Assembly (NCBI GenBank): GCA_964558645.1
Contig: CAZLEV010000014.1
Coordinates: 8,773 to 72,772 of the forward strand
Direction of reading: 5' to 3'
Origin: an uncultured archaeon
GTDB lineage: Archaea; Asgardarchaeota; Thorarchaeia; Thorarchaeales; Thorarchaeaceae
Length of the DNA: 64,000 nucleotides
Made by a program: the position numbers and the translations under genes. Within the stretch, counting starts at the first letter, position 1. Each line of letters begins with the position of its first letter. The notes under the pieces are model-generated. The model was not told where the DNA came from. It was given only the letters and a program-made list of their open reading frames with translations, and did not search any database. Positions 1 through 64,000 of the stretch are shown here, in pieces.

Positions 1-153
1 ACCTGCGTTGCGAGTTTCGTCCCTGAATACCGGCAACGGGAGGGTTCCACATGGCGAAGGGGAGTGTACTGAGTATTCACAATCGGCTGCAATGATTGGT
101 CAGAAGAAAGGAGTACTGGGCGGAGATGACCGCCCAGATAGTTCAAATCAAGT

Positions 154-813
154 CTATTTCATGGTCTTGACCCATTCGAAGACCGGCTCGCAGAGCTCCT
201 TGATCCGACGCTTCTCGTCGTTCATCGGGCTTGGCTCCCAGTCATCTGCCGGCTCAAAGTGCCAGTCGGTCACTGTGCCGCGACGAGTCTTCTTGTCGTG
301 CCAGACCACCTTGACGGGCATGCCGAACTCAGCATCCCACGGGTCGAGACCGCGGAGCTCGTTGGCTATAGCCACGTTGCAGCCGTCGACGACCACGTAT
401 GCGAGCACGAAGGGCAGGCGTTTCAATGAGCTCTTACCGCTCCAGCCCGCGATGGTGAATGTATGCACAGTCCCGCGCTGTGCGAGCTCAACCCATTCTG
501 TCTTCTCGAGATTGCAATCCAGACGCCAGCAGTTCACCCTCGGCGGGAAGAACTTGTCACCGCACTTGGGACACTTGGTACCCCAGAACTCGCCGTCAAC
601 GAAGCCCTTGCCGAGCTTCGACACCTCAGCGAGTTTCCAATAGTAGAGCTGATCGTAGTGCAGGTAGACCTTGAACTGCTCCTCGGTGGGATCCCAGTCG
701 TAGCCTACGAAATGGATGCCATCTTCCTTGACGTCGCCCCTGAACTCCTCAGAGTGCTTCTCAGCGTAGTCGACATCGCCAGGAGTCTTGTGTAGTCGTT
801 TGTCTTCTACCAT
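154..813 (-). CDS. Zn-ribbon/OB-fold protein (DUF35 family), thiolase partner
   Basis: CPKC...PPRVNC..C Zn ribbon followed by GTVHTFT...PFVLAYV...GMPVKVVW OB fold; starts 1 nt after the thiolase stop. Confidence 0.9.
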   Translation of the reverse strand: MVEDKRLHKTPGDVDYAEKHSEEFRGDVKEDGIHFVGYDWDPTEEQFKVYLHYDQLYYWKLAEVSKLGKGFVDGEFWGTKCPKCGDKFFPPRVNCWRLDCNLEKTEWVELAQRGTVHTFTIAGWSGKSSLKRLPFVLAYVVVDGCNVAIANELRGLDPWDAEFGMPVKVVWHDKKTRRGTVTDWHFEPADDWEPSPMNDEKRRIKELCEPVFEWVKTMK

Positions 814-814
814 T

Positions 815-2101
815 TCACGGCCTCCTCAGAATGAAGTTCGAGATACTGGTCCCAGTACCTGCATGACTGTTCACAAGCCCGGTCTCTGCGTCCTTGACGT
901 AGGTCTCTGAGCTCAAGTGTCTCTTCGGAGCAAGGTCATTCAAGTGGTACATGCACTCGATTGCGGACATGATACCTGTTGCACCGACCGGATGACCGTA
1001 ACCCATGAGGCCGCCACCCACGTTGGTCGGGACCTCGCCGTCCATGAAGGTCTCCTTGTTTCGTATGAAATCATGGATGTTCTCCTTATCACACCAGTGG
1101 AGAGCCTTGTATATCTGGACCTCAGATGAGCTGAAGGCATCGTGGATCTCTGCAACATCGATCTCCTTGGCTGCCTTCTTGTACTCGATTCCAGCCATAT
1201 CATATGCTACTTCACCAGAACGACGACATGCCGCGAATTCCGTCATGTCAGGGTAGCCTTTTCCGTACATCTCGTTCCAGCCGGGGAAGTCAAGTCTGTC
1301 ACCGGCACGAATGGTGCAACTGCTCAGTCCCGCACCATCTATACGCACATAGGTGTTAGGCGCGTGCTTCTTGGCCCACTCCTCAGATGTCACAAGTGCA
1401 AAGGCTCCACCACGACTCATCAGACAGCAGTCAAACTTCTTCAGCGGGTAGCTGATCAGCCTGCTCTCCATGATGTCGTCCACCGTGAGCTTCTTCTTGT
1501 AGTATCTCGAGTCTGGGTTGTTGTAGTCATGACGATACCACTGTGAACGCTCGTTGTCAGCTGCGTAGTTCCTGTTCTTCATTGCAGCCAGAGCGAAGTC
1601 TTCCTCTGTGAGGTCGTGCTCCTTCATGAACTTGTACGCCATCGCTGCGTAGTAGATCGGATAGATTCCGCCAGCGAGTGCCTCGTAACGTGTATCTGAG
1701 GCGAGTGCAATGAACTCCGAACCCTGTGATTGGGTCACATTGTCCATTGTCTCCCAGCCGTAGACCCCGACAACGTCGAAGAGTCCCGACTTCACCGCCA
1801 TGAATGCTCCGTATAGAGCTGAACCTCCAGTATTTCCGCCGTTCTCGATTCGCACGTGGGGCAGACCAACCAGTCCTAGATGGTCATGCACAATCCATTC
1901 AGGACAGAGCTGCTTTCCAAAGTGCACGCTGAAATGCGAGTAGACCATGAACTCCAGATCCCTAAGAGTGAAATCTGGAATGTCATGCTGCGTTTCAACG
2001 ATGCAGTTGGCAGCCATGGCCTCTGGGGTTATATGCATTGGATAACCAAAAGGAGTTGCTGCGCCACCTGCGATACATACATTCCTAGTCATTCGTATCA
2101 C
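815..2101 (-). CDS. Thiolase-family (SCP-x/archaeal type) protein lacking the canonical N-terminal Cys
   Basis: AEIHDAF and GHPVGATG motifs; RIENGGNTG in place of VENACASG. Confidence 0.9.
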   Translation of the reverse strand: MIRMTRNVCIAGGAATPFGYPMHITPEAMAANCIVETQHDIPDFTLRDLEFMVYSHFSVHFGKQLCPEWIVHDHLGLVGLPHVRIENGGNTGGSALYGAFMAVKSGLFDVVGVYGWETMDNVTQSQGSEFIALASDTRYEALAGGIYPIYYAAMAYKFMKEHDLTEEDFALAAMKNRNYAADNERSQWYRHDYNNPDSRYYKKKLTVDDIMESRLISYPLKKFDCCLMSRGGAFALVTSEEWAKKHAPNTYVRIDGAGLSSCTIRAGDRLDFPGWNEMYGKGYPDMTEFAACRRSGEVAYDMAGIEYKKAAKEIDVAEIHDAFSSSEVQIYKALHWCDKENIHDFIRNKETFMDGEVPTNVGGGLMGYGHPVGATGIMSAIECMYHLNDLAPKRHLSSETYVKDAETGLVNSHAGTGTSISNFILRRP

Positions 2102-2489
2102 GTTTTCCTAGTTTCGCCCTCTCCGAAGAGATGGCCGAGAATATCACGCCGCTTCCCGCGGTACTACTTATACATTACCGTTCATAAGGAGTAGCGCTCT
2201 TTCCGATGCCAGAGGGGTCTTTCGAATGCCAGCATAGGAGCTGACCTAGAAGAGTAACAATATTGACCCCATACTCCAGCCAGTGACTGAGAGCTGGTTG
2301 CGCGCACACCATCACTGACTGCGACAGAGGCCATCCAGTGGAGTCACTAGGGGGACAACACTCCTGAGTCAAAGACCGTTGAAGCAAATGATCAACTGAC
2401 TCCTCGCGACAGCTGGCCAAGCTGATAATCGACAGAACCGGTGCTAGCCGTAAGACTTCTATCCTACGTAGTACACTCAGGTTTCAAAG

Positions 2490-2921
2490 GTGATCGAAGT
2501 GCCATTCTTTGAGAGCTCGGAACAACTGAGAGATGTGTTTGAAGAATTCTGGAAACGTGCAAAAGAAAATGAGGAAGTCATGGAGAAGCTTGAGAAGTCA
2601 GGGATTGTCGTAAGGTTCGACATTGAACAACCCGAACTCCACGTTACAATCGACTTCAAGAATCCAGGTCCAGAGGGTGAACTGGGCACTCTATCATTTG
2701 ACAGTGATGTTGAACCCGAGATTGCTGTCTGGAGCACATCAGAGACCACAAACAAGTTCTGGCAGGGAAAGCTTAACACAACCATAGCCATGGCAAAGAG
2801 AGAAGTCAAGATGGAGGGGTCCATTCCCAAGGCACTGGGACTCCTATCTAAGATTAAGCCGCTCTTCAAGGTGTTTCCAGAGGTCCTGCGGGACAAGGGT
2901 CTTGACCACATGATTGTGTAG
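2490..2921 (+). CDS. SCP2 sterol/lipid-binding domain protein
   Basis: FWQGKLNTTIAMAKREVKMEGSIPKALGL matches the SCP2 C-terminal signature. Confidence 0.8.
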   Translation: MIEVPFFESSEQLRDVFEEFWKRAKENEEVMEKLEKSGIVVRFDIEQPELHVTIDFKNPGPEGELGTLSFDSDVEPEIAVWSTSETTNKFWQGKLNTTIAMAKREVKMEGSIPKALGLLSKIKPLFKVFPEVLRDKGLDHMIV

Positions 2922-2945
2922 AGAAACTGTGAGGACTGAGGAGAA

Positions 2946-3908
2946 GTGAATCATCTTCAACCTGTAGACAGACTTGAGATTGTGATCTTAGTTGACAACT
3001 CCGTCTGCCACAAGCAGACCACGGCCCCGGTAGTCTCGCCGGCATCTGAATGGATGAATCTGCCCGAAGGTATCGAACCGAACCTGCGGTCAGGGCATGG
3101 ACTTGCGCTCTTGGTGAAGACAGAAGTTGATGATAAAGCCCATCAGGTGCTGTATGATACTGGACCGTCGAAGGAACTACTCCTGCACAATGCGTCCGAG
3201 TTAGGGATTGACCTGGAGCAGATCGATGCGATTGCAGTCAGCCATGGGCACTGGGATCACATGGGCGGTCTCCTCGGGGCGATAGAAACCATTGGTAAGC
3301 CAGACATTCCTGTCTACGTCCATGAGGCCATGTTTCGAAAGAGAGGTGTTGAGCGCAAGTTCCTGTTCTGGAAGAGAAACCGAGAGTTCTCCAGAGTTCC
3401 AACAGAACAGGAGATTGAGAGTGCAGGCGGTAGGCTTGTCTATAGCCCCAATCCAACGCCCCTTGCCGATTCCACCCTTGTGACAGGAGGAGAGATTCCC
3501 CGCACTACTTTCTACGAGAAAGGCTTCCCGGGACATAGGGCATTCATCAACTCGGAATGGGTGGAGGATGAAGATGTGATTGATGATAGCTGTTTGGTGG
3601 CACATGTCCGTGAGCGAGGGATAGTCATAATGGCAGGATGCAGTCACGCAGGTGTTGTCAACATCACTCGTCATGCCGCAAGCATAACGGAGGAGAACGA
3701 GATTCTCAACATCCTTGGTGGATTTCATCTGGAAGGCAAGAACGAAGACAGGATAGATCCAACAATCTCGGACCTGCAAAAGCACAGACCACAATACATT
3801 ACGCCCATTCATTGCACAGGATCAAAGGCACAGAAGGAGATGCAAAGTAGCTTCGGGGACAGGTACATCAGGGGATGTGTAGGAGACCGTTTCGTGTTCG
3901 ACGCCTGA
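2946..3908 (+). CDS. MBL-fold metallo-hydrolase (MJ0301/COG1237-like)
   Basis: HGLALLV, YDTG, SHGHWDHMGG, GCSHAG, GGFHL, PIHCTG. Confidence 0.9.
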   Translation: MNHLQPVDRLEIVILVDNSVCHKQTTAPVVSPASEWMNLPEGIEPNLRSGHGLALLVKTEVDDKAHQVLYDTGPSKELLLHNASELGIDLEQIDAIAVSHGHWDHMGGLLGAIETIGKPDIPVYVHEAMFRKRGVERKFLFWKRNREFSRVPTEQEIESAGGRLVYSPNPTPLADSTLVTGGEIPRTTFYEKGFPGHRAFINSEWVEDEDVIDDSCLVAHVRERGIVIMAGCSHAGVVNITRHAASITEENEILNILGGFHLEGKNEDRIDPTISDLQKHRPQYITPIHCTGSKAQKEMQSSFGDRYIRGCVGDRFVFDA

Positions 3909-3983
3909 TAGCAAAAGTATATTAGGCCACAGCGATTGTGTACTATTGTTAAACTTAACTATAATGAATACAGCGTGATTACA

Positions 3984-4190
3984 ATGGCACAGACGATCAC
4001 TAAAGAAATGGGTATATCCGAAGTAGTAATGAAGTGGCCAAAGACAGCCAGAACATTCATGGAATGGGGCCTACACTGCGTGGGGTGCATGGCTGCCAGA
4101 TACGAGAATATCGAGCAGGGTGCAACTGCACACGGTATCGATACGGACAAGCTTGTAGATGCGCTGAACAAGACCGTGGAAGAAGAATAG
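3984..4190 (+). CDS. DUF1858 / hybrid-cluster-associated redox disulfide domain protein
   Basis: ITKEMGISEVVMKWP...GLHCVGC...ENIEQGA..HGID; ATG at 3984 preferred over 3936. Confidence 0.85.
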   Translation: MAQTITKEMGISEVVMKWPKTARTFMEWGLHCVGCMAARYENIEQGATAHGIDTDKLVDALNKTVEEE

Positions 4191-4191
4191 T

Positions 4192-5046
4192 CTATTCATC
4201 ATTGGGCTTGACCCGTCCGTACAGACGGCCTGATTCCTCCTCAGACATCTCGAAGCTGTGATTAGAGTCGGGGAAGCTCCCCTTCCTAACGTCATCAGAA
4301 TATTCTTGCACTGCTTTGACTATCACGCTTCGGATGTCTGCATATTTCTTCACGAACTTTGGTTTGAACTCTTCAAACAATCCCAGCATGTCCCATAATA
4401 CCAAGACCTGTCCGTCACAGTGAGGCCCTGCGCCAATACCAATAGTTGGAATGGTAACAGCCTCTGTGATGAGCCTTGCAGTCTCGCTGGGAACGAGTTC
4501 AATCACCAGAGAAAATGCGCCGGCTGATTCAAGGTCTTTTGCCTGTTCCACAAGAAGTTCGGCCTTGTCTGCTGTCCGCCCCTGTACTCTATAGCCACCA
4601 AGCTCGAAGATCGACTGTGGCGTCAAGCCTATGTGACCCATGACAGGTATACCTGCGTCCACTATGGCCTCAACCGTAGGCAGCACTCTCCCTGCCCCCT
4701 CAATCTTCACTGCTTCAGCACCGCCTTGTTGCAGCATACGACCACAGTTCTCAAGAGCCTGTTCTATGGAGACCTTATAGGACATGAAAGGCATGTCTCC
4801 GACAATCAACGATTTTGGCCCGCCACGTTTCACAGCTGCACAATGGTGGATAACGTCCTCAAGGGTCACAGGGATTGTGCTTTCGTAACCCAACAGTGAG
4901 TTCCCCACGGAATCCCCCACAAGGATGATGTCAACACCGCATTCGCTCAGTATCTTCGCTGTGGGAGCGTCATAGGCTGTGAGCATCACAATCTTCTGAC
5001 CCTTTTCTTTCATCAACTGAATCTTGTGAGTCGTCTTTCGCGCCAA
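4192..5046 (-). CDS. panB: 3-methyl-2-oxobutanoate hydroxymethyltransferase
   Basis: MLTAYD, LVGDS, DMPFMSY, VKIEG, MGHIGLTPQS, IGIGAGPHCDGQVLV; probable TTG start at 5046. Confidence 0.95.
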   Translation of the reverse strand: MARKTTHKIQLMKEKGQKIVMLTAYDAPTAKILSECGVDIILVGDSVGNSLLGYESTIPVTLEDVIHHCAAVKRGGPKSLIVGDMPFMSYKVSIEQALENCGRMLQQGGAEAVKIEGAGRVLPTVEAIVDAGIPVMGHIGLTPQSIFELGGYRVQGRTADKAELLVEQAKDLESAGAFSLVIELVPSETARLITEAVTIPTIGIGAGPHCDGQVLVLWDMLGLFEEFKPKFVKKYADIRSVIVKAVQEYSDDVRKGSFPDSNHSFEMSEEESGRLYGRVKPNDE

Positions 5047-5276
5047 GGCTATTTCATCCGAGTAAGACTGACTCTGACGGTTATATATAGAGTTCCCATA
5101 GTAGATATGAAGCGTATACAGAATACATAGATACATCAACCTTAGACTCTTAACAGGTCATCTGTGGGAGTATATCTTCCGTCTGTGTGGCGCCTCAGAA
5201 CTCTCAACATCAAGGAGCGAGGGAACCAAGCCGACCATGGTCAAGGGAATCTGGACCAACATCAGCCATGTATGCT

Positions 5277-8198
5277 TTACAGCTCTATGTTTCGATCCCT
5301 AAGGTACATCTTGTACAGCTCCATTCCGACGATTGCAGGAAGAGACAAGATGATGCAGATGAACCAGTCATATGATGTGAGCGGCATGAAGTAGAAGTCC
5401 AAACCGTAGAAGCTCAAGATTTCCTGTACGATAGGCACATACATCAGCAGGAGATGTGCCAAGTAGATGAGTCCTAGGAAAAAGACATACCTGATGGTGC
5501 CGGGCTCTCGCAGGCTCTCATGAAGGGGCATATTGATTCTCCGTATGATCAAGACTAATGTGCTCTCTACAAGGAGGATTACGGTTAACATCATGATAGT
5601 GGCCTTCAAGGGAGCGTCTACTATCCCTGCATAGGTTCCGGCAATATTCTCAGGATACAGACCGACCACTCCCATCCAACCAGTAAATGTCAGGAAATAC
5701 GCCATGCCTGTTCCGAAGGCCATAAGGATGACATTGATGGCCATGAACTTGGCAAACGGTCTGTTGATTATCTCCTCGCTATCTCGAGGCTTCTCTTTCA
5801 TTGCATTTGGTGAGACCTTATCAAACACAAGAGCCAGACCGGGGAAAGAGTGCGTGGTCACAACAAGGTAGAGGCTCTGCCATGAGGACAGCATGTTGAC
5901 ATATGCAGGAAGGAAGAATAACGCCCCAAAGAATATGATACTCTCAAAGAGATTGACGGCTATGTAGAAATACACCATCATTCGTATCTTGGCAAAGAGG
6001 CCTCTTCCTTCGTGAACCCCGGTCACGATAGAAGCAAAGCTATCATCGGTGATGACCAGGTCAGCTGCCTCCTTGGCCACATCGGTGCCTGTAATGCCCA
6101 TTGCAATGCCTGCATCACTCATCGCCAATGCGAGTGCATCATTGACTCCGTCACCAGTCATGGCTACTACCTTGCCCTGATCCTGATACCGCTCCACTAT
6201 GACCTGTTTATGCTCAGGATTGACACGGGCAAAAACGTTGACTCTGCCAAAGTCGTCATCTGACAGGTCAGGAATCTCGGTGCCCTCAGCCACGAGAGAG
6301 AAGTCAGACATGATATTGAGATCTGAGGCAATAGTCTTTGCAGTTGCTGAGGCGTCACCCGTGATCATAATGACGTTGATCCCTGCATTGTGGCAGGCGT
6401 CTACAGCCTCGCGAACCCCATATCTCGGGGGGTCAACCAACGAGGCAAACCCAAGATACGTAAGGCCGCGTTCTGTTTCCTCACGTGCTCGGTTCGACCG
6501 AGGCACTGTATTCATATTCTTGTAGGCCAAAGAAATGACCCGATAACCTTGCTCTGCAAATGACACAGACATCTCTTCTATCTTGCGTCGCGTTTCTGAG
6601 TCCAGTGTAGATACGCTATTCCCGTTGTCAACTGAGTCACAGCGCTCAAGGAGTATCTCAGTGGCCCCCTTGACAAAGGCAATGTACTTACCATCATCCT
6701 CGCATATCTTGGACATCCTCTTCAGTCCTGACTCGAAGGGGAATTCTTCGACAATCTTATAATGAGAGCGAAGCGAATCCTCATCTAAGCCGCTCTTGCG
6801 AAAGAGAGTCAGTAGGGCAGCATCGGTTGGATCGCCCAGAGGTGTCCATACCTCTTCACCCTCTTCAGTGACCTGCTTCTTGATGAGAGCAGCGTCGTTG
6901 TTGATTCCTCCACATACTATTAGTTTCTTGAGGGTGGGCATACTAGAAATGTCTGAAACAAGAGAGAGATCTTCAGGATTCGTGTAATCTTGGAGTCTCG
7001 AGTCTCGTACACGATAGATTGCGCCCTCAGGCTCGTAGCCTGTTCCTGTCACCTTGTAAAGATGCTCCGTGTCGCAGATGTAAGTGACCGTCATTGCATT
7101 ACGTGTCATGGTACCTGTCTTGTCTGAACAGATCACGCTGACCCGGCCTAGGCTCTCCACGGCGGAGAGGTCGCGTATGATGACTCCCTGTTTGGCCATT
7201 GCCAATACTCCTGTCAAGAGCACGATTGTGGTCAACAGGGGGATATTGATGGGCATGATGGTCATCGCCCTAGTTATTCCTTCAGTGAGATGCGCAGCAA
7301 CCGCATAGATACCGAAGTCAAATCCAGAGGCATCCAGTAGTGGAAGAACTAATGCACGCCATATGATGGATATGGTCATGAGGCCCACCGCGGCTATCCC
7401 GAGGTATTTCGCAAGCCTATTCACCTTCTTCCTGAGAGGGATATCACCTGTGTTCAGTCTTTCAAGAGAGCCCTGTATCTTGCCAATCTCAGTATTGCTA
7501 CCTATTGCTGTTGCGATAGATAATGCAGTTCCAGTGGCAACATATGTTCCAAAAAAGACCATGTTCTTCATTTCTGTGAGAGGAGCATCTCGTGATACTT
7601 CTACAGACTCTTCTTTGGCTACAGGGACACTCTCTCCAGTCAGAGAGGCTTCATTCACACTCAGATTAGAGGCATTTGCAAGACGAGCGTCAGCAGGCAC
7701 ACGGTCACCCTGCTCAAGCTTGACAATATCACCGGGCACAAGCTCCTGAGGCAAGATCTCTTTCTCCGTTCCATTGCGGATGACCCGGCACTTGCCTGCG
7801 GACAACTTCTCCAGAGCTTCGAGCTTCTTCTGGGCCCGAAACTGCTGAAAGATAGCCACGATACAGTTGACCGTCACAACCGCCAACCAGAGGAGTGCCT
7901 GGCTGATGTCGGTTTCTGGCGAGGGAAAAGCCCATGCTAGGAAGAGGAGCGCAAAGGAACTCACAAGATAGATCGTGATGAGCCAGTTCAATATGGGCGC
8001 AAGGTATACTTTCCAGAAGCTGCCCTTGATTTTCTTGACGGCGTTTGGCCCATACTTGTCCTGGCGCGACTTGACCTCTTCTTCTGAGAGGCCGTTCGCC
8101 ACATCGGTTGAAAGATGCTTGACAACATCCTCAAGTGGCATCGCATGATAATCCACATCTTCTGATGGAGCTGTTGTGATGGCTTCCTGATTGGACAA
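5277..8198 (-). CDS. P-type cation-transporting ATPase (P2 / Ca2+-type)
   Basis: LTGES, CSDKTGT phosphorylation site, KGATE, MITGD, TGDGVNDA; about 10 TM helices. Confidence 0.95.
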   Translation of the reverse strand: MSNQEAITTAPSEDVDYHAMPLEDVVKHLSTDVANGLSEEEVKSRQDKYGPNAVKKIKGSFWKVYLAPILNWLITIYLVSSFALLFLAWAFPSPETDISQALLWLAVVTVNCIVAIFQQFRAQKKLEALEKLSAGKCRVIRNGTEKEILPQELVPGDIVKLEQGDRVPADARLANASNLSVNEASLTGESVPVAKEESVEVSRDAPLTEMKNMVFFGTYVATGTALSIATAIGSNTEIGKIQGSLERLNTGDIPLRKKVNRLAKYLGIAAVGLMTISIIWRALVLPLLDASGFDFGIYAVAAHLTEGITRAMTIMPINIPLLTTIVLLTGVLAMAKQGVIIRDLSAVESLGRVSVICSDKTGTMTRNAMTVTYICDTEHLYKVTGTGYEPEGAIYRVRDSRLQDYTNPEDLSLVSDISSMPTLKKLIVCGGINNDAALIKKQVTEEGEEVWTPLGDPTDAALLTLFRKSGLDEDSLRSHYKIVEEFPFESGLKRMSKICEDDGKYIAFVKGATEILLERCDSVDNGNSVSTLDSETRRKIEEMSVSFAEQGYRVISLAYKNMNTVPRSNRAREETERGLTYLGFASLVDPPRYGVREAVDACHNAGINVIMITGDASATAKTIASDLNIMSDFSLVAEGTEIPDLSDDDFGRVNVFARVNPEHKQVIVERYQDQGKVVAMTGDGVNDALALAMSDAGIAMGITGTDVAKEAADLVITDDSFASIVTGVHEGRGLFAKIRMMVYFYIAVNLFESIIFFGALFFLPAYVNMLSSWQSLYLVVTTHSFPGLALVFDKVSPNAMKEKPRDSEEIINRPFAKFMAINVILMAFGTGMAYFLTFTGWMGVVGLYPENIAGTYAGIVDAPLKATIMMLTVILLVESTLVLIIRRINMPLHESLREPGTIRYVFFLGLIYLAHLLLMYVPIVQEILSFYGLDFYFMPLTSYDWFICIILSLPAIVGMELYKMYLRDRNIEL

Positions 8199-8467
8199 GT
8201 TGTCTACCTCTCGTTGCCTAGAGCAGAAAATCGCCCTGAACCAAATAAATGAACTTGTGCCAAAGCCGACTCACTGATTTCGCTCATAGAGTTCCTCTTC
8301 CGATTTGCTCTTGGGATTATGTCTAGGCCGCCTCCTTAAAACAGAAATGGCTAGAGCTCATATATCTTACCATGCTTCTTAGCCCTAGATGCCATTGCCG
8401 ATAGGTTCATGTGTTCTTGGGAGTCAGCAGACAGGCCGCATTGAACACGGTCCAGCCGGTGAAATAA

Positions 8468-10429
8468 TTGTACAGATACTGGGAACCATCACCTACAAGA
8501 CCCGAGAGGACTGGCTCAGGCACAAGAAAGATCCTGGCCATTATCATCATTGCCATGCTTGTACTCAGCGGCGGGATTTTCATGCTCTTGGAACTGGAGT
8601 TCCCGAGTACAGAGTCTCAAGCGTCAGTCAGAGTTGCCGTACTTGACTCTGGGATGAACATTGATTTGACACTGCAGGGAAAGGTAGTGGCTGAACGGAG
8701 CTTTGTCTTGCCAGAGTTTGGGTATAACATCTCAGACCCATCAGTTTCTGATTCGAGTCCTCAAGGCACTCCTCATGGCACTCTGGTTGCAAAAGGAATT
8801 GTTCAGGCAAGTGGCAACGCACTTCTTGTAAATGCCAAGGTCATGGGCCAGGAGAGAGGAGCAACAACAGAAGGACTCATCGCGGCAATTTACTGGGCAA
8901 TAGAACAGAATTGTTCAGTCATCAACCTGAGTCTCGGAGGAAGCCCTACCTATGGGGATCCATTAGAAGAGGCCATGGAATATGCGTTCTACCAAGGAGC
9001 TGTCGTTGTAGCCGCAGGAGGAAACTCTGGGGAGGGCGGACTAGCAGGAAACACCATATCCACCCCTGCAGTATATCCACATTGCATAGCAGTGGCAGGA
9101 CTCGATGAATATGGACTTCCAGCAGAATACTCCAGTAGGGGCCCAACAGCCACAAGAATGATCAAGCCAGATATCGCAGCCCCCGGTTACGTTGAAACGT
9201 CTTCTGCAAGATACTTCGGTACGAGTTTCGCGGCACCCAAAGTCAGCGCGGGTGCAGCCGACATTATTGCTTACTGCAAGTCCAACAACATCGGTTGGAC
9301 CCCGGGTTTGGTCTTCTCGTTGCTCTTCAGCTCAGCAGAGAGAATGCGCTATGCACCATACGTGGTTGGTGCAGGAAGCCTTGACGTTTCTGCAGCAATC
9401 CACTTACTCAGTCAATTCAATGTGACCGGAACAATACCCCATATCGCTTATGCCCATCCGGAGAGATTGCCACTCGATTTTGAGAGGTTGTTCCTAGGAG
9501 ATAAATACTATTTCAATGTCCAACTGTTTTCATCACAGTATACAACTTTTGAAGTGGAAATAGAGTCCACAACCCCAGAGGTATTCGAGCTTCCTGCGAC
9601 CTATTCAATCAATCAAACTGGTCTGCTCAGAATGAACATCTCAGTACCTACAAGCGGTCAGGGCACGTACGCTGCAAATATCACCTTTGAGGGGGATTCT
9701 TCTGCTACATCACTATTCGTCGAATTCGAGGCTGATGAGCCAGTGGCACGAATTGCATTTGATATCAGCCACACGACGTGGAGTATCGACACCACATACG
9801 GTCAGTTCAAAGAGCTCTATGAGAAGCTCGTCGCTAACGATATATCCGTCACAGAGATCAGAGACAGCTCCCAGACATCGCTTGCCACGCTGCTGGAATA
9901 CGATGGGGTATTCCTTCTCGATCCGTGTGCGTGGGATCTCAACGAATCGACTCCAGACCAGTTTGAACAGTTCTCGCTCCCATTCTCGCAGCAAGAGAAA
10001 GAGGCCTATCAGCAATACTACGAGCAAGGAGGGGGAATGTTCGTGGCAGCATTATCGAACTCAAGTCTCGACATCGCCTCCCTCAATGACTTTCTCAATT
10101 GGACAGGTATCCAGTTCAACTACACAAGAGTGCCTTTCGACTCCAGCCCGGCGCTTGTGGATGACCTTTTCGCCCACCCAATCACCAGTGGCATATCAGA
10201 TTTCGACTTCGTCGGAGCTCCCATGAAGATCCCTGAAGATGCGGTAGCACTCGCCACGCTGCGTGGTAAGATTGTGCTCTCCTGTTTGGAAAAGGAGGGT
10301 AGAGGACGCATTGTCGTTAGCGGTTCCAACTTCTTCATTGACAACTGGGGTATGAGGGGCCAATACAACTCCAATGCCAATGACCTTTTGGCTCTGAAAA
10401 TCACACTATGGATAACAGGTCTACTGTAG
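8468..10429 (+). CDS. Membrane-anchored S8 subtilase with Ig-like middle domain and C-terminal GATase-like (GIFT/DUF4350-like) domain
   Basis: N-terminal TM helix; triad D60 (VAVLDSG), H103 (HGTLVA), S253 (GTSFAAP); C-terminal RIAFDISH...YYEQGGGMFV...GRGRIVVSG. Confidence 0.85.
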   Translation: MYRYWEPSPTRPERTGSGTRKILAIIIIAMLVLSGGIFMLLELEFPSTESQASVRVAVLDSGMNIDLTLQGKVVAERSFVLPEFGYNISDPSVSDSSPQGTPHGTLVAKGIVQASGNALLVNAKVMGQERGATTEGLIAAIYWAIEQNCSVINLSLGGSPTYGDPLEEAMEYAFYQGAVVVAAGGNSGEGGLAGNTISTPAVYPHCIAVAGLDEYGLPAEYSSRGPTATRMIKPDIAAPGYVETSSARYFGTSFAAPKVSAGAADIIAYCKSNNIGWTPGLVFSLLFSSAERMRYAPYVVGAGSLDVSAAIHLLSQFNVTGTIPHIAYAHPERLPLDFERLFLGDKYYFNVQLFSSQYTTFEVEIESTTPEVFELPATYSINQTGLLRMNISVPTSGQGTYAANITFEGDSSATSLFVEFEADEPVARIAFDISHTTWSIDTTYGQFKELYEKLVANDISVTEIRDSSQTSLATLLEYDGVFLLDPCAWDLNESTPDQFEQFSLPFSQQEKEAYQQYYEQGGGMFVAALSNSSLDIASLNDFLNWTGIQFNYTRVPFDSSPALVDDLFAHPITSGISDFDFVGAPMKIPEDAVALATLRGKIVLSCLEKEGRGRIVVSGSNFFIDNWGMRGQYNSNANDLLALKITLWITGLL

Positions 10430-10547
10430 AATATGATGTACAGATGCCAAGTGCTTCCAGATACACTTAGCTTGCTTAGATTCGGAAGGTTAAAAGGGAG
10501 CACTTCATAGTCAACGCACACAAAAAACCGAGTCGAAAATCGGATGC

Positions 10548-10579
10548 GCTGATGGCCGAGGTTATCCTTGGTCATCAGC
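10548..10579 (+). other. 14-bp intergenic stem-loop
   Basis: GCTGATGGCCGAGG-TTAT-CCTTGGTCATCAGC, with two G-U pairs if transcribed from the + strand. Confidence 0.55.
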
Positions 10580-10703
10580 CTGCCTGATGTTGCTACTTCT
10601 ACACAAAAAGCTCCTCTCTCAAGTGACTTCTCAATGGTGACACCAGCACTCTTAATTCGTCATCCTTAGTCTGCCTGACCACGCAAAAACGTGAGGTAGC
10701 GTT

Positions 10704-11954
10704 GTGAACAGGGTCACCAGCGCATCGGTTGCAGTACTGGCTGCGTGCACAATTGCACATTTTCTAAATCACGTCTACACAGGGGCAATCGCCCCATTTC
10801 TGCCAGTGATAACTGAAGAGCTCTCCCTGAGCCTGACACAAGCGGGAATGGTCACAAGTGCAGCAATACTGACCATGACCCTGGCACATCTCGGTGTTGG
10901 ATACTGCGCAGACCGCGGATGGCGGGACTATTTCATTCCGGCCAGTGTGTTATTGGGCGGTTTCTTCATCCTCATAGCAGGTTTCGCAAGCGATTTCATC
11001 TATCTTCTTGTTTTGATGCTTGCCCTCGGACTAGGCGTTTCGTTGTTCCATCCTTGCTCGTTTCCCGCCCTCGCAGAGCGCTTTCCTACCAAGAAACGGG
11101 CCAGTGCAGTTGGAGTCCAAGCTATGGGCGGACTGATCGGAACGGCGCTGATACCTGTACTCGGAGTTGCTCTTCTCGTGACTCTTGGAAACTGGCGGGA
11201 TTCTCTTGCCCTTCTCGGGTTGGCAGGAATCATTCTCTTTGTGCCTGTGATGATACTGATGCGCCAAGACAGGCTCGACTCGCAGTGTCAAGCCAGTCCA
11301 AATGATAGAAATGGGCCAGATGGGTGGACCAGAAACTATTTCCTCGCGATACTGTACTCGGGACTCAGAGGGATACCATTCCGTTGCACAAGCCTCCTAA
11401 TGCCGCTCTATCTCGTCGTAAGCTACGGTTATGAACCAGTATGGGCAGGATCGCTTACAACACTCATGATATCAACGGGTCTTGTTGCAGAAACAATCTC
11501 AAGTCCGGTCTCAGACCGGATGGAGAAGAGAGTGCCCTTCATGATCATGAGCACGGGTATCATGGCACCGTTGCTTCTCCTCTTGAACTTCGCCCTAGCA
11601 CCAATGTTACTCGCTATAACGTTGATGGGAATAGGATTCTTCTACTACTGGGGCACTCCACCAGACCAAGCCTATCAGACAGAGGTGAGTCCACAGCAGA
11701 GTAAGGGACTGGCGTTTGGAATCCTTTTCTCACTAGGAGCCCTTCCAGGAGCACTCTCGCCATGGATATTTGGGGCAATAGGAGACCTGTATGGGCTCCA
11801 AGCATCAATCCTGTTTCTTGTCATAACAAGTGTATTGGCAACAATCGTTGCCCTCTTCATGAGAGAAGAACCGCTGAGGCGCTCTCCTCTGGAGGAATCA
11901 GAAACTATGGTGAGAGAGGATGACACAGGAGATGAACAGGAAAGCACCGATTAG
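10704..11954 (+). CDS. MFS transporter
   Basis: About 12 TM helices; GYCADRG motif A; FHP motif of Fsr-like MFS. Confidence 0.9.
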   Translation: MNRVTSASVAVLAACTIAHFLNHVYTGAIAPFLPVITEELSLSLTQAGMVTSAAILTMTLAHLGVGYCADRGWRDYFIPASVLLGGFFILIAGFASDFIYLLVLMLALGLGVSLFHPCSFPALAERFPTKKRASAVGVQAMGGLIGTALIPVLGVALLVTLGNWRDSLALLGLAGIILFVPVMILMRQDRLDSQCQASPNDRNGPDGWTRNYFLAILYSGLRGIPFRCTSLLMPLYLVVSYGYEPVWAGSLTTLMISTGLVAETISSPVSDRMEKRVPFMIMSTGIMAPLLLLLNFALAPMLLAITLMGIGFFYYWGTPPDQAYQTEVSPQQSKGLAFGILFSLGALPGALSPWIFGAIGDLYGLQASILFLVITSVLATIVALFMREEPLRRSPLEESETMVREDDTGDEQESTD

Positions 11955-11975
11955 AAGTGAGGGGGTGCGTATGCT

Positions 11976-12812
11976 TTGACAGACAGAAACTGGATTTTGC
12001 AGGATCACCACATCCACCCCAACTACTCAATCGATGCGACAGGTTCTATTGACGAGTTCTGTCAGTCTGCTCTGGCGAAAGGACTTGAAGAGATAGCATT
12101 TACCACCCATGTTGACACCGATCTCCTTACTGATGACTGCTTTGTCATGGTTCACGGACGGAGAGTTCCAGTTCAATCGAGCAGATGGGTTGAGGCGTAC
12201 GAGGAAGAAGTACTTGACGTACGTGACAGGTATCGGGACACAGGACTAAGAATACTCCTCGGTGTCGAGATAGACTATCATCCCGAATTTGAAAGGATTC
12301 TTCCAGACAGGTTTTTCGATACCGATTTCGATATCATCATCGGGGCTGTACACCTTATCGATCACAAGGCCATTTCAGCACCGGAGGGTGCAGAGGAGAC
12401 ATTCTGCAAGTACGATATGCGGCAACTAACATCGAAATACTACTCGTCACTTCAGGATGCCGTAAAGACTGGGTTTTTCGACGTCCTGGCCCACATCGAT
12501 CTCTACACAAGATATGGAGAGGATAACTTCGGTGCGGCAATCCGTTCATCATGGAAACAGCACGTAGACGAGCTTGCAGGTCTCATGAAGAAACACGATG
12601 TTGGTTTTGAGGTCAATACGTCATCCCTGAGAAGGGGTTCGAGCCAACCCATGCCCGAGGAGGAACTGACTCGAGCGCTCTTACAACGAGGTGTTTCGAA
12701 GGTCACAGTTGGCTCGGATGCTCACTGCCCTGAACATGTCGGAGCTTGTATATCCGAGGGATATGACATGCTAAGAGCTCTGGGAGTTGACAGGCTCTGG
12801 ACTCACAGATAG
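11976..12812 (+). CDS. PHP-family phosphatase (histidinol-phosphatase HisJ/HisK-like)
   Basis: DHHIHPNYS, FTTH, GVEIDY, GAVH, LAHID, EVNTS, GSDAH. Confidence 0.85.
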   Translation: MTDRNWILQDHHIHPNYSIDATGSIDEFCQSALAKGLEEIAFTTHVDTDLLTDDCFVMVHGRRVPVQSSRWVEAYEEEVLDVRDRYRDTGLRILLGVEIDYHPEFERILPDRFFDTDFDIIIGAVHLIDHKAISAPEGAEETFCKYDMRQLTSKYYSSLQDAVKTGFFDVLAHIDLYTRYGEDNFGAAIRSSWKQHVDELAGLMKKHDVGFEVNTSSLRRGSSQPMPEEELTRALLQRGVSKVTVGSDAHCPEHVGACISEGYDMLRALGVDRLWTHR

Positions 12813-12873
12813 TGAGATTTCGACAGATAGAAACAAAAGCCTGACCCACATCTTCTTGACGGAGATTGTAGAA

Positions 12874-13302
12874 TTGCAGAACAAGAAATCGTTCGTTCTC
12901 TGTCTGATAGGCGGAGTTCTTCTCATTATAGCAGGTGCTGTGGGAAGTATTGGTGCGCTTGAGTTTCTGAGTGTGATTGGAACCATTCCCGAGCTGGAGT
13001 TTTTGGTGCCCCTTGTTGACATCCTGCTCAAGGTGCTGATTTTCATTGCAGGTCTCGGAGGGATCGGCGTCATTGCCGGGGGCTTTCTCATCACCACTCC
13101 ACGTGTGGGAACGGGAAAATTCATCATAGGAATTGCCGCAGGGATGGGTCTCATTGGACTTATCATACAGCTAGTGAAAGTAGTATACTTCGCAGGTGTG
13201 GAAGGCCTAGTCAACCTCTTGGAGGCCATCTCACAGTCAATCGGCTGGATTGGGATCATCTTCACTATAATCGGCAGAAGAACTGCCAGCACACCCGATT
13301 AG
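12874..13302 (+). CDS. Small multi-pass membrane protein
   Basis: About four Gly-rich hydrophobic helices; probable TTG start at 12874. Confidence 0.7.
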   Translation: MQNKKSFVLCLIGGVLLIIAGAVGSIGALEFLSVIGTIPELEFLVPLVDILLKVLIFIAGLGGIGVIAGGFLITTPRVGTGKFIIGIAAGMGLIGLIIQLVKVVYFAGVEGLVNLLEAISQSIGWIGIIFTIIGRRTASTPD

Positions 13303-13348
13303 TCCTGTTTCGGAAGTCTTTATTCGGTGAGGCCCCCTCGGCGTATCG

Positions 13349-14002
13349 ATGTCAGACGCGAGTGAACAACTACAGAAAGCAATTGAGCTGCTACGGGAAG
13401 GACTGTACGAGGAAGCAGTGGAGAATCTGAGAGAGTTCCTCAAGGGGAATCCAGATTCGCTTGAAGGATACTACAACTTGGGCTATGCTCTGCAAGAGTC
13501 GGGAGAAGTTGAAAAGGCAGTAAAGGCCTACGATGACGCACTCTCCATTGATAATATGATTCCCGAGATATGGTTCAACAAAGGAAATGCCCTCTATGAG
13601 CTCTATGATTATGAGAAGGCCCGAGAATGTTATGAGAGAGCAGCCGAATTGAATCCAGACGATCCAGAGGTCTGGAACAACTTGGGCAATTGCCATTCTC
13701 GTCTGGCTGAGGGGAGACGAGCAATTGAAGCATACACGCGAGCTGTGGCACTCAAACCAGACTATGCAGAGGCGCTTTACAACAAAGCAAATGCCCATTT
13801 CATTGAGGGAGAGCATGAGAAGGCAGTTGTATATGGTGAACTGGCTGTGAAACTCAATCCATCACTCAGGCCCCATGTGGATCGTTGGATTACCGTTTCG
13901 ATGAGGAATCTCGAAGCTCAGCGGCAACACAAAGAATACGAGGAAAGGAAGAAACATGCAAAGAGGTTCAAGTCCCAAGATCGGAACCGGCCCGGAGATT
14001 GA
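13349..14002 (+). CDS. Tetratricopeptide repeat protein
   Basis: About five TPRs (YYNLG, WFNKG, WNNLG, LYNKA). Confidence 0.9.
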   Translation: MSDASEQLQKAIELLREGLYEEAVENLREFLKGNPDSLEGYYNLGYALQESGEVEKAVKAYDDALSIDNMIPEIWFNKGNALYELYDYEKARECYERAAELNPDDPEVWNNLGNCHSRLAEGRRAIEAYTRAVALKPDYAEALYNKANAHFIEGEHEKAVVYGELAVKLNPSLRPHVDRWITVSMRNLEAQRQHKEYEERKKHAKRFKSQDRNRPGD

Positions 14003-14055
14003 GTCAGCAGACCTAAAAGCGGGGTCTAGACTCCTAGTAGGCGGAGAACTATCCC

Positions 14056-14613
14056 ATGCTTGATGAAGGCATAGACTTGGACAAAGTCCCTGAGAGAGAG
14101 GGAAGAAGCCGAATCAAGATAATGCTCGCAATTGGAGGGGTCGTGCTTATTTCCGGCATCGTGGTTGCTTGGCTAGGAGGCCATGGAGTACTGCCCGTTG
14201 AGCCATTGATGGTCCTGGGAGTCACGGTGATAATAACGATGCTGATTGTGTGCTGTTCCACCACTCTGGTGACAGGAAAGATAGCGAGTAAGATACCTGA
14301 GTACAGTGACATGGAGCTGAGATTCGAGAAGGGCATGGAACACTATGAGAACGAAGAGTGGGATGAAGCGATGGCAGTGTTTCATGAACTCATGGGGCCA
14401 GAAAGAAATCACAAGAGGGCATTATATTACACCGCAAAGATACATGAGGCCCGGAACGAATGGGAGGAAGTCAAGGTATACTCTAAGAGATACTTGGAGA
14501 TGCAGCCGAATGACAGAGAAGTATGGGAACTTCTCGCCACAGCTCACAAGAGATTGTTTGAGTATGAAGCAGCAGAGGATGCCATAGAAAGGGCATCAAG
14601 GCTATCTGACTGA
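14056..14613 (+). CDS. Two-TM-anchored TPR protein
   Basis: Two N-terminal hydrophobic helices, then about three TPR-like repeats. Confidence 0.8.
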   Translation: MLDEGIDLDKVPEREGRSRIKIMLAIGGVVLISGIVVAWLGGHGVLPVEPLMVLGVTVIITMLIVCCSTTLVTGKIASKIPEYSDMELRFEKGMEHYENEEWDEAMAVFHELMGPERNHKRALYYTAKIHEARNEWEEVKVYSKRYLEMQPNDREVWELLATAHKRLFEYEAAEDAIERASRLSD

Positions 14614-14675
14614 GTCTGGCAAGCAAAGAATAAGAGGGAGATGTATAAGGCAGCAGAAGAGAGGTTGGTGGCTAC

Positions 14676-16967
14676 TTGTCTGAGGAAAACCCGTGTCAAC
14701 TTGAAGTGACTGAAGAAGGAATCCGCCTGAGCAATGGCAATGTCACGATTTTCTTCGACACGCAGCTTGGCCTCCTTATGCTCACTTCTTCTGATGAGAA
14801 GGATATGTGCTTCTCGCGGGGCTATATCCAAGTCCATACAGAACAGGAAGTCTTCGACTCGAGACAGATGATCTACAAGAGTCTGAGCACTCTGGACTTC
14901 AGGGATGAGCGGGGAGAAGGAAAGGCAGTAGTGATCCGTCTGCAGAATGCCGAACAGTCAGCTGAGATTAACCTGAAACTAAGCATGACGAAGGAATACC
15001 CGGGGTATTCATCTGTAGTGCAATTCAAGAATAAGACAGGGGGTTCGGTGAAGGTAGACTCGATAGACCCCCTAGTCATCGATGTGGACGATGCCACTAG
15101 AGTCTATACCGGGTGGAAGTCCAAAGAACTCTCCTTCTTCAGGAACGGATATCATTCCTGGGAACTCAGCCAAGCCACAGGGATAGCCGATGGGAGGAAC
15201 GTAAGTCACTATTACTCTGTGCTTCACAACACTAACAGTGGCAATTCAATTGCCCTGGGCTTCGTGACTCTAGCAGACCAACATCCAAAGATTATGGTCT
15301 TTGGAAGAAAAGAAGAAGACAGAAGATTGGCCCAGATAGCATCAAGCTGTTTTACAGATGGAGTTGCTTTGGGCAGTAATGCAACTCTGATGTCTGAAGA
15401 GCTTCTTGTGACAGTGGGAAACAATCCATCAGATTGTCTTGGGATGTATATCGACATTCTTGCCAAGAGAATGCAGGCAATCAGCTGGGATGGTATTCCC
15501 ACTGGCTGGTGTAGCTGGTACTTCTACTACACAATGCCTGATGAAGAGGAGATTACGAATAACATCTCATTCCTGAAGAAGAGATTCCCGGAGATTGAGT
15601 GGATCCAGTTAGATGACGGGTATCAGAAGGCAGTCGGAGACTGGGAAGAGAACGAGAGATTTTCATCAGGGCTTGGTAAGATAGTGAAAGAGGCAGAAGA
15701 AGCCGGTTATCGTGCCGGTATCTGGACAGCACCCTTCATCGCCTCTGAGCACTCGGAGATATTCAAGGACAAACCTGATTGGTTTGTGAGAGATAATAAC
15801 AATGAGCCCATTCCTGTAGACGAGAACCCGCTCTGGCTGGGCAAGTACTACGCTCTTGATCTCACGAATCCCCTTGTGCTTGATTTCATTGAGATCCTTT
15901 TCAAGACACTGAGAGAGGAGGGCTTTGAGTACTTCAAGATTGACTTCCTATACCATGCTGCTGTTCAGGGAAGAAGGTATGACAACAAGCTGACCGGCAC
16001 TCAAGCTCTCAGACGAGGGCTGGAGAAGATACGAGAATCAGTGGGGGACTCGCTCATTCTGGGTTGCGGAGCCCCCTTCGGACCATGCATCGGCCTTGTC
16101 AATATGATGAGAATAGGTACCGATATCGCCACAGACTGGCGTCTTGAATGGGGTGGAGGGGTTTACGAGTGCAGCATCAATACTATGACCAGAGCGAATC
16201 TCCACAACAGGCTCTGGATAAACGACCCAGACTGTATTCTTGTAAGACAGGATGATAGTAACCTGACCCTCGATGAGGTAAGGCTCTGGCTCTCGATTGT
16301 TGCCGTGAGCGGAGGGGCTGTGCTACTCAGCGACCGGATGATGGAAGTCAACGAAGAGCGGCTGGCCTTGGTGGACAAGATCTTGCCCCCAATGAGAACA
16401 GGTGGCTTCAGCCCTGATGCCCTGTACAAGGCCGAGCCCAGTTTGTTTGCCCTGCCAATCGACTGTCCTATGGGTCAGTGGACCATCGTGGCAGTCGTGA
16501 ATCTAACGGAAGAAGCCACAGACAACCAGTTCTCATTGACTGACATAGGACGCGATGAAGGCGTACCCTGCCATGTCTTCGAGTTCTGGGAGCACACCTA
16601 CGAGGGCGAGACCGAGGACATGGTGAATATCGAAAACGTGGAGCCGCATTCCTGTAGACTGTTCACCGTCAAGCCAAAGACGCAAGTTCCGTGTGTTCTT
16701 AGTACGTCGATACACTTTTCGCAAGGAGCCCTTGAGCTGAAGAATCAGGACTGGGATCCATCTCAGAACGAGCTGAGTATTGTCGTGAACAGAAACACTC
16801 ACGTGGAAGAGAGTGTCTTTTTCGTGTTCTCTAGTGAATGGGAACCAATCGATGCTCTAATCGACGACAGACAGGTGGATATTGAGAAGGTTGCGCCGGA
16901 GGTCCTAGGAGTCAAGGCAGAATTCAGCGCAGGACAGGAGATCAGAGTCCGCTTCAAGCGACTATGA
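14676..16967 (+). CDS. Alpha-galactosidase, glycoside hydrolase family 36
   Basis: GWCSWY, QLDDGYQ, GIWTAPF, FKIDF nucleophile, MRIGTD, NDPDC. Confidence 0.9.
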   Translation: MSEENPCQLEVTEEGIRLSNGNVTIFFDTQLGLLMLTSSDEKDMCFSRGYIQVHTEQEVFDSRQMIYKSLSTLDFRDERGEGKAVVIRLQNAEQSAEINLKLSMTKEYPGYSSVVQFKNKTGGSVKVDSIDPLVIDVDDATRVYTGWKSKELSFFRNGYHSWELSQATGIADGRNVSHYYSVLHNTNSGNSIALGFVTLADQHPKIMVFGRKEEDRRLAQIASSCFTDGVALGSNATLMSEELLVTVGNNPSDCLGMYIDILAKRMQAISWDGIPTGWCSWYFYYTMPDEEEITNNISFLKKRFPEIEWIQLDDGYQKAVGDWEENERFSSGLGKIVKEAEEAGYRAGIWTAPFIASEHSEIFKDKPDWFVRDNNNEPIPVDENPLWLGKYYALDLTNPLVLDFIEILFKTLREEGFEYFKIDFLYHAAVQGRRYDNKLTGTQALRRGLEKIRESVGDSLILGCGAPFGPCIGLVNMMRIGTDIATDWRLEWGGGVYECSINTMTRANLHNRLWINDPDCILVRQDDSNLTLDEVRLWLSIVAVSGGAVLLSDRMMEVNEERLALVDKILPPMRTGGFSPDALYKAEPSLFALPIDCPMGQWTIVAVVNLTEEATDNQFSLTDIGRDEGVPCHVFEFWEHTYEGETEDMVNIENVEPHSCRLFTVKPKTQVPCVLSTSIHFSQGALELKNQDWDPSQNELSIVVNRNTHVEESVFFVFSSEWEPIDALIDDRQVDIEKVAPEVLGVKAEFSAGQEIRVRFKRL

Positions 16968-16978
16968 AGCCATTCACT

Positions 16979-17887
16979 TCACCCAACTATGCGGTTACTC
17001 AGGGTTCCTATTCCTTCGATATGGAGCTCCATAACATCCCCCTCACGCAGATATTCTGGGGGAGCGCGTGCATCTCCAACTCCTGCTGGGGTGCCGGTCG
17101 CGATGACATCGCCGGGTTCTAAGGTGAATGACATGGAAAGGTATTGAATGATATCGGTAACACCATAGAGCAGGTTAGATGTATTGGAAGACTGCTTCAC
17201 CCTGCCATTGATTTTGGTCCACAGGTCGAGACCCGACCCATCACCGAGCTCGTCGCAAGTCACTATCGCTGGGCCCATGGGACAGAAGGCATCAAGTGAC
17301 TTCGCCCGAACCCATTGACCATCGCTTCTCTGCAGGTCTCTTGCACTGAGGTCATTCAAGACTGTGTATCCAGCCACATACTCCAGAGCCTCCTCTTTCG
17401 ATGCGTCTTTGCAGCGTTTGCCTATCACAACTCCGAGCTCAACCTCCCAATCAACCTTCTGACTTACTCGGGGTAGAGGGATCGGGGCATCTGGACCAAC
17501 CACTGAAGAAGAGAACTTCGCAAATATCACAGGAAAATCAGGAATCTCACGCCCTGTTTCCTCTATATGATCGCGATAGTTGAGGCCAAGTGCCACCACC
17601 TTTCCGGGACGTTCAATGGGGGCTTGTATGTGGATAGCATCATGAGGTAGCAGGGACGGACGATCTCCATTCGGTAGAGCAGCATACCCATACAGCATTT
17701 CTCGGACAGCATCGAGACCCTTTTCCCACTCAAGGAGGTCCTTCATCAATGTTGGAAAGGACTCGCCTCTAACTGGATGAGTCACATTCAGGTGAGAGGC
17801 AAGCTCAGGGAGATCCAGTATCCCTTCCTCTAGCTGGATTCCAATCGATTTCTCCTCATCTGTGGCATAGGTCACTAGTCTGGTCAT
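16979..17887 (-). CDS. Fumarylacetoacetate hydrolase family protein
   Basis: GLNYRDH, DWEVELGVVIG, NDLSARDLQ, WVRAKS, IATGTPAGVG. Confidence 0.95.
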   Translation of the reverse strand: MTRLVTYATDEEKSIGIQLEEGILDLPELASHLNVTHPVRGESFPTLMKDLLEWEKGLDAVREMLYGYAALPNGDRPSLLPHDAIHIQAPIERPGKVVALGLNYRDHIEETGREIPDFPVIFAKFSSSVVGPDAPIPLPRVSQKVDWEVELGVVIGKRCKDASKEEALEYVAGYTVLNDLSARDLQRSDGQWVRAKSLDAFCPMGPAIVTCDELGDGSGLDLWTKINGRVKQSSNTSNLLYGVTDIIQYLSMSFTLEPGDVIATGTPAGVGDARAPPEYLREGDVMELHIEGIGTLSNRIVG

Positions 17888-17951
17888 GCAGCAACCGGTA
17901 AGACCGTCTCATTTATCCGTAATGGTGCTGATGAAGAGCAAGGTGTGTACA

Positions 17952-18278
17952 TTGGGAGAGAAGAGCCTTGACGAGCTGCCAGACGAGGTCTTTGTTGCAC
18001 TGGGAAGAAGAGGGATGGAAGGAATCCCCCTCAAAGAGTGCACATATGCTTGTGATGGTGATGAGCTATCACTGATTGATTTTGAACGAAGACCGGATAC
18101 CATCACAGGCAGGGGACTAGAACCTGTTGTTGAGGACTGGACGGTTCGCTGCGATAAATGCAAGAGAGCCTTCACGATACGCTGCAAGATACGATATGTG
18201 GATGGAGAACGCATTGATACGATGGTCAACCTGATGGACGACAAGGGAGTCGACTTGGGTTGGCTTGGAAGCTTTTGA
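17952..18278 (+). CDS. Hypothetical protein, probably Zn-binding
   Basis: CTYAC and CDKC pairs; probable TTG start at 17952; lies directly upstream of leuB. Confidence 0.65.
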   Translation: MGEKSLDELPDEVFVALGRRGMEGIPLKECTYACDGDELSLIDFERRPDTITGRGLEPVVEDWTVRCDKCKRAFTIRCKIRYVDGERIDTMVNLMDDKGVDLGWLGSF

Positions 18279-18293
18279 AATCAGGGGATTCGG

Positions 18294-19454
18294 ATGGCAA
18301 GAGAATACACTATTGCGGTACTGCCGGGCGACGGGATAGGAAGAGAAGTCATCCCTGAAGCAACCAAGGTGCTCGAACACATCCAGGCTGCACAGGGAAA
18401 GAGATTTCTCAGATTCAAGGATTTTGAATGCGGAGGAGAGTACTATGCTGAGACAGGCAGAGAGTGGTCCCAGGAAACAGAGAGTTTCGCCAAAGAGCAG
18501 GCTGATGCAATACTCTTCGGAGCTGTTGGCGGTATCGATGACAATGGAAACGCGGTCAGACTACCAGATGGAAATCTTGCAGGCTACAGCATTGCATTAG
18601 GACTAAGATTCGATTTGGACCTCTATGCCAACGTCAGGCCAGTCAAGCTGTATGAAGGAGTTCCTTCACCTCTTAACCTCCAGAAGCGAGGGGACATCGA
18701 CCTTGTGATAGTCCGAGAGAATACCGAGGGCCTCTATAGCCCTGTCAGAGGAACTCTCACAAGAGGGGGAGAGCAGGAAACAGCCATCGATGTAAGAATC
18801 ATTAGTCAGAAAGGAAGTCAAAGAGTAGCCAGATTTGCATTTGAGATGTCGCGGAAGCGGAGCGGAGCACCTGCAGATCAGGTCAAGCGAGTCACATGTG
18901 TGGACAAGAGTAATCTCCTTGCTGGATGCATGCTTTTTAGAGAGACCTATGAAAAGGTCGCAGAAGACTTCCCAGACGTGGCACCGGACTGCCAGTATGT
19001 TGATGCCTTTGCACAGGGGTTGATTCTGAAACCATCAAGATACGATGTGGTGGTCACACCAAACGAGTTCGGTGACATTGTGTCAGACATTGGAGCAGCC
19101 ATACAGGGGGGACTCGGGATGGCTCCGGCAGCAAGCATTGGACAAGAGAAAGCAGTCTTCGAGCCAGTTCATGGCTCTGCTCCAAAACACTACGGCCAAA
19201 ACACGGCAAACCCTATCGCTGCGGTCTTGTCGGCAGCAATGCTACTCGACTGGCTGGGTGAAAGACATGCGGACCCGAGATGCACTTCTGGCGCAGAAGC
19301 CATCAGAGAGGGGGTTGCACAGGTTCTTCGAGAGGGGGAAGTCAGAACCTTTGACATATGCCGGGGTAGGTGGGCCGGAGTCGAACCCGCATCAACGCAG
19401 GAAGTTGGCACTGAGATTGCCAAGAGATCCGAGCAAGCCTTGCGGGGGGAATGA
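18294..19454 (+). CDS. leuB: Isopropylmalate/homoisocitrate-type beta-decarboxylating dehydrogenase
   Basis: LPGDGIG.EV, YANVRP, RENTEGLY, VDKSN, FGDIVSD, FEPVHGSAP, ANPIA; substrate specificity not certain. Confidence 0.85.
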   Translation: MAREYTIAVLPGDGIGREVIPEATKVLEHIQAAQGKRFLRFKDFECGGEYYAETGREWSQETESFAKEQADAILFGAVGGIDDNGNAVRLPDGNLAGYSIALGLRFDLDLYANVRPVKLYEGVPSPLNLQKRGDIDLVIVRENTEGLYSPVRGTLTRGGEQETAIDVRIISQKGSQRVARFAFEMSRKRSGAPADQVKRVTCVDKSNLLAGCMLFRETYEKVAEDFPDVAPDCQYVDAFAQGLILKPSRYDVVVTPNEFGDIVSDIGAAIQGGLGMAPAASIGQEKAVFEPVHGSAPKHYGQNTANPIAAVLSAAMLLDWLGERHADPRCTSGAEAIREGVAQVLREGEVRTFDICRGRWAGVEPASTQEVGTEIAKRSEQALRGE

Positions 19455-19457
19455 CCG

Positions 19458-20723
19458 ATGGGAGAAACTCTCGCTGAGAAGATCCTTGCAGATCACTCGA
19501 CTGAGGGTAAGGCAACAGCAGGAGAGATCATTGAGGCCCAAATAGACCTGCTGATGACCCATGAAGTGCTTGGCTCAAGAGTCCTCCCGATTCTAGAAGA
19601 GATGGGGTTTGAGAAGGTCTGGGATCCACAGAGGATTCTCGTCGTCAATGACCACTGGGCACCTGCAAAGGACACGCAGAGTGCAGAGATTCACAGACGT
19701 AACCGTGATTTTGTCAAGGAGCAGGGTATCGAACACTTCTGTGACATCGATTGTGGAATCTGTCATCAAGTATTGCCAGAGTTGGGACTGGTCAAACCGG
19801 GCGATTTGGTGATTGGCTCAGACTCGCATTCAACAACCTATGGTGCATTCAATGCATTCTCAACTGGCCTAGCTGCTACCGACACTGCAATAATACTAGC
19901 CACAGGGAAGAACTGGTTCAGAGTGCCCCAGTCAGTCAGAGTTGAGGTCCAAGGGGAGCTAGGCCGGTGGGTGATGAGTAAGGATTTGATACTCAGGATC
20001 ATCAAGGACATTGGTGCTGATGGAGCTAACTACATGTCAATGGAGTTTCACGGACCCACAGTTGAAAGAATGTCAGTTGCATCGAGGATGACCATCTGCA
20101 ATATGACTGTTGAAGCAGGTGCAAAATGTGGCCTTATGACAGTAAATGACTCAGTCAGAATGTGGCTTGAGACATATACACCTGATTCTTCGTGGCAGCC
20201 TGTTTACCCTGATGACGATGCTGAGTATCTCGACACCTTGGAATACAATCTCCTTCAGGACCCCTTGGAACCCATGGTGGCATTTCCCCACAGCCCAGCA
20301 AACGGCAAACCGGTCTCCGAAGCGGAAGGCATCGAATTCGATCAGGCCTTCATTGGGTCGTGCACTAACGGAAGAATCGAAGATTTGAGAACTGCTGCAA
20401 TGATACTGAAGGGTAAGCATGTTCACCCCGATATTCGCCTAGTGGTCACTCCAGCAAGTAGAATTACCTACTTGGCTGCTCTTGATGAGAGCATCATTGA
20501 AACGCTCCTCAGAGCCGGCGCAGTAATCACCAATCCAACATGTGGAGCATGTGTAGGGGGCCATCTTGGCGTCTTGGGGAAGGGAGAGGTGTGCGTGTCA
20601 TCAACAAATCGCAACTTCAGAGGGAGGATGGGAGACCCTGACTCGGAGGTGTATCTCGCATCGCCTGCAACGGTTGCTGCAAGTGCACTAAAGGGGAGAA
20701 TAACGGATCCGCGAAGAGTGTAG
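19458..20723 (+). CDS. leuC: 3-isopropylmalate dehydratase/homoaconitase large subunit
   Basis: GICHQ, DSHS, GSCTNGR, CGACVG, NRNFRGRMG. Confidence 0.9.
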   Translation: MGETLAEKILADHSTEGKATAGEIIEAQIDLLMTHEVLGSRVLPILEEMGFEKVWDPQRILVVNDHWAPAKDTQSAEIHRRNRDFVKEQGIEHFCDIDCGICHQVLPELGLVKPGDLVIGSDSHSTTYGAFNAFSTGLAATDTAIILATGKNWFRVPQSVRVEVQGELGRWVMSKDLILRIIKDIGADGANYMSMEFHGPTVERMSVASRMTICNMTVEAGAKCGLMTVNDSVRMWLETYTPDSSWQPVYPDDDAEYLDTLEYNLLQDPLEPMVAFPHSPANGKPVSEAEGIEFDQAFIGSCTNGRIEDLRTAAMILKGKHVHPDIRLVVTPASRITYLAALDESIIETLLRAGAVITNPTCGACVGGHLGVLGKGEVCVSSTNRNFRGRMGDPDSEVYLASPATVAASALKGRITDPRRV

Positions 20724-20726
20724 ACC

Positions 20727-21242
20727 ATGAGAAAAGAGATATGCACGATAGAGGGCCGCGCCTGGCTCTTGGGTGACAATGTTGACACAGATCAGATCGT
20801 GCCAGGACGGTATCTCACATATCTCGACTATGAGGAGATGGCACAGCATGCTCTTGAGGGGCTTCGCAGGGAATTCAGCAAGCAGGCAAGAGAAGGTGAC
20901 GTAATAGTCGCAGGGCGTAACTTCGGGGGAGGCTCTTCCCGTGAGGAAGCACCTCAAGTACTTCGTACACTCGGCATTGGGTGTATAATTGCAGAGTCTG
21001 TCTCTCGGCTGTTCTATCGGAACTCGTTCAACATTGGCTTGCCAGTTATCATTCTTGAAGATGCGACATCGAAGATAGCAGAGGGGGACGTGCTATCAGT
21101 TGAACTCACAGACGGAACGGTAATAGACCAGACAAAAAACAAGACATTTGATGCCGACCCAATTCCGCAGTATATGCTTGAGCTGATTCGAGAGGGAGGA
21201 GCTGTGAAGAGGTATCAAAGAGAGATGACAAGAAAACGCTAA
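20727..21242 (+). CDS. leuD: 3-isopropylmalate dehydratase/homoaconitase small subunit
   Basis: GDNVDTDQIVP, NFGGGSSREEA, FYRNSFNIGLP. Confidence 0.9.
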   Translation: MRKEICTIEGRAWLLGDNVDTDQIVPGRYLTYLDYEEMAQHALEGLRREFSKQAREGDVIVAGRNFGGGSSREEAPQVLRTLGIGCIIAESVSRLFYRNSFNIGLPVIILEDATSKIAEGDVLSVELTDGTVIDQTKNKTFDADPIPQYMLELIREGGAVKRYQREMTRKR

Positions 21243-21287
21243 AAGACTATGTGGAAGCTGGTCAACTCGTTCTATAGGTGATAGTGA

Positions 21288-29423: not shown

Positions 29424-32400
29424 CTATTCCTCATCGTCCTGAGTCTTCGACTCCAGGACTCGTCGCAGCTCCTCAGCGCTGAGTTGCATCAGCTCCTCTG
29501 TCGGAAACGCCTCTCGTATCTCATCAGGTAGCGTCTCGATGAGCTCCATCTTGAGCCGATCTTCTTCGGAAGGCTCTTCTTCGGCCACTGTTTCGACTTC
29601 TTCGACCTTATCTTCAGCCTCGTCCTCAGAGGATTCTAACTCAGGCTCGAGCTCGTCTTCGATCTCAGGTTCCGCATCAGCCTCCGCCTCCTCTTCCGGT
29701 TCAGCATCGGCCTCCGAGGTCTCTTCCAATTCAGGCTCCGCTTCTTCCTCCGGCTCGATATCTGCCTCCGCGTCACCCTCAGGTTCAAGATCTTCAGTTG
29801 GCTCTTCAACGCTTTCAACCTCCGGTTCTGGTTCAGCCTCGGCCTCTGCCTCAATCGAATCCATCTCTGCCTCAAGCTCAGCCTCGTAGTCTGCCATCTC
29901 GGCTTCAAGGTCATCAGCACCCTCCGCTCCAACCTCGTCCAAGGCGTCGAGTTCGCCCAAGAGATCTTCAGTATCTTCGTCGAGCATCTCCTCATAACCG
30001 AGGTCAGAAGTGACTTCAATACGAGGTGCCTGAATATCGAGGTCTGCAAGACCAGGAGCAAGAAGATCTGATACAACTGCACCCATGTCCTTGATACCCT
30101 CGACCTTGGCAGCCTTGTTGTCTGCAATCTTCTTGAGCGCAGCATTGATCTGCTTGATCTGATAGGGTACTCTCCATCGACGAACGGCAGTGACTACGCT
30201 TCCGACAACAATGAATCCACCCAACATCAACAAGAAGAGGAACAACTGTGACTGCGGGACAACTAGTGTTGTCACTACAAGTGGAATTGTGAACTGGGTC
30301 TCTATGACGCGGGCCTCAGCCGTGACTCCGATATGACTCTCATAGCCATCTGCAACAATACTGACTGTGATGGCGTAGGGATCACTGCTTATTTCTCCAA
30401 TCTGTAAGGGGGAGATCTCAATGTAGTAACGACCATCTTCAGCCACAGCAAAGTCATCCTTGGTGAACTCTGCCATTGGCGTTGTCAGCGTCAATGAGGT
30501 TACAGCAGAGAAGGGTACCTGCTGGTTCTTCGTGGTGTCAAAGTAGTTCACGTATATAGTTACAGAATCATCTATCTGTACCTGGATGTTTGGCACTGTC
30601 AGGCTCGTCGACGCCGAAATGTGCAAGGTGACCTGTGTAGTAGCTGTCGTGTAGTTGTCCAATGTGGCGGTGAAGTTCACCGTGAATATCCCAGGTATCA
30701 GAGAGGAATCCAGTGTCGTGGGATCGAGAACGAACCTGTAGGTTGCAGTGGAGGCATCCCAGGTTCCGGCCTGACCACCAGCGAAGTCTGAAATCATTTC
30801 ATCTGCTCTAAGGACTCGGCCAGCAAAGGTCATTCCTGAGCTGATGTTGTAGGTCAAGCGCACCGTGAAAGCAGGACCTCCGTAGATACCCTCGAAGGTG
30901 CTCTGACTCGGATACAGACCGGCTGTCACGGCCTCGACTGTGACTTCGACAGTCCAGCTACTGAAAGTGTAATTCTTGTTAGATGTGTGAACCACAATGA
31001 TGTACTCGCCCGCAGAGATCTGGCTTGAGTTGACTGTGGTGAGATATCCGCCGTTCCCAATACCGCTGAAAATCCCGGATACTGAGGTTCCTTGCCAAGT
31101 GTACATGACAGTCAGTCCGTTGATAGGGTTGTCCAACGAACCATAATCTTGATTCACGTTGACACGAAGGTCAAACTCCTCACCCCAGACCACCGAAATA
31201 GGAGTCGTCTGAGATACGTCCTTAGTAATGACCGCCGGAATCGGACGGACATAGAGGTCTGTCGAGTTTGTACCATCGACATAGTTGTCGAGAGTATACG
31301 AGAACTCAAATGAGTACTCCGTGCTCCCACTGAACCAGTCGTCAGTTTGGATGATCCAAGTGAATATGCCCGAACCGTTGTTACTGATCAGCTGAGTGTA
31401 ACCAGTGCCAGGTACTGTCAGGGTTATCGCTGCCGCTCCATCCACCAGCACGTTGTGTTCAGTGTCCCAGAGTCTAGCCACAAGCTGCAGTTCGTTACTC
31501 CAGTTGACCTCATCCACCTCATCGATTATAAGTGCAGTAGGTGCCTCCCGAATGAGAATGACAGCCGTTGTGAGTTCATGAGGTTCGAATCCGCTACGAG
31601 TCATGGTGATTCTCACAACGTAGACAGAGCCCTGAACAGCGGCCGTCATGCCCAGGTCCCGGGTATTCAGGCTGAATGTGTACCATCCATCACCACTGTT
31701 GACACCCGTGGTAACATTGGCTGAAATCCCAAGGACTGCGCAGGTGGCTGTGTCAATCTCAGTGATGGGGAGATTGTCAAGCGTATTGTTCCAGTAGAAC
31801 AATACGTCGAATGTATCGTCGTAGAACTGCTCGTAGTAGTCCTGGTCCAAGATTATCTCGTTGGGAGTTGAACTAATCACTACATAGATTGTGGACACTG
31901 TTGTGGTGCATCCTGCCTTTTCTGCGGTGAGTACGATTGTGTAGTAGTCATCAATGTAAGACAGGTCGTTTGGAAGCGCATTGTTTGCATTCAGAGTCAC
32001 GTAGTAGAGTCCTGATGCCCCCTCTGTCAGCGTTCCACTCTGATCAATCACCGACTCCATGTACCAGGAGTAGGTGATGCCAGCTCCATCCACAGGTGTA
32101 TCAGTTCTTGATTGGTCGAAGAGCGTGACGTTTATGTCGAACGTATGTGTCCAGTAGGTCTCCAGTGGACTCTCTGCGGAACCGAAGGACGTCTCAACCA
32201 ACAACGGAATGAGGATTGTGATATCAACCTGAACCTCTGCGTTCTCGTGATTGGCAAGGGAGAATTCGACGGAAACTGTGTAGGTATCCGACTGCGCTGA
32301 CGTGTCGAAGCCGAGCCTGTAGACACCAGAGCCCTGGTAACTCACCGACATCGGCTGTGTCCAGTTGCTTGTAACAGACGCACCGGACAGGCCAACAATC

Positions 32401-35400
32401 CCGCTGTCGCGGACGAATGAGAGGTCAAATACTCCTGTGTCCAACCAGTCTACAGTTATTGCGGATGAAGTTATGAGATCGAGAGTCGTTGGTGCAGGAC
32501 TGACATGTAGTAGCAGGGAGTCAGCTGCGGCTGTTTCGTAGTTAGACTTGGAACAGGTGACCCTCAAGAAGTAGTCTGCATTTGCATCTAACAGATCAGA
32601 GGGGAAGGTTGTTGTGTATGTTCCAAGCGTTGGACTAAGTGTCCGAGGGGTCATATTGTAAATCGACACCCAGCTGCTAGTGAACCATTGTAAGGTGACA
32701 GTAATCCCGGAGAGTTCTGGGTTGCTTGAGTTCAGGTCGTTAATGTAGTCGAAAGCAATTATTTCGCTTCCGGTGTCCCAGAAATAGCTACTTGCAATCA
32801 ACGAATCAACTCTCATCGGAACAGGGTCGATGGTGACATCTAGGACAACCGTCCTATTGACATAGTTCTGCTTCGATAGAGCAATCGTGACCGTATAGAA
32901 TCCCACCGGCAACCCGTGTAGAGCACTTGCTGGCAAGGTATAGAACTCACCAGCATCTACTAGACTACCCCAGCTCACGTTTGTGGCACCCAGTTTGACA
33001 AGGTATGTGTACCCATCCAAGTCTGCAAGATTCATACTACTCGGAATACTTGTGCTTAGCCAGAAGTCGTGCGCTTCATGTGTCTTGTAGTAATCGTCAA
33101 TGGCACTTGTACTCTTTCCCAGTGTGGTGGAAGTAGCCTTCACTGTTATGTAGAAGGTCAAGGGCGTCGGATCATCGACGCTATCGTCATGAGCAGAAAC
33201 AATCACGATATATGCCGTATCTGATACATTCATTTTCCAGAAAAGGGTGTCAATCTGGATGGTGAAGTTGAGTCCACCGGTCTGGTCGTAGACATGGTTG
33301 GAGCCACTCCAGTTCCAAGTTCCACTACCTATTGGATTTCCTGAGAAGTATATTGTGAAGTTCACCCAGGATGACGAGTCGAACAATATTAGCTTGTCTT
33401 CTGGTGAACCAACACTCCCATCTCTATCGTAGAATCCAACTGTGAAGTTCACATGCTGGCCATAGAATGGGCTTGCGAAGTATGCAGTTGAGTTAAGCTC
33501 CGAATAGAGATCATCATATAAATCAGTGGGAAGAGTGATGACGTTCACATACGTCCAATTGTAGTCACATCGCACGACAATCGCGGATGTAGTAGTTTCA
33601 CCGGACTTGATGACTACTGTATAGCTCACAGACTGCGGAGAAGACATGTTTCCATGAATATTGTAGAACACCGCATATCCTGTGGAGTTCGTTGAGCCTT
33701 GAGCAACAACCCCTATTCCTACGAGTGTTACATTGACTTGAGCCCCTTGTACAGGAGATGTGTCACTTATCTGAGCCTTGACATTGAGCCGCGTAATTGC
33801 GAGGCCAACTGTCTGAGAATGTTCTCCTTGAATGTCCAACATCTCGATTGAGTTGTTGTACGCGATTGGCGTGTCGGAGTAGTCATCATGTTTCTCCACC
33901 CGGGCATACCAAGAGCCATTAACAACACGGTGGAAGTTGTATTTGCCATCAGCGTTTGTCTTTCGGGTCAAGTCATACTCGGGACCGGCAGTATTGTTGA
34001 TAGTTACATATGCGTTCTGGACTGGTTGGTCGTCCCAGCTTACAACATCTAGCCGGATTGTGACTAGTGGCATAGTCCACGAGTGCTGGAACGGGGACGA
34101 ACTGAACTCATCTGATGCAATGGACCAGCTACCAAAGTCCGCAATTTGTTCGTATGTATACGATGATACGTTGCCATTGTAGCTAGCGAAGACAGTGTAA
34201 TCATCCTGAGGAATACGATAGAAGTTCGCCCAGCCACTTGAGTTTGTGGACACCTGAGCAGAGTAGACGCCGGAATCGGACTCATTTGACATCCGCAGCG
34301 TTGTGGTTTCGTCTGGCGTCTGAGCCATTGCATCACCCATGAGATCCTTCATGTAGATGGAGAAGCTACCCATAGGAAGTGTAACAGTGACGGGTGTCAC
34401 CGGCCCGGTGATGCTTTCTGTCGGACTTGCCTGAACCCAGAGTTCAGCATAGGATGTGGTGAGCCAACTCTTTGCATCGATTTCTGTGCGAATCGTGTAG
34501 TCCCCGTCACTGAGACCCTCAAAGACAACGAGACCATTGCTGTCAGTTGTTCCTGTTCGATTCAGACCGTTGTCATCCACCCAGAGGGTTCCATCGCTTG
34601 CGTTATAGAGGGTTACCGTTGCTCCCTCGACTGGGAAACCATCAAGGTCCTCTACAGTTACGTCGAACTCGAAGAGGTGGATTTCATCGCTGATGGATAT
34701 GGCAAGGGCGTTCTCATCGGCATCATTGTTGAAGGTCGGAACCATCCATCCATATCCAGTGTCTCCTGTCGGGTTGTATGGTGAAGAGGTCGAGAATTTG
34801 CCAACCAGCACTACTGAGACTGATGCATTTGAGTTGATGTGGTAAAGGGTAGCGGATGAAGATAGGGGGCGAAAAGCGGCCGCCCCGCCTGCGGGAATAC
34901 TCAACGTTCCGCTGTTGTAGCCGCTGACCTCGACTCGGGCGTTCTCTGTGGCCACAATCATGAACTTCCATCCGTTGTTGCCCCACATCTTGAAGCTCGA
35001 TCCGTATCGATCGCCTGACAAGGAGGGAACCCAATCGCCTGCGTCTCCAGGAGTGTCAGGCCTGTATACTCCATAGACCATCAGATTAGCTCCTGACTCT
35101 CCCTTGATATGGAGAATGTCTTCTTGGTCACCAGAACCGGCCGAACCACGTGGGATATCGACTGAACTATTGGCGCCGATCCGTTCCGTAGTCTTGGATC
35201 CCCATCCCGAACCGGCATTGCGCCAGTAATCAACGTCTACGGCTGAATCGCCCAGATTCGTAACGCGTGTGTAATCGTAGGAGTGCCCCATGTCTATGGT
35301 GTAGAATTCCTCGCCGCTCAGCTTGCCATCAATTGCGGGGTATAGACCCAGGATGTCACGGGCATATGAGCTGTCGGAGTCTCCAAACCGGGCCGATACA

Positions 35401-36509
35401 GGCTTCGTCGCATTGACATAGAGGTAGACTGTATAGACAACATCACGACGCGAGATATATTCGCCTGCAGAGAGCTTTGCGGGCCATCCAGCGAGGCTCG
35501 AACCATTGTGAAACTGCCAGTTGCTTGCTGTTTCTGCACTGCCATCGGAAGTCCAAACGTAGACCTCTGTGTCATCAGTCTGAGCCTGAATCCAGTACTT
35601 GCCCTCATTCTTGTCTTCGAATCCCTCGACACCACCGAGAATGAACTCGGTATCGGTTCCAGTGCCTATCTGGCTTACTGCTGGGAACCAGTCGTTGATG
35701 GCAGGGTTCGACCCCTTGTCGCCTTGACCCACGCTGACAGCAAGTGGATAGTTGGAATACACGGCATAGAAGCCATGCCAGTTTGTGTAGCTGTAGGAGT
35801 TAGGCTCATAGCGTACGTTTTGCATGCGATTCAGGGTTCCATTTGGTACGTTATCAGGAGTCATTGTGTCGGCACTCCAAACAGAATCCACATCTCGGGG
35901 GTCTTTCCATGCTTGATCGGAGCTATCCCACATCTCCACGTAGTAGTTATTCTCATCGTAGAAAGACACCAAGTTCAGAAGAGAGAACGTGTACGACTTG
36001 TAGACGAACGGGTAGAAATCAGGATAGCTGACCGACCCGACATCCTCTTTCGCATAGTAGAGATAGTAGTTCGTTTCTATGTCATTTTGACTCACATTCA
36101 CCATGAAACTGATAGTGGTAGAGAGGACGAAGTCCCCATCGTATGTCGTATTCCAAGTCTGGAATGGTAGGTCAGTCCAGCCAGGACTGTTGTAGTATTC
36201 AACTCTGATTGAGTCACGATAGCAATGTCCTGATGTGAATGTGAGATAGAGATGAACAGGAACTAGCGTCCTATCTGAAACATCAGGTTCGGTGAAATTG
36301 AGGTACCTTCTGTAGATGAAGGACGAATTCCACCACTCTGCTTGGTCCTGAGCACCGGCGAGTTCGGACTGATTCGCGTAAGGCTGCATGAAATCGTTGT
36401 CAACAAGGGGATCCAGGTTGATATCATGGGTGTTCGGAGAGCCAACAATCATGGGGAGTATCATGATTATTCCAAAGGCAAGTAGTAGGGCAAGACGATT
36501 TCTCTTCAC
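29424..36509 (-). CDS. Giant (2361 aa) type-I membrane surface protein with Ig-like/prealbumin-fold repeats and acidic cytoplasmic tail
   Basis: Signal peptide; DUF2341-like WWNSSFIYRR; V.D.DG.PV.GA.VT repeats; many G.Y.I.....NY Ig-like units; many NxS/T sequons; single TM LFLFLLMLGGFIVVGSVVTAV; E/D-rich tail. Confidence 0.9.
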   Translation of the reverse strand: MKRNRLALLLAFGIIMILPMIVGSPNTHDINLDPLVDNDFMQPYANQSELAGAQDQAEWWNSSFIYRRYLNFTEPDVSDRTLVPVHLYLTFTSGHCYRDSIRVEYYNSPGWTDLPFQTWNTTYDGDFVLSTTISFMVNVSQNDIETNYYLYYAKEDVGSVSYPDFYPFVYKSYTFSLLNLVSFYDENNYYVEMWDSSDQAWKDPRDVDSVWSADTMTPDNVPNGTLNRMQNVRYEPNSYSYTNWHGFYAVYSNYPLAVSVGQGDKGSNPAINDWFPAVSQIGTGTDTEFILGGVEGFEDKNEGKYWIQAQTDDTEVYVWTSDGSAETASNWQFHNGSSLAGWPAKLSAGEYISRRDVVYTVYLYVNATKPVSARFGDSDSSYARDILGLYPAIDGKLSGEEFYTIDMGHSYDYTRVTNLGDSAVDVDYWRNAGSGWGSKTTERIGANSSVDIPRGSAGSGDQEDILHIKGESGANLMVYGVYRPDTPGDAGDWVPSLSGDRYGSSFKMWGNNGWKFMIVATENARVEVSGYNSGTLSIPAGGAAAFRPLSSSATLYHINSNASVSVVLVGKFSTSSPYNPTGDTGYGWMVPTFNNDADENALAISISDEIHLFEFDVTVEDLDGFPVEGATVTLYNASDGTLWVDDNGLNRTGTTDSNGLVVFEGLSDGDYTIRTEIDAKSWLTTSYAELWVQASPTESITGPVTPVTVTLPMGSFSIYMKDLMGDAMAQTPDETTTLRMSNESDSGVYSAQVSTNSSGWANFYRIPQDDYTVFASYNGNVSSYTYEQIADFGSWSIASDEFSSSPFQHSWTMPLVTIRLDVVSWDDQPVQNAYVTINNTAGPEYDLTRKTNADGKYNFHRVVNGSWYARVEKHDDYSDTPIAYNNSIEMLDIQGEHSQTVGLAITRLNVKAQISDTSPVQGAQVNVTLVGIGVVAQGSTNSTGYAVFYNIHGNMSSPQSVSYTVVIKSGETTTSAIVVRCDYNWTYVNVITLPTDLYDDLYSELNSTAYFASPFYGQHVNFTVGFYDRDGSVGSPEDKLILFDSSSWVNFTIYFSGNPIGSGTWNWSGSNHVYDQTGGLNFTIQIDTLFWKMNVSDTAYIVIVSAHDDSVDDPTPLTFYITVKATSTTLGKSTSAIDDYYKTHEAHDFWLSTSIPSSMNLADLDGYTYLVKLGATNVSWGSLVDAGEFYTLPASALHGLPVGFYTVTIALSKQNYVNRTVVLDVTIDPVPMRVDSLIASSYFWDTGSEIIAFDYINDLNSSNPELSGITVTLQWFTSSWVSIYNMTPRTLSPTLGTYTTTFPSDLLDANADYFLRVTCSKSNYETAAADSLLLHVSPAPTTLDLITSSAITVDWLDTGVFDLSFVRDSGIVGLSGASVTSNWTQPMSVSYQGSGVYRLGFDTSAQSDTYTVSVEFSLANHENAEVQVDITILIPLLVETSFGSAESPLETYWTHTFDINVTLFDQSRTDTPVDGAGITYSWYMESVIDQSGTLTEGASGLYYVTLNANNALPNDLSYIDDYYTIVLTAEKAGCTTTVSTIYVVISSTPNEIILDQDYYEQFYDDTFDVLFYWNNTLDNLPITEIDTATCAVLGISANVTTGVNSGDGWYTFSLNTRDLGMTAAVQGSVYVVRITMTRSGFEPHELTTAVILIREAPTALIIDEVDEVNWSNELQLVARLWDTEHNVLVDGAAAITLTVPGTGYTQLISNNGSGIFTWIIQTDDWFSGSTEYSFEFSYTLDNYVDGTNSTDLYVRPIPAVITKDVSQTTPISVVWGEEFDLRVNVNQDYGSLDNPINGLTVMYTWQGTSVSGIFSGIGNGGYLTTVNSSQISAGEYIIVVHTSNKNYTFSSWTVEVTVEAVTAGLYPSQSTFEGIYGGPAFTVRLTYNISSGMTFAGRVLRADEMISDFAGGQAGTWDASTATYRFVLDPTTLDSSLIPGIFTVNFTATLDNYTTATTQVTLHISASTSLTVPNIQVQIDDSVTIYVNYFDTTKNQQVPFSAVTSLTLTTPMAEFTKDDFAVAEDGRYYIEISPLQIGEISSDPYAITVSIVADGYESHIGVTAEARVIETQFTIPLVVTTLVVPQSQLFLFLLMLGGFIVVGSVVTAVRRWRVPYQIKQINAALKKIADNKAAKVEGIKDMGAVVSDLLAPGLADLDIQAPRIEVTSDLGYEEMLDEDTEDLLGELDALDEVGAEGADDLEAEMADYEAELEAEMDSIEAEAEAEPEPEVESVEEPTEDLEPEGDAEADIEPEEEAEPELEETSEADAEPEEEAEADAEPEIEDELEPELESSEDEAEDKVEEVETVAEEEPSEEDRLKMELIETLPDEIREAFPTEELMQLSAEELRRVLESKTQDDEE
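29540..29960 (-). repeat. Coding low-complexity acidic repeat (EAEPE/EADAEPE)
   Basis: Degenerate repeats in the cytoplasmic tail of the giant protein; limits approximate. Confidence 0.6.
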
Positions 36510-37676
36510 TTACTGCACCTCCATTGCTGCAGCCACATTGCTTGGGTGGAATTTCTTCAACACCTCAAGATAGTGCTTGGCCTGTCGGCTCGGTATCTCC
36601 TCACCGTTGTAAAGATCAACAGTTCTCTGGATAAGCCATTCAGGATATACGGTCATGACCTCGGGATTTGATTTGAGAAGAATGTGTTCTCTGCCCTCTT
36701 CATCGTTGATGCGCGTGACAATGTTGCCCTTTTCCAGCTTCTTCACTTGCTTTCTTAGCTGTGACTTGGTCACATCAAGGAGACTTGGCAAGTGTTCTGT
36801 CTGCTGTGGGCCTTCTCGTAGAATCTCAATTATGTCATATGCATCGAAGTCCAAGAGATACTTGGTGAGCTCTTGAGCGTCTTCCCATAGCGAATCGGTG
36901 AGGTCCTTTCGAAGCCGGCCAACGTAGTTCTTGTGATATCTCTTCGCAGAGTCAAGGTACTGCTCTGCAACTCCTGTAGGCAGCTGACCCGTCTTCACAG
37001 CGCGGATAGTGTCCTGTGATATGGTTCGCAGCAGAAAAAGTGCACGCGTAAGATAGATGACTTCGGTGGAGAACCCTTCAACCCATCCAGTTGCGATGAT
37101 TCCCATCTTCACCAGCGGTCTAAGAACCATGTCTACATCAATCTTCTTTCCGACCTCTTCGAAGATTATCTGCTCTAAATCAGATGACTCGATGGTTCCG
37201 TTCTTCATCAGCGTCTGTAGAATAGACCTTCTTACGGGATCGCTGAGAACAGATGCCTGCCTCTGTTCGGGGGTCATCTGGGTGTATCGTGCCATCTGCC
37301 CGTATAGTTTCGGAACAAGCTTCTGATATGCATCATCATCTGCGTTCAAAAAGATCTGGGTGGCAATCTCGGGCAGTGCATCCTTGTACACATCAGCATC
37401 CTCTTCGGGGCCGAGTACCAAGAACACCATCGAAGGTTTTCCTTTTAGATGCATGTTCAATCCGCCGTAGTATACTGCCAGTTTGAACTCATCAAAAGCC
37501 AACGATGTAAAACCGGGCTTCTGAGACTCTTCAGTCTCCCCCAGTGTTGCTATGCCATAGACGCGCATGCTTGTCGTCGGATCAAGCCCTAATTGTAGAC
37601 TCTTCGGTGTCTTAGAAGTCACAACGGGCCCGAGCTCATCATCCCATTTCAATACAGCCAATCCTTCGGGCACCAA
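36510..37676 (-). CDS. uDENN/longin domain plus two winged-helix domains (NPRL2/3-like architecture)
   Basis: LAVLKWDDELGP resembles the F/WDxxxGP start of uDENN/NPR2 longins; wHTH-like DPVRRSILQTL...LVKMGII and IIEILREGP...LEKGNIV. Confidence 0.7.
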   Translation of the reverse strand: MVPEGLAVLKWDDELGPVVTSKTPKSLQLGLDPTTSMRVYGIATLGETEESQKPGFTSLAFDEFKLAVYYGGLNMHLKGKPSMVFLVLGPEEDADVYKDALPEIATQIFLNADDDAYQKLVPKLYGQMARYTQMTPEQRQASVLSDPVRRSILQTLMKNGTIESSDLEQIIFEEVGKKIDVDMVLRPLVKMGIIATGWVEGFSTEVIYLTRALFLLRTISQDTIRAVKTGQLPTGVAEQYLDSAKRYHKNYVGRLRKDLTDSLWEDAQELTKYLLDFDAYDIIEILREGPQQTEHLPSLLDVTKSQLRKQVKKLEKGNIVTRINDEEGREHILLKSNPEVMTVYPEWLIQRTVDLYNGEEIPSRQAKHYLEVLKKFHPSNVAAAMEVQ

Positions 37677-37973
37677 CTATTGTCTCCTTGCTTTGTAGCC
37701 CAGATACAGGCATTGTGGTTGTCCTAAGGTTTCGTTGTGCAATGTCTGGCCCCACTGCGCATGTTCGGACATTTCACCAAACCTAAGAGTATCTGGACAT
37801 ATTACAACGTAGACACTTCCAGTATCTAATAAGAGAATCTTGGATATCCTACTCGCCGAGGAGTCATCTTGAGAAGAACGCAGCCCGTTTCAAGAGAGAA
37901 GGCATGTCAATCACCAGATCAAACGATGGCGAGGGGAGAATGAAGGATATGACCCAGAATCGAAAAAGAGAGA

Positions 37974-37994
37974 ACATGGGCCCGGGGCCCATGT
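37974..37994 (-). terminator. Putative terminator hairpin
   Basis: ACATGGGCC-CGG-GGCCCATGT just after the 38000 stop, followed on the minus strand by TCTCTCTTTTT. Confidence 0.6.
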
Positions 37995-37999
37995 GTAGT

Positions 38000-38947
38000 C
38001 TACCACCAGTCAGCCTCTTCTTCCTTTGCCCGGGATTCGAGATCTCGATATAGAACAGTCTGGAAGATGAAGTTCAGAGGGCTGAGTAGCAGAGATACAA
38101 TGAGACTTCCTACGAGAGCCAGTGCGGGACTGACGAAAGCCACTGCCTCCACTATCACTAGGAGTACAAGGCTAACCACAAAAACAGCAATCGCCATGAT
38201 GATCACTCCTCCCAGCGTGTGCCAAAAGGCACCTCCTGTAATCTGATAGGCCCTCTTGATGGCTCCGAAGGCAGATTGTTCCTCTTCAGCCACGACAACT
38301 GCGATTGTCGGAATAAGCCTGACCACGAGAAAGAGGGTGACCAACGCACCAACAAGCAAGACCACTCCGCCCAAGGCGATGGAATTCCAAGTTGACGGAT
38401 CCGCGGGGTCGAAAGCAAGAGCACTGAGTAGCATTATGCCAAGACCAGGGAGGATCGGTATTGCAAGAATCAGACCCTGAAGAAACGATGCGGCAATCAG
38501 TGTGATTGCTCTGCTTACACCGTATGACAACGCGGATCTGACGTCTCCTGCGCCGGGATTACCATAGTCTTGGAGAGCGAACTTGATTGCACCGCCTCCC
38601 ACTACAGCGCCGACCAAGATACTGACAAGTGAGAGCGCTACTATAACTACGAGCAGCACGATGTCTGTTAGACCAGTAAGACTGAAAATCGAAACCAGCA
38701 GACCCAGAGGGTCCGAGAACACTAGTTCCAACAGATTGAATGCAGCTGCACCGTAGAGCGCATAGAGGACTACGAACGAAACTGCACTCATCACAACAGA
38801 CACAATACCCACAATGAGTACGTAGCTTACGAGCCTTCTCATCCAAAGGCTGAATGTGCGCGACACCAGACCTGCTACTCCGACCGAGTAATCTCGCCCA
38901 GAGGGTTGCTCAGGTGCCGGACCAGAATCATTTCCTATTTCTACCAA
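38000..38947 (-). CDS. Multi-pass membrane protein (GDPD membrane-domain-like)
   Basis: About 6 TM helices; AIKRAYQITGGAFW and VLYRDL motifs. Confidence 0.8.
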   Translation of the reverse strand: MVEIGNDSGPAPEQPSGRDYSVGVAGLVSRTFSLWMRRLVSYVLIVGIVSVVMSAVSFVVLYALYGAAAFNLLELVFSDPLGLLVSIFSLTGLTDIVLLVVIVALSLVSILVGAVVGGGAIKFALQDYGNPGAGDVRSALSYGVSRAITLIAASFLQGLILAIPILPGLGIMLLSALAFDPADPSTWNSIALGGVVLLVGALVTLFLVVRLIPTIAVVVAEEEQSAFGAIKRAYQITGGAFWHTLGGVIIMAIAVFVVSLVLLVIVEAVAFVSPALALVGSLIVSLLLSPLNFIFQTVLYRDLESRAKEEEADWW

Positions 38948-39105
38948 TCAACTACCTCCATATACCGATGCTTGTTCATGTATGACTTGGCTTATAGAAC
39001 TTGCCAAAGATTGTCAGCACCCATTGCAATCTGTCTTGCATCGAACATAGGACAATGCTAATCAGTGGAAACCTCGTATGAAGGATTACAACATCTTTCT
39101 GTGAG

Positions 39106-39474
39106 TTGTCCACAACGAGGAAAAAAAGGAACAGACGTGGTAGAGGGAAACATTCACCACGCGGATATTTGCAGCACAATTGGAGACCAAGGGAAACACA
39201 CAGTCCGAGTGTGTTTTATCTTAGTGCAGAGAGGATAAGGACTCAGAGAATACCTGATAGCAATCTCACGTCCCAGCAGCGTAGATTCTCGGGGGCCAAG
39301 CCGGTAGGGGTCGACCCGGTACTCTGTGTCGGATGTGGAGCTTGTATCGATGCTTGTCCACAAGGCGCGATAGATGTCACAGGACGAAAAGCCCATGTTG
39401 ATCCGTACAGGTGCTCTGGCTGCGGCTCATGCACGCAGGTCTGCCCTCAAGGAGCCATCGGATGGGCGAGGTAG
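39106..39474 (+). CDS. 2[4Fe-4S] ferredoxin-domain protein (start uncertain)
   Basis: CVGCGACIDACP and CSGCGSCTQVCP. Confidence 0.8.
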   Translation: MSTTRKKRNRRGRGKHSPRGYLQHNWRPRETHSPSVFYLSAERIRTQRIPDSNLTSQQRRFSGAKPVGVDPVLCVGCGACIDACPQGAIDVTGRKAHVDPYRCSGCGSCTQVCPQGAIGWAR

Positions 39475-39505
39475 AAACCACGCAGGGCATATCCGATACA
39501 TGAGC

Positions 39506-40462
39506 CTAACGTTTAGTGGCCCTACTCGGCAATGCACGCATGTAATAGGATGAGCCCCCATATTCGAGTTCCACAAGCTGGCCATCATCAATCAGACTAT
39601 GAATAATGGTCCAGTCGGACTCGGACTTGGCCAGCAGTTCTCGAACCGCATCTATACGCATTGGATGGACTGAGGTGATGCTGAGCAGGTCCTCTCTGGG
39701 GTCTCCAGTTGAAGCAAACTCATTTCCTTCGTAGCCGATAAGGTGTTCTACACGGTCGGTTCCAAGCTCATCAGCAAAACTCTGGAAAGCTTGGTTTATC
39801 ACTGACTCCGCGGGCGGGAACACTCCGTCCTCTGCAGGGGGCCTCGTGGGAATCGCAACATACGCTCTATCGATGCCCAGTTCACTCAAGAAACGTGCAG
39901 TCTTCCCGAACTCTCCCTTGTAATCAACCGTATTGACCAGCATTGTCTCCGAGAGTATCTTACCTTCGTACTCTTCACAGAACCTGCGGATTCCGTCCAT
40001 TACTCTTTCAGGGGCCAAGGAGCCATGAGGCCTGTTGACACGATGCCAGAGTCTGGAAGTCACAGCGTCAACTTTGATCGAAACAAGGTCCATATGATTT
40101 AGACGAGCTCGCACATCAGCATCCCAGAGAAGTGATGCATTAGTCAGAATTGCAAGGGGAATCTTGAAGTCCTTCAGCAAAGCAGCAGTATCTCCCAGAT
40201 TCGAATCGAGAGTTGGCTCACCATCAGGGACGAATGTGAGATAGTCAATTCTCTCATTGTTTTTCTTGGCATTGCTGACTTGCTGCGTCACTTTATCCAA
40301 AATCCGTTCAGGAGAGTAGAACGATCTCTGCTGTACCGTCAGATCAGTGGTTCGCCCCAGCTGACAGTAGGTGCATGAGTAGGAACAGGACTTCGCGCTG
40401 ATGTTGTTTATTCCAAGACTTCGTCCTAGACGCCTTGAGGGAACAGGACCGTAAGCGATCAT
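39506..40462 (-). CDS. Radical SAM protein (COG0731, TYW1-related)
   Basis: YGPVPSRRLGRSLGIN, CSYSCTYC, DGEPTL, TNASL. Confidence 0.9.
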   Translation of the reverse strand: MIAYGPVPSRRLGRSLGINNISAKSCSYSCTYCQLGRTTDLTVQQRSFYSPERILDKVTQQVSNAKKNNERIDYLTFVPDGEPTLDSNLGDTAALLKDFKIPLAILTNASLLWDADVRARLNHMDLVSIKVDAVTSRLWHRVNRPHGSLAPERVMDGIRRFCEEYEGKILSETMLVNTVDYKGEFGKTARFLSELGIDRAYVAIPTRPPAEDGVFPPAESVINQAFQSFADELGTDRVEHLIGYEGNEFASTGDPREDLLSITSVHPMRIDAVRELLAKSESDWTIIHSLIDDGQLVELEYGGSSYYMRALPSRATKR

Positions 40463-40543
40463 TGATGACCATTATCCAACCCTGGTATATCACTGAGAAC
40501 GTATCAATATTGTGTATTGACACAAAACTACACTGCCAGGATC

Positions 40544-41710
40544 CTATGGGGCCTGCAGAATAGATACCACCATATTGTTGCCAAATCCGCCGATGTTATG
40601 CGTCAGACCCACAGTGGGGGAGTCCACTTGGAGACCCTTGGGGGCCCTATCCTGCAGTTGCAGAACGATATCTCGAATCTGGGCCACGCCGGTTGCCCCC
40701 GTTGGATGCCCACGTGCCTTGAGACCTCCAGTAGGATTTACAGGCATGTCACCTGAAACCTCGGTCTTGCCATCCTTGACAGCGTCGATAGCATGTCCCC
40801 GGTCCACTATACCTATGTCCTCCATATCAATGAGTTCTAGTATAGAGAAGGCATCATGAAGCTCACATACATCTATGGAAGCAGGCTCAAGACTTGCCAT
40901 GTCAAATGCTCGTTGCGCGGCTACTACTGTAGCGTTCATCGAAGTTAATGACATCCTGTGCTGGATCGAGTGATAGTCCGTGGCATGTCCGATACCCAAT
41001 ACTCTCACAGCTAGGTCCTTGAGGTCAAGCTGTCTGACAAGACGCTCAGAGGACAGCACGACAGCAGCTGATCCATCACTTGTCGGGCAGCAGTCATATA
41101 GCGTCAGCGGATCAGCAACGAGTCGCGCACCGTTCACCTTCTCCACCGAGACCTCTTTCTGGAAGTGAGCGAGAGGATTCTTCGCACCGTTCCTGTGCGC
41201 CTTGACCGGCACAAGAGAGAGTTCCTCCCTTGTTAGACGATAGTCGTGCATGTACCTTCTGGTGACAAGAGCGGCTAATGCTGCAGGTGTACCTCCGTAT
41301 CGAATCTCATTCTCGTAAGACATCATCTTGGCAAGTATACCTGATGCCTCTGCTCGACCAACCTGAGACATCTTCTCGACACCAATGATAACGGCGGACT
41401 CAGACATACCAGAAGCTATGGATGCAAAACCTGCCTCGAATGCGCTAGACCCAGAGGAGGGGCCGCTCTCAACACGTGTTGCTGCAGCAGGTACGATGCC
41501 GATATGGTCTGCAAGAAGCGTGGATAGATGGCCAATCTGTGTAAACTCATCGGGATTCTGGGTTCCCACAAACAGCCTGTCGTAAAGAACGTCCTCTGCC
41601 TTAGCATCTTGGATGGCCTCAAAAGTAGCCGAAAGCGCGAGCTCAAGGATTGACTCCTTCAGCACTCCGAATGGAGTCATGCCAACCCCAATCACGTAGA
41701 CCGGTTCCAT
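40544..41710 (-). CDS. Thiolase-family protein lacking the canonical N-terminal Cys
   Basis: IGVGMTPFG, ELHDAF, GHPTGATG, HNIGG; RVESGPSSG in place of VENACASG. Confidence 0.9.
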   Translation of the reverse strand: MEPVYVIGVGMTPFGVLKESILELALSATFEAIQDAKAEDVLYDRLFVGTQNPDEFTQIGHLSTLLADHIGIVPAAATRVESGPSSGSSAFEAGFASIASGMSESAVIIGVEKMSQVGRAEASGILAKMMSYENEIRYGGTPAALAALVTRRYMHDYRLTREELSLVPVKAHRNGAKNPLAHFQKEVSVEKVNGARLVADPLTLYDCCPTSDGSAAVVLSSERLVRQLDLKDLAVRVLGIGHATDYHSIQHRMSLTSMNATVVAAQRAFDMASLEPASIDVCELHDAFSILELIDMEDIGIVDRGHAIDAVKDGKTEVSGDMPVNPTGGLKARGHPTGATGVAQIRDIVLQLQDRAPKGLQVDSPTVGLTHNIGGFGNNMVVSILQAP

Positions 41711-41725
41711 CGGGACGTACCTCCG

Positions 41726-42259
41726 TCACTCAATCAATATGACTAGGTCATTGGGAGTGACAGATGAACCCTCTTGAACGTTCACGTCCTTCACTACGCC
41801 ATCCTTCGTGGCCTTGAGCTCATTGAACATCTTCATTGCCTCAAGAATGCACAACGTGTCGCCACTACTCACCTCGTCCCCCACCGAGACATGGACTTCA
41901 GTGATCTTCCCCGGCATAGGTGGATAGACTCCGCCAGGCACCCTATCTGCCCCGTTAGCGCCGGTGGATAGTGTATCAGCCGTGGGTGTACTTGCCTTTC
42001 TCACGCGGGTAAATTCAACTGCTCGTTTTGTCCCATCGAACTCAAGATCGTAGCTATGTCCCGAACGGTTCAAGAGTCTGACCTCATGTTTCGAGTCGCG
42101 TTCGTTGACTGTCCATGCCTCACCGTCGTCAGGTGGTTGAGTGGTGAAGGTGAAGCTCTGGTCTCCGACCTTGACTACCAAGACCCCACCCTCGTCGAGC
42201 CTCTGGATGCTTACTTCAAGGTCCTTGCCGTCGATGCTAACGTTGTACTGCTGTGACAT
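41726..42259 (-). CDS. Biotin carboxyl carrier protein
   Basis: PMPGKI...LEAMKMFNE biotinylation motif; ATG at 42259 (MSQQY). Confidence 0.9.
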   Translation of the reverse strand: MSQQYNVSIDGKDLEVSIQRLDEGGVLVVKVGDQSFTFTTQPPDDGEAWTVNERDSKHEVRLLNRSGHSYDLEFDGTKRAVEFTRVRKASTPTADTLSTGANGADRVPGGVYPPMPGKITEVHVSVGDEVSSGDTLCILEAMKMFNELKATKDGVVKDVNVQEGSSVTPNDLVILIE

Positions 42260-42272
42260 CTCCTCGTTCCTC

Positions 42273-43790
42273 CTACATTCCGCCCCGCATAAGCTCCATT
42301 CGCCCAGCCATGGTCCATGCTGAACTACTCCGCCCCCAGCGTCCAACGCTGTAACCTTGCTGGTCATGAATACCTGCAGAAGCAATCTGCTGTTTCATAT
42401 GAAGAACAGCCGAGATGATGGCCGCTTCGTGCTCCAGAGTCATCTCTCCTCTGAGCTTCCTCTCCGCCTTGCGTTTCAGGAAATCAAGTGCATATTGTGG
42501 GAATAATGCATAGCTCACAAGGTCACGTTCCTCATGAGGGATGTCCTTTAGAGCCTCCCTTGCCTTGGGGAGCTCTGGCTCAAGTAAATCAGCAGGTCTG
42601 CAATCGAGGGGTTCTTCATCACCAATTGCCTTCTTCTTGACTTCGGGGTCAATCTCAGCTGGCGGGCGACCGTAGTAACCTCTGATGTACTGCTTGACCT
42701 CGTGAGGAATCATCTGATAGCGTTCTCCTGTGATGACATTGAGAGTAGCTTGAGTTCCCACAATCTGGCTTGACGGGGTCACCAGTGGAGGGTAACCGAG
42801 TTCTGCACGGACTCTAGGAACCTCCTTCAGTACCTCATCATATTTATCGAGTGCACCCTGTTCCCTCAATTGATTGTCTAGATTCGAGAGCATACCCCCT
42901 GGAATCTGAAATCGCAGAACCTGAGGATTCACGCCCTTGAGGCTTCCTTCAAAACCAGTGTACTTACCACGAATCTCCCGGAAATAATCCGCAATCTCAG
43001 CAAGCAGAGCCACATCCAGACCTGTATCTCGCGGCGTGTTTTTCAAGGCCTCAACGATAGACTCCGTTGCAGGTTGGGAAGTAGCAAGTGAGAGTGAGGA
43101 GATTGCACAGTCCACAACATCCACGCCAGCCTCGGCCCCCTTCATGTAGGCCATCGACGCCATCCCACTGGTGTAGTGAGAATGGAGCTGAACTGGAAGT
43201 CCAACATCGTCCTTCAGCATCTTCACGAGGTCATATGCCGCACTCGGAGAGATCAAACCCGCCATGTCTTTGATGCAGATTGAGTCTGCTCCCAGAGATG
43301 CCAGTTCAGCAGACTTCTCAGCGAACTTCTCAAGTGTGTGCACTGGACTGAGAGTATAACTAATACTGGCTTGAACATGAGCACCCTCATTCTTCACACA
43401 CTTGATTGCGTGTTTCATGTTCCGGATGTCATTCAGGGCGTCAAAGATTCGGAAGACATCGATACCGCCCTCTGCAGCATGATGCACAAAGGCCTCAACA
43501 ACGTCATCGGCATAGTGACGGTAACCCACCACGTTCTGAGCTCTTAATAACATCTGTAGACGGGTCTTTGGAAGGGCTTCGCGCAGAGCCTCAAGCCGCT
43601 CCCAAGGGTTCTCATCCAGAAAACGCATCATGGAATCGAAGGTGGCGCCTCCGAACATCTCGAGGGACCAGTAACCCACCTGATCAAGCTTCTCACAGAT
43701 TGGCAGCATATGTTCTGTCTTCATTCTTGTCGCGAGAAGAGACTGGTGTGCATCTCTGAGGACTGTGTCTGTAATCTGCAGCCTTGTCAT
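42273..43790 (-). CDS. Pyruvate/oxaloacetate carboxyltransferase (PycB/OadA/transcarboxylase 5S family)
   Basis: LRDAHQSLLATRM, GGATFD, IKDMAG, HSHYTSG, IPGGMLSNL, LVTPSSQIVG. Confidence 0.95.
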   Translation of the reverse strand: MTRLQITDTVLRDAHQSLLATRMKTEHMLPICEKLDQVGYWSLEMFGGATFDSMMRFLDENPWERLEALREALPKTRLQMLLRAQNVVGYRHYADDVVEAFVHHAAEGGIDVFRIFDALNDIRNMKHAIKCVKNEGAHVQASISYTLSPVHTLEKFAEKSAELASLGADSICIKDMAGLISPSAAYDLVKMLKDDVGLPVQLHSHYTSGMASMAYMKGAEAGVDVVDCAISSLSLATSQPATESIVEALKNTPRDTGLDVALLAEIADYFREIRGKYTGFEGSLKGVNPQVLRFQIPGGMLSNLDNQLREQGALDKYDEVLKEVPRVRAELGYPPLVTPSSQIVGTQATLNVITGERYQMIPHEVKQYIRGYYGRPPAEIDPEVKKKAIGDEEPLDCRPADLLEPELPKAREALKDIPHEERDLVSYALFPQYALDFLKRKAERKLRGEMTLEHEAAIISAVLHMKQQIASAGIHDQQGYSVGRWGRSSSAWTMAGRMELMRGGM

Positions 43791-43873
43791 TGTGACCCGC
43801 GGGTCATGTCACATCTTGCAATATAATAGCATCTGTCTATGATACACAAGCATCTCTCCTAGCAAAGAGGCTC

Positions 43874-44146
43874 TTACTCGAACTTTCCCCAGTGCTTTGT
43901 GATATCGAAATACAGCACAATCTCTGTTCCATCTGCAAGGCTGATATCCATCTGGTCGATCCAGCGATCATCGATATTCAGTAACGTCTGCCGCACCAGA
44001 TTCCAGTCAGTGCCTTTCACTCCATACTTTCGGGAGAGATAGGAGTACTCAGCCTCGATGGCCTCCGTGTGACCAATCACGTTAGATATGACTATGGGGT
44101 CGTCTGTTGATGACCCATGTCCCTCGTATTTCACCATCGCAAACAC
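43874..44146 (-). CDS. Small hypothetical protein
   Basis: Protein-like composition; G.GSS.DDPIVI, EY.YL and YFDIT look like family motifs. Confidence 0.65.
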   Translation of the reverse strand: MFAMVKYEGHGSSTDDPIVISNVIGHTEAIEAEYSYLSRKYGVKGTDWNLVRQTLLNIDDRWIDQMDISLADGTEIVLYFDITKHWGKFE

Positions 44147-44323
44147 CTAATCGCGCCTTGTAACTTGACTATTTGGAGTCTATTACGATAGATTCTCAGA
44201 AGCATTGAAACCGGACTAGCTTTGGCAAATCCATGTACCACCTTGTCGTGTGGGCATCTACTGCAATATCGCTGGCACGAGGATAGAGGTTCTGGTCTTG
44301 AAGAAAGAAAAAAGAGAGGAGAA

Positions 44324-44349
44324 CTCGAACCCCTGAGATGGGGCTCGAG
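44324..44349 (-). terminator. Putative terminator hairpin
   Basis: CTCGAGCCCC-ATCTCA-GGGGTTCGAG on the minus strand, followed by a T-rich run. Confidence 0.55.
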
Positions 44350-44363
44350 CACAGAATGTGAAA

Positions 44364-45152
44364 CTATCTACGCTTGATGACCCAGAAGATTGCCACAACC
44401 GCCACAATGCCGATTGCGAGCAACAGAAGTCCACCACCGTCACCAGGAACTAGAGAACCTTCTGCCAGATTCGTGTACGCCACGTACACAGGATCCTGTT
44501 GAACTCTCAGACCGTTCCAGTCCGGAAAGGTCACCGAGTACCACCATTGACTGCTATGGAATGCAGTCTGTGCGTTGGTAACAAGATGCTGTGGACTATT
44601 GTAGGTATTCCTGACCTGAGCAGATAGGCCATAGGCCATGTGAGCGAAGAGGAATGCAGACAGGGGTGCTTGCCATGCTATGAGCAGGAAGTCCCCAGGA
44701 TTCGTAGCCAGCAGAGCATTCAGAGCATTGACTCCCTGCAAGACTGTGATTCCGCTTGTTTCGTTTATCAGGTCGTATTCTCTACCTAGACCGATGTCGA
44801 AGGCACGCTCCTGATCATCACCAATCGTTATGGTCAGGTTGTCATCCAGCAATTCCGTGCTGGTCGGAGGAGTAATCTTGTTTCCACTTGAGCTGCGGGT
44901 CACGTTGTAGTTGCTCTCAAAGGTCGAGAGATAGTGAACCGCACTTATCGCCATGCTCTCGCTAATGACCTCCGAGGGGTCCTTGTCCTGAAAACCCATC
45001 CGAACGCGATTTACCTGTCCTATGGTATAGACGGTCTCAGCGTGTACCTCGCCCGTTGTCTGATCAATCTGGATGTCATATTCAATGACTATCTCGCTGA
45101 ACAGCACAGTCATGAACGGGAACAGAAGGCTGAGCCAGAAGCCACCCTGGGC
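44364..45152 (-). pseudogene. 3' remnant of a C-terminally anchored surface protein, truncated next to the TnpB element
   Basis: C-terminal TM plus KRR but no signal peptide; frame stays open upstream of the ATG (AQGGFWLSLLFPF) up to a TGA about 25 nt beyond the tnpB stop. Confidence 0.65.
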
Positions 45153-47470
45153 TGAAACAACCGTTCATTGTAAGTTGGACAAGCTTGGACATCAAGCAGT
45201 CCGTCCAGGAGCGGCACTGGACTGGTGATTGTGCACGTGAATGATGTTTCGTGCCGCATTCACATCGGCATGGAAGTGCTCCTCACACCTCCCACAGTAG
45301 AAGTACTCCCCACCCCTTCTCTCCCTCGTGGAACTCTCATGCTCCACCCGGACTCCCCGCCCCCCACAGACATGGCAGGTCTGAGAGGTCCACGCCGGGC
45401 TCACCGTCCAGATCCCACCGTAGCGGTGGCCCAGAGTCTGCCGCATGTACCGTATGGTGTCCAGCACCTTGGACCAGAGATTGTTCGATAGCCGCCACGA
45501 GTGAGTGCCATAGCCCCTGGGCGGCTGGTAGTTTTTGAGGTTCTCCAGATACAGGGTCTTGACCCCGTGGCGCTCACAGAACCAGACGGCCTCTGACGCA
45601 ATCTGTCGGGCTATCTCCCTGTCCAGCCTGCGAATCTTGCGCCAGATGGCTGCAAGACGACGCTCCTTCTTCCTCAGATGCCCGGGCCTTGGACAGTCCT
45701 CCCCGTGCTTCTTCTCCCAGTTGTTCCGCATCAAGGCCACTCTCGATGACAACTGCCGGGTCTGCTGTCGGAGAAGATCCCTCTTCTCGACCAGCCCTTC
45801 AAGAGAGATGAGCTCATCGACATACTCTTCCTCACCATCTCTCACCGAGAGCACGATAGGCACACGGATTCCTCGGTCGGCACCGGCTCTCCTGTTGTAG
45901 TGCCGTTCACCCAGGACCGCATCTACCATCTCTCGAGTTGGCGGGAGGAAGGGGATCTGGAGTTCTACTCTGTGCTCACGAAGCAAGAGGCGAGGTGGGC
46001 CGCAGGTTCTGGACTTCCTGAGCTGCTGCACCTTCTCCTTCAGTTGTGCAAGCTGCTCAGGGTCCGCATCCTTTCGGTTTCTCCACTTCGCCAACTGGTA
46101 GGTAGTATGCTGGAGTTCGATGGTGTTCATGAGCTGTTCGTGTTGATCCTCGAACCGCACGGCCCGGAATCGCAGCTTCTTGGCTCGCAGGTGCTTCCCA
46201 GCTCGCTCTGCCTCATCGCCCTTCATCCGGTCCTTGACGGCAGCCCGTGGGAGCCAGTCCAGAAACCTGAGGCCAAGGGTTCTGACTCGGAAGGGCGAGG
46301 CATCATGCTCCGCTCCCTCCATCGCCTCTGGCAGCTTCAGGAAGAACAGCACCTCGTTCTCCTTCTCCAAGTCCTGTGAGTACCAGTAGCCCTGACCGGG
46401 AGAGTTCTCGGTGCTTGCTGAGAAGTCCTCGGTGTGGGAGTACATCCTCGGGACCTTGAAGGGATAGCCCTCCGTGGTGAACTGATGAAGGAGGGCCTGA
46501 ACGGAAGCCATGGCCTCTGAGCACTCCTTGTTATCTTTGACGTACCGTCGAACACGGCGCCGCTGCGATGGTCTGGAACCAAGGGGCTCTCCGCGTTCGC
46601 TCAGGATGTGCTCATCGAGAGCTCGACGAAGCTGCTTCAGAACAGAGAGGGCGTAGTAGTAGCCTGAACCATTGTTCTTCGTGCTCTCGCATCTGGAGCG
46701 CAGATCTTTTACCATGTCCGAGGGGATGTATTTGTTCTTCAGTAATCGCAGAAGAGTATCCTGTTCCTCATTGAGAAGTCCGATAGCTGTCTTCATGAGC
46801 TGACGCCGTAGCCAGTTGGACTGGATGATCCGAGCCGCCTGCTCCAGGACGTTCCGGTAGAGTCTCTCGAAGCACTGCTTGCTGATATCGGGATTGTCCT
46901 TGTATGCAAGATACTCCTCCTTCTTCAACAGGACATATCCCTGTCCTCGATAGGAGTTCAGCTCGTCTCCAAGGAAGTCAATCCGTTCACGGGAAGCATA
47001 CACACGCTCGAGAACGAGATTCACGAGCTCTACATACTTCTCGAAGTATCGACCCAGAAGAGAGAGGTCCACATCCCTGACCTTTCGCCCGGTAGCCGCC
47101 TCGATATCTTTTCGTACAGGTTCAGGACTCCAGCGGCGAAATCGAGGATCGGGTCGCTTCCCTTTCCCCTTCGTGTTCACCTCTCTATCTACCGAGCAGA
47201 GGGTGAACGACTGTACCAGATACTTCAGTCCCGTATTCTGATGCGCGGTTGATGGAAACAATATAAGTTTGCCATCCATTGTGAGATGCTTCTGGGAATC
47301 ATCAGACTCCTCTTGCTTCCGGGGACGGCGCCGGACTACCTTGGTCATCAATCGTGCACCTCTCTTCTGTCTGGGTCTGATAATATAATCTCATGAACCA
47401 ATATAAGTTTATCAAGACGAAAAGGCAATTAGAGCATTATGAAGCCTATTTCGCTTCTATAAGGCTCTCA
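45153..47470 (-). mobile_element. IS200/IS605-like (TnpB-only) element; boundaries approximate
   Basis: tnpB-like gene; candidate right end ...GGTTGTTTCA at 45153; imperfect hairpin at 47431-47468 upstream; no tnpA seen. Confidence 0.55.
45192..47351 (-). CDS. tnpB: Large TnpB/Cas12-like RNA-guided endonuclease (719 aa)
   Basis: RuvC-I GADRG (D492), RuvC-II LYLENL (E603), Zn finger TSQTCHVCG...CGRC, RuvC-III HADVNAARNI (D696). Confidence 0.9.
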   Translation of the reverse strand: MMTKVVRRRPRKQEESDDSQKHLTMDGKLILFPSTAHQNTGLKYLVQSFTLCSVDREVNTKGKGKRPDPRFRRWSPEPVRKDIEAATGRKVRDVDLSLLGRYFEKYVELVNLVLERVYASRERIDFLGDELNSYRGQGYVLLKKEEYLAYKDNPDISKQCFERLYRNVLEQAARIIQSNWLRRQLMKTAIGLLNEEQDTLLRLLKNKYIPSDMVKDLRSRCESTKNNGSGYYYALSVLKQLRRALDEHILSERGEPLGSRPSQRRRVRRYVKDNKECSEAMASVQALLHQFTTEGYPFKVPRMYSHTEDFSASTENSPGQGYWYSQDLEKENEVLFFLKLPEAMEGAEHDASPFRVRTLGLRFLDWLPRAAVKDRMKGDEAERAGKHLRAKKLRFRAVRFEDQHEQLMNTIELQHTTYQLAKWRNRKDADPEQLAQLKEKVQQLRKSRTCGPPRLLLREHRVELQIPFLPPTREMVDAVLGERHYNRRAGADRGIRVPIVLSVRDGEEEYVDELISLEGLVEKRDLLRQQTRQLSSRVALMRNNWEKKHGEDCPRPGHLRKKERRLAAIWRKIRRLDREIARQIASEAVWFCERHGVKTLYLENLKNYQPPRGYGTHSWRLSNNLWSKVLDTIRYMRQTLGHRYGGIWTVSPAWTSQTCHVCGGRGVRVEHESSTRERRGGEYFYCGRCEEHFHADVNAARNIIHVHNHQSSAAPGRTA

Positions 47471-47542
47471 TAACTCTTTTCTTTTCTCTGTTTGGTCACA
47501 GTCTATTTATAAGTAACTTTGACTTTAGACTCTAGAAGTATC

Positions 47543-50500
47543 ATGGGACGCAGACCGAGATTGCTTCGCCCGAATGCTGTGCTAGCGAGAGCGAAGCATG
47601 CTGGTCTCATGGCCCTTGTCAACCTCCTTGGCCCTAGAGCCAGTGGCGACCTCGTGAAGTACTACCGTTCAACAACAAAGATGTGGGATGCCGTTCGATC
47701 TGCTCTTCGGGCTCAGGGCGGAGAGCGAGAGGACTACCTGGTTCTTAACGACACGGAGCCAAACATGCGGAAGTCCTTTCTCCAGTTCCTGTGGCACAGC
47801 ACTGTACCCTACGGCAACAAGGAGTTCAAACGGGTCTACGACTGGACTGAGGGTACGGTGGGGCCGCTCAATGTCCTCTTGAACTACGCGGGAGCACGAC
47901 TAAGGGACCTGGCAATGACGCGGTATCCCTTTCCTGAACCACGGGTCTTCCAGATAGCAAGGTTCCCGGATGGCACGGTGAGGGTCTATTCTCTAGCCCT
48001 CGTCAACCGGCTGAAGGCAAAGGGTCTGTACCCACCAAGTGACTTCGGCAAGAACACCGAAACCTCCTGGAAGGCGGGCTACAGCGGGACAACAAAGACT
48101 CCACAGGTCTACCTTGCGCACCCCACTCTCCCAAGCCTTGATTTTGTCGATATGATACGCGCCCACGTTGTCGAGCTCTGCAGACAGTGCTTCATCTACA
48201 GTGTTCCTCGCACTGAGGCCCACCGCTACATCCGACTCCTGGTCTACCGGCTGCGACCCTTCCTCGACTGGGTCTACACTGAGAGGGCCACAGGCCGACC
48301 CAACTTCAACCGGGATGCCAACAGGGAACTCCGAGAGATCGTACTGGAGATCAGAGCGTTGTACGGACTTCATGCCGGGCAGAGACAGTCGATCACTCGG
48401 TCCCTAGATATACCATCGCCAATCACTCTTGGGGATATCCGTAAGGCGGTAAAATGTCTCCCGCAAAAGACGGTGGATGAGGGCGAGATGACACTCTATC
48501 AGAGCATGAAGGACCAGATCGATGCCGGGACTGTGGTGGAACGGGATGCCGACAAGCTCACTGACCAGCTCTCCTCATCGACTTCACAGGAGGGCAACCG
48601 CTGGCACAGGATCCTCCTCTCGGGCTTCCACCACCCTGCCTCACTGAAGCAGGTGGTCTTTGCCGGGGACACCATGTTGGACCAGCCCTCCTCCGTCTTG
48701 GCTGTCGCAGAGCTTCCCGTAGACTCACGACGGGGACAGGCTGACCTCGTGTTCTTCCTCCGCCGAGAGCTCGAGAAGCGGACCATCTGGACACCGATCA
48801 TGATTCTTGAGGTCAAGACCAAGAGTGCCTTCGATATCAACCTCTACGGTGTTGAGGTGGGGAGCAGAGAGGAGAACGAGTATGCGCCCGCCTTCTTTGC
48901 GTGGAAGAGGGCACTCACAGGGGGCGAGTGGAATGCATTGCTCACATCACCGCCGAAGAAGAGCACAAAAGGTCAGCTCGATGCGTACGAACAGGCCATC
49001 ATCAGGGAGTACAAGCGCACGGCGGACTTCGACCCGACACCGCCCACCTCTCTCTGGAAGGGGGTCATCGTCCTGGATGCTGACCAGATTCCCATTGATG
49101 CATACTCAGCATTTCAGACTCTCATCGAAAACCTGCTGGTGGAACTGACAGGTGACACTTTCCAGGCCCCACCAAAGACTATCTCACAGGTGCTTGATAC
49201 AGACAGTATCTTGCCTTCTCCCCGGGTGGCGCTGCTCCTTCTGCCAGACGCAGGCCCTGATAGAATCCTCTCTCAGAGAGCCCCTCCGGCAGAGTTGGTC
49301 TCCGAGGACCCCTTTGCGGATCGCATTACAGACGACCGCATACTCACAGTCTACGTGTCCGTTCCCTCCCCGACATCATCAGGTAAGACGTCCGCATGGC
49401 AGTCGTCCAACTGGCACCTTCTCCACCACATCAGAGAGTGCAGAGAGGCCTCATCGCAAGAGATAGGTGTGTTCTGGCTGGATCTCATGGGGGACTACCA
49501 GACGGCTCAGCTGGCCAATCTACGGTTTGGACTTGACAGACTCCTTGCCGAGAGGAAGATATCCCGGCAGGAACACGGCGAGCTGGTCGCCGAGGTGGAG
49601 GATATCTCCTTCGTTGACCTTCATGTTCACACAGAGAAACTCCTGCGGGGCGAGAACGATTCCATAGAGGGCATGCTAACCACTATCTGCAATGCTGTTG
49701 AAACCGAGGTCGAGAAGATCATCATCATCGATGGGTGGGACGAACTGAGTAAGATGGTTCCCAATCATTCTCGTCATCTCCTACGCGCCCTGGAAGTGCA
49801 GCTACTGGATACGCTCCCCTCGACAGACACGAACATCATCTGGATCGATACCGGGACCGAGGACACCCTGACCTCCGCAGACTGTCAGCGAGGATGCATC
49901 AAACCTCTCCGCCATGACTCTCCCCGCAGGACGCACCTCGACGAGGTGATCTATAACCTCCCGTCCCCTCCGCGCGTCTTCGGCAACCTGTCCCCCTGGC
50001 GTGAGGACATACGAGTCATTGTTCAGGACACCCCCACATCGGCACCCCCATGGAGAACCACCATCCACGTCCCTCACCTTTTGGGTGCAGCAGAGCGATT
50101 CCGGGGGGCCTCCTCGAGGCATGGTTCACTCTCACAGGATGATGTGGCAAGGTTGGAGGTGAACGACTCCAGGATGTACGCGCGGAACATCAACCTCTCC
50201 TCCATCCAGTCCGGGCTGGGGAACCTAACCATGGACACGCTCGACAACGTCATGGAACAGTCCTGCAGTCTGGTTCCGAGTCTATGCCGTGCGAGAGACG
50301 GCCAAGAACAGCAGCCGCAGGAGGCACTGGAGATTCCGCAGATACTGGTGCAGGGTATCAGCTCTGCCAGGGCAAGTACCCAGCGGCAACGCCTCCGGTT
50401 CCAACCGGCTCGACCGCCTCCAGACCCCGTACGCTCTAAGGACAGGTATGTGGAGTCTGGGAAGATCACACGGCGGTGGTTCTATGAACGGAACCCCACA

Positions 50501-53167
50501 CCCCGGCCTGAGATACCTGCCCGGCCTCGTAGCCTCTGTCGCCCACCAGTTCCTTCTGAATTGGATGCTGTGACTCTTGACAGCTGTAGCACACGGAGAT
50601 GGGAACTCAAGCGTTTCCTCACAACTGCAAGATACTTGGCAGCACGACCCCTAGGCAGGACCCTCAAGGGTGTCTGCGAGGAGATTGCCGACCTCTGTCA
50701 GGATGTCCTCTCAGACTCTGAAGACACTGGGGATGGCGATGCCTACTTGGATACCCTGTCCTTGGTCCGAGATATCATCCTCTCAGAAACATCCCTATCT
50801 CCGGTCTGGGAGAGACTCCGACCCGGACGGGAGCAGCTTCTCGATCTCCTGAACTCTGACAACAGGAAACATCTGGAGACCATCACAAAAGAGATTCCGG
50901 ATGCTCTTCTTCTCTATGGAAACAACCTGTTCCTCATGGTCTGCGCGGCTGCGCAGGAGGAGAACTCTTGTCACTACGAAACGCTGTGGGCAGCGCTGGC
51001 TGAGTGGACGCTCTACCAGATGGGACTACGGTCCAAGGACAGTGCCTTCAAATCGAAGTATGACCTCTATTCCATCTACCGGACCCTCCGGTCCCGCGCA
51101 CGGACTCTATCTGACCGGAACATTCCGGAGACCTCCCTCTCACAGGCATCCACTGGCCAGATCATCTGGTGGGAGGAAGGAGATAGCAGCAAAGGCCTCT
51201 TGGTGTTTCCTGACCAGCGGGGAGAGATGGTCTCAGGCCTGGTCACCACCGGGGCCGATGCGTCTCTCCGACCGACGTGGTATCGATGTGATATGCATCC
51301 AGGCTCACTGAGGGAGTACTCAAGGAGTACTCTAAGCTCGGAGGAACGGACTACCATCATGCTTTCGGATGTGGCTGAGCACAGGATACTTTGGCTGCCT
51401 ACTGATGATGATGAGTGGTGGCCGTACCTCCTCACCCACGGATGCCCCGACAAGAACCAGCGGACCATTCCCTGGCTGAAACTCACTGATCCCTTCACGG
51501 TCCCCGATATCACCCAGAGTCTGCTCATCCCGCCAACACCAGACAGTGACCCCGGTCAGGCCGTGGACCAGTATCTTCGCGAGCTTGGCCAGCTGGAGAG
51601 ACCCGTCACGCCTGTCAAGCTGGAGGTCTCTGTGGATCCTCGTCGAGGGGTGTATGTGGTCCAGTTCACGGGGGATGGCATCTCTGTGGAGGAGGAGTTC
51701 AGCGACACTGATGAGCTGGTGGGGGTCCTCCGCTATCCCATCCGAAGAGGGGTTGGATACGACACTGCTGCCGGGGCGGTCACGTGGGACCACAAAGAGG
51801 ACATCACGTACACGGATGACTCCCTGACCTGCCTCATCCCGCTGGTCTTGAAGAGCAGGTTTCTCCCTGACCACTACTCCTATCCAGAGAGCTGCGCTGA
51901 GTTGTTGGCCGCATCGGCGGGCGGGGATGTGACGCTGACGATATGGACTGAGAGGAGTGGAAGCGGGTTTCGGCTGCAGCTTCAGGGACTGGAGGATGAC
52001 TCACCCCTCAGATCCCTCGAAGAGGCCTCTCCCTCTCTGTACGAGGTGGGGCTCCTTGCCGAGTGCGAACAGCTCATCGACACAAAAAACCGGCTTCGCC
52101 ACGAGGTGGAGCTGGACGTGTCAGGCCACTTGGACCTCAGTGCGTCACAGGTGGAACGGTATCCTGCCCTCTCTCATGCACTGGCAGAGGTGGATCGGGA
52201 TGCCTTCGACTGGAGTCGTGGCTCGTGGGGTGTCCGGTGGAGCTATGTCTCACGCGAAGACCGGCTGACGTGGAGCATCGTGGAACTCTCCTCTCGGCGA
52301 GCATGGCTGGACCAGACCTATACGTTTCAGCCTGATCCTAGTTCCAGCGTTGATACCGTCCTCGAGGCGTTCAAGCAAGACGTCGCCGCTGTGGTGCCTC
52401 TCGGACATCTTGATGGGTTGGAGGACTCAATGGCAGAGCTCAGGGATGAGCTGGAGAGTCATGGCTGGAGGGACACACCTCCGACGTACGTAGGCGAGGT
52501 CCAGCACGGAGTGGAGGAGTATACCCTGGTCATCAGCAGGGTGGAGAGGGATGGCTCATTGAAGCGGGTGGAGGCCATCAGTCTCACCGCTGAGCGGGTA
52601 GAGGAACTCCTTGAGGTACTTGACCACGAGGGTTTCGAGGCCTGGCCGTACTCTCTTGAGAATCAGGGGGAGATACGGGAGGCGCTCAAGGCAATCCATG
52701 AGGGAGTGGATCTCTCTGACGTGGCCGTAAATGAGGACGATGTACTCGCGAGGGAGTACGAAGAAGTCATCACAGAATATAGAGAGGAGGTTCTAGAGGC
52801 GCCTGAGGAACTGAAGTATCTAGCAAAGACGTTGGTCTACTACGCTCAGCTTTGCGCTGAGAGGGGGCAACCGGTGGAGGCGCTGCAGCTCGTAGAGGAA
52901 GGGATCGGTCTGCTCAGGGAGGAAGACCTGAGCGACATCATCGTCCTTCAGGCTCTTGCGAGAGGACTCATCCTCAGGTCCCACTGCCTCCTTCATCTTG
53001 ATATCGAGAAACGAAACGAAGTCAAGAGAGATATGGAGGAGTCGAGAGGGCTCTTGACAGAGCTTCGAAGACGTGGAGAGAAGATCACTGCAGACACCCT
53101 GGCAACCAAGATGCGAGCCATTGAGCCACAGATTCATGATGATTCAGACGGAATAGACGGACGTTGA
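47543..53167 (+). CDS. Giant multidomain protein: PD-(D/E)xK nuclease, P-loop NTPase-like domain and C-terminal TPR
   Basis: GQADLVF...ILEVKTK...QLDAY; PTSSGKT and IIIIDGWDEL; C-terminal LAKTLVYYAQLCAERGQPVEAL; ATG at 47543 preferred over TTG at 47519. Confidence 0.75.
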   Translation: MGRRPRLLRPNAVLARAKHAGLMALVNLLGPRASGDLVKYYRSTTKMWDAVRSALRAQGGEREDYLVLNDTEPNMRKSFLQFLWHSTVPYGNKEFKRVYDWTEGTVGPLNVLLNYAGARLRDLAMTRYPFPEPRVFQIARFPDGTVRVYSLALVNRLKAKGLYPPSDFGKNTETSWKAGYSGTTKTPQVYLAHPTLPSLDFVDMIRAHVVELCRQCFIYSVPRTEAHRYIRLLVYRLRPFLDWVYTERATGRPNFNRDANRELREIVLEIRALYGLHAGQRQSITRSLDIPSPITLGDIRKAVKCLPQKTVDEGEMTLYQSMKDQIDAGTVVERDADKLTDQLSSSTSQEGNRWHRILLSGFHHPASLKQVVFAGDTMLDQPSSVLAVAELPVDSRRGQADLVFFLRRELEKRTIWTPIMILEVKTKSAFDINLYGVEVGSREENEYAPAFFAWKRALTGGEWNALLTSPPKKSTKGQLDAYEQAIIREYKRTADFDPTPPTSLWKGVIVLDADQIPIDAYSAFQTLIENLLVELTGDTFQAPPKTISQVLDTDSILPSPRVALLLLPDAGPDRILSQRAPPAELVSEDPFADRITDDRILTVYVSVPSPTSSGKTSAWQSSNWHLLHHIRECREASSQEIGVFWLDLMGDYQTAQLANLRFGLDRLLAERKISRQEHGELVAEVEDISFVDLHVHTEKLLRGENDSIEGMLTTICNAVETEVEKIIIIDGWDELSKMVPNHSRHLLRALEVQLLDTLPSTDTNIIWIDTGTEDTLTSADCQRGCIKPLRHDSPRRTHLDEVIYNLPSPPRVFGNLSPWREDIRVIVQDTPTSAPPWRTTIHVPHLLGAAERFRGASSRHGSLSQDDVARLEVNDSRMYARNINLSSIQSGLGNLTMDTLDNVMEQSCSLVPSLCRARDGQEQQPQEALEIPQILVQGISSARASTQRQRLRFQPARPPPDPVRSKDRYVESGKITRRWFYERNPTPRPEIPARPRSLCRPPVPSELDAVTLDSCSTRRWELKRFLTTARYLAARPLGRTLKGVCEEIADLCQDVLSDSEDTGDGDAYLDTLSLVRDIILSETSLSPVWERLRPGREQLLDLLNSDNRKHLETITKEIPDALLLYGNNLFLMVCAAAQEENSCHYETLWAALAEWTLYQMGLRSKDSAFKSKYDLYSIYRTLRSRARTLSDRNIPETSLSQASTGQIIWWEEGDSSKGLLVFPDQRGEMVSGLVTTGADASLRPTWYRCDMHPGSLREYSRSTLSSEERTTIMLSDVAEHRILWLPTDDDEWWPYLLTHGCPDKNQRTIPWLKLTDPFTVPDITQSLLIPPTPDSDPGQAVDQYLRELGQLERPVTPVKLEVSVDPRRGVYVVQFTGDGISVEEEFSDTDELVGVLRYPIRRGVGYDTAAGAVTWDHKEDITYTDDSLTCLIPLVLKSRFLPDHYSYPESCAELLAASAGGDVTLTIWTERSGSGFRLQLQGLEDDSPLRSLEEASPSLYEVGLLAECEQLIDTKNRLRHEVELDVSGHLDLSASQVERYPALSHALAEVDRDAFDWSRGSWGVRWSYVSREDRLTWSIVELSSRRAWLDQTYTFQPDPSSSVDTVLEAFKQDVAAVVPLGHLDGLEDSMAELRDELESHGWRDTPPTYVGEVQHGVEEYTLVISRVERDGSLKRVEAISLTAERVEELLEVLDHEGFEAWPYSLENQGEIREALKAIHEGVDLSDVAVNEDDVLAREYEEVITEYREEVLEAPEELKYLAKTLVYYAQLCAERGQPVEALQLVEEGIGLLREEDLSDIIVLQALARGLILRSHCLLHLDIEKRNEVKRDMEESRGLLTELRRRGEKITADTLATKMRAIEPQIHDDSDGIDGR

Positions 53168-53176
53168 GAATATTCC

Positions 53177-53419
53177 TCATCCAAGAGTCTTACTTGCACC
53201 CAGTTCAATGGTGCGGGCTATCTGCAAGCGGTTCTTGTGAATGGCCGTGGTGATGCGGTAAAGCGACACGATGAGGCTGTTGGTCTTGTACGTCTCGTAG
53301 AATCTCTCCTTTTGCTCGCGGAGCAGGTGAGCCGCTTCAGGGAATTGGTATTCCTCTCCGGTGGTCGATACCAGCTCGACGAGCGCATCAGCAATCTGTT
53401 GGTCGATGGACGAGTCCAT
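53177..53419 (-). CDS. Small helical hypothetical protein
   Basis: 80-aa ORF with plausible composition, convergent on the giant gene. Confidence 0.5.
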   Translation of the reverse strand: MDSSIDQQIADALVELVSTTGEEYQFPEAAHLLREQKERFYETYKTNSLIVSLYRITTAIHKNRLQIARTIELGASKTLG

Positions 53420-53517
53420 GATACAGCCATCCTCTCAGACTCCTGCACTGGCCTATATAGACTGCGCCATTAGAAGGCGATATCGTTTTGAGTTCGCTCT
53501 TTCAATTGATGGGTATC

Positions 53518-53964
53518 ATGACTCTTGAACGGGGAGTACTGGAGAGCATCTGCAGACTTGTGATGGAGCTGAGCATGAGAAAGCGTCGTGGGCTACACAC
53601 CATGACACTGAGGAGGATCAAGAGGCTCTTGGAGACGATGGGCTGGTCGGTCATCCTAGAGTTCGAGACCTATTTCGACACGGTCATCAGATACAGGAAA
53701 AAGTTGTCGCGGGTGCGTGGCTTTATCGATCTCCTTGCTCGGAAGGGAGAGAGGCAGGTCATTGCTGTGGTGTTCGACAACACCAACGTCCTGAAGTATC
53801 GGAGCATCGAGAAACTCCTGCAACATCCGGGGATGGTGATAGGAATGACCGCCGGTCGCTATGGGGTGGACAATCGGGCACGGATTGAACGGGTCATGCG
53901 GGAACGGGGGCAGTGGAGATGCTCGGAGTTCTGGCTGATAGAGGTGGGTCAGGAGAGGATTTAG
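53518..53964 (+). CDS. Hypothetical protein, degenerate restriction-endonuclease-like fold
   Basis: LETMGWSVILE...GFIDLLARKG...IAVVFD resembles a PD-(D/E)xK core without a canonical ExK. Confidence 0.5.
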   Translation: MTLERGVLESICRLVMELSMRKRRGLHTMTLRRIKRLLETMGWSVILEFETYFDTVIRYRKKLSRVRGFIDLLARKGERQVIAVVFDNTNVLKYRSIEKLLQHPGMVIGMTAGRYGVDNRARIERVMRERGQWRCSEFWLIEVGQERI

Positions 53965-54113
53965 CGATTTGTCGGCGATTTCAGTCCCGTGTCAGAGGAG
54001 TGGGTTCTGGACTCTCAAGGTCGGCTGAACCTGCAGTAATGTTTCATAGCTAGATTAGGAATAGTGGCTAGTCATGAAGAGGTTTATGAACCCTCAGGCA
54101 TCTTTTCTAACAG

Positions 54114-54623
54114 ATGGTAGTCGTGGACGAATCTCATCTAGAACACATTCACAGGGTTCGGGGAGAGCAATGGACCATCATCATCACAGCGATTCTTTTT
54201 GGCTTGACTCTTAACCTGACATCCGACTTCATCAGTTCAGTTTATGACGTGTCTGTTGATTCAGCTACTTTGGCAGTTAGAGGTATTGTTGCAGGTCTAG
54301 CCTCTCTCGTCACAATAGCCACGATGTGGTGGCTAGCAGTTCGCAGTCTGAGTCCTCTATGCAAGGTACAACGTGATATCCAAGTTTCATATTTCTTCGA
54401 TACTGACACTGGATATCCGCATGATGTTCCCGGATACCCTCCCACGGAGAGGGTTCTTTCCGAGTTTGCTCGATCTACAGAGAAGCAAAAGGAGGAATTC
54501 AGTCAGGCAATAAGGAAGGCGGGCGAATCGACGAAGTCTGCCACATCGGAGCTCCCAAATCTGGTTCCTTTCCTCGAACTTCTCACAATGCTCAGGCGGA
54601 ATGAGCTCAGAAAACCTCGTTGA
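54114..54623 (+). CDS. Two-TM membrane protein, possibly 3'-truncated
   Basis: Two hydrophobic helices; overlaps the convergent ORF by 237 nt. Confidence 0.5.
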   Translation: MVVVDESHLEHIHRVRGEQWTIIITAILFGLTLNLTSDFISSVYDVSVDSATLAVRGIVAGLASLVTIATMWWLAVRSLSPLCKVQRDIQVSYFFDTDTGYPHDVPGYPPTERVLSEFARSTEKQKEEFSQAIRKAGESTKSATSELPNLVPFLELLTMLRRNELRKPR

Positions 54624-54935
54624 CTTAAGGGCATTCCACCGAGTAGGCAGGATTATGTAGTAATGTTCACCAGTTGCCATGTCCCGTGCCACCCGGGTGA
54701 CATCCCTCAATGATTCCTGCAAATAACACTCCATCCTCTCTCGTTCCCTCTTGACCAGGAAGTACTGCTCTAGGCTAATTGCTCCCAGAAAGCCCAATAG
54801 CGAACCGATTATATCAGGGCAGAATTGATGATATCCAAAAACGGAGGGCACTATGAGGAAACTTATTGATATGGCAAAAACGTTCACAGCCGCCTTTCTC
54901 CACCAATTGAGCCGTGAATCGAATGATGTTGACAT
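54387..54935 (-). CDS. Two-TM membrane protein, 3' end doubtful
   Basis: Plausible N-terminal ~115 aa; the tail reads antisense through the neighbouring ORF. Confidence 0.45.
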   Translation of the reverse strand: MSTSFDSRLNWWRKAAVNVFAISISFLIVPSVFGYHQFCPDIIGSLLGFLGAISLEQYFLVKRERERMECYLQESLRDVTRVARDMATGEHYYIILPTRWNALKSTRFSELIPPEHCEKFEERNQIWELRCGRLRRFARLPYCLTEFLLLLLCRSSKLGKNPLRGRVSGNIMRISSVSIEEI

Positions 54936-55032
54936 GATTAGGTTCCCAATCGCATTTCAGAGCTTGGGCATGTTAGTATCACCTAATGTTTCTGCGCCGT
55001 TTCCGTGAACGTGAAGCCGAAAATATTAGGAT

Positions 55033-55170
55033 TTACGATTTCTGACCCTCCAGTATATCCTGAATCACCATCAGTTTCTCCGTCATACGCTTCCCCTTCT
55101 CGGTGATCACCAGAAAGGTCTTGGGTCGAGCGCCCTCCTCCATCTCCTCCCGGATGATGCTTATCCATGG
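55033..55170 (-). pseudogene. C-terminal fragment of a winged-helix regulator
   Basis: IIREE..GARPKTFLVITEKGK wing motif with no preceding HTH. Confidence 0.5.
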
Positions 55171-55247
55171 CGATTTGCTCTGAATTCCCTGACTTGATTT
55201 AGGTTGTTTCATGCCTTCGAGTTGCATAGGGTGCAATAAAAAAAGAG

Positions 55248-55269
55248 GAGAGAAGCACATGCTTCTCTC
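55248..55269 (-). terminator. Putative terminator hairpin
   Basis: GAGAGAAGC-ACAT-GCTTCTCTC followed on the minus strand by a T7 run, just after the 55277 stop. Confidence 0.65.
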
Positions 55270-55276
55270 TAATTGA

Positions 55277-55969
55277 TTATCTGAAGAACCTCCAGGAGAT
55301 TGAGTGTGTGTCCCAATCTGCGTTGCCTTGTTGTGATGTGGTCTTGTAAAAGTCCGAGCCCATATACAGTCCACATCGTACCCATAGCCCTACGTAATAC
55401 CAGTTGGATGTTGAGAACTCGTAGTAGTCTTGGTAATCCGTGCCGTCGTAAAGTTCTTTATAGGCGGTTGTTGAACCCCAGTCTTGGTTATCCTTGTAAC
55501 CCCATGTAACACTGTCACCATCGGTGTAAGAGCTCCATCCTCGCCTTATTGGAGGATTCTGCCCCATATCAACCACTACATACTGAACTGTCCAACTTGC
55601 AGAAGCACCAAATACAGCGCTAATTGCATATTGGAAATCGGCATCGATGCTTAGCTCCAGGTATTTGTATGTGTTATCAGCAGGTTTAACTTTGATAAGA
55701 CAGTAGAAGTCCACATACTCAGCAAATCCCCATTCCATGTGTCCATGGATATCAAGATCCCCCTTGTATTCATCGACGTTAACGGTGGTCCAGATAGCGG
55801 AGCTATACCCACTTACTACAAAGGCAACCATTTTGGAATCTCCCGAGTATATTGTTCCTGTGCGCGCCTGGGTTCCCGCAGGTTCATGTAGAGCCTCTAC
55901 AGGACTTAGCAATCCAAGCATCACTACAAGGATAGCCATGGCTAACGCTATTCGCAGTCTTTTCTCCAT
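55277..55969 (-). CDS. Secreted beta-rich hypothetical protein
   Basis: MEKRLRIALAMAILVVMLGLLSPVEA signal peptide; Tyr/Trp-rich mature part. Confidence 0.75.
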   Translation of the reverse strand: MEKRLRIALAMAILVVMLGLLSPVEALHEPAGTQARTGTIYSGDSKMVAFVVSGYSSAIWTTVNVDEYKGDLDIHGHMEWGFAEYVDFYCLIKVKPADNTYKYLELSIDADFQYAISAVFGASASWTVQYVVVDMGQNPPIRRGWSSYTDGDSVTWGYKDNQDWGSTTAYKELYDGTDYQDYYEFSTSNWYYVGLWVRCGLYMGSDFYKTTSQQGNADWDTHSISWRFFR

Positions 55970-56077
55970 GTTTATTCCCCCCACCCCGCGTGTGGGCGTC
56001 CTCAATTCGCCCCTTCTTCCACACGAGATGCCAACGAATCTATTAGCTCCATACTATATATGTTTTGTCAGTTATTT

Positions 56078-57064
56078 GGCTCTGTGTGGAAAGTCACCTC
56101 CCGACACACTCCAGATAGTTCAGTCGACTCACATTGTGCAGGACCACCTTGAGCAGCAGCTCTCGCCGTCATTCCTTGTATCTCCGTGACTGGAGGCTCC
56201 CACCGAATCGCACCTTCATCATGCTGAACACGGTTTCCACAAGACTCCGCTGTCCATACTCGTGAACCCGCCTCCACTCCACAGGGTCTCGTCGGTACTC
56301 CAGGATCAACTCCCTGTAGCCACGATGTCCCCGGGACCGGGCACGCAGCCGCTTCTTGGGCTCGATGGCAGGATAGGCTCCCAGGTCGGCGATGTGCCCG
56401 ACGTTGTCTCGGGAGATGTAGGCCCTGTCACCATAGACAGTCTCCAGCTGGGACCAATCGACCCGTCCCATCAGGGCGACCAGATGTCGTGCATCACCAC
56501 CCGGCCGAGCCTTGACTCTGACCCCATGGACCATGAGGGTGTCGGTGTCTACAGGTGCGTGGAGGGCCGTGAACCGCCGTCTCCGCGTCCTCTTGAACCG
56601 GACAGTCTGCCACTCGCCCCCGGTGGCGTGAGAGAACCCGGTGGCATCCACCGCGATCCGCCTGGGAGGGGGACGTCGCCGGGCAACGGTCTCGTACAGT
56701 CGGTGAAGGCCATGGGGCTCCAGTCGTTTCAGCGCTCCGTTGAGGAGGGTGTGACTGGGTGGTCGCTCCAACCCGAGTCGATGGAGGAGTTCTGGCTGAA
56801 AGGCCAGCCACGCCACGAAATCACGATAACCCATGCCGGAATCGAATTTGAGTCCGAAGAGGACAAACAACACCGGGAGGGGAAACTCCACTGGTCGGCC
56901 ATAGCGAGACCTGACATCCGGAATGGTATTGCAAAGGCTCATAAGTTCTTGAAGCAGGAAGTGAAAGCGGCGAGCTTTGGCCGCTTCGTATGAGACGGTG
57001 TAATTCGTAATTCATGTGATGCGGTCAAATTCGCCTCTGAATCCTTGTATTATTTTACAGAGCC
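56078..57064 (-). mobile_element. IS5-family insertion sequence (about 987 bp), decayed
   Basis: Terminal inverted repeats GGCTCTGT (56078) and ACAGAGCC (ends 57064) around a DDE transposase; no clear target duplication. Confidence 0.8.
56094..57015 (-). pseudogene. IS5-family DDE transposase with premature stop and probable 5' frameshift
   Basis: IAVDATGF, YGDRAY, RSLVETVFS; in-frame TGA at 56169-56171 followed by RRELLLKVVLHN; 7-bp tandem duplication at 57000-57013 near the ATG. Confidence 0.8.
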
Positions 57065-57097
57065 TCTATTCACAGAAGCTATATAAGCAAATACTGA

Positions 57098-58258
57098 ATG
57101 GTCATACGAGAGGGTGTATATTTGAGAGAGCATCCCCCCGCGTTTCTACTTCTCTTAGTCCTATTGGTCATAATCCCAAATGCGAGTGCTAATGTGGAAA
57201 GCCTACACTGGGGCGTTGAAGAAGGATATACCAAACGCTACGACATCATCGAACGGTACTGGGGGGAAGAAACCGGTAGACAAATGATGACTCTAGCCAT
57301 CGAGCAATTACCAGACCTTTCGAATCAAATAACAAATTGGAGCCAACTCCCATCCCCAGAGATCATCATCGAATTGGAGAACGGGATAGAGATAACGGAT
57401 TGGATCGACTTGTTTCCTGCTCTCCCCAGATTCGTGCTTCCCACTGGGAACTGGAGCCTGATCACTGGACTTGCAGGAAACAAGTCCCCAGATTGGGAGG
57501 TTGACTATGATTCACAGCAGGAATTATGGGAGCTGACAATAGAATCGAATACAACGAACGGTGATTGGCGTGCCAGCATCGACTACTCTCAGAGTGAGGG
57601 TGTCTTGTGGAATTACCATTGGAGGCGGCGTGACCCGGGTTCTGGAGAAAACATTGAAGAAGTCATAGTTAATACACATTATGAACCCGACTATACGCCA
57701 TTTCTCTTGTTTTTCGGCGGTTATCTCTCAATCCTCACTGTCGCAGCCACGGTACTCATCCATAGAGTAAGGAAGATACCACGGTATAGGATTGACCCGG
57801 CAGATGAAGAGTACCCCAATGTGCAGGAACGCATGGCACTCTTGACAGGTGTTGCTCTATTCGCACCGTACCTGATTGTGCTAAGCACATACGCAAATGT
57901 GTTGGCTGTCCTCTGGCAGGTCATTTTCAGTATGGCTTCTTTTACCTTCTCTTTTGTTGACGCATTTTCATTGGTCTTTCTCTCTCTGTTTACCTTTCCT
58001 CGATACCTCTTTGTCTATCAGGTCTATAGTTTCTATAAAGGAAATACACCATTTAGTCGCACAATGTGGTGGGGTGTGTTCAGCATCCTCTACTCAACAG
58101 CTCTATTCTTAATGTATATGTTCAGTACAAAATCTGCATTATACATACCTACTCCACTGTTGGTTCTCACTGGCTACCTCTTGATGAAGAGAGAACCTAA
58201 GATTCAGCACACCGACTGGCTAGAAGGGAAAGACTCCCAATCCGAACAGGGTAAGTAA
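57098..58258 (+). CDS. Membrane protein: signal peptide, extracellular domain, about 6 C-terminal TM helices
   Basis: LHWGVEEG...FVLPTGNWSL ectodomain; hydrophobic C-terminal half. Confidence 0.75.
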   Translation: MVIREGVYLREHPPAFLLLLVLLVIIPNASANVESLHWGVEEGYTKRYDIIERYWGEETGRQMMTLAIEQLPDLSNQITNWSQLPSPEIIIELENGIEITDWIDLFPALPRFVLPTGNWSLITGLAGNKSPDWEVDYDSQQELWELTIESNTTNGDWRASIDYSQSEGVLWNYHWRRRDPGSGENIEEVIVNTHYEPDYTPFLLFFGGYLSILTVAATVLIHRVRKIPRYRIDPADEEYPNVQERMALLTGVALFAPYLIVLSTYANVLAVLWQVIFSMASFTFSFVDAFSLVFLSLFTFPRYLFVYQVYSFYKGNTPFSRTMWWGVFSILYSTALFLMYMFSTKSALYIPTPLLVLTGYLLMKREPKIQHTDWLEGKDSQSEQGK

Positions 58259-58294
58259 GCTAATTAGGCATAGCCCTAATCATGCAAGAAACAC

Positions 58295-58666
58295 ATGGTC
58301 GCCGTGAGGAAGTCAGATGCGGTCGCGTTTCGCAACCCGACACAATCTACGTTCAATCGAATCTCGCCCGAGAGCATGAACCAAGGACCGGGATCCTCAT
58401 CTCGTCTGACTGGGTGGTGGACGGTCATGCCGGCGTCTACGGGGTACGAACTGCGGGTGGCAGACAACGGGCCGGGCATCCCGGAGGATATCAGGGTGGG
58501 GCTCCTTCAACCCTCGCGACGGAGAGCTGGGCTGGGCCTGCACATGTCGTGGCATATCGCTCAGAAGTACGGGGGCAAGTTGCAGATCAAGGACCACGTG
58601 TCAGGCGACCCCGCGCAGGGTGCTGAGGTGGTTGTGTGGCTTCCTCCAGTGGTATGTGATGAATAG
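58295..58666 (+). pseudogene. Histidine kinase HATPase_c C-terminal fragment
   Basis: LRVADNGPGIP (G1) and GLGL (G2) boxes; no H-box or N-box upstream. Confidence 0.75.
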
Positions 58667-58670
58667 GGAC

Positions 58671-58994
58671 TCAGAGCCTGGGTGGATAGGACTGGCCGTC
58701 TGACCTAGGTCTCTCGGCCCTCTCTACGTCCAGCAGATGCCCTAAGTCATGATGATTGGGTTCTATGTGGAGAAAATCCCCTAATGCATTGAGGAACTTT
58801 GCATAGATGGAGTCTGAGAGCGCTCCTAAGCTGAAAGCAGTTTGAGAAATCCACATAAGTTTCTGCACCGACTCTCTTGTGTCGGTCTGGAGGTGGTTGA
58901 AAGTGCGGTAGGCATCGGTGGCTTCATCTCCATCTATCCAGACAATTCGGTGAGGGACTGAGATGGGTGGATGCGGAATGATATGTCTGCCTAA
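58671..58994 (-). pseudogene. Probable 5'-truncated gene fragment
   Basis: Frame is open from 58994 with protein-like sequence (HRIVWIDGDEATDAYRTF...) but has no convincing start. Confidence 0.35.
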
Positions 58995-59340
58995 TCACTA
59001 CGATTTCATTGTGATGGTAGTAGCAGGAGTCTTTTACGGCAACATCTTGGTCGGTAGGGGCTGGAATCAGCTTGTGGCCTATCTCTTTATTGGGCTCTTC
59101 ACAGATCCAGCTCTGGCCACCCTCAAGTTTTTCTCCATGATTCTGGTAGACACCACAAAGTCTTGGCCTGCACGACTTGTCATGGCAATCGTATCAGCTC
59201 TAGTTGGCTGTTTTATCTTCGCCCTAGCATCACTTGCTGTTGGGCCGGTGATCATGAGTTCAATCAGTCTATCTGAGATCATTCTCGCCCTTGCACCGCT
59301 TGTTCGAGGGTATCTGTTTGAAAGGGAGGCCCGCGGCTAG
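58963..59340 (+). CDS. Small membrane protein
   Basis: Three to four hydrophobic helices. Confidence 0.5.
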   Translation: MGGCGMICLPNHYDFIVMVVAGVFYGNILVGRGWNQLVAYLFIGLFTDPALATLKFFSMILVDTTKSWPARLVMAIVSALVGCFIFALASLAVGPVIMSSISLSEIILALAPLVRGYLFEREARG

Positions 59341-59352
59341 ATGCAAGAGCCC

Positions 59353-59844
59353 TTAGGACATCTCCTCGCTCAGAACCCCTTTCAACCAGTCTGCAAGCAC
59401 ATCTGATAGTCTATCGGCACTCTCTACAACTCTTCGAGCTCGATTGGATGGGAGGCCTCCCACAGCAATTCTATGTGCGTTATTGGCAATCTGGGTCACA
59501 CCGTCCGTGAAAGGTCCAGATTTCTAAGAGAGTCGTGTCAGAGTTGAAGCCAGCTGTTCAAGCCGAAACCGATGTCTCTCTCGGGACTCAGGGTCCCCTA
59601 CATTCAGGACCCCCTCGATAGCAAAGGCAATCTCGCGTAAGGTCTTGATGTTCTCACTCACAGTATCTATGAACCCGTCCTCACGTTGGATTCGTCTGTA
59701 CAATCGCACCTCTGCCGCGATATTCTGTCTTTCAGATGCTGCCATGCTCTTGGCACATACGAGGAGCAGCAGATTGCCTATCATCGTGAAAAAGGAGAAG
59801 ATGAACGGTACCCATTCAGGCAGAACTTGCATCTCGACTATCAC
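59353..59844 (-). pseudogene. Single-TM protein with an internal TAG
   Basis: After the TAG at 59524-59526 the same frame continues 56 plausible codons (KSGPFTDGVTQIANNAHR...VLSEEMS) to TAA at 59353. Confidence 0.55.
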
Positions 59845-60098
59845 TCGCCCCTCTGGTTAGACTGTGGTTTCTTGTTCATTGGGCATCTCATTGAGAGATG
59901 CCGCTGGTCCTAGAAATGCATCCATTCGCACATAAGTTTGACGTGCTGCTGGAATAGCATCCTGAGGATTGGGAATTGCGGCAGTGGAACCTGGACTGCT
60001 AACGCAGTGAATATCCTAGGCCGGACATCGAACTCGCTGAGGAAATCGTCGGACATGCTAGGATAGCCCGTCATAAGGTGCCCTGAACGAACCGTGAT

Positions 60099-60275
60099 CT
60101 ATTCCTCAGGCCGGAAGTAGTATCCCAAGGCGTCAAGCATGAAGCCGCACTTTCGGTTCACACACTTCCATGTCGTGTCTCTCTCCTCCTCGGCGCTGAA
60201 AGGTACCATACCGTTGCCGCATTCTGGACATCTTGGACATAGTGAAATCCTCACCGAGCTTTCTTCTCTCTTCAT
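60099..60275 (-). CDS. Small Zn-ribbon protein (58 aa), absent from the ORF track
   Basis: GGAGGTGA SD; MKREESSVRISLCPRCPECGNGM...WKCVNRKCGF. Confidence 0.7.
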   Translation of the reverse strand: MKREESSVRISLCPRCPECGNGMVPFSAEEERDTTWKCVNRKCGFMLDALGYYFRPEE

Positions 60276-60325
60276 CTAGTCACCTCCTTGTATTCTCTTT
60301 TTACCCATTTCGGGATTGCAACCCG

Positions 60326-60640
60326 TCACGTCGATTCATCTTCAATCTCGTCAAGATGCTTGTTCAGTCTTTCAATCTATCCATCAACTTCATCAATCTT
60401 CTGAAGAATATCAGCTGCCAGCTCTTCCTCATCCTGTAGTAGGGCGATTAGATGGATGCCTCTCAACAGGGCTTGATTCTTGGTCATGGCTCTTGCAAGA
60501 GCACGAAGTTGAATATCAGGAGGATTCAGAGGTCTATCTCTTACGACAGACACATAGAAAAGAGTTTCAGTCCTTGCCCTCCTGTCTGCTATCTCGCCTA
60601 TGGAATTCCATCAGGTGGCAGTAAAGTGCCAGATTCTCAT
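60326..60640 (-). pseudogene. Coiled-coil protein with two internal stops
   Basis: ATG 10 nt after the upstream stop; internal TGA at 60611-60613 and TAG at 60377-60379; heptad pattern continues across the TAG. Confidence 0.5.
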
Positions 60641-60650
60641 AATGTGATTT

Positions 60651-60950
60651 CTAGAGATCGGCCCCACACTTCTGGCAACGCGTTAGCCCTTGTTCGGTCT
60701 TTCCGCCACAGAAGGGGCATATGATGAAGACCCGAGCCGCCTTCTCATCCGATAGCATCTCCTCCAGAGTGGAACTTCCAACTATCTTGTACCTCTCGGC
60801 CATCAGACGATAGATCTTCTTTCCATAGTCGTTCAGGAAGTACCTTGTCCTCTCCTTGCCGTCCGAGTCGGTGCGTACAAGCGTTCCAATCATCTTATGG
60901 TCCCAGAGGAACTTCCAGAGTGAGTAGATATCATCATCGAGGTTTCTCAA
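60651..60950 (-). CDS. Wing-like motif plus C-terminal zinc ribbon protein
   Basis: TRYFLNDYGK; CPFCG...CQKCGADL. Confidence 0.7.
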   Translation of the reverse strand: MRNLDDDIYSLWKFLWDHKMIGTLVRTDSDGKERTRYFLNDYGKKIYRLMAERYKIVGSSTLEEMLSDEKAARVFIICPFCGGKTEQGLTRCQKCGADL

Positions 60951-61350
60951 TCCGATCTCCCTGACCTCTCGTGGTGCTGATAACTTAAGAGTGTTTCATC
61001 CAGATTGAGTAGTGCTCAGCCACTCCGCAGCAAGCAGTTATCTATTCTCTTGCTTAGAGGACACGTGGGTACTGGAACTGAAACACCTCTACTCAAGTCG
61101 ACAATTGGAACCACGCTCTGAGGTCAACAGTACTAGTTCTTGAACGGATACAAACATGAGCAACTAAAAACACTAGAGATAACATCACCATAGGTGAACA
61201 CGCTAGCAGCCTAATCCGGAGGGCCTAACGTCGTCCCAAACAATCCAAGCCACGATACGGGCTCACTCGTTCCTTGACGGCGTCACATCGAAGAGGTGTC
61301 TTCCGCACATTCCTAGGCTAGCAACCGCGTGTAGCCGGTGCTAGCATGAC

Positions 61351-63570
61351 TCAGTAGTCGTAGTAGGCGTCAGAGTAGTAGTGGTCATCGCGTTCGTAGC
61401 CAGATCTCGCATGCGACTGACGGCGATGCCATAATGACTCTCTCTCCCGTAGCTCGACAATCCTCTGGTCGATCCTCTCATGATACTCCTCGGGAAGGTC
61501 TCTCCTGATGCTGCGGAGGCCATAAGAAGACATCGACCCGAGTATCCCCTCAATCGCCTCCTTGAGTGGCTGGCTCTGCAGGATGCCCGGGAACTGGTCG
61601 ATGCACTCCAAAATACAGGATGGGTACTCGATGTTCTTGAGAAGCGATACCACCGCCCGCTGGAACTCCTCGATCTGGCCCATCTCCGGATATCTGGCCA
61701 GACTACGAAGAACAGCATCGAACTCATACTCGGTCGAGTCCCAGTCCACCCAGAAACACCGGCATGCATTCTTCACGTCCGCCCAGTGCCTTTCAAGCAG
61801 CTTTGCAACAGCGGCCCGGACCCTTGCGTCACGCATCATGGTTGTGTTGTCTGTCACATGGTGAAGAGAGTCGATTGAGTCCAGTCCCCATTCGAGATAC
61901 TCTATCACAGCGTCGCAGATCCTCTGGTCTGCACTCAGCCCCGAATGGTCCTGGATTGCATGCAGGATATCTTCGGGACGCACTCCGTTCCTGATTGCAT
62001 CTGCAAGCCCCTCACGGATCATCTCGGAGTGGTAGAGCAGTGGGACCTTGGTGATGTCTGCCACATCGGAATACCGTGTGCGTTTGGCAGACTGAAGCTG
62101 CGTGGCCACACGGTGGAGTCGGGCCTCAGCTGTATCCTCAAACTGACCCTCCAGCAACCCCATCTTGTACACGTCTGCGATGACTCGTATCGGGTGGCGA
62201 CTCTTCTTCAGGGCTCTCAGAATGGCCTGTCGAATATCAGGATCTTGGAGTAGCGAGGGGTGGGTCTGAAGGATGCCACGGCAGGTCAGACCATTTCGCG
62301 ATCCGCCTATCAACCTCAACATCAGCTGGAAGAACTCATCGTTCTCTAAGAGGGAGGGGTTGTGTCGTACAAGCAGGTCCATATGGCGGTCACCATGCTG
62401 CTTGACAATCCTCTCGATGAGAGGCAGATTCTCCATGACAGCCGGTAGGGCTGTCGCTCCCATGCATGCAAGGTCCATCAACGGTTGGTAGCTGGAGCGG
62501 TCCTCTCTCTCCATCAGGCTGGCCAGAGCCTCTGCAGCCCGTGTATCGTGAGTGGTCCACAGCGCGTTCCTGGAAGCGTTTCTCTTGCTGTAGTTTTCAC
62601 AATCCACGTATTCCAGAAGCACATTCAAGGTATCAGGATGCTTCACACCCGCTATCGCCGTCAGCGCACGAGAGCCGAGCTCATGATGTTTCACAAAGGG
62701 GAGCAGGTGGTCGAAGGAGCTGGAGTGCCCGATTGCCGATAGTGCCCACATCACCCGCCAGATGACCGGGTTGTCCTCGGACTTCTGGAGTTGGGCATGG
62801 AGGATGGGAAGACTCCGGGAGTCAGCCAGATTCATCAGTTCCACTGCGGCCTTTATCTGAGTCTGCGGTCTTGCGACCACCAGTCTCATGCAGTTGAGAA
62901 GCACTCGACCCAGATGCTCAGAGCACTGGTGGAACGTGGAGGGAAGAAAGGAGGGGCACTTGGTCTTCGTCTTGAGTTGCCCGTTGAGAAGGTCGTCCAG
63001 GATTCCCTGTTCCTCTGGAGTGATCTGTCCCGTCACGAGTGCATAGCCGTAGTAGGTTCGGAGTATGTCATCGTGTGTGGGTCGGGTATCGAGGGCGAGG
63101 ACCTCTTCTCTCCGCTGGTCGTCTATCAGGGGAATGAGCTGCTCAAGCGGGGTCTTCCTCAGTGCCTCCCCCCGGATGAAATACGTGTTTCCGTTCTCTA
63201 TCTGAGTGCGAAGGACCTTCGGTGCCTTCCGCATCACCTTCCCTCGGAGCTCGCTCAGGCTGTGGGCCTTGAACCGTCCGAACATACGCAGGAGGTCGCC
63301 ATCGATATCCACCGGCATATCAAGGATGCTCAATAGTGCGTCCCGCAGGAGTCCAGGAGGGATGTAGTATACGTCGTGGTAGGTGAGTTGGAGGTGTCCC
63401 ATGTCCTTCCGTTGAGCAACCCTGCAGAACAGCGTGATGACCTCTTGCCAGCCAAGCTCCGCCAGCAGCTCGTCAACCACCTTGCATAGCTCAGCGTGTC
63501 TCCGCAGGTAGATCAGTCGAGCAAGGTCGGGTTCCACCGGGTTCAGTGGCGGGGTGAGTTCTGCAGTCAC
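61351..63570 (-). CDS. HEAT-repeat alpha-solenoid protein
   Basis: WALSAIG, ALTAIAG, AAEALASL HEAT/PBS-like units; helical repeats in the C-terminal half. Confidence 0.8.
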   Translation of the reverse strand: MTAELTPPLNPVEPDLARLIYLRRHAELCKVVDELLAELGWQEVITLFCRVAQRKDMGHLQLTYHDVYYIPPGLLRDALLSILDMPVDIDGDLLRMFGRFKAHSLSELRGKVMRKAPKVLRTQIENGNTYFIRGEALRKTPLEQLIPLIDDQRREEVLALDTRPTHDDILRTYYGYALVTGQITPEEQGILDDLLNGQLKTKTKCPSFLPSTFHQCSEHLGRVLLNCMRLVVARPQTQIKAAVELMNLADSRSLPILHAQLQKSEDNPVIWRVMWALSAIGHSSSFDHLLPFVKHHELGSRALTAIAGVKHPDTLNVLLEYVDCENYSKRNASRNALWTTHDTRAAEALASLMEREDRSSYQPLMDLACMGATALPAVMENLPLIERIVKQHGDRHMDLLVRHNPSLLENDEFFQLMLRLIGGSRNGLTCRGILQTHPSLLQDPDIRQAILRALKKSRHPIRVIADVYKMGLLEGQFEDTAEARLHRVATQLQSAKRTRYSDVADITKVPLLYHSEMIREGLADAIRNGVRPEDILHAIQDHSGLSADQRICDAVIEYLEWGLDSIDSLHHVTDNTTMMRDARVRAAVAKLLERHWADVKNACRCFWVDWDSTEYEFDAVLRSLARYPEMGQIEEFQRAVVSLLKNIEYPSCILECIDQFPGILQSQPLKEAIEGILGSMSSYGLRSIRRDLPEEYHERIDQRIVELRERESLWHRRQSHARSGYERDDHYYSDAYYDY

Positions 63571-63995
63571 GCTCTCCTCTCCCCTGTCCCCTGGTTGCTG
63601 ACATCGCTCTCTGTCAGCCTTGGAAGTATGTCAAGAGCAGGAATCGTCTCGATACAGTTCATCATGACCTCGCAGTCACAGTACCCACCATTCTCCCGGA
63701 GCCTGTCCTTGACCGTCTCCGCATCCAGCCCGTGTCTCTCGCAGAACTCGTCCACAGCCACCAGCGGCCCCGAACAAGAAAGGAGTGTCACACCGTTCTC
63801 CCGCCTTGTGCATCGTGAGTCAACGTACTCGAACAGGTCACCATAGGTCTTGACCTCCCTGTCTGCGAGCCCCCTCGCCACGCAGACGGAACACACCTGA
63901 TCTGCGGTGTCCCCTTCATCCACAAGGACCGGCTCGCCACACCTGACACACCGCGTCCAGTAGCATCCGTTGACGAGGGGCGGCACCAGTTCCAT
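63567..63995 (-). CDS. DUF2695-like protein with N-terminal Zn finger (start near window edge, uncertain)
   Basis: LRENGGYCDCEVMMN; CVRC...CSVC; GTGA overlap with the HEAT gene. Confidence 0.75.
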   Translation of the reverse strand: MELVPPLVNGCYWTRCVRCGEPVLVDEGDTADQVCSVCVARGLADREVKTYGDLFEYVDSRCTRRENGVTLLSCSGPLVAVDEFCERHGLDAETVKDRLRENGGYCDCEVMMNCIETIPALDILPRLTESDVSNQGTGERRA

Positions 63996-64000
63996 GTGGT

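Follow-up and report, generated by a model that had tools for sequence, protein, structure and literature searches.

Asgard archaea are close relatives of eukaryotes. In AP and COPI, longin-containing cargo adaptors operate with an Arf-type GTPase and recognise cytoplasmic tails, and ESCRT-II and NPRL2/3 are tandem winged-helix scaffolds that are not known to bind DNA. FLCN-FNIP and C9orf72-SMCR8 are longin GAP complexes related to NPRL2/NPRL3 (Npr2/Npr3; GATOR1/SEACIT) (PMC12290439). According to a preprint, an NPRL2-like family occurs in most Thor and a few Loki genomes, and an Asgard Roadblock-GTPase-DENN operon constitutes a regulator-GTPase operon (bioRxiv 10.1101/2020.10.19.343400). Matching Asgard GTPases to their regulators by genome layout has been called hard (Tran et al. 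2024, PMC10933270). In the actinobacterial conservons (CvnA-D), one operon encodes a membrane sensor and a small GTPase together with a roadblock-type regulator and a small DUF742 protein (PMC13343842, PMC8510531). Cultured Asgard cells have many large surface proteins and no ordered S-layer, and they crawl via adhesion and actin (PMC9834061, PMC13716822, 10.1101/2025.07.22.663070).

The locus described here lies in a window of 64,000 nucleotides, the whole stretch of thorarchaeal DNA that was analysed. A 388-aa adaptor gene with a TTG start precedes the gene of a 2361-aa surface protein, followed by a GTPase operon (Table 1). The first-pass annotation had described the junctions accurately: the TAA of the adaptor gene (36512-36510) directly abuts the GTG of the giant gene (36509) with 0 nt between them, the GGAGGTG lies inside the upstream ORF, and the GTPase operon, placed about 340 nt beyond the giant gene, starts after 338 nt. 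Inspection of 19 related loci gave stop-start gaps of 0-1 nt, with a G-rich Shine-Dalgarno-like word within the last adaptor codons, an arrangement that therefore exceeds chance. The hairpin and pyrimidine tract 3' of the giant gene form a possible terminator, and the GTPase genes of this genome may thus have their own transcript; the corresponding gap shrinks to 5-15 nt in some relatives.

Table 1. Features of the adaptor/surface-protein/GTPase locus in window coordinates, in the order of minus-strand reading.
Feature	Position	Strand	Basis or remark
388-aa cytoplasmic adaptor: longin, two winged helices, helical docking surface	36510..37676	-	ORF, AlphaFold2 model
Longin domain, residues 1-130, with W11-D12 and G16-P17	37287..37676	-	Fold search, motif counts
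Winged helix 1, residues ~147-211	37044..37238	-	Model secondary structure; weak HTH_24 match
Predicted tail-docking region, residues 212-263 and 341-379, including P345-E-W-L	36540..37043	-	Interface list
Winged helix 2, residues ~277-336, ArsR-like fold, variable recognition helix	36669..36848	-	HTH_20 30.2 bits, above cut-off
GGAGGTG Shine-Dalgarno sequence of giant gene	36516..36522	-	Within adaptor ORF, 6 nt before GTG
2361-aa type-I surface protein	29424..36509	-	Signal, ectodomain, one TM helix, 254-aa tail
Transmembrane (TM) helix, residues ~2088-2107, followed by basic residues	30189..30248	-	Hydropathy
Juxtamembrane (JM) docking motif (predicted), residues 2109-2167, ~58 aa	30009..30185	-	Alignment, predicted complex
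Acidic low-complexity tail, 47% D/E, poorly conserved	29427..29999	-	Composition
GC-rich hairpin, then pyrimidine tract on minus (coding) strand	29377..29400	.	Matched by consensus only, with 0.5 such matches expected at random
293-aa GTPase: longin-like N-terminus, Arf-like G domain	28204..29085	-	Motifs, adaptor-adjacent clade
188-aa coiled-coil protein, probable ATG at 28202	27636..28202	-	Co-occurs with giant
121-aa protein: conserved amphipathic/basic N-terminus, coiled coil; Thor operon core	27255..27620	-	
454-aa long coiled coil, winged-helix-like C-terminal end; accessory	25807..27171	-	
127-aa conserved protein; Thor operon core member	25423..25806	-	

The giant protein begins with a signal sequence (residues 6-24), which is followed by a ~2060-aa S/T-rich beta ectodomain containing Ig/prealbumin-like repeats and 44 N-glycosylation sequons. 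IgGFc_binding, an Atlas lead for the ectodomain head, was not taken as evidence (16% of members, low recognition score). The JM motif, in which a proline is invariant and a lysine nearly so, was detected in 35 of 41 genomes and is retained while ectodomain heads are exchanged; all 115 new matches sit directly after a TM helix. It is selective, being carried by only about 4 of the 48 large single-pass proteins of the source genome. A direct profile comparison between Thor and Loki JM sequences is weak (hhalign probability 4.7), the unity of the family resting on intermediates, a pooled profile and TM adjacency. PDB sequence searches yielded no informative relative of the motif.

The complex of the JM motif with the adaptor was predicted with an ipSAE of 0.83, a model confidence derived from custom-built alignments; the best of three controls scored 0.00, and the pass mark is reached by 58 of 80 solved pairs and 2 of 110 mismatched pairs. 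The predicted interface comprises 112-126 contacts, with a contact agreement of at least 86% and a partner pLDDT of at least 78. In the model, the motif sits on the helical part of the adaptor and leaves the longin free. The most conserved adaptor columns include P345, L/Y370 and positions 373, 248, 212 and 219. The predicted complex agrees with the earlier proposal that the giant's cytoplasmic tail contacts the longin regulator, and we consider such binding highly probable.

Genome comparisons extend this pairing well beyond Thorarchaeia. The adaptor family is present in 96 of 131 Asgard genomes, including 29/29 Loki genomes searched, as against a few for the NPRL2-like family of the preprint (10.1101/2020.10.19.343400). 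Adaptor and JM giant are neighbours in at least four classes (Thor, Odin, Loki and Atabeya), although loci within one class share ancestry and the counts are not independent. At the 34 informative Thor loci, the gene after the adaptor encodes a giant 25 times and a GTPase 9 times. Directly upstream of the adaptor, 28 of the 29 top-scoring Loki-type loci have a JM-bearing single-pass gene, and a JM gene lies within 0-1 genes in both Odin and both Atabeya loci. In Lokiarchaeia the two are moreover joined in TM-JM-adaptor fusions (36+ database clusters, 9 + 27), some of them full length in several assemblies; four further proteins have the reverse order, adaptor-JM, without a TM helix. The conserved pairing with a surface protein that had been postulated is thus borne out by neighbourhood and fusion, and the link of surface-protein tail and longin adaptor is predicted to span most Asgard archaea. 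In the Baldrarchaeia genomes G031 and G035, adaptor and GTPase were found and JM was undetected. Adaptor, JM giant and cognate GTPase type were all absent from the Heimdallarchaeum genomes searched, and this apparent gap in Heimdallarchaeia restricts how far direct ancestry to GATOR1 can be claimed.

The AlphaFold2 model of the adaptor (pLDDT 94.5, pTM 0.88) and fold searches agree on the N-terminal longin and the two winged helices of the first-pass annotation. As modelled, the longin has two tied best matches, the Loki longin 8yqg (Z 11.8-12.0, rmsd 3.4, 127 aligned) and NPRL2, represented by the GATOR1 chains 8fw5_B (Z 11.2, rmsd 2.5, 117 aligned) and 9o5a_H (Z 11.2), which we took as NPRL2 on grounds of chain length. 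By these model comparisons NPRL2 is structurally the closest eukaryotic longin; the DENND1A uDENN scores Z 9.7. The expected likeness to NPRL2 and DENN proteins accordingly holds for the longin and fails for the DENN core: beyond the longin there are only two winged helices and further helices, without an alpha/beta cDENN core. Pfam and PDB sequence searches miss the longin and match the adaptor only at the second winged helix. That match is also the sole basis of the database name "ArsR regulator" for the family.

The WD and GP motifs occur in all 31 Thor orthologs; among 101 non-Thor family members GP, which precedes strand 2, is found in only 12, the glycine alone being nearly invariant. 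The beta4-beta5 (finger) loop, located from the model strands and the NPRL2 topology rather than by residue-level superposition, carries Lys78 in 28 of 31 Thor orthologs and is mostly shorter in family members outside Thor. We found no conserved arginine finger: arginine occurs in this loop in 2/31 Thor and 22/101 other sequences, in no fixed column, so the adaptor is not a GATOR1-type catalytic subunit. The Pfam NPR2 profile (PF06218) matched nothing in the genome at E<=1 and none of 132 adaptor family members. With arginine finger, DENN core and NPR2 match all missing, and winged helices closest to prokaryotic ArsR/MarR types, the earlier reading as a GATOR1/DENN-type GAP or GEF subunit in the strict sense finds no support.

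Like NPRL2/NPRL3, the adaptor begins with a longin of matching structural subtype (Z ~11) that, in Thor, has a WD/GP-type start; it also has winged helices in its C-terminal part and a proposed action on a small GTPase at a membrane. It differs from them in lacking a conserved arginine finger, in its ArsR-like winged helices and in its whole-chain similarity, Foldseek aligning ~350 columns with GATOR1 chains at a TM-score of only 0.2-0.3. Its anchor would be a surface-protein tail, in contrast to KICSTOR, Ragulator or WDR41, and its putative partner is a longin-Arf-like GTPase instead of Rag.

The 293-aa GTPase retains intact motifs (G1 GHGGTGKT, G2 Thr157, DLGGQ with the catalytic Gln, and NKQD), and its best PDB matches are 8oun and ARF1 (E~1e-26). 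Its N-terminus appears longin-like from sequence, an architecture shared with Asgard longin-GTPase fusion proteins (Tran et al. 2024, PMC10933270). Fifteen of 18 adaptor-adjacent GTPases fall into one longin-Arf-like clade (100/98), which only 3 of the 23 other GTPases of the source genome join. All three adaptor paralogs of that genome have a longin-GTPase within two genes, and at loci without an intervening giant the adaptor and GTPase genes abut. The GTPases flanking Loki fusions sit in another clade. Apparent P-loops in ORFs of 440-480 aa after the Loki adaptor arose from the regex pattern used, the single ORF tested being a RuBisCO large chain, and these ORFs were excluded from the GTPase counts. 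The link to a longin-GTPase made in the first-pass annotation can therefore be narrowed to one specific subfamily, and gene linkage suggests that adaptor and GTPase are probably connected in function. Of the downstream genes, that of the 188-aa protein has the same distribution over the 25 family genomes as this giant's JM type (20 with both) and is missing from 9/9 loci without a giant between adaptor and GTPase. For the 121-aa and 127-aa proteins, PDB searches gave no informative relative.

Overall, these features are best explained by a membrane-anchored small-GTPase platform built on the surface protein, to which we assign a probability of roughly 0.5. The giant would be an adhesin-like type-I membrane protein whose ~58-aa JM motif docks stably in the helical C-terminal part of the adaptor; translational coupling would yield the two proteins 1:1, as a single polypeptide does in many Lokiarchaeia. 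The free longin would most likely pair with the N-terminal longin of the cognate Arf-like GTPase, which would thereby be recruited and allosterically tuned at the site of the surface protein. We infer this pairing from gene linkage and known longin-dimer platforms; because the arginine finger is absent, the adaptor would be the non-catalytic partner. In the weakest step, the amphipathic and coiled-coil downstream proteins would likely serve as local effectors on membrane or cytoskeleton at contact sites. That engagement of the ectodomain alters the state of the GTPase is a tentative extension. More speculative still is the notion of old, widespread Asgard adhesion receptors with swappable ectodomains, one conserved JM motif and a longin adaptor, switching a dedicated Arf-like GTPase once the ectodomain contacts a surface or partner cell.

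Alternatively, signalling could run inside-out as in AP/COPI, the Arf-like GTPase recruiting the longin adaptor and the JM motif acting as a sorting signal by which giants are placed at or delivered to protrusions or vesicles. This is rather unlikely, although the parts invite the comparison: a non-catalytic longin in an adaptor with predicted tail recognition, an Arf-like G domain, amphipathic and coiled-coil neighbours, and a motif common to 2-8 surface proteins per genome, many encoded away from adaptor genes. Unlike in AP/COPI, however, trunk/coat subunits are absent from the operon, and the ~58-aa tail motif forms a folded unit, is predicted to bind away from the longin and is often fused to the adaptor. 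Permanent fusion, strict translational coupling and the large predicted interface are more readily reconciled with a stable unit than with transient capture of cargo.

The winged helices raise a different prospect, a membrane-sequestered transcription regulator that binds DNA, senses through its longin and is tethered by the tail until release. The second winged helix, above the Pfam HTH_20 cut-off, is closest to ArsR/MarR repressors (Z 8.5-8.7 for ArsR/SmtB proteins; CzrA Z 8.7, rmsd 2.2, 81 aligned), and the recognition helix is basic in Thor orthologs. A search with residues 135-388 likewise lists ArsR/MarR proteins; the lack of an NPRL2/NPRL3 chain among its best 50 speaks neither for nor against homology of the C-termini. 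Yet the exposed positions of this helix, often acidic outside Thor, vary more among orthologs than any other part, and both winged-helix domains have a median net charge of 0. Since the Loki fusions tie the adaptor to the membrane through a TM protein, and tandem winged-helix scaffolds without DNA binding exist, we regard such a regulator as improbable.

Nor do we favour a purely structural unit, whose adaptor would cap, cluster or chaperone the tail; the frequent proximity of the GTPase would then be incidental. No GTPase was found beside the adaptor at Odin loci or within 1.5 kb of it at most Loki loci, and the possible terminator separates giant and GTPase in the source genome. Against this improbable reading, the adaptor-adjacent GTPases form one clade and the two genes adjoin or overlap in Jord, Baldr, G034, G035, Thor paralog 3 and nine Thor loci. 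A true GATOR1/FLCN-type GAP subunit, its longin giving a catalytic residue to the neighbouring GTPase, is very improbable: closeness to NPRL2, the WD and GP motifs and Lys78 in Thor orthologs are outweighed by the rare, unfixed loop arginine, the shorter loop and scarce GP outside Thor, and the missing NPR2 match.

The membrane-anchored platform has a bacterial counterpart in the conservons by analogy, not homology: CvnA is histidine-kinase-like and CvnB a roadblock protein, in contrast to a giant ectodomain with a dedicated tail-docking motif and a longin regulator here, and no kinase domain was found in the giant's tail or the operon. Surface proteins, JM motifs and TM fusions go unmentioned in the accessible part of the Asgard NPRL2-like report (10.1101/2020.10.19.343400), and the literature searched, which included few subscription papers, contained no description of the tail-adaptor link.

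The module supplies a concrete tail motif, an adaptor, a predicted interface and a cognate GTPase subfamily, has homologs throughout Lokiarchaeia, and consists of parts small enough for expression and assay. It offers a candidate GTPase-regulator match together with a membrane anchor (cf. PMC10933270), a candidate, testable connection leading from the surface of the cell to a small-GTPase switch, in which, as modelled, an NPRL2-type longin would serve as a membrane-tethered platform outside eukaryotes. Should the adhesion-receptor reading hold, a prokaryote would have transmembrane signalling that runs outside-in to a small GTPase and needs no kinase, akin in function to integrin-type adhesion signalling and a candidate for the control of Asgard protrusions and crawling.

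The first-pass annotation had placed the TAA of the 388-aa gene against the GTG of the 2361-aa gene, with GGAGGTG inside the upstream ORF, and the GTPase operon about 340 nt beyond the end of the giant gene. In the window, which belongs to a Thorarchaeota genome, the sequence agrees: the GTG of the giant gene directly follows the TAA of the adaptor gene, GGAGGTG lies 6 nt 5' of this start codon, and 338 nt separate the giant from the downstream gene of the 293-aa GTPase. Stop and start codon are likewise 0-1 nt apart at 19 related loci, where the final codons of the upstream gene contain an SD-like word, and adaptor-giant coupling is therefore conserved. Three genes of the window, coding for a multi-pass membrane protein of 315 aa, a ferredoxin and a radical-SAM-like protein, separate the thiolase gene from the adaptor gene; this arrangement is confined to the genus of the window genome, and elsewhere the thiolase gene is directly 5' of the adaptor gene. 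In another genome of the genus (L011), the giant gene is split into two ORFs with a break near residue 1080, which reflects a frameshift or an assembly error.

Coordinates of features in the window, on contigs of its genome (G000) and in compared loci (L numbers)
Feature	Sequence	Coordinates	Strand
Adaptor gene, 388 aa	window	36510-37676	minus
Giant gene, 2361 aa	window	29424-36509	minus
GTPase gene, 293 aa	window	28204-29085	minus
Three genes between thiolase and adaptor	window	38000-40462	
719-aa protein gene	window	45192-47351	minus
1882-aa ORF	window	47519-53167	plus
Soluble 148-aa JM protein	G000:C1 (L063)	3048-3494	
Split giant gene	L011	11168-18423	
Longin-like-tailed protein	L054	11538-15518	
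Baldrarchaeia operon	L057	11591-15358	

The giant has a signal sequence and a S/T-rich ectodomain of ~2060 aa that contains Ig/prealbumin-like repeats and 44 sequons; a single TM helix near residue 2088 leads into a tail of 254 aa. The tail is mostly acidic and variable, apart from its first ~58 residues, the juxtamembrane motif (JM), which are 49-71% identical across Thor giants and conserved even in three giants with a swapped ectodomain head (2-9% identity over residues 170-610). A pooled JM profile detected 35 positive genomes out of 41, most with 2-8 proteins, which are mostly giants of 1000-5900 aa; the motif directly follows the TM helix in 115/115 new database matches. Since only about 4 of the 48 large single-pass proteins of the window genome carry it, JM marks a specific tail class. 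At L064, L016, L019 and L021, either the giant gene alone or the adaptor-giant pair is duplicated in tandem, and the copies differ in their ectodomain heads, suggesting diversification of the surface domains. Other large single-pass proteins (1596, 1760 and 1879 aa on G000:C8; one at L054) have tails of ~240-365 aa that are longin-like by pattern and devoid of JM, a putative alternative means of linking longins to the cell surface proteins.

Conserved pairing with a surface protein, as first proposed, is borne out by gene neighbourhoods in four groups and by fusions. The giant is directly 3' of the adaptor in 25/34 informative Thor loci; the two full-length adaptors examined in each of Odinarchaeum and Atabeyarchaeia have a single-pass protein with JM at a distance of 0-1 genes; and among top-scoring Loki-type loci, which are related rather than independent, the JM gene is directly upstream in 28/29. 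Lokiarchaeia often join ectodomain, TM, JM and adaptor in one chain (9 representatives plus 27 from a database search), with full-length copies in several assemblies, and four proteins show the reverse adaptor-JM fusion devoid of a TM helix. At the level of sequence, these data demonstrate architecture, coupling, fusions and co-occurrence. The proposed contact through the cytoplasmic tail gained support from a predicted tail-adaptor complex with an ipSAE of 0.83 (best control 0.00; this mark was reached by 58/80 solved and 2/110 mismatched pairs, counts that apply approximately since the prediction used our own alignments). Contact agreement between runs was at least 86% and partner pLDDT at least 78. 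The predicted interface comprises adaptor residues 212-263 and 341-379, including several of the most conserved positions of the family; the longin stays free. At the level of prediction, the model supports binding of the JM tail to the adaptor. About 5 kb from its third pair of adaptor and GTPase genes, the window genome encodes a soluble protein of 148 aa that has JM but no TM helix and starts with an Arf-like, amphipathic-looking segment; similar small proteins occur near the third paralog in many Thor genomes. This 148-aa protein is a candidate membrane anchor of the LAMTOR1 kind.

The GTPase has an intact, Arf-like G domain. At nine Thor loci with no intervening giant, the adaptor gene adjoins or overlaps the GTPase gene or is separated from it by at most ~200 nt; at four of these loci a JM giant is found two genes upstream. 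In the window genome a longin-GTPase is at most two genes from each of the three adaptor paralogs, and such proximity recurs in Jord, Baldr, Atabeya, the genomes G034 and G035, and some Loki loci. In a tree of adaptor-adjacent GTPases and the small GTPases of the window genome, one clade (100/98) takes 15/18 of the former and only 3/23 others, upholding the suggested gene linkage; the three GTPases beside Loki fusions fall outside it. Because no GTPase adjoins the adaptor at Odin or most Loki loci, we only infer the adaptor-GTPase link.

In the most likely reading, with a probability of about one half, surface protein and adaptor would form a stable unit whose non-catalytic longin would act as a platform for the cognate longin-Arf-like GTPase and thus allow its local control at the membrane; GTPase contact, signalling direction and effectors are what we infer. 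A cargo-sorting adaptor seems unlikely, and a two-part structural unit formed by the surface protein and adaptor rather improbable.

The AlphaFold2 model of the adaptor (pLDDT 94.5, pTM 0.88) confirms the predicted N-terminal longin (residues 1-130). The domain is structurally closest to a Loki roadblock-longin protein (Z 11.8-12.0) and to GATOR1 chains (Z 11.2, rmsd 2.5, 117 aligned), which from their length we take to be NPRL2, followed by a SEA-complex chain, VAMP7, DENND1A and Lst4. Foldseek returned three matches at E <0.001, all GATOR1-complex chains, but with whole-chain TM-scores of only 0.2-0.3. Two winged helices follow the longin; searched alone, they match ArsR/MarR proteins best. 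A membrane-sequestered transcription factor is about as improbable as the structural unit. The start contains WD and GP, two motifs reported in GAP longins (PMC12290439), GP being mostly Thor-specific within the family. However, the arginine-finger loop carries Lys, no conserved Arg occupies it across the family, a DENN core is absent and the NPR2 profile matches neither the adaptor nor its family. The earlier NPRL2/DENN likeness thus holds for the longin, and the overall plan is NPRL2-like; the adaptor does not qualify as a catalytic GAP longin, and a true GAP is highly improbable.

Among 25 family genomes, 20 have the window-type giant, and precisely these 20 also have a 188-aa coiled-coil gene, which suggests that this gene belongs to the sub-module of the giant; a 121-aa gene (amphipathic start, coiled coil) and a 127-aa gene are retained even where the giant is missing. 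A Baldrarchaeia operon (L057) of adaptor, GTPase, 180-aa, 303-aa (weak NPR2 and DUF742 matches) and winged-helix proteins resembles a conservon in gene content. A RuBisCO large-chain gene is 3' of the adaptor in several Loki loci (L058, L086-L102; one tested). Elsewhere in the window, a gene for a 719-aa protein, which has a Cas12f1/TnpB-like zinc-finger (TNB) domain at its C-terminus, and an ORF of 1882 aa that matches no Pfam family are divergently oriented; GC is raised here (0.54-0.58 vs ~0.50), and the region may be a mobile element whose TnpB-like protein is unusually large.

Of the 131 Asgard genomes searched, 96 yielded members of the adaptor family; among them are all those of Thor, Loki (4-9 copies), Odin, Freya, Jord and Atabeya. 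The profiles used detected no adaptor in Heimdallarchaeaceae (0/15), another Heimdall-labelled family (0/7), Borrarchaeum (0/2) or four further families, and two Heimdallarchaeum genomes, each a single contig, gave no match to JM or to the GTPase subfamily; this distribution speaks against a simple, direct ancestry of eukaryotic GATOR1. Earlier publications describe both NPRL2-like longins and longin-GTPase fusions from Asgards (10.1101/2020.10.19.343400; PMC10933270; PMC12290439), and our literature search yielded no paper on the JM motif, the TM-JM-adaptor fusions or the surface-protein link. The module is thus real and widespread, and apparently hitherto undescribed.

Follow-up and report, generated by a model that had tools for sequence, protein, structure and literature searches.

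TnpB proteins associated with aCas1, a giant Cas1-fold protein, were catalogued computationally in Asgard archaea as Cas1H-Asgard-1 and -2 (Altae-Tran et al. 2023, PMC10691335). In that work aCas1 was proposed as the transposase of the aCas1-TnpB loci, and their mark downstream of tnpB was given as a T, a hypervariable region and GTTCACTCA. Among IS607 elements, CboIStron has a GG core and a GGG-type motif, and its CboTnpB discriminates self from non-self at position -3 (bioRxiv 10.1101/2023.11.20.567912). Other relevant systems act as repressors. For instance, tracr-L is a natural single guide with which S. pyogenes Cas9 represses its own promoter (PMC11417352), TldRs are nuclease-dead, TnpB-derived RNA-guided repressors of host genes (bioRxiv 10.1101/2023.11.30.569447), and Arc is a protein repressor of the IS605 tnpB promoter (bioRxiv 10.64898/2026.09.24.754181). 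Currently, little is understood about how transposons restrain an active RNA-guided nuclease, and the sole recent report found describes a separate protein repressor.

The window, i.e. the whole stretch of 64,000 nucleotides that was analysed, encodes a TnpB that a sequence-only reading had described as oversized, catalytically intact and lacking both a TnpA and a CRISPR array. Judged by comparison with 153 related tnpB loci, it is no stand-alone nuclease but belongs to a Thorarchaeota transposon of the IS607 family, in which it occupies the right end (Table 1). The account we favour, and consider fairly likely, is that it serves as a homing nuclease with built-in RNA-guided self-repression within a cargo-carrying IS607 transposon. 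The kind of element is already known; the second, mRNA-embedded guide would be the new part.

Table 1. Features of the tnpB-aCas1 locus, in window coordinates.
Feature	Position	Strand	Basis or remarks
Host gene, 3' part (~aa 204-474 of a conserved gene of 450-475 aa), cut by the insertion	44364..45160	(-)	Empty allele in G001
Predicted homing guide, made of host flank; would target empty site G-GG|TTGT	45145..45160	(-)	Empty allele in G001
3' guide scaffold, predicted; right end of the element	45161..45221	(-)	5-bp stem and 8-nt loop (45221-45204), pseudoknot, ends CGG
Tandem subterminal repeats, 10-bp period, mirrored at left ends	45175..45191	(-)	Putative role in TnpA binding
tnpB, 719 aa	45192..47351	(-)	RuvC D492/E603/D696, C4 zinc finger; aa 1-36 predicted disordered
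Long-helix insertion of ~80 aa between WED strands, ~aa 367-446	46014..46253	(-)	AF2 model
Expanded all-helical REC-like region, ~aa 69-294	46470..47147	(-)	AF2 secondary structure; REC/WED names inferred from element order
Candidate internal guide, ~16-17 nt	47255..47271	(-)	Positions 2-13 and 15-17 match the upstream target
Second scaffold copy, tnpB codons ~6-27	47272..47335	(-)	Hairpin 47335-47318, pseudoknot tail 47277-47272
Putative self-target (47411-47395) with TTGA motif before it	47395..47415	(-)	AT-rich tnpB promoter region
aCas1, 1,882 aa	47519..53167	(+)	Head-to-head with tnpB; domains from fold search and motifs

The IS607 assignment follows from three features: the ends have a GG core, a congener has an empty site, and relatives encode an intact serine TnpA. 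The right-end motif lies at a constant distance past the tnpB stop codon at 123 unique junctions, and what follows GG|Y there is random; junction statistics give C-GG-Y at right ends and G-GG-T at left ends (31 cases). Seven distinct right-end junctions occur in the genome itself, each ending ACAATSARCGG and followed by unrelated DNA. The window copy ends at 45161, which is 31 nt past the stop rather than the ~40 nt of the sequence-only reading. In the congener G001, the conserved host gene carries an empty allele with a single GG, and comparison of empty and filled sites reveals insertion without target duplication. The 5' part of the split gene is absent from the assembly, and an HMM and motif search of the window and of contigs C9, C27 and C32 did not find the left end of the window copy. 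The order of the flanks suggests an island of more than 40 kb that would span a contig gap. The subterminal 10-bp-period repeats are probably TnpA binding sites.

In relatives, complete elements measure 7.6-9.4 kb and run from the left end through serine tnpA, aCas1 (opposite strand) and tnpB to the right end; they occur both with and without aCas1. The MerR-HTH serine TnpA proteins of L008, L035 and L118 exceed the NCBIfam IS607 cut-off. The assembly (92.8% complete) has no match to PF00239 or to a Y1 transposase, while three left ends in the genome run into broken IS607 tnpA genes and contigs C1, C2 and C5 carry remnants of tnpA with frameshifts or truncations. The reported lack of TnpA therefore applies to the window but not to the element, which is of IS607 type, with these relics in the genome and an intact TnpA in relatives. 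An array is truly missing, as had been stated: no CRISPR-like repeat family occurs in 40000-53000, and complete bounded elements contain only ORFs between their ends. The sole Cas1 of the genome lies in a separate cas locus on a different contig. With no adjacent array, the window TnpB falls outside type V CRISPR-Cas12, and with its RuvC residues intact it is not a TldR.

The ORF was correctly called as an oversized, intact TnpB. It starts with TTG, followed by ATG at codon 2, and has 491 aa ahead of RuvC-I, close to the ~490 first counted. Its zinc finger consists of CxxC 659-662 and CxxC 686-689, and finger and catalytic triad are invariant across 83 homologs (48-88% identity). PF07282 matches above its cut-off, and the NCBIfam guided_TnpB model, with a cut-off of 100, scores the protein at 72.6 bits. 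At least 250 members make up the family; almost all measure 680-760 aa, and their source labels name Thorarchaeota. In a profile search of 1.84 billion representatives, out-of-clade relatives aligned only over the RuvC/zinc-finger half, and relatives of intermediate size were not found. The AlphaFold model that the sequence-only reading had proposed (pLDDT 81) has a Cas12f/TnpB fold with large helical insertions. A helical lobe is enlarged, a long helical segment is inserted between WED strands, and a tail of 36 residues is disordered. Its top structural match is Cas12f (AsCas12f, PDB 8dzj; Z 18.9, rmsd 4.0 A over 380 residues, 13% identity). The two share their fold but differ in that the window TnpB has neither CRISPR array nor tracrRNA and carries ~300 extra, mostly helical residues.

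The phylogeny proposed alongside the model was only partly informative. A quick tree gives support of 100 both to a separate clade of the 719-aa type and to a second Asgard TnpB clade of ~560 aa, with neighbouring branches left unresolved; given this backbone, the hinted derivation from Cas12 or Fanzor finds no specific tie to either origin. Fanzor proteins have a eukaryotic or giant-virus host, and RuvC-II is rearranged in Fanzor1, whereas the window family is archaeal and keeps the canonical D-E-D order.

Like other TnpB loci, the element ends in a structured right-end scaffold followed by a variable flank. The conserved 3' RNA spans ~49-69 nt, mostly 61, in the homolog comparison, and a pseudoknot forms between its loop and the final 6 nt of the element, with one mismatch in the window copy. 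Pairing of this pseudoknot holds in 97.3% of cells, with compensatory changes of several types and 50 double-sided changes against 17.8 in shuffled controls; relatedness among homologs is still present in these scaffold and guide statistics. The scaffold was expected to be short or to lie largely within the ORF, and its ~61 nt do overlap the ORF end. Synonymous conservation of tnpB stays at background (~0.3) except in codons 1-30 (0.76, with 6 codons scored) and from about codon 706 to the end (0.59 in the last bin, near 1.0 at codons 711-714). An Rfam search of the scaffold, RAGATH-18 included, gave no match at E up to 5. Further 3' RNA structure may exist without sequence conservation, and the enlarged helical lobes of TnpB would probably stand in for RNA scaffold.

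A second scaffold copy at the 5' end of tnpB has the same stem, loop and pseudoknot as the 3' copy, with compensatory changes of its own; its pseudoknot forms 5.83 of 6 pairs, compared with 5.10 after shuffling (maximum 5.30). The guide that follows matches a site 116-154 nt upstream on the same strand at 11 or more of 14 positions in 47 of 53 non-redundant divergent loci, against 8.6% in cross-locus and 8.5% in shuffled controls. Guides are highly varied (46 distinct 12-mers in 49 loci). Matching runs at 0.86-1.0 over positions 2-13 and drops to 0.04 at position 18; it extends over no more than positions 2-17, and 63% of loci have a mismatch at position 1. Guide and target also change together: across 24 disjoint nearest-neighbour pairs, both changed 96 times, the guide alone 4 times and the target alone 19 times. 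Paralogs in the genome of the window match their own promoter at 12-13 of 13 positions and each other's at 6-9. The promoter target begins with T, directly preceded by a conserved YTG(G/A/T), and this T(-3)/T(+1) combination is missing at the own template in 48 of the 53 5' copies. The target holds or directly precedes a TATA-like run ~60-70 nt ahead of the tnpB start codon; in the window, a second such run follows it at about 47388-47381.

These observations can be joined into one model. TnpA would excise the element and insert it at G-GG|Y sites without target duplication, as the sequences of ends and empty site indicate. The RNA of the right end, in which ~16 nt of flank follow the ~61-nt pseudoknot, would guide TnpB to the empty donor joint, and cutting there would let repair restore the element, as in other IS607 systems. 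Meanwhile, the 5' end of the tnpB mRNA would fold into the second scaffold, followed by the guide that matches the promoter region of the same element. Carrying this 5' RNA, TnpB would bind the promoter without cutting, given the short match, the usual mismatch at position 1 and the different adjacent motif. By analogy with tracr-L and Cas9, promoter-bound TnpB would repress its own transcription, a copy-specific negative feedback. IS607 anatomy, empty site, intact active site, two scaffolds and guide-promoter covariation can all be read from the sequences themselves, as can the guide-promoter match, whereas binding and repression are what we infer. The main doubts about self-repression concern the two adjacent motifs and a few perfect matches of 17 nt. 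The motif before the promoter target is YTG-G/A/T and that at the donor joint GGG, so that one TnpB must accept both, and the 17-nt matches (in L034 and L045) are long enough for cutting in other TnpBs. The TATA-like run is also not always within the target.

Some of the same features would fit a true guide with another job, such as controlling the divergent aCas1, activating transcription, acting as a decoy that limits active TnpB, or cutting the element. The target does sit between divergent genes, in some subgroups it lies upstream of the TATA-like run rather than on it, and certain matches are perfect over 17 nt. However, the module is kept in elements without aCas1 (e.g. L018, L037 and L088), and the target is ~60-70 nt from the tnpB start but more than 100 nt from that of aCas1, which leaves this reading unlikely. 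Somewhat more doubtful still is a reading without any RNA role, in which the two segments are a DNA operator pair or a duplication whose copies local gene conversion holds alike. Although both segments are AT-rich direct repeats ~140 nt apart, the internal copy starts exactly at the end of the covarying pseudoknot, in the register of the right-end guide, and the match stops at 16-17 nt with the frequent mismatch at position 1 noted above. A self-repressing guide remains our preferred reading. In the literature searched on TnpB guide autoregulation or Thorarchaeota TnpB, a search that was incomplete, an mRNA-embedded self-targeting guide in tnpB is not described.

In the ~560-aa aCas1-linked clade, 6 of 15 loci (L166, L173, L175, L181, L183 and L184) carry a 12-15-nt TATA-like repeat shared by the upstream region and the gene start. 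Self-targeting may be common to that clade as well.

The partner protein begins 168 nt upstream of tnpB on the opposite strand; the sequence-only reading had overlooked both this partner and the second scaffold. Residues ~13-258 of aCas1 form a Cas1 catalytic-type helical domain in the structure model (pLDDT 85), with a Cas1 fold at Z 13.2 and rmsd 3.8 over 178 residues. A sequence-level homology search against Cas1 gave no support, so the probable Cas1 assignment comes from the fold search. Conserved PD-(D/E)XK motifs of Cas4/RecB type (G406xxD409, E431xK433 and Q486xxxY490) point to a Cas4-like domain, one that 900-residue fold searches of aCas1 did not match. Residues ~604-900 adopt a RecA/KaiC fold (Z 12.4) with an unconserved Walker A lysine, and the C-terminus is TPR-like (weak match). 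The description of aCas1 reportedly goes back to Makarova et al. 2020. It stands head-to-head with tnpB at ~67 of the 153 loci, many of the remaining loci being truncated. Seen from the other side, a TnpB is head-to-head in 28 of 30 aCas1-anchored loci, 11 of them of the 719-aa-type clade and 17 of the unrelated ~560-aa clade.

This pairing across two unrelated TnpB clades points towards aCas1, not TnpA, as the mobiliser (the proposal of PMC10691335), perhaps under the guidance of TnpB or as a writer of new guides. Further agreement comes from the Cas1-like domain with its invariant E/H/D residues, from intact aCas1 in an assembly with no intact TnpA, and from flanks that in some cases match tRNA genes behind GGG. 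Nevertheless, the ends are asymmetric IS607 ends with a GG core and no target duplication, tnpA abuts the left end, and the guide at the window site is plain host flank rather than an acquired spacer. IS607 ends enclose aCas1 in at least 13 bounded elements, but a similar number lack it, as do all of the ~20 mini-elements. Mobilisation by aCas1 is accordingly improbable, and since bounded IS607 elements exist with and without it, aCas1 is read as coupled cargo and not as the transposase of the 719-aa-type clade. There is also a slim chance that the partner works with TnpB in a multi-guide system, either by rewriting guides or by inserting DNA where TnpB marks a site, for example at tRNA genes. 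Guide rewriting would explain the fast paired turnover of internal guide and promoter, and such an RNA-guided Cas1 integrase, if real, would occur in the closest prokaryotic relatives of eukaryotes. Finally, a domesticated CRISPR-less host nuclease resembling Cas12 or Fanzor is barely credible: the 719 aa, the Cas12f structural matches and a few relatives with degenerate ends beside tRNA genes would suit it, but the genome has seven right-end junctions, the gene occurs patchily and in multiple copies, the insertion has split a host gene, and the empty site contradicts the idea for the window copy.

The gene-less mini-elements (185-210 bp) share the right end, and their left ends begin with GG and carry mirrored 10-bp-period repeats. 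They sit on contigs C1, C2, C6, C13, C15, C25 and C28, keep both ends and the hairpin-pseudoknot, and might act as a trans source of guides. Two of them share 99.5% identity; that such a near-identical pair occurs in an assembly without intact TnpA counts against the favoured account. Contig C16 has two 55-bp fusions of left and right ends. On contig C5, a bounded element of 4.9 kb (222111-227012) has a broken tnpA and tnpB flanking two intact host-like cargo genes. In variant elements (L006, L025, L036, L040, L124 and L131), a ~330-aa protein, RadA-like by eye at its N-terminus, and/or a conserved ORF of ~220-250 aa occurs and aCas1 is oriented like tnpB, possibly a recombination module. The right-end flank of L064 duplicates the initial 11 bases of the left end.

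Of 122 right-end flanks, 16 match a tRNA gene at 11 or more of 13 positions (control, 7 of 150), namely at L003, L005, L011, L012, L020, L021, L031, L096 and L137 and on contigs C2, C6 and C16. The majority follow GGG and fall at the 5' end of tRNA-Lys or tRNA-Ile or inside tRNA-His; in many of these cases the right end is shortened and an intact tRNA is found 45-375 nt away. Two explanations are available: insertions into tRNA genes that took place long ago, or tRNA-directed guides favoured by selection. Beyond aCas1, the window is island-like (53170-64000), with a broken ORF at 54114-54623 (paralogs of 327 aa), a piece of a transposase at 56169-56942, DDE-type by its motif, a relic of a different cargo ORF near 58282, and a repeat-rich 739-aa ORF in common with contig C9. 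On contig C27, a copy of 93% identity is followed by a 286-aa ORF (21483-22343) that is PCNA-like by eye.

If the favoured account holds, the clade points to RNA-only restraint, in which the mRNA of a nuclease is its own repressor guide, and orthogonal guide/promoter pairs would let several copies coexist. It is also a natural case of protein growth with RNA shrinkage and no CRISPR array. Handles for an Asgard system come from exact ends, an empty site, an adjacent motif that can be predicted, intact elements of three genes and a scaffold whose ~61 nt are few by TnpB standards.

Compared with the Cas1H-Asgard loci of PMC10691335, the Asgard host, a TnpB beside a giant Cas1-fold protein and the existence of two TnpB groups are shared. 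The distinct Asgard clade of the sequence-only reading does exist, separate, uniform in size at ~700-730 aa and from Thorarchaeota, but it is not new, since the TnpB/aCas1 pairing is published there; in all likelihood the 719-aa type is already catalogued. That reading had allowed for a known clade of such size, and the computational catalogue of aCas1-paired TnpBs in PMC10691335 partly bears this out. GTTCACTCA occurs in 4 of 4 copies of the ~560-aa clade, whereas the 719-aa-type loci have no exact match and scattered one-mismatch matches in 11 of 136. The 719-aa type is probably the other Cas1H-Asgard group, and only probably because the main text of PMC10691335 does not say which group carries GTTCACTCA. 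That text describes neither the short pseudoknot nor the internal self-targeting guide, and IS607 ends with a serine TnpA challenge its proposal of aCas1 as transposase for the 719-aa-type group.

With the IS607 elements CboIStron (bioRxiv 10.1101/2023.11.20.567912) and ISFba1 (PMC11061315), the element shares a MerR-HTH serine TnpA, a GG core, absence of target duplication, a G-rich motif at the left flank and CGG at the scaffold end. It differs in its TnpB of 719 aa rather than about 390, its conserved scaffold of ~61 nt, 5-6 kb of cargo and the second scaffold in the coding 5' end. TldR has in common with it TnpB-derived RNA-guided repression, as proposed here, and Arc the repression of a tnpB promoter; unlike these, the window TnpB retains D/E/D and would need no extra protein. 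The likeness to tracr-L lies in an active RNA-guided nuclease with a natural guide against its own promoter, here a predicted one. In contrast to tracr-L, the nuclease is the TnpB of an archaeal transposon, its guide RNA would be the protein's own coding mRNA, and guide and target would form copy-specific pairs.

Follow-up and report, generated by a model that had tools for sequence, protein, structure and literature searches.

What does a giant protein do beside a TnpB gene in a thorarchaeal genome, and does it move the DNA on which both are carried? We examined this for a locus within a stretch of 64,000 nucleotides (the window hereafter) and conclude, with a probability of roughly 0.6 for the statement taken whole, that the giant gene encodes the Cas1-like protein 'aCas1' of a Thorarchaeota-specific aCas1-TnpB mobile element and acts as its DNA-handling enzyme. 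The parts of this statement differ in firmness. That the giant is a Cas1-like partner gene of a TnpB element is highly probable, and the narrower proposal, that it is the transposase of the element itself, stands at slightly under an even chance.

The giant gene and its tnpB partner

The giant gene occupies 47543..53167 on the + strand and encodes 1,874 aa from the ATG at 47543, while its open frame reaches back to a TTG at 47519, giving the 1,882 aa by which residues are numbered here. The 1882-aa reading frame given in the preliminary description is therefore real, a single open frame running from 47519 (TTG) or 47543 (ATG) to 53167, and the ATG is its likely start, since the nearest paralogue is 1,874 aa long and the ATG is preceded, at a distance of about 30 nt, by the TATA-like sequence TTTATAA (47506-47512). 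More than 80 full-length homologues exist, nearly all from Thorarchaeota; the homologue search returned 82 (E=0 to 3e-83), and a profile search of 1.84 billion representatives resolved the family into 133 clusters at 50% identity. The giant was found in five of the ten sampled genomes of the host family, the present one counted, and it did not turn up in any of the 71 other sampled Asgard genomes. Nothing significant was returned for the giant from Pfam, NCBIfam or PADLOC, or for five of its homologues from Pfam, TPR included, and a profile of 37 homologues gave a single chance match (E 3.8) among PDB sequences.

Head-to-head with the giant lies tnpB (45192..47351, - strand), whose 719-aa product carries the RuvC motifs GADRG, LENL and HADVNAA together with Cys-rich zinc-finger motifs and matches PF07282 (3e-12), NF040570 (4e-20) and the Cas12f/Cas12u models of PADLOC. 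The two genes are separated by 191 nt (47352..47542) with 35% GC, as against 57% in both the giant and tnpB, which bears out the AT-rich spacer of about 190 nt noted earlier. TATA-like boxes are placed about 30 nt before each start, that on the tnpB side being TTATATTA on the minus strand near 47383, and the spacer may thus be read as a divergent promoter region shared by the two genes. In most related loci the corresponding gap measures about 160-350 nt.

The preliminary description had proposed asking whether homologues co-occur with large TnpB. Of 80 related loci, 64 have a TnpB-like gene upstream of the giant in divergent orientation, 14 of the remaining 16 having less than 3 kb of upstream sequence, which is too little to judge. 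The giant gene is a partner of tnpB. The paired TnpB proteins fall into two types, one of ~715 aa (26 of the 80 loci) and one of ~560-590 aa (40 loci), and both occur in two loci. Since sister giants joined with 100/100 support in the tree carry different TnpB types, it appears that the giant keeps 'a TnpB' while the type of TnpB is exchanged.

A chain of predicted DNA-enzyme folds

According to the predicted structures, the giant protein is a chain of DNA-enzyme folds. The N-terminus had been described as about 350 aa of unknown character; this no longer holds, as its first ~290 residues take up the fold of a Cas1 catalytic domain in the AlphaFold2 model of the N-terminal part (model 1, pLDDT 86.5). 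This predicted alpha-helical domain spans residues ~18-290 (47570..48388, + strand). When model 1 was compared by VIA-align with 48,161 chains, the best 12 matches were all Cas1 or casposase chains, with Z from 13.3 to 9.3 and the next family at 6.7, values to be read with the caveat that for helical domains a Z of ~13 can arise by chance. The best match was 8flj_A (Z 13.3, rmsd 3.8, 178 aligned), followed among others by 4n06_B (Z 12.7) and the casposase 6opm_A (Z 11.3), and model residues 2-261 aligned to Cas1 residues ~80-345. Foldseek likewise placed Cas1 chains highest in probability (0.35-0.75), with no match at E<=0.001.

Residues E102, R105, N118, H201, D208, D211 and R214 are invariant in 37-50 giant sequences. 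E102, H201, D208 and D211 form an E...H-x6-D-x2-D pattern which, in a by-eye line-up, resembles the Cas1 consensus drawn from 30 Asgard proteins (E-G...Y, P-x-N-x-L-L-x-Y-G-Y, H...L-D-x-E-x-F-R). In E. coli Cas1 the metal-binding residues are E141, H208 and D221. A four-stranded beta insertion (~142-198) is the only sheet in the modelled domain. The N-terminal beta-sandwich domain of Cas1 is absent from the model, and there is no room for it, as the helical domain begins at about residue 10. Sequence methods gave no link to Cas1: a genome scan with PF01867, the Pfam model of Cas1, at E up to 10 found only the canonical cas1 on contig C4 and not the giant; hhalign of the giant N-terminus against 30 Asgard Cas1 proteins gave an 18-residue motif only (E 0.03, probability 1.6%), not significant in local and global modes alike; and an HMM of the N-terminus run against the 1.84 billion representatives recovered family members only and no bridge to Cas1. 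The Cas1 assignment thus rests on the predicted fold.

Residues ~360-560 (48596..49198, + strand) form a PD-(D/E)xK nuclease domain of the RecB/Cas4/MGME1 type, with D409, E431-x-K433, K435 and Q486-x3-Y490 as motif residues. The core (D409, E431-x-K433) and QLxxY helix picked out beforehand were correctly placed, and the conservation that was to be checked is there: all 37 homologues compared keep D409, K433, Q486 and Y490 unchanged and have E or D at position 431. VIA-align matched this part to MGME1, Cas4, AddA, RecE, RecB and Exo5 (Z 5-6.7), the Cas4 chain 8d3l_I scoring Z 6.5. The core is of the Cas4 type, PD-(D/E)xK with a QxxxY motif; as to the four Fe-S cysteines of Cas4, residues 340-600 contain no Cys and no conserved Cys column.

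A RecA-superfamily fold follows at residues ~603-914 (49325..50260, + strand), identified in a second structure model (model 2, pLDDT 80) both by VIA-align (Twinkle, T7 gp4, RAD51 paralogues, KaiC and Elp4-6, Z 11.7-9) and by Foldseek (E 7e-5, probability 1.0). The P-loop domain is therefore RecA-like, in keeping with the earlier remark that this NTPase does not look like a standard STAND. The motifs then proposed, PTSSGK623T and IIIID738, stood as to position and P-loop fold but not as to a conserved Walker A lysine. The present copy reads S-P-T-S-S-G-K623-T against a family consensus of T-S-S-G-N-A-A-A-W, the canonical G/AxxxxGK[ST] is not matched by the family, and the lysine position in 83 members is occupied by K in 5, N in 42, V in 11, E in 8, I in 5 and R in 3. 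The Walker B-like hhhhD738-G-W is conserved. A working NTPase is doubtful, since the lysine is kept in only 5 of the 83 members, and going by these residues the ATPase-like domain is probably dead. Inactive RecA-like modules offer a parallel: Elp4/5/6, XRCC2-type RAD51 paralogues and KaiC-like proteins have a similar fold (Z 11-11.7), and in such modules, as in most members of the giant family, the Walker A lysine is gone while the Walker B aspartate is kept; the giant's module differs in being an internal domain of a giant nuclease.

Beyond it lies a low-confidence Pro/Arg-rich linker (residues ~862-1004, 50102..50530, + strand); most of model 2 residues 318-457 have a pLDDT <50, and the linker is probably disordered. 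A confidently modelled region, helical (~1023-1199) and then beta-rich (~1211-1589), comes next (50585..52285, + strand). These about 570 residues (~1023-1589) are conserved across the family. In the structure comparisons of model 2 the RecA domain took up all the listed matches, searches of Pfam, PDB sequences and the Atlas found nothing for 1023-1589, and the ESM Atlas gave no usable match for 1015-1600. The C-terminal tail (residues 1590-1882, 52286..53164, + strand) is variable, the least conserved part of the giant with 15-45% gaps in the family alignment, and is helical and TPR-like in the present copy, where the Pfam match to TPR_14 is sub-threshold (E 0.22, residues 1771-1796) and the language-model features of the ESM Atlas resemble TPR clusters (score 0.93, 158 shared features). 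The terminal TPR proposed for the protein is thus only putative in the present copy, and it is not a conserved feature (0 of 5 homologues by Pfam). Of the roughly 900 aa earlier left unassigned, 1023-1589 still has no match.

Copies, ends and an empty site

The present genome holds giant-tnpB pairs on contigs C14, C27 (93%/89% identity) and C6, together with decayed copies: one on C10 derived by deletion, a tnpB standing alone on C2, and pieces of tnpB where contigs end. Just past the tnpB stop (45159..45191, - strand) comes the right end of the element, which closes with ...ACAATGAACGG(T) in the tnpB sense and is followed by the presumed guide and DNA of the host. The copies on C1, C5 and C6 share this boundary, as does a related locus, L048, at 99% identity. 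The insertion has cut a surface-protein-like host gene, of which the 3' part (264 codons, 44364..45158, - strand) adjoins the right end and the 5' part (~660 nt) does not occur in the present assembly; orthologues are 453-477 aa long. In G084, a genome of the same genus, the insertion site is empty and carries an uninterrupted 474-codon frame, homology resuming at window position 45165, and the closest giant matches of that genome (86-87% identical) lie on contigs other than that of the empty site. As several full and decayed copies exist in one genome and the site is empty in another of the same genus, the giant-tnpB pair is mobile. Together with the pairing in 64 of 80 loci, this sustains the earlier suggestion that the giant is a functional partner or cargo of a TnpB element.

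The present copy has both genes intact, but its giant-side end seems to have gone, along with the 5' half of the interrupted host gene, and the copy is thus probably defective on that side. Searches of the giant side for terminal inverted repeats or the right-end motif gave chance-level matches only, neither a clean target duplication nor flanking repeats were found in the window, Rfam had no match in it, and no tandem array lies near the giant or tnpB. An 8-nt inverted repeat around the presumed guide (ATGAACGG, 39 nt, CCGTTCAT) was dropped as a feature of the element: it is absent from other copies, and in G084 the sequence belongs to the host. The insertions adjoin tRNA genes in 8 of 43 loci. 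Where the site is tRNA-Gly, about 9 of 54 positions are different between the two copies of the tRNA 3' half, which looks more like the outcome of site-specific recombination than like a fresh duplication.

If the giant is the element's own DNA-handling enzyme, its Cas1-like domain would carry out strand transfer (integration), as in casposases, its RecB-like nuclease would cut or trim the element ends, and the degenerate RecA-like module would hold an oligomer or DNA. TnpB would be guided by an RNA that runs from the right end out into the flanking DNA and would cut unoccupied target sites, the element being thereby kept or copied by recombination, and both genes would be driven from the shared 191-nt AT-rich promoter region.

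Known systems and competing explanations

The protein aCas1 is said to have been defined by Makarova et al. in 2020 in CRISPR J. Two Asgard TnpB groups, Cas1H-Asgard-1 and -2, are each linked to a Cas1 homologue in elements predicted to be mobile (Altae-Tran et al. 2023, PNAS, PMC10691335). The present locus shares with these aCas1-TnpB loci the Asgard host, a Cas1 homologue adjoining an Asgard-specific TnpB, and two TnpB types, and our ~715-aa and ~560-590-aa types fit the published Cas1H-Asgard-1 and -2 (PMC10691335). From the TnpB groups and the host we infer that the aCas1 of Makarova et al. 2020 is the present giant. As in the published loci, GTTCACTCA is found downstream of tnpB in loci of the ~560-590-aa type, whereas the window's tnpB, of the ~715-aa type, has ACAATGAACGG at its right end and not GTTCACTCA. 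The giant is hence not "new", as it had been called, and fits a kind already catalogued; the present locus is one more member of a family that was catalogued by computational analysis alone. The size and domain map of aCas1 are not given in PMC10691335, and the giant's domain chain, the repeated swapping of TnpB types and the occasional IS607 TnpA or RadA-like genes may be additions to the published account. What is added to the catalogued family comprises the domain map with its probably dead ATPase-like domain, a clean empty site in a sister species and evidence that one TnpB is exchanged for another beside a giant that is retained. We also considered aloposons (Wu et al. 2022, PMC8813620) and rejected them, as they have tandem genes for proteins of 3,000-6,000 aa and a different architecture.

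Two further systems bear on how the element might move. Casposons are self-synthesising transposons whose integrase is a Cas1-family casposase. Like the present element they carry a Cas1-fold enzyme (6opm_A, Z 11.3) on mobile DNA without CRISPR, and their insertions often adjoin tRNA genes, as in the 8 of 43 loci here. The present element differs from them in that no family-B DNA polymerase, terminal inverted repeats or 14-15-bp target duplication was seen, and the giant differs from casposase in being without the Cas1 N-terminal domain, fused to about 1,600 further residues and paired with TnpB. The IS607 family resembles the present element in a TnpB guide that is read outward from the right end into flanking DNA, in unlike ends and in having no target duplication, but here the places of tnpA and tnpB are separated by a 5.6-kb gene, and TnpA is missing from the present copy, from the genome as assembled and from most relatives.

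The leading rival explanation holds that the element is an IS607-family transposon moved by the serine recombinase TnpA, in cis or from another copy, with the giant as passenger or helper. A helper might act, for instance, once TnpB has cut the empty site, the RecB-like part resecting and the RecA- and Cas1-like parts aiding the copying-back recombination. Several giant-bearing relatives do carry IS607-type TnpA. An intact gene with MerR-HTH and Resolvase domains abuts the giant stop codon in L049, L057 and L077, and tnpA remnants persist at L053, L074 and L107. In L100, tnpA, the giant, a RadA-like gene and tnpB are co-directional, and L093, L104 and L123 have tnpA pieces upstream of the giant arranged as in L100. 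It may be noted that in the L100 subfamily the RadA-like gene is separate and follows a shorter giant, unlike the internal RecA module of the present protein. The tnpA-bearing copies share an end motif, TAATCAATGTCTAGG, just past tnpA, and the unlike ends of the element and the failure to see a target duplication fit the same explanation. Against this, tnpA or its traces occur in only about 10 of the 80 loci as compared with giant and TnpB in 64, and no such serine recombinase (MerR-type HTH and resolvase domain) was found in the window. The present genome (93% complete) has no resolvase-domain (PF00239) gene despite several recent copies, and all catalytic residues of the 5.6-kb 'passenger' are invariant across the giant family. 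Homology between element copies ended at the giant stop codon in each of three comparisons, which implies that a form without tnpA has spread. We regard movement by TnpA as less likely than not, although the IS607 recombinase beside the giant in some relatives sharpens the question of which enzyme moves the element.

A different kind of role is suggested by the combination of folds. Cas1 is the enzyme by which CRISPR arrays acquire their immune memory, and Cas12 descends from TnpB; an element with Cas1-like and TnpB components outside CRISPR is relevant to the question of how parts of transposons came together in adaptive immunity. The giant-TnpB pair might offer an RNA-guided nuclease coupled to an integrase, and there is a slim chance that the giant services TnpB as a fused Cas1-type integrase and Cas4-like trimming nuclease, for RNA-chosen insertion or for installing guides; were that true, the pair would be a surviving intermediate on the way from TnpB transposons to the adaptation machinery of type V CRISPR-Cas. 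Slimmer still is the chance that the giant is an adaptation-like module whose integrase and trimmer renew the TnpB guide, a TnpB/type V intermediate. This would suit the presence of Cas1-like and Cas4/RecB-like folds in one protein beside the ancestor of Cas12, as in the Cas4-Cas1 fusions of types I-U and V-B, where Cas1 and RecB-family folds share a polypeptide next to a Cas12-type nuclease; in the giant, however, the domain order is reversed and there are no Fe-S cysteines (340-600), Cas2 or array. A hypervariable stretch near a CRISPR-repeat-like GTTCACTCA downstream of tnpB has been reported by Altae-Tran et al. (PMC10691335), and GTTCACTCA stands at the right end of our ~560-590-aa-type loci. 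In our alignments, however, the variable DNA starts at the element end, i.e. it is host flank, as in ordinary TnpB elements, and the presumed guide of the present copy is host gene sequence in the empty site of G084; moreover, no repeat array is present and no Cas2 was identified.

A last reading takes the giant for an Avs/NLR-type protein that acts on its own in defence or conflict and came to lie beside tnpB by chance or as cargo. Defence was one of the two alternatives of the preliminary description, and the order of nuclease, P-loop and helical repeat, with a TPR-like tail, does resemble Avs proteins. This reading is hardly credible, given that it matched none of the PADLOC families, that its P-loop fold is RecA-like and not STAND with the lysine gone in 78 of 83 relatives, that the TPR is weak and not conserved, that the TnpB pairing is conserved, that the giant is multi-copy with decayed copies, and that no defence island lies near it. 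The neighbourhood of the pair in the window consists of metabolic genes and other mobile DNA.

The giant gene and its TnpB partner

The Cas1-like giant gene (probably 'aCas1') is a single long open reading frame in the window, running on the plus strand from either TTG 47519 or ATG 47543 to 53167; residues are numbered here on the 1,882-aa version that begins at the TTG. Judged from the sequence, ATG 47543 is the likely start, because the nearest giant paralogue is 1,874 aa long and this codon is preceded, at a distance of about 30 nt, by the TATA-like sequence TTTATAA. As the preliminary description had claimed, the gene stands head-to-head with tnpB (719 aa; 45192-47351, minus strand) across an AT-rich spacer, which is 191 nt long with a GC content of 35% vs 57% in both genes. 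RuvC and zinc-finger motifs are readable in tnpB, which gave clear family matches in Pfam, NCBIfam and PADLOC; scans of the giant against the same three collections gave no significant match. Altae-Tran et al. 2023 (PMC10691335) described two TnpB groups specific to Asgard archaea, Cas1H-Asgard-1 and Cas1H-Asgard-2, each associated with a Cas1 homologue; they proposed aCas1 as the transposase and mentioned a GTTCACTCA motif for aCas1-TnpB loci. We likewise observed two TnpB types beside the giant, and GTTCACTCA at the tnpB-side ('right') end of loci with the ~560-590-aa type. The window's pair is in all likelihood a further member of these catalogued, predicted-only aCas1-TnpB elements.

The giant family is real, conserved and narrow. 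A search of 5.8 billion clusters returned 82 homologues. Most of them share about 40% identity along the whole protein, and those that carry a name come almost without exception from Thorarchaeota MAGs. With an N-terminal profile, no more than 133 clusters at 50% identity were picked up among 1.84 billion representatives, and each of these seems to belong to the family, whole or as a fragment. Among 81 sampled Asgard species genomes, the window's included, the giant was present in 5 of the 10 from the host's own family and in none of the 71 outside it. Conservation peaks at residues 80-280, 360-440 and 600-640 and is lowest after 1560.

The suggestion that the giant is a partner of TnpB was right, as a TnpB-like gene lies divergently upstream in 64 of 80 related loci from GTDB genomes, usually across a gap of 160-350 nt; 14 of the 16 loci lacking one have less than 3 kb of upstream sequence. 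The ~715-aa type, as in the window, was noticed in 26 loci and the ~560-590-aa type (PF07282, 4e-15) in 40, two loci having both. These types are interleaved on a tree of giant N-termini (L047-L126 and the window), and the sister giants L052/L055 and L054/L056 bear different types (support 100/100); the giant thus retains a TnpB gene as its partner, although the type has been swapped repeatedly. Besides the window copy on contig C14, the window's genome has head-to-head pairs on C27 (giant and tnpB 93% and 89% identical) and C6 (39% and 68%). Two further copies are decayed: at C10:1-1032 the interior has been deleted, so that tnpB (window 46697-47071) runs straight into the giant 3' end (52496-53160), and at C2:25232-27619 a full tnpB and spacer are followed by only the first ~13 giant codons. 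Fragments of tnpB also sit at the ends of several contigs. Three remoter giant paralogues (C10:127874-132058, C2:428286-430793 and C30:3757-8403; 28-36% identity, frames of 1,541-1,726 aa) had no match nearby to the 719-aa TnpB used as the query.

Domains of the giant protein

We modelled residues 9-590 from an alignment of 83 sequences (pLDDT 86.5) and compared the model with 48,161 PDB representatives. The best 12 chains were all Cas1 or casposase (8flj_A, Z 13.3; 4n06_B, 12.7; casposase 6opm_A, 11.3), the next family scoring 6.7, and they covered residues 2-261 of the model via the C-terminal catalytic domain of Cas1. Foldseek was weak alone, yet gave its highest probabilities to Cas1 chains. 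Furthermore, compared by eye, the invariant residues E102, R105, N118, H201, D208, D211 and R214 agree with a consensus drawn from 30 canonical Cas1 proteins of Asgard archaea. The assignment of the modelled N-terminus to Cas1 is structural and not sequence-based, because a profile-profile comparison with Asgard Cas1 aligned the P-x-N-x-L-L-N-Y motif alone and was not significant, the Pfam Cas1 model did not detect the giant, and the N-terminal beta domain of Cas1 is missing from it. Residues ~288-581 resemble PD-(D/E)xK nucleases of the RecB family (MGME1, Cas4, AddA, RecE, RecB and Exo5; Z 5-6.7), with D409, K433, K435, Q486 and Y490 invariant. Cas4 proper was ruled out, since this region contains no cysteines.

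A second model (residues 545-1600, pLDDT 80) gave residues ~603-914 a RecA-superfamily fold like that of Twinkle, T7 gp4, RAD51 paralogues, KaiC and Elp4-6 (Z up to 11.7; Foldseek E 7e-5), in agreement with the earlier view of a P-loop fold other than STAND. Of 83 relatives, only 5 retain the Walker A lysine, as against 82 for G622 and 77 for D738, and most family members probably have no ATPase activity in this domain. Residues 862-1004 are of low confidence; the models of 1023-1199 (helical) and 1211-1589 (beta-rich) are confident, but neither region matched a known family in Pfam, PDB sequences or the ESM Atlas. The preliminary description was largely right: its motif positions (D409, E431-x-K433, Q486-L-D-A-Y490, P-T-S-S-G-K623-T and I-I-I-I-D738) are all correct, and the terminal TPR it proposed survives as a weak likeness of the C-terminal tail.

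Insertion site and element ends

The right end is sharp at window 45159, reading ...ACAATGAACGG in the tnpB sense, a boundary common to copies on C1, C5, C6 and L048 (99% identity), beyond which the flanks are unrelated. A minus-strand host frame stays open up to this boundary, with 264 codons vs 453-477 aa in orthologues. In G084, a genome from the same genus, no insertion breaks the host gene and the match to the window restarts at 45165, so the presumed guide of the window copy is identical to the target in the empty site. The closest giant matches of G084 (86-87% identical) are on contigs other than that of the empty site.

On the giant side, homology between copies ends at the giant stop codon in three comparisons (window/C27, L063/L076 and L114/L115); about 65 bases past that point are common to C27 and C10 and absent from the window. 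The assembly lacks ~660 nt at the 5' end of the host gene, the DNA right of the giant is a patchwork of repeats with an IS4-type transposase, and the giant-side end is probably gone from the window copy. The IS4-type DDE transposase (56169-56942, minus; PF01609, 2e-17), with copies on C13 (89%), C18, C9 and C3, belongs to the mobile-DNA patchwork replacing the missing 5' half of the host gene. Three small ORFs of 80 aa (minus), 158 and 169 aa (plus) lie in repeated DNA at 53177-54623 and have no Pfam match. The segment 53262-53642 recurs on C1, C15 and C26 (86-88%), and 53678-54589 on C32 (96%) and C27 (77%), on the latter again downstream of a giant gene. Directly past the C27 giant begins a PCNA-like ORF (PF00705, 9e-6; C27:21483-22349, or L002:631-1497, minus), whose relatives on C8 (86%) and C1 (77%) make it one of several PCNA-like paralogues repeated in this genome.

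Candidate enzymes for element movement

An intact IS607-type TnpA (MerR-HTH and Resolvase), convergent with the giant, abuts its stop codon in L049, L057 and L077, and remnants occur in L053, L074 and L107; the TnpA-bearing copies of the former group have a common end motif, TAATCAATGTCTAGG, about 45-60 nt past the tnpA start. At L100:7213-16461 an IS607-type serine recombinase, a shorter giant (1,426 aa), a RadA/Rad51-like gene and a 715-aa TnpB are co-directional. In this subfamily, which includes L093, L104 and L123, the RadA-like gene is separate, Pfam-recognisable and overlaps the giant stop codon. Given the tnpA beside the giant and the L100 row, an IS607-type transposon is the probable ancestor of the element.

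We favour, at a probability of about 0.45, the reading that the giant is the element's own integrase-nuclease, because tnpA is missing from most related loci, a resolvase-domain search of the window's genome (93% complete) gave zero matches despite several recent element copies, and the giant's catalytic residues are invariant without exception. The less probable reading is that a serine recombinase moves the element with the giant as a helper, and the TnpA genes and remnants adjoining the giant lend weight to it. The Avs/NLR-type defence protein proposed earlier fails on the RecA-like fold, the PADLOC null result, the poor conservation of P-loop and TPR, copy number and genomic context. A guide-acquisition role for the giant is improbable and finds no support here, since the variable DNA at the element end is simply host flank.

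Insertions beside tRNA genes are frequent: 8 of 43 loci have one no further than 400 nt from tnpB. At tRNA-Gly(TCC) sites an intact tRNA stands ~130 nt past the 3' end of tnpB, and the giant stop codon is followed by a repeat of the tRNA 3' half that begins in the anticodon loop and differs at ~9 of 54 positions (L063:5870-6071 and 13106-13160; L068:1103-1310 and 8345-8440). This pattern fits an integrase-type mechanism and does not single out the responsible enzyme. In L068 the repeat extends into a degenerate version of the motif at the right end of the element.
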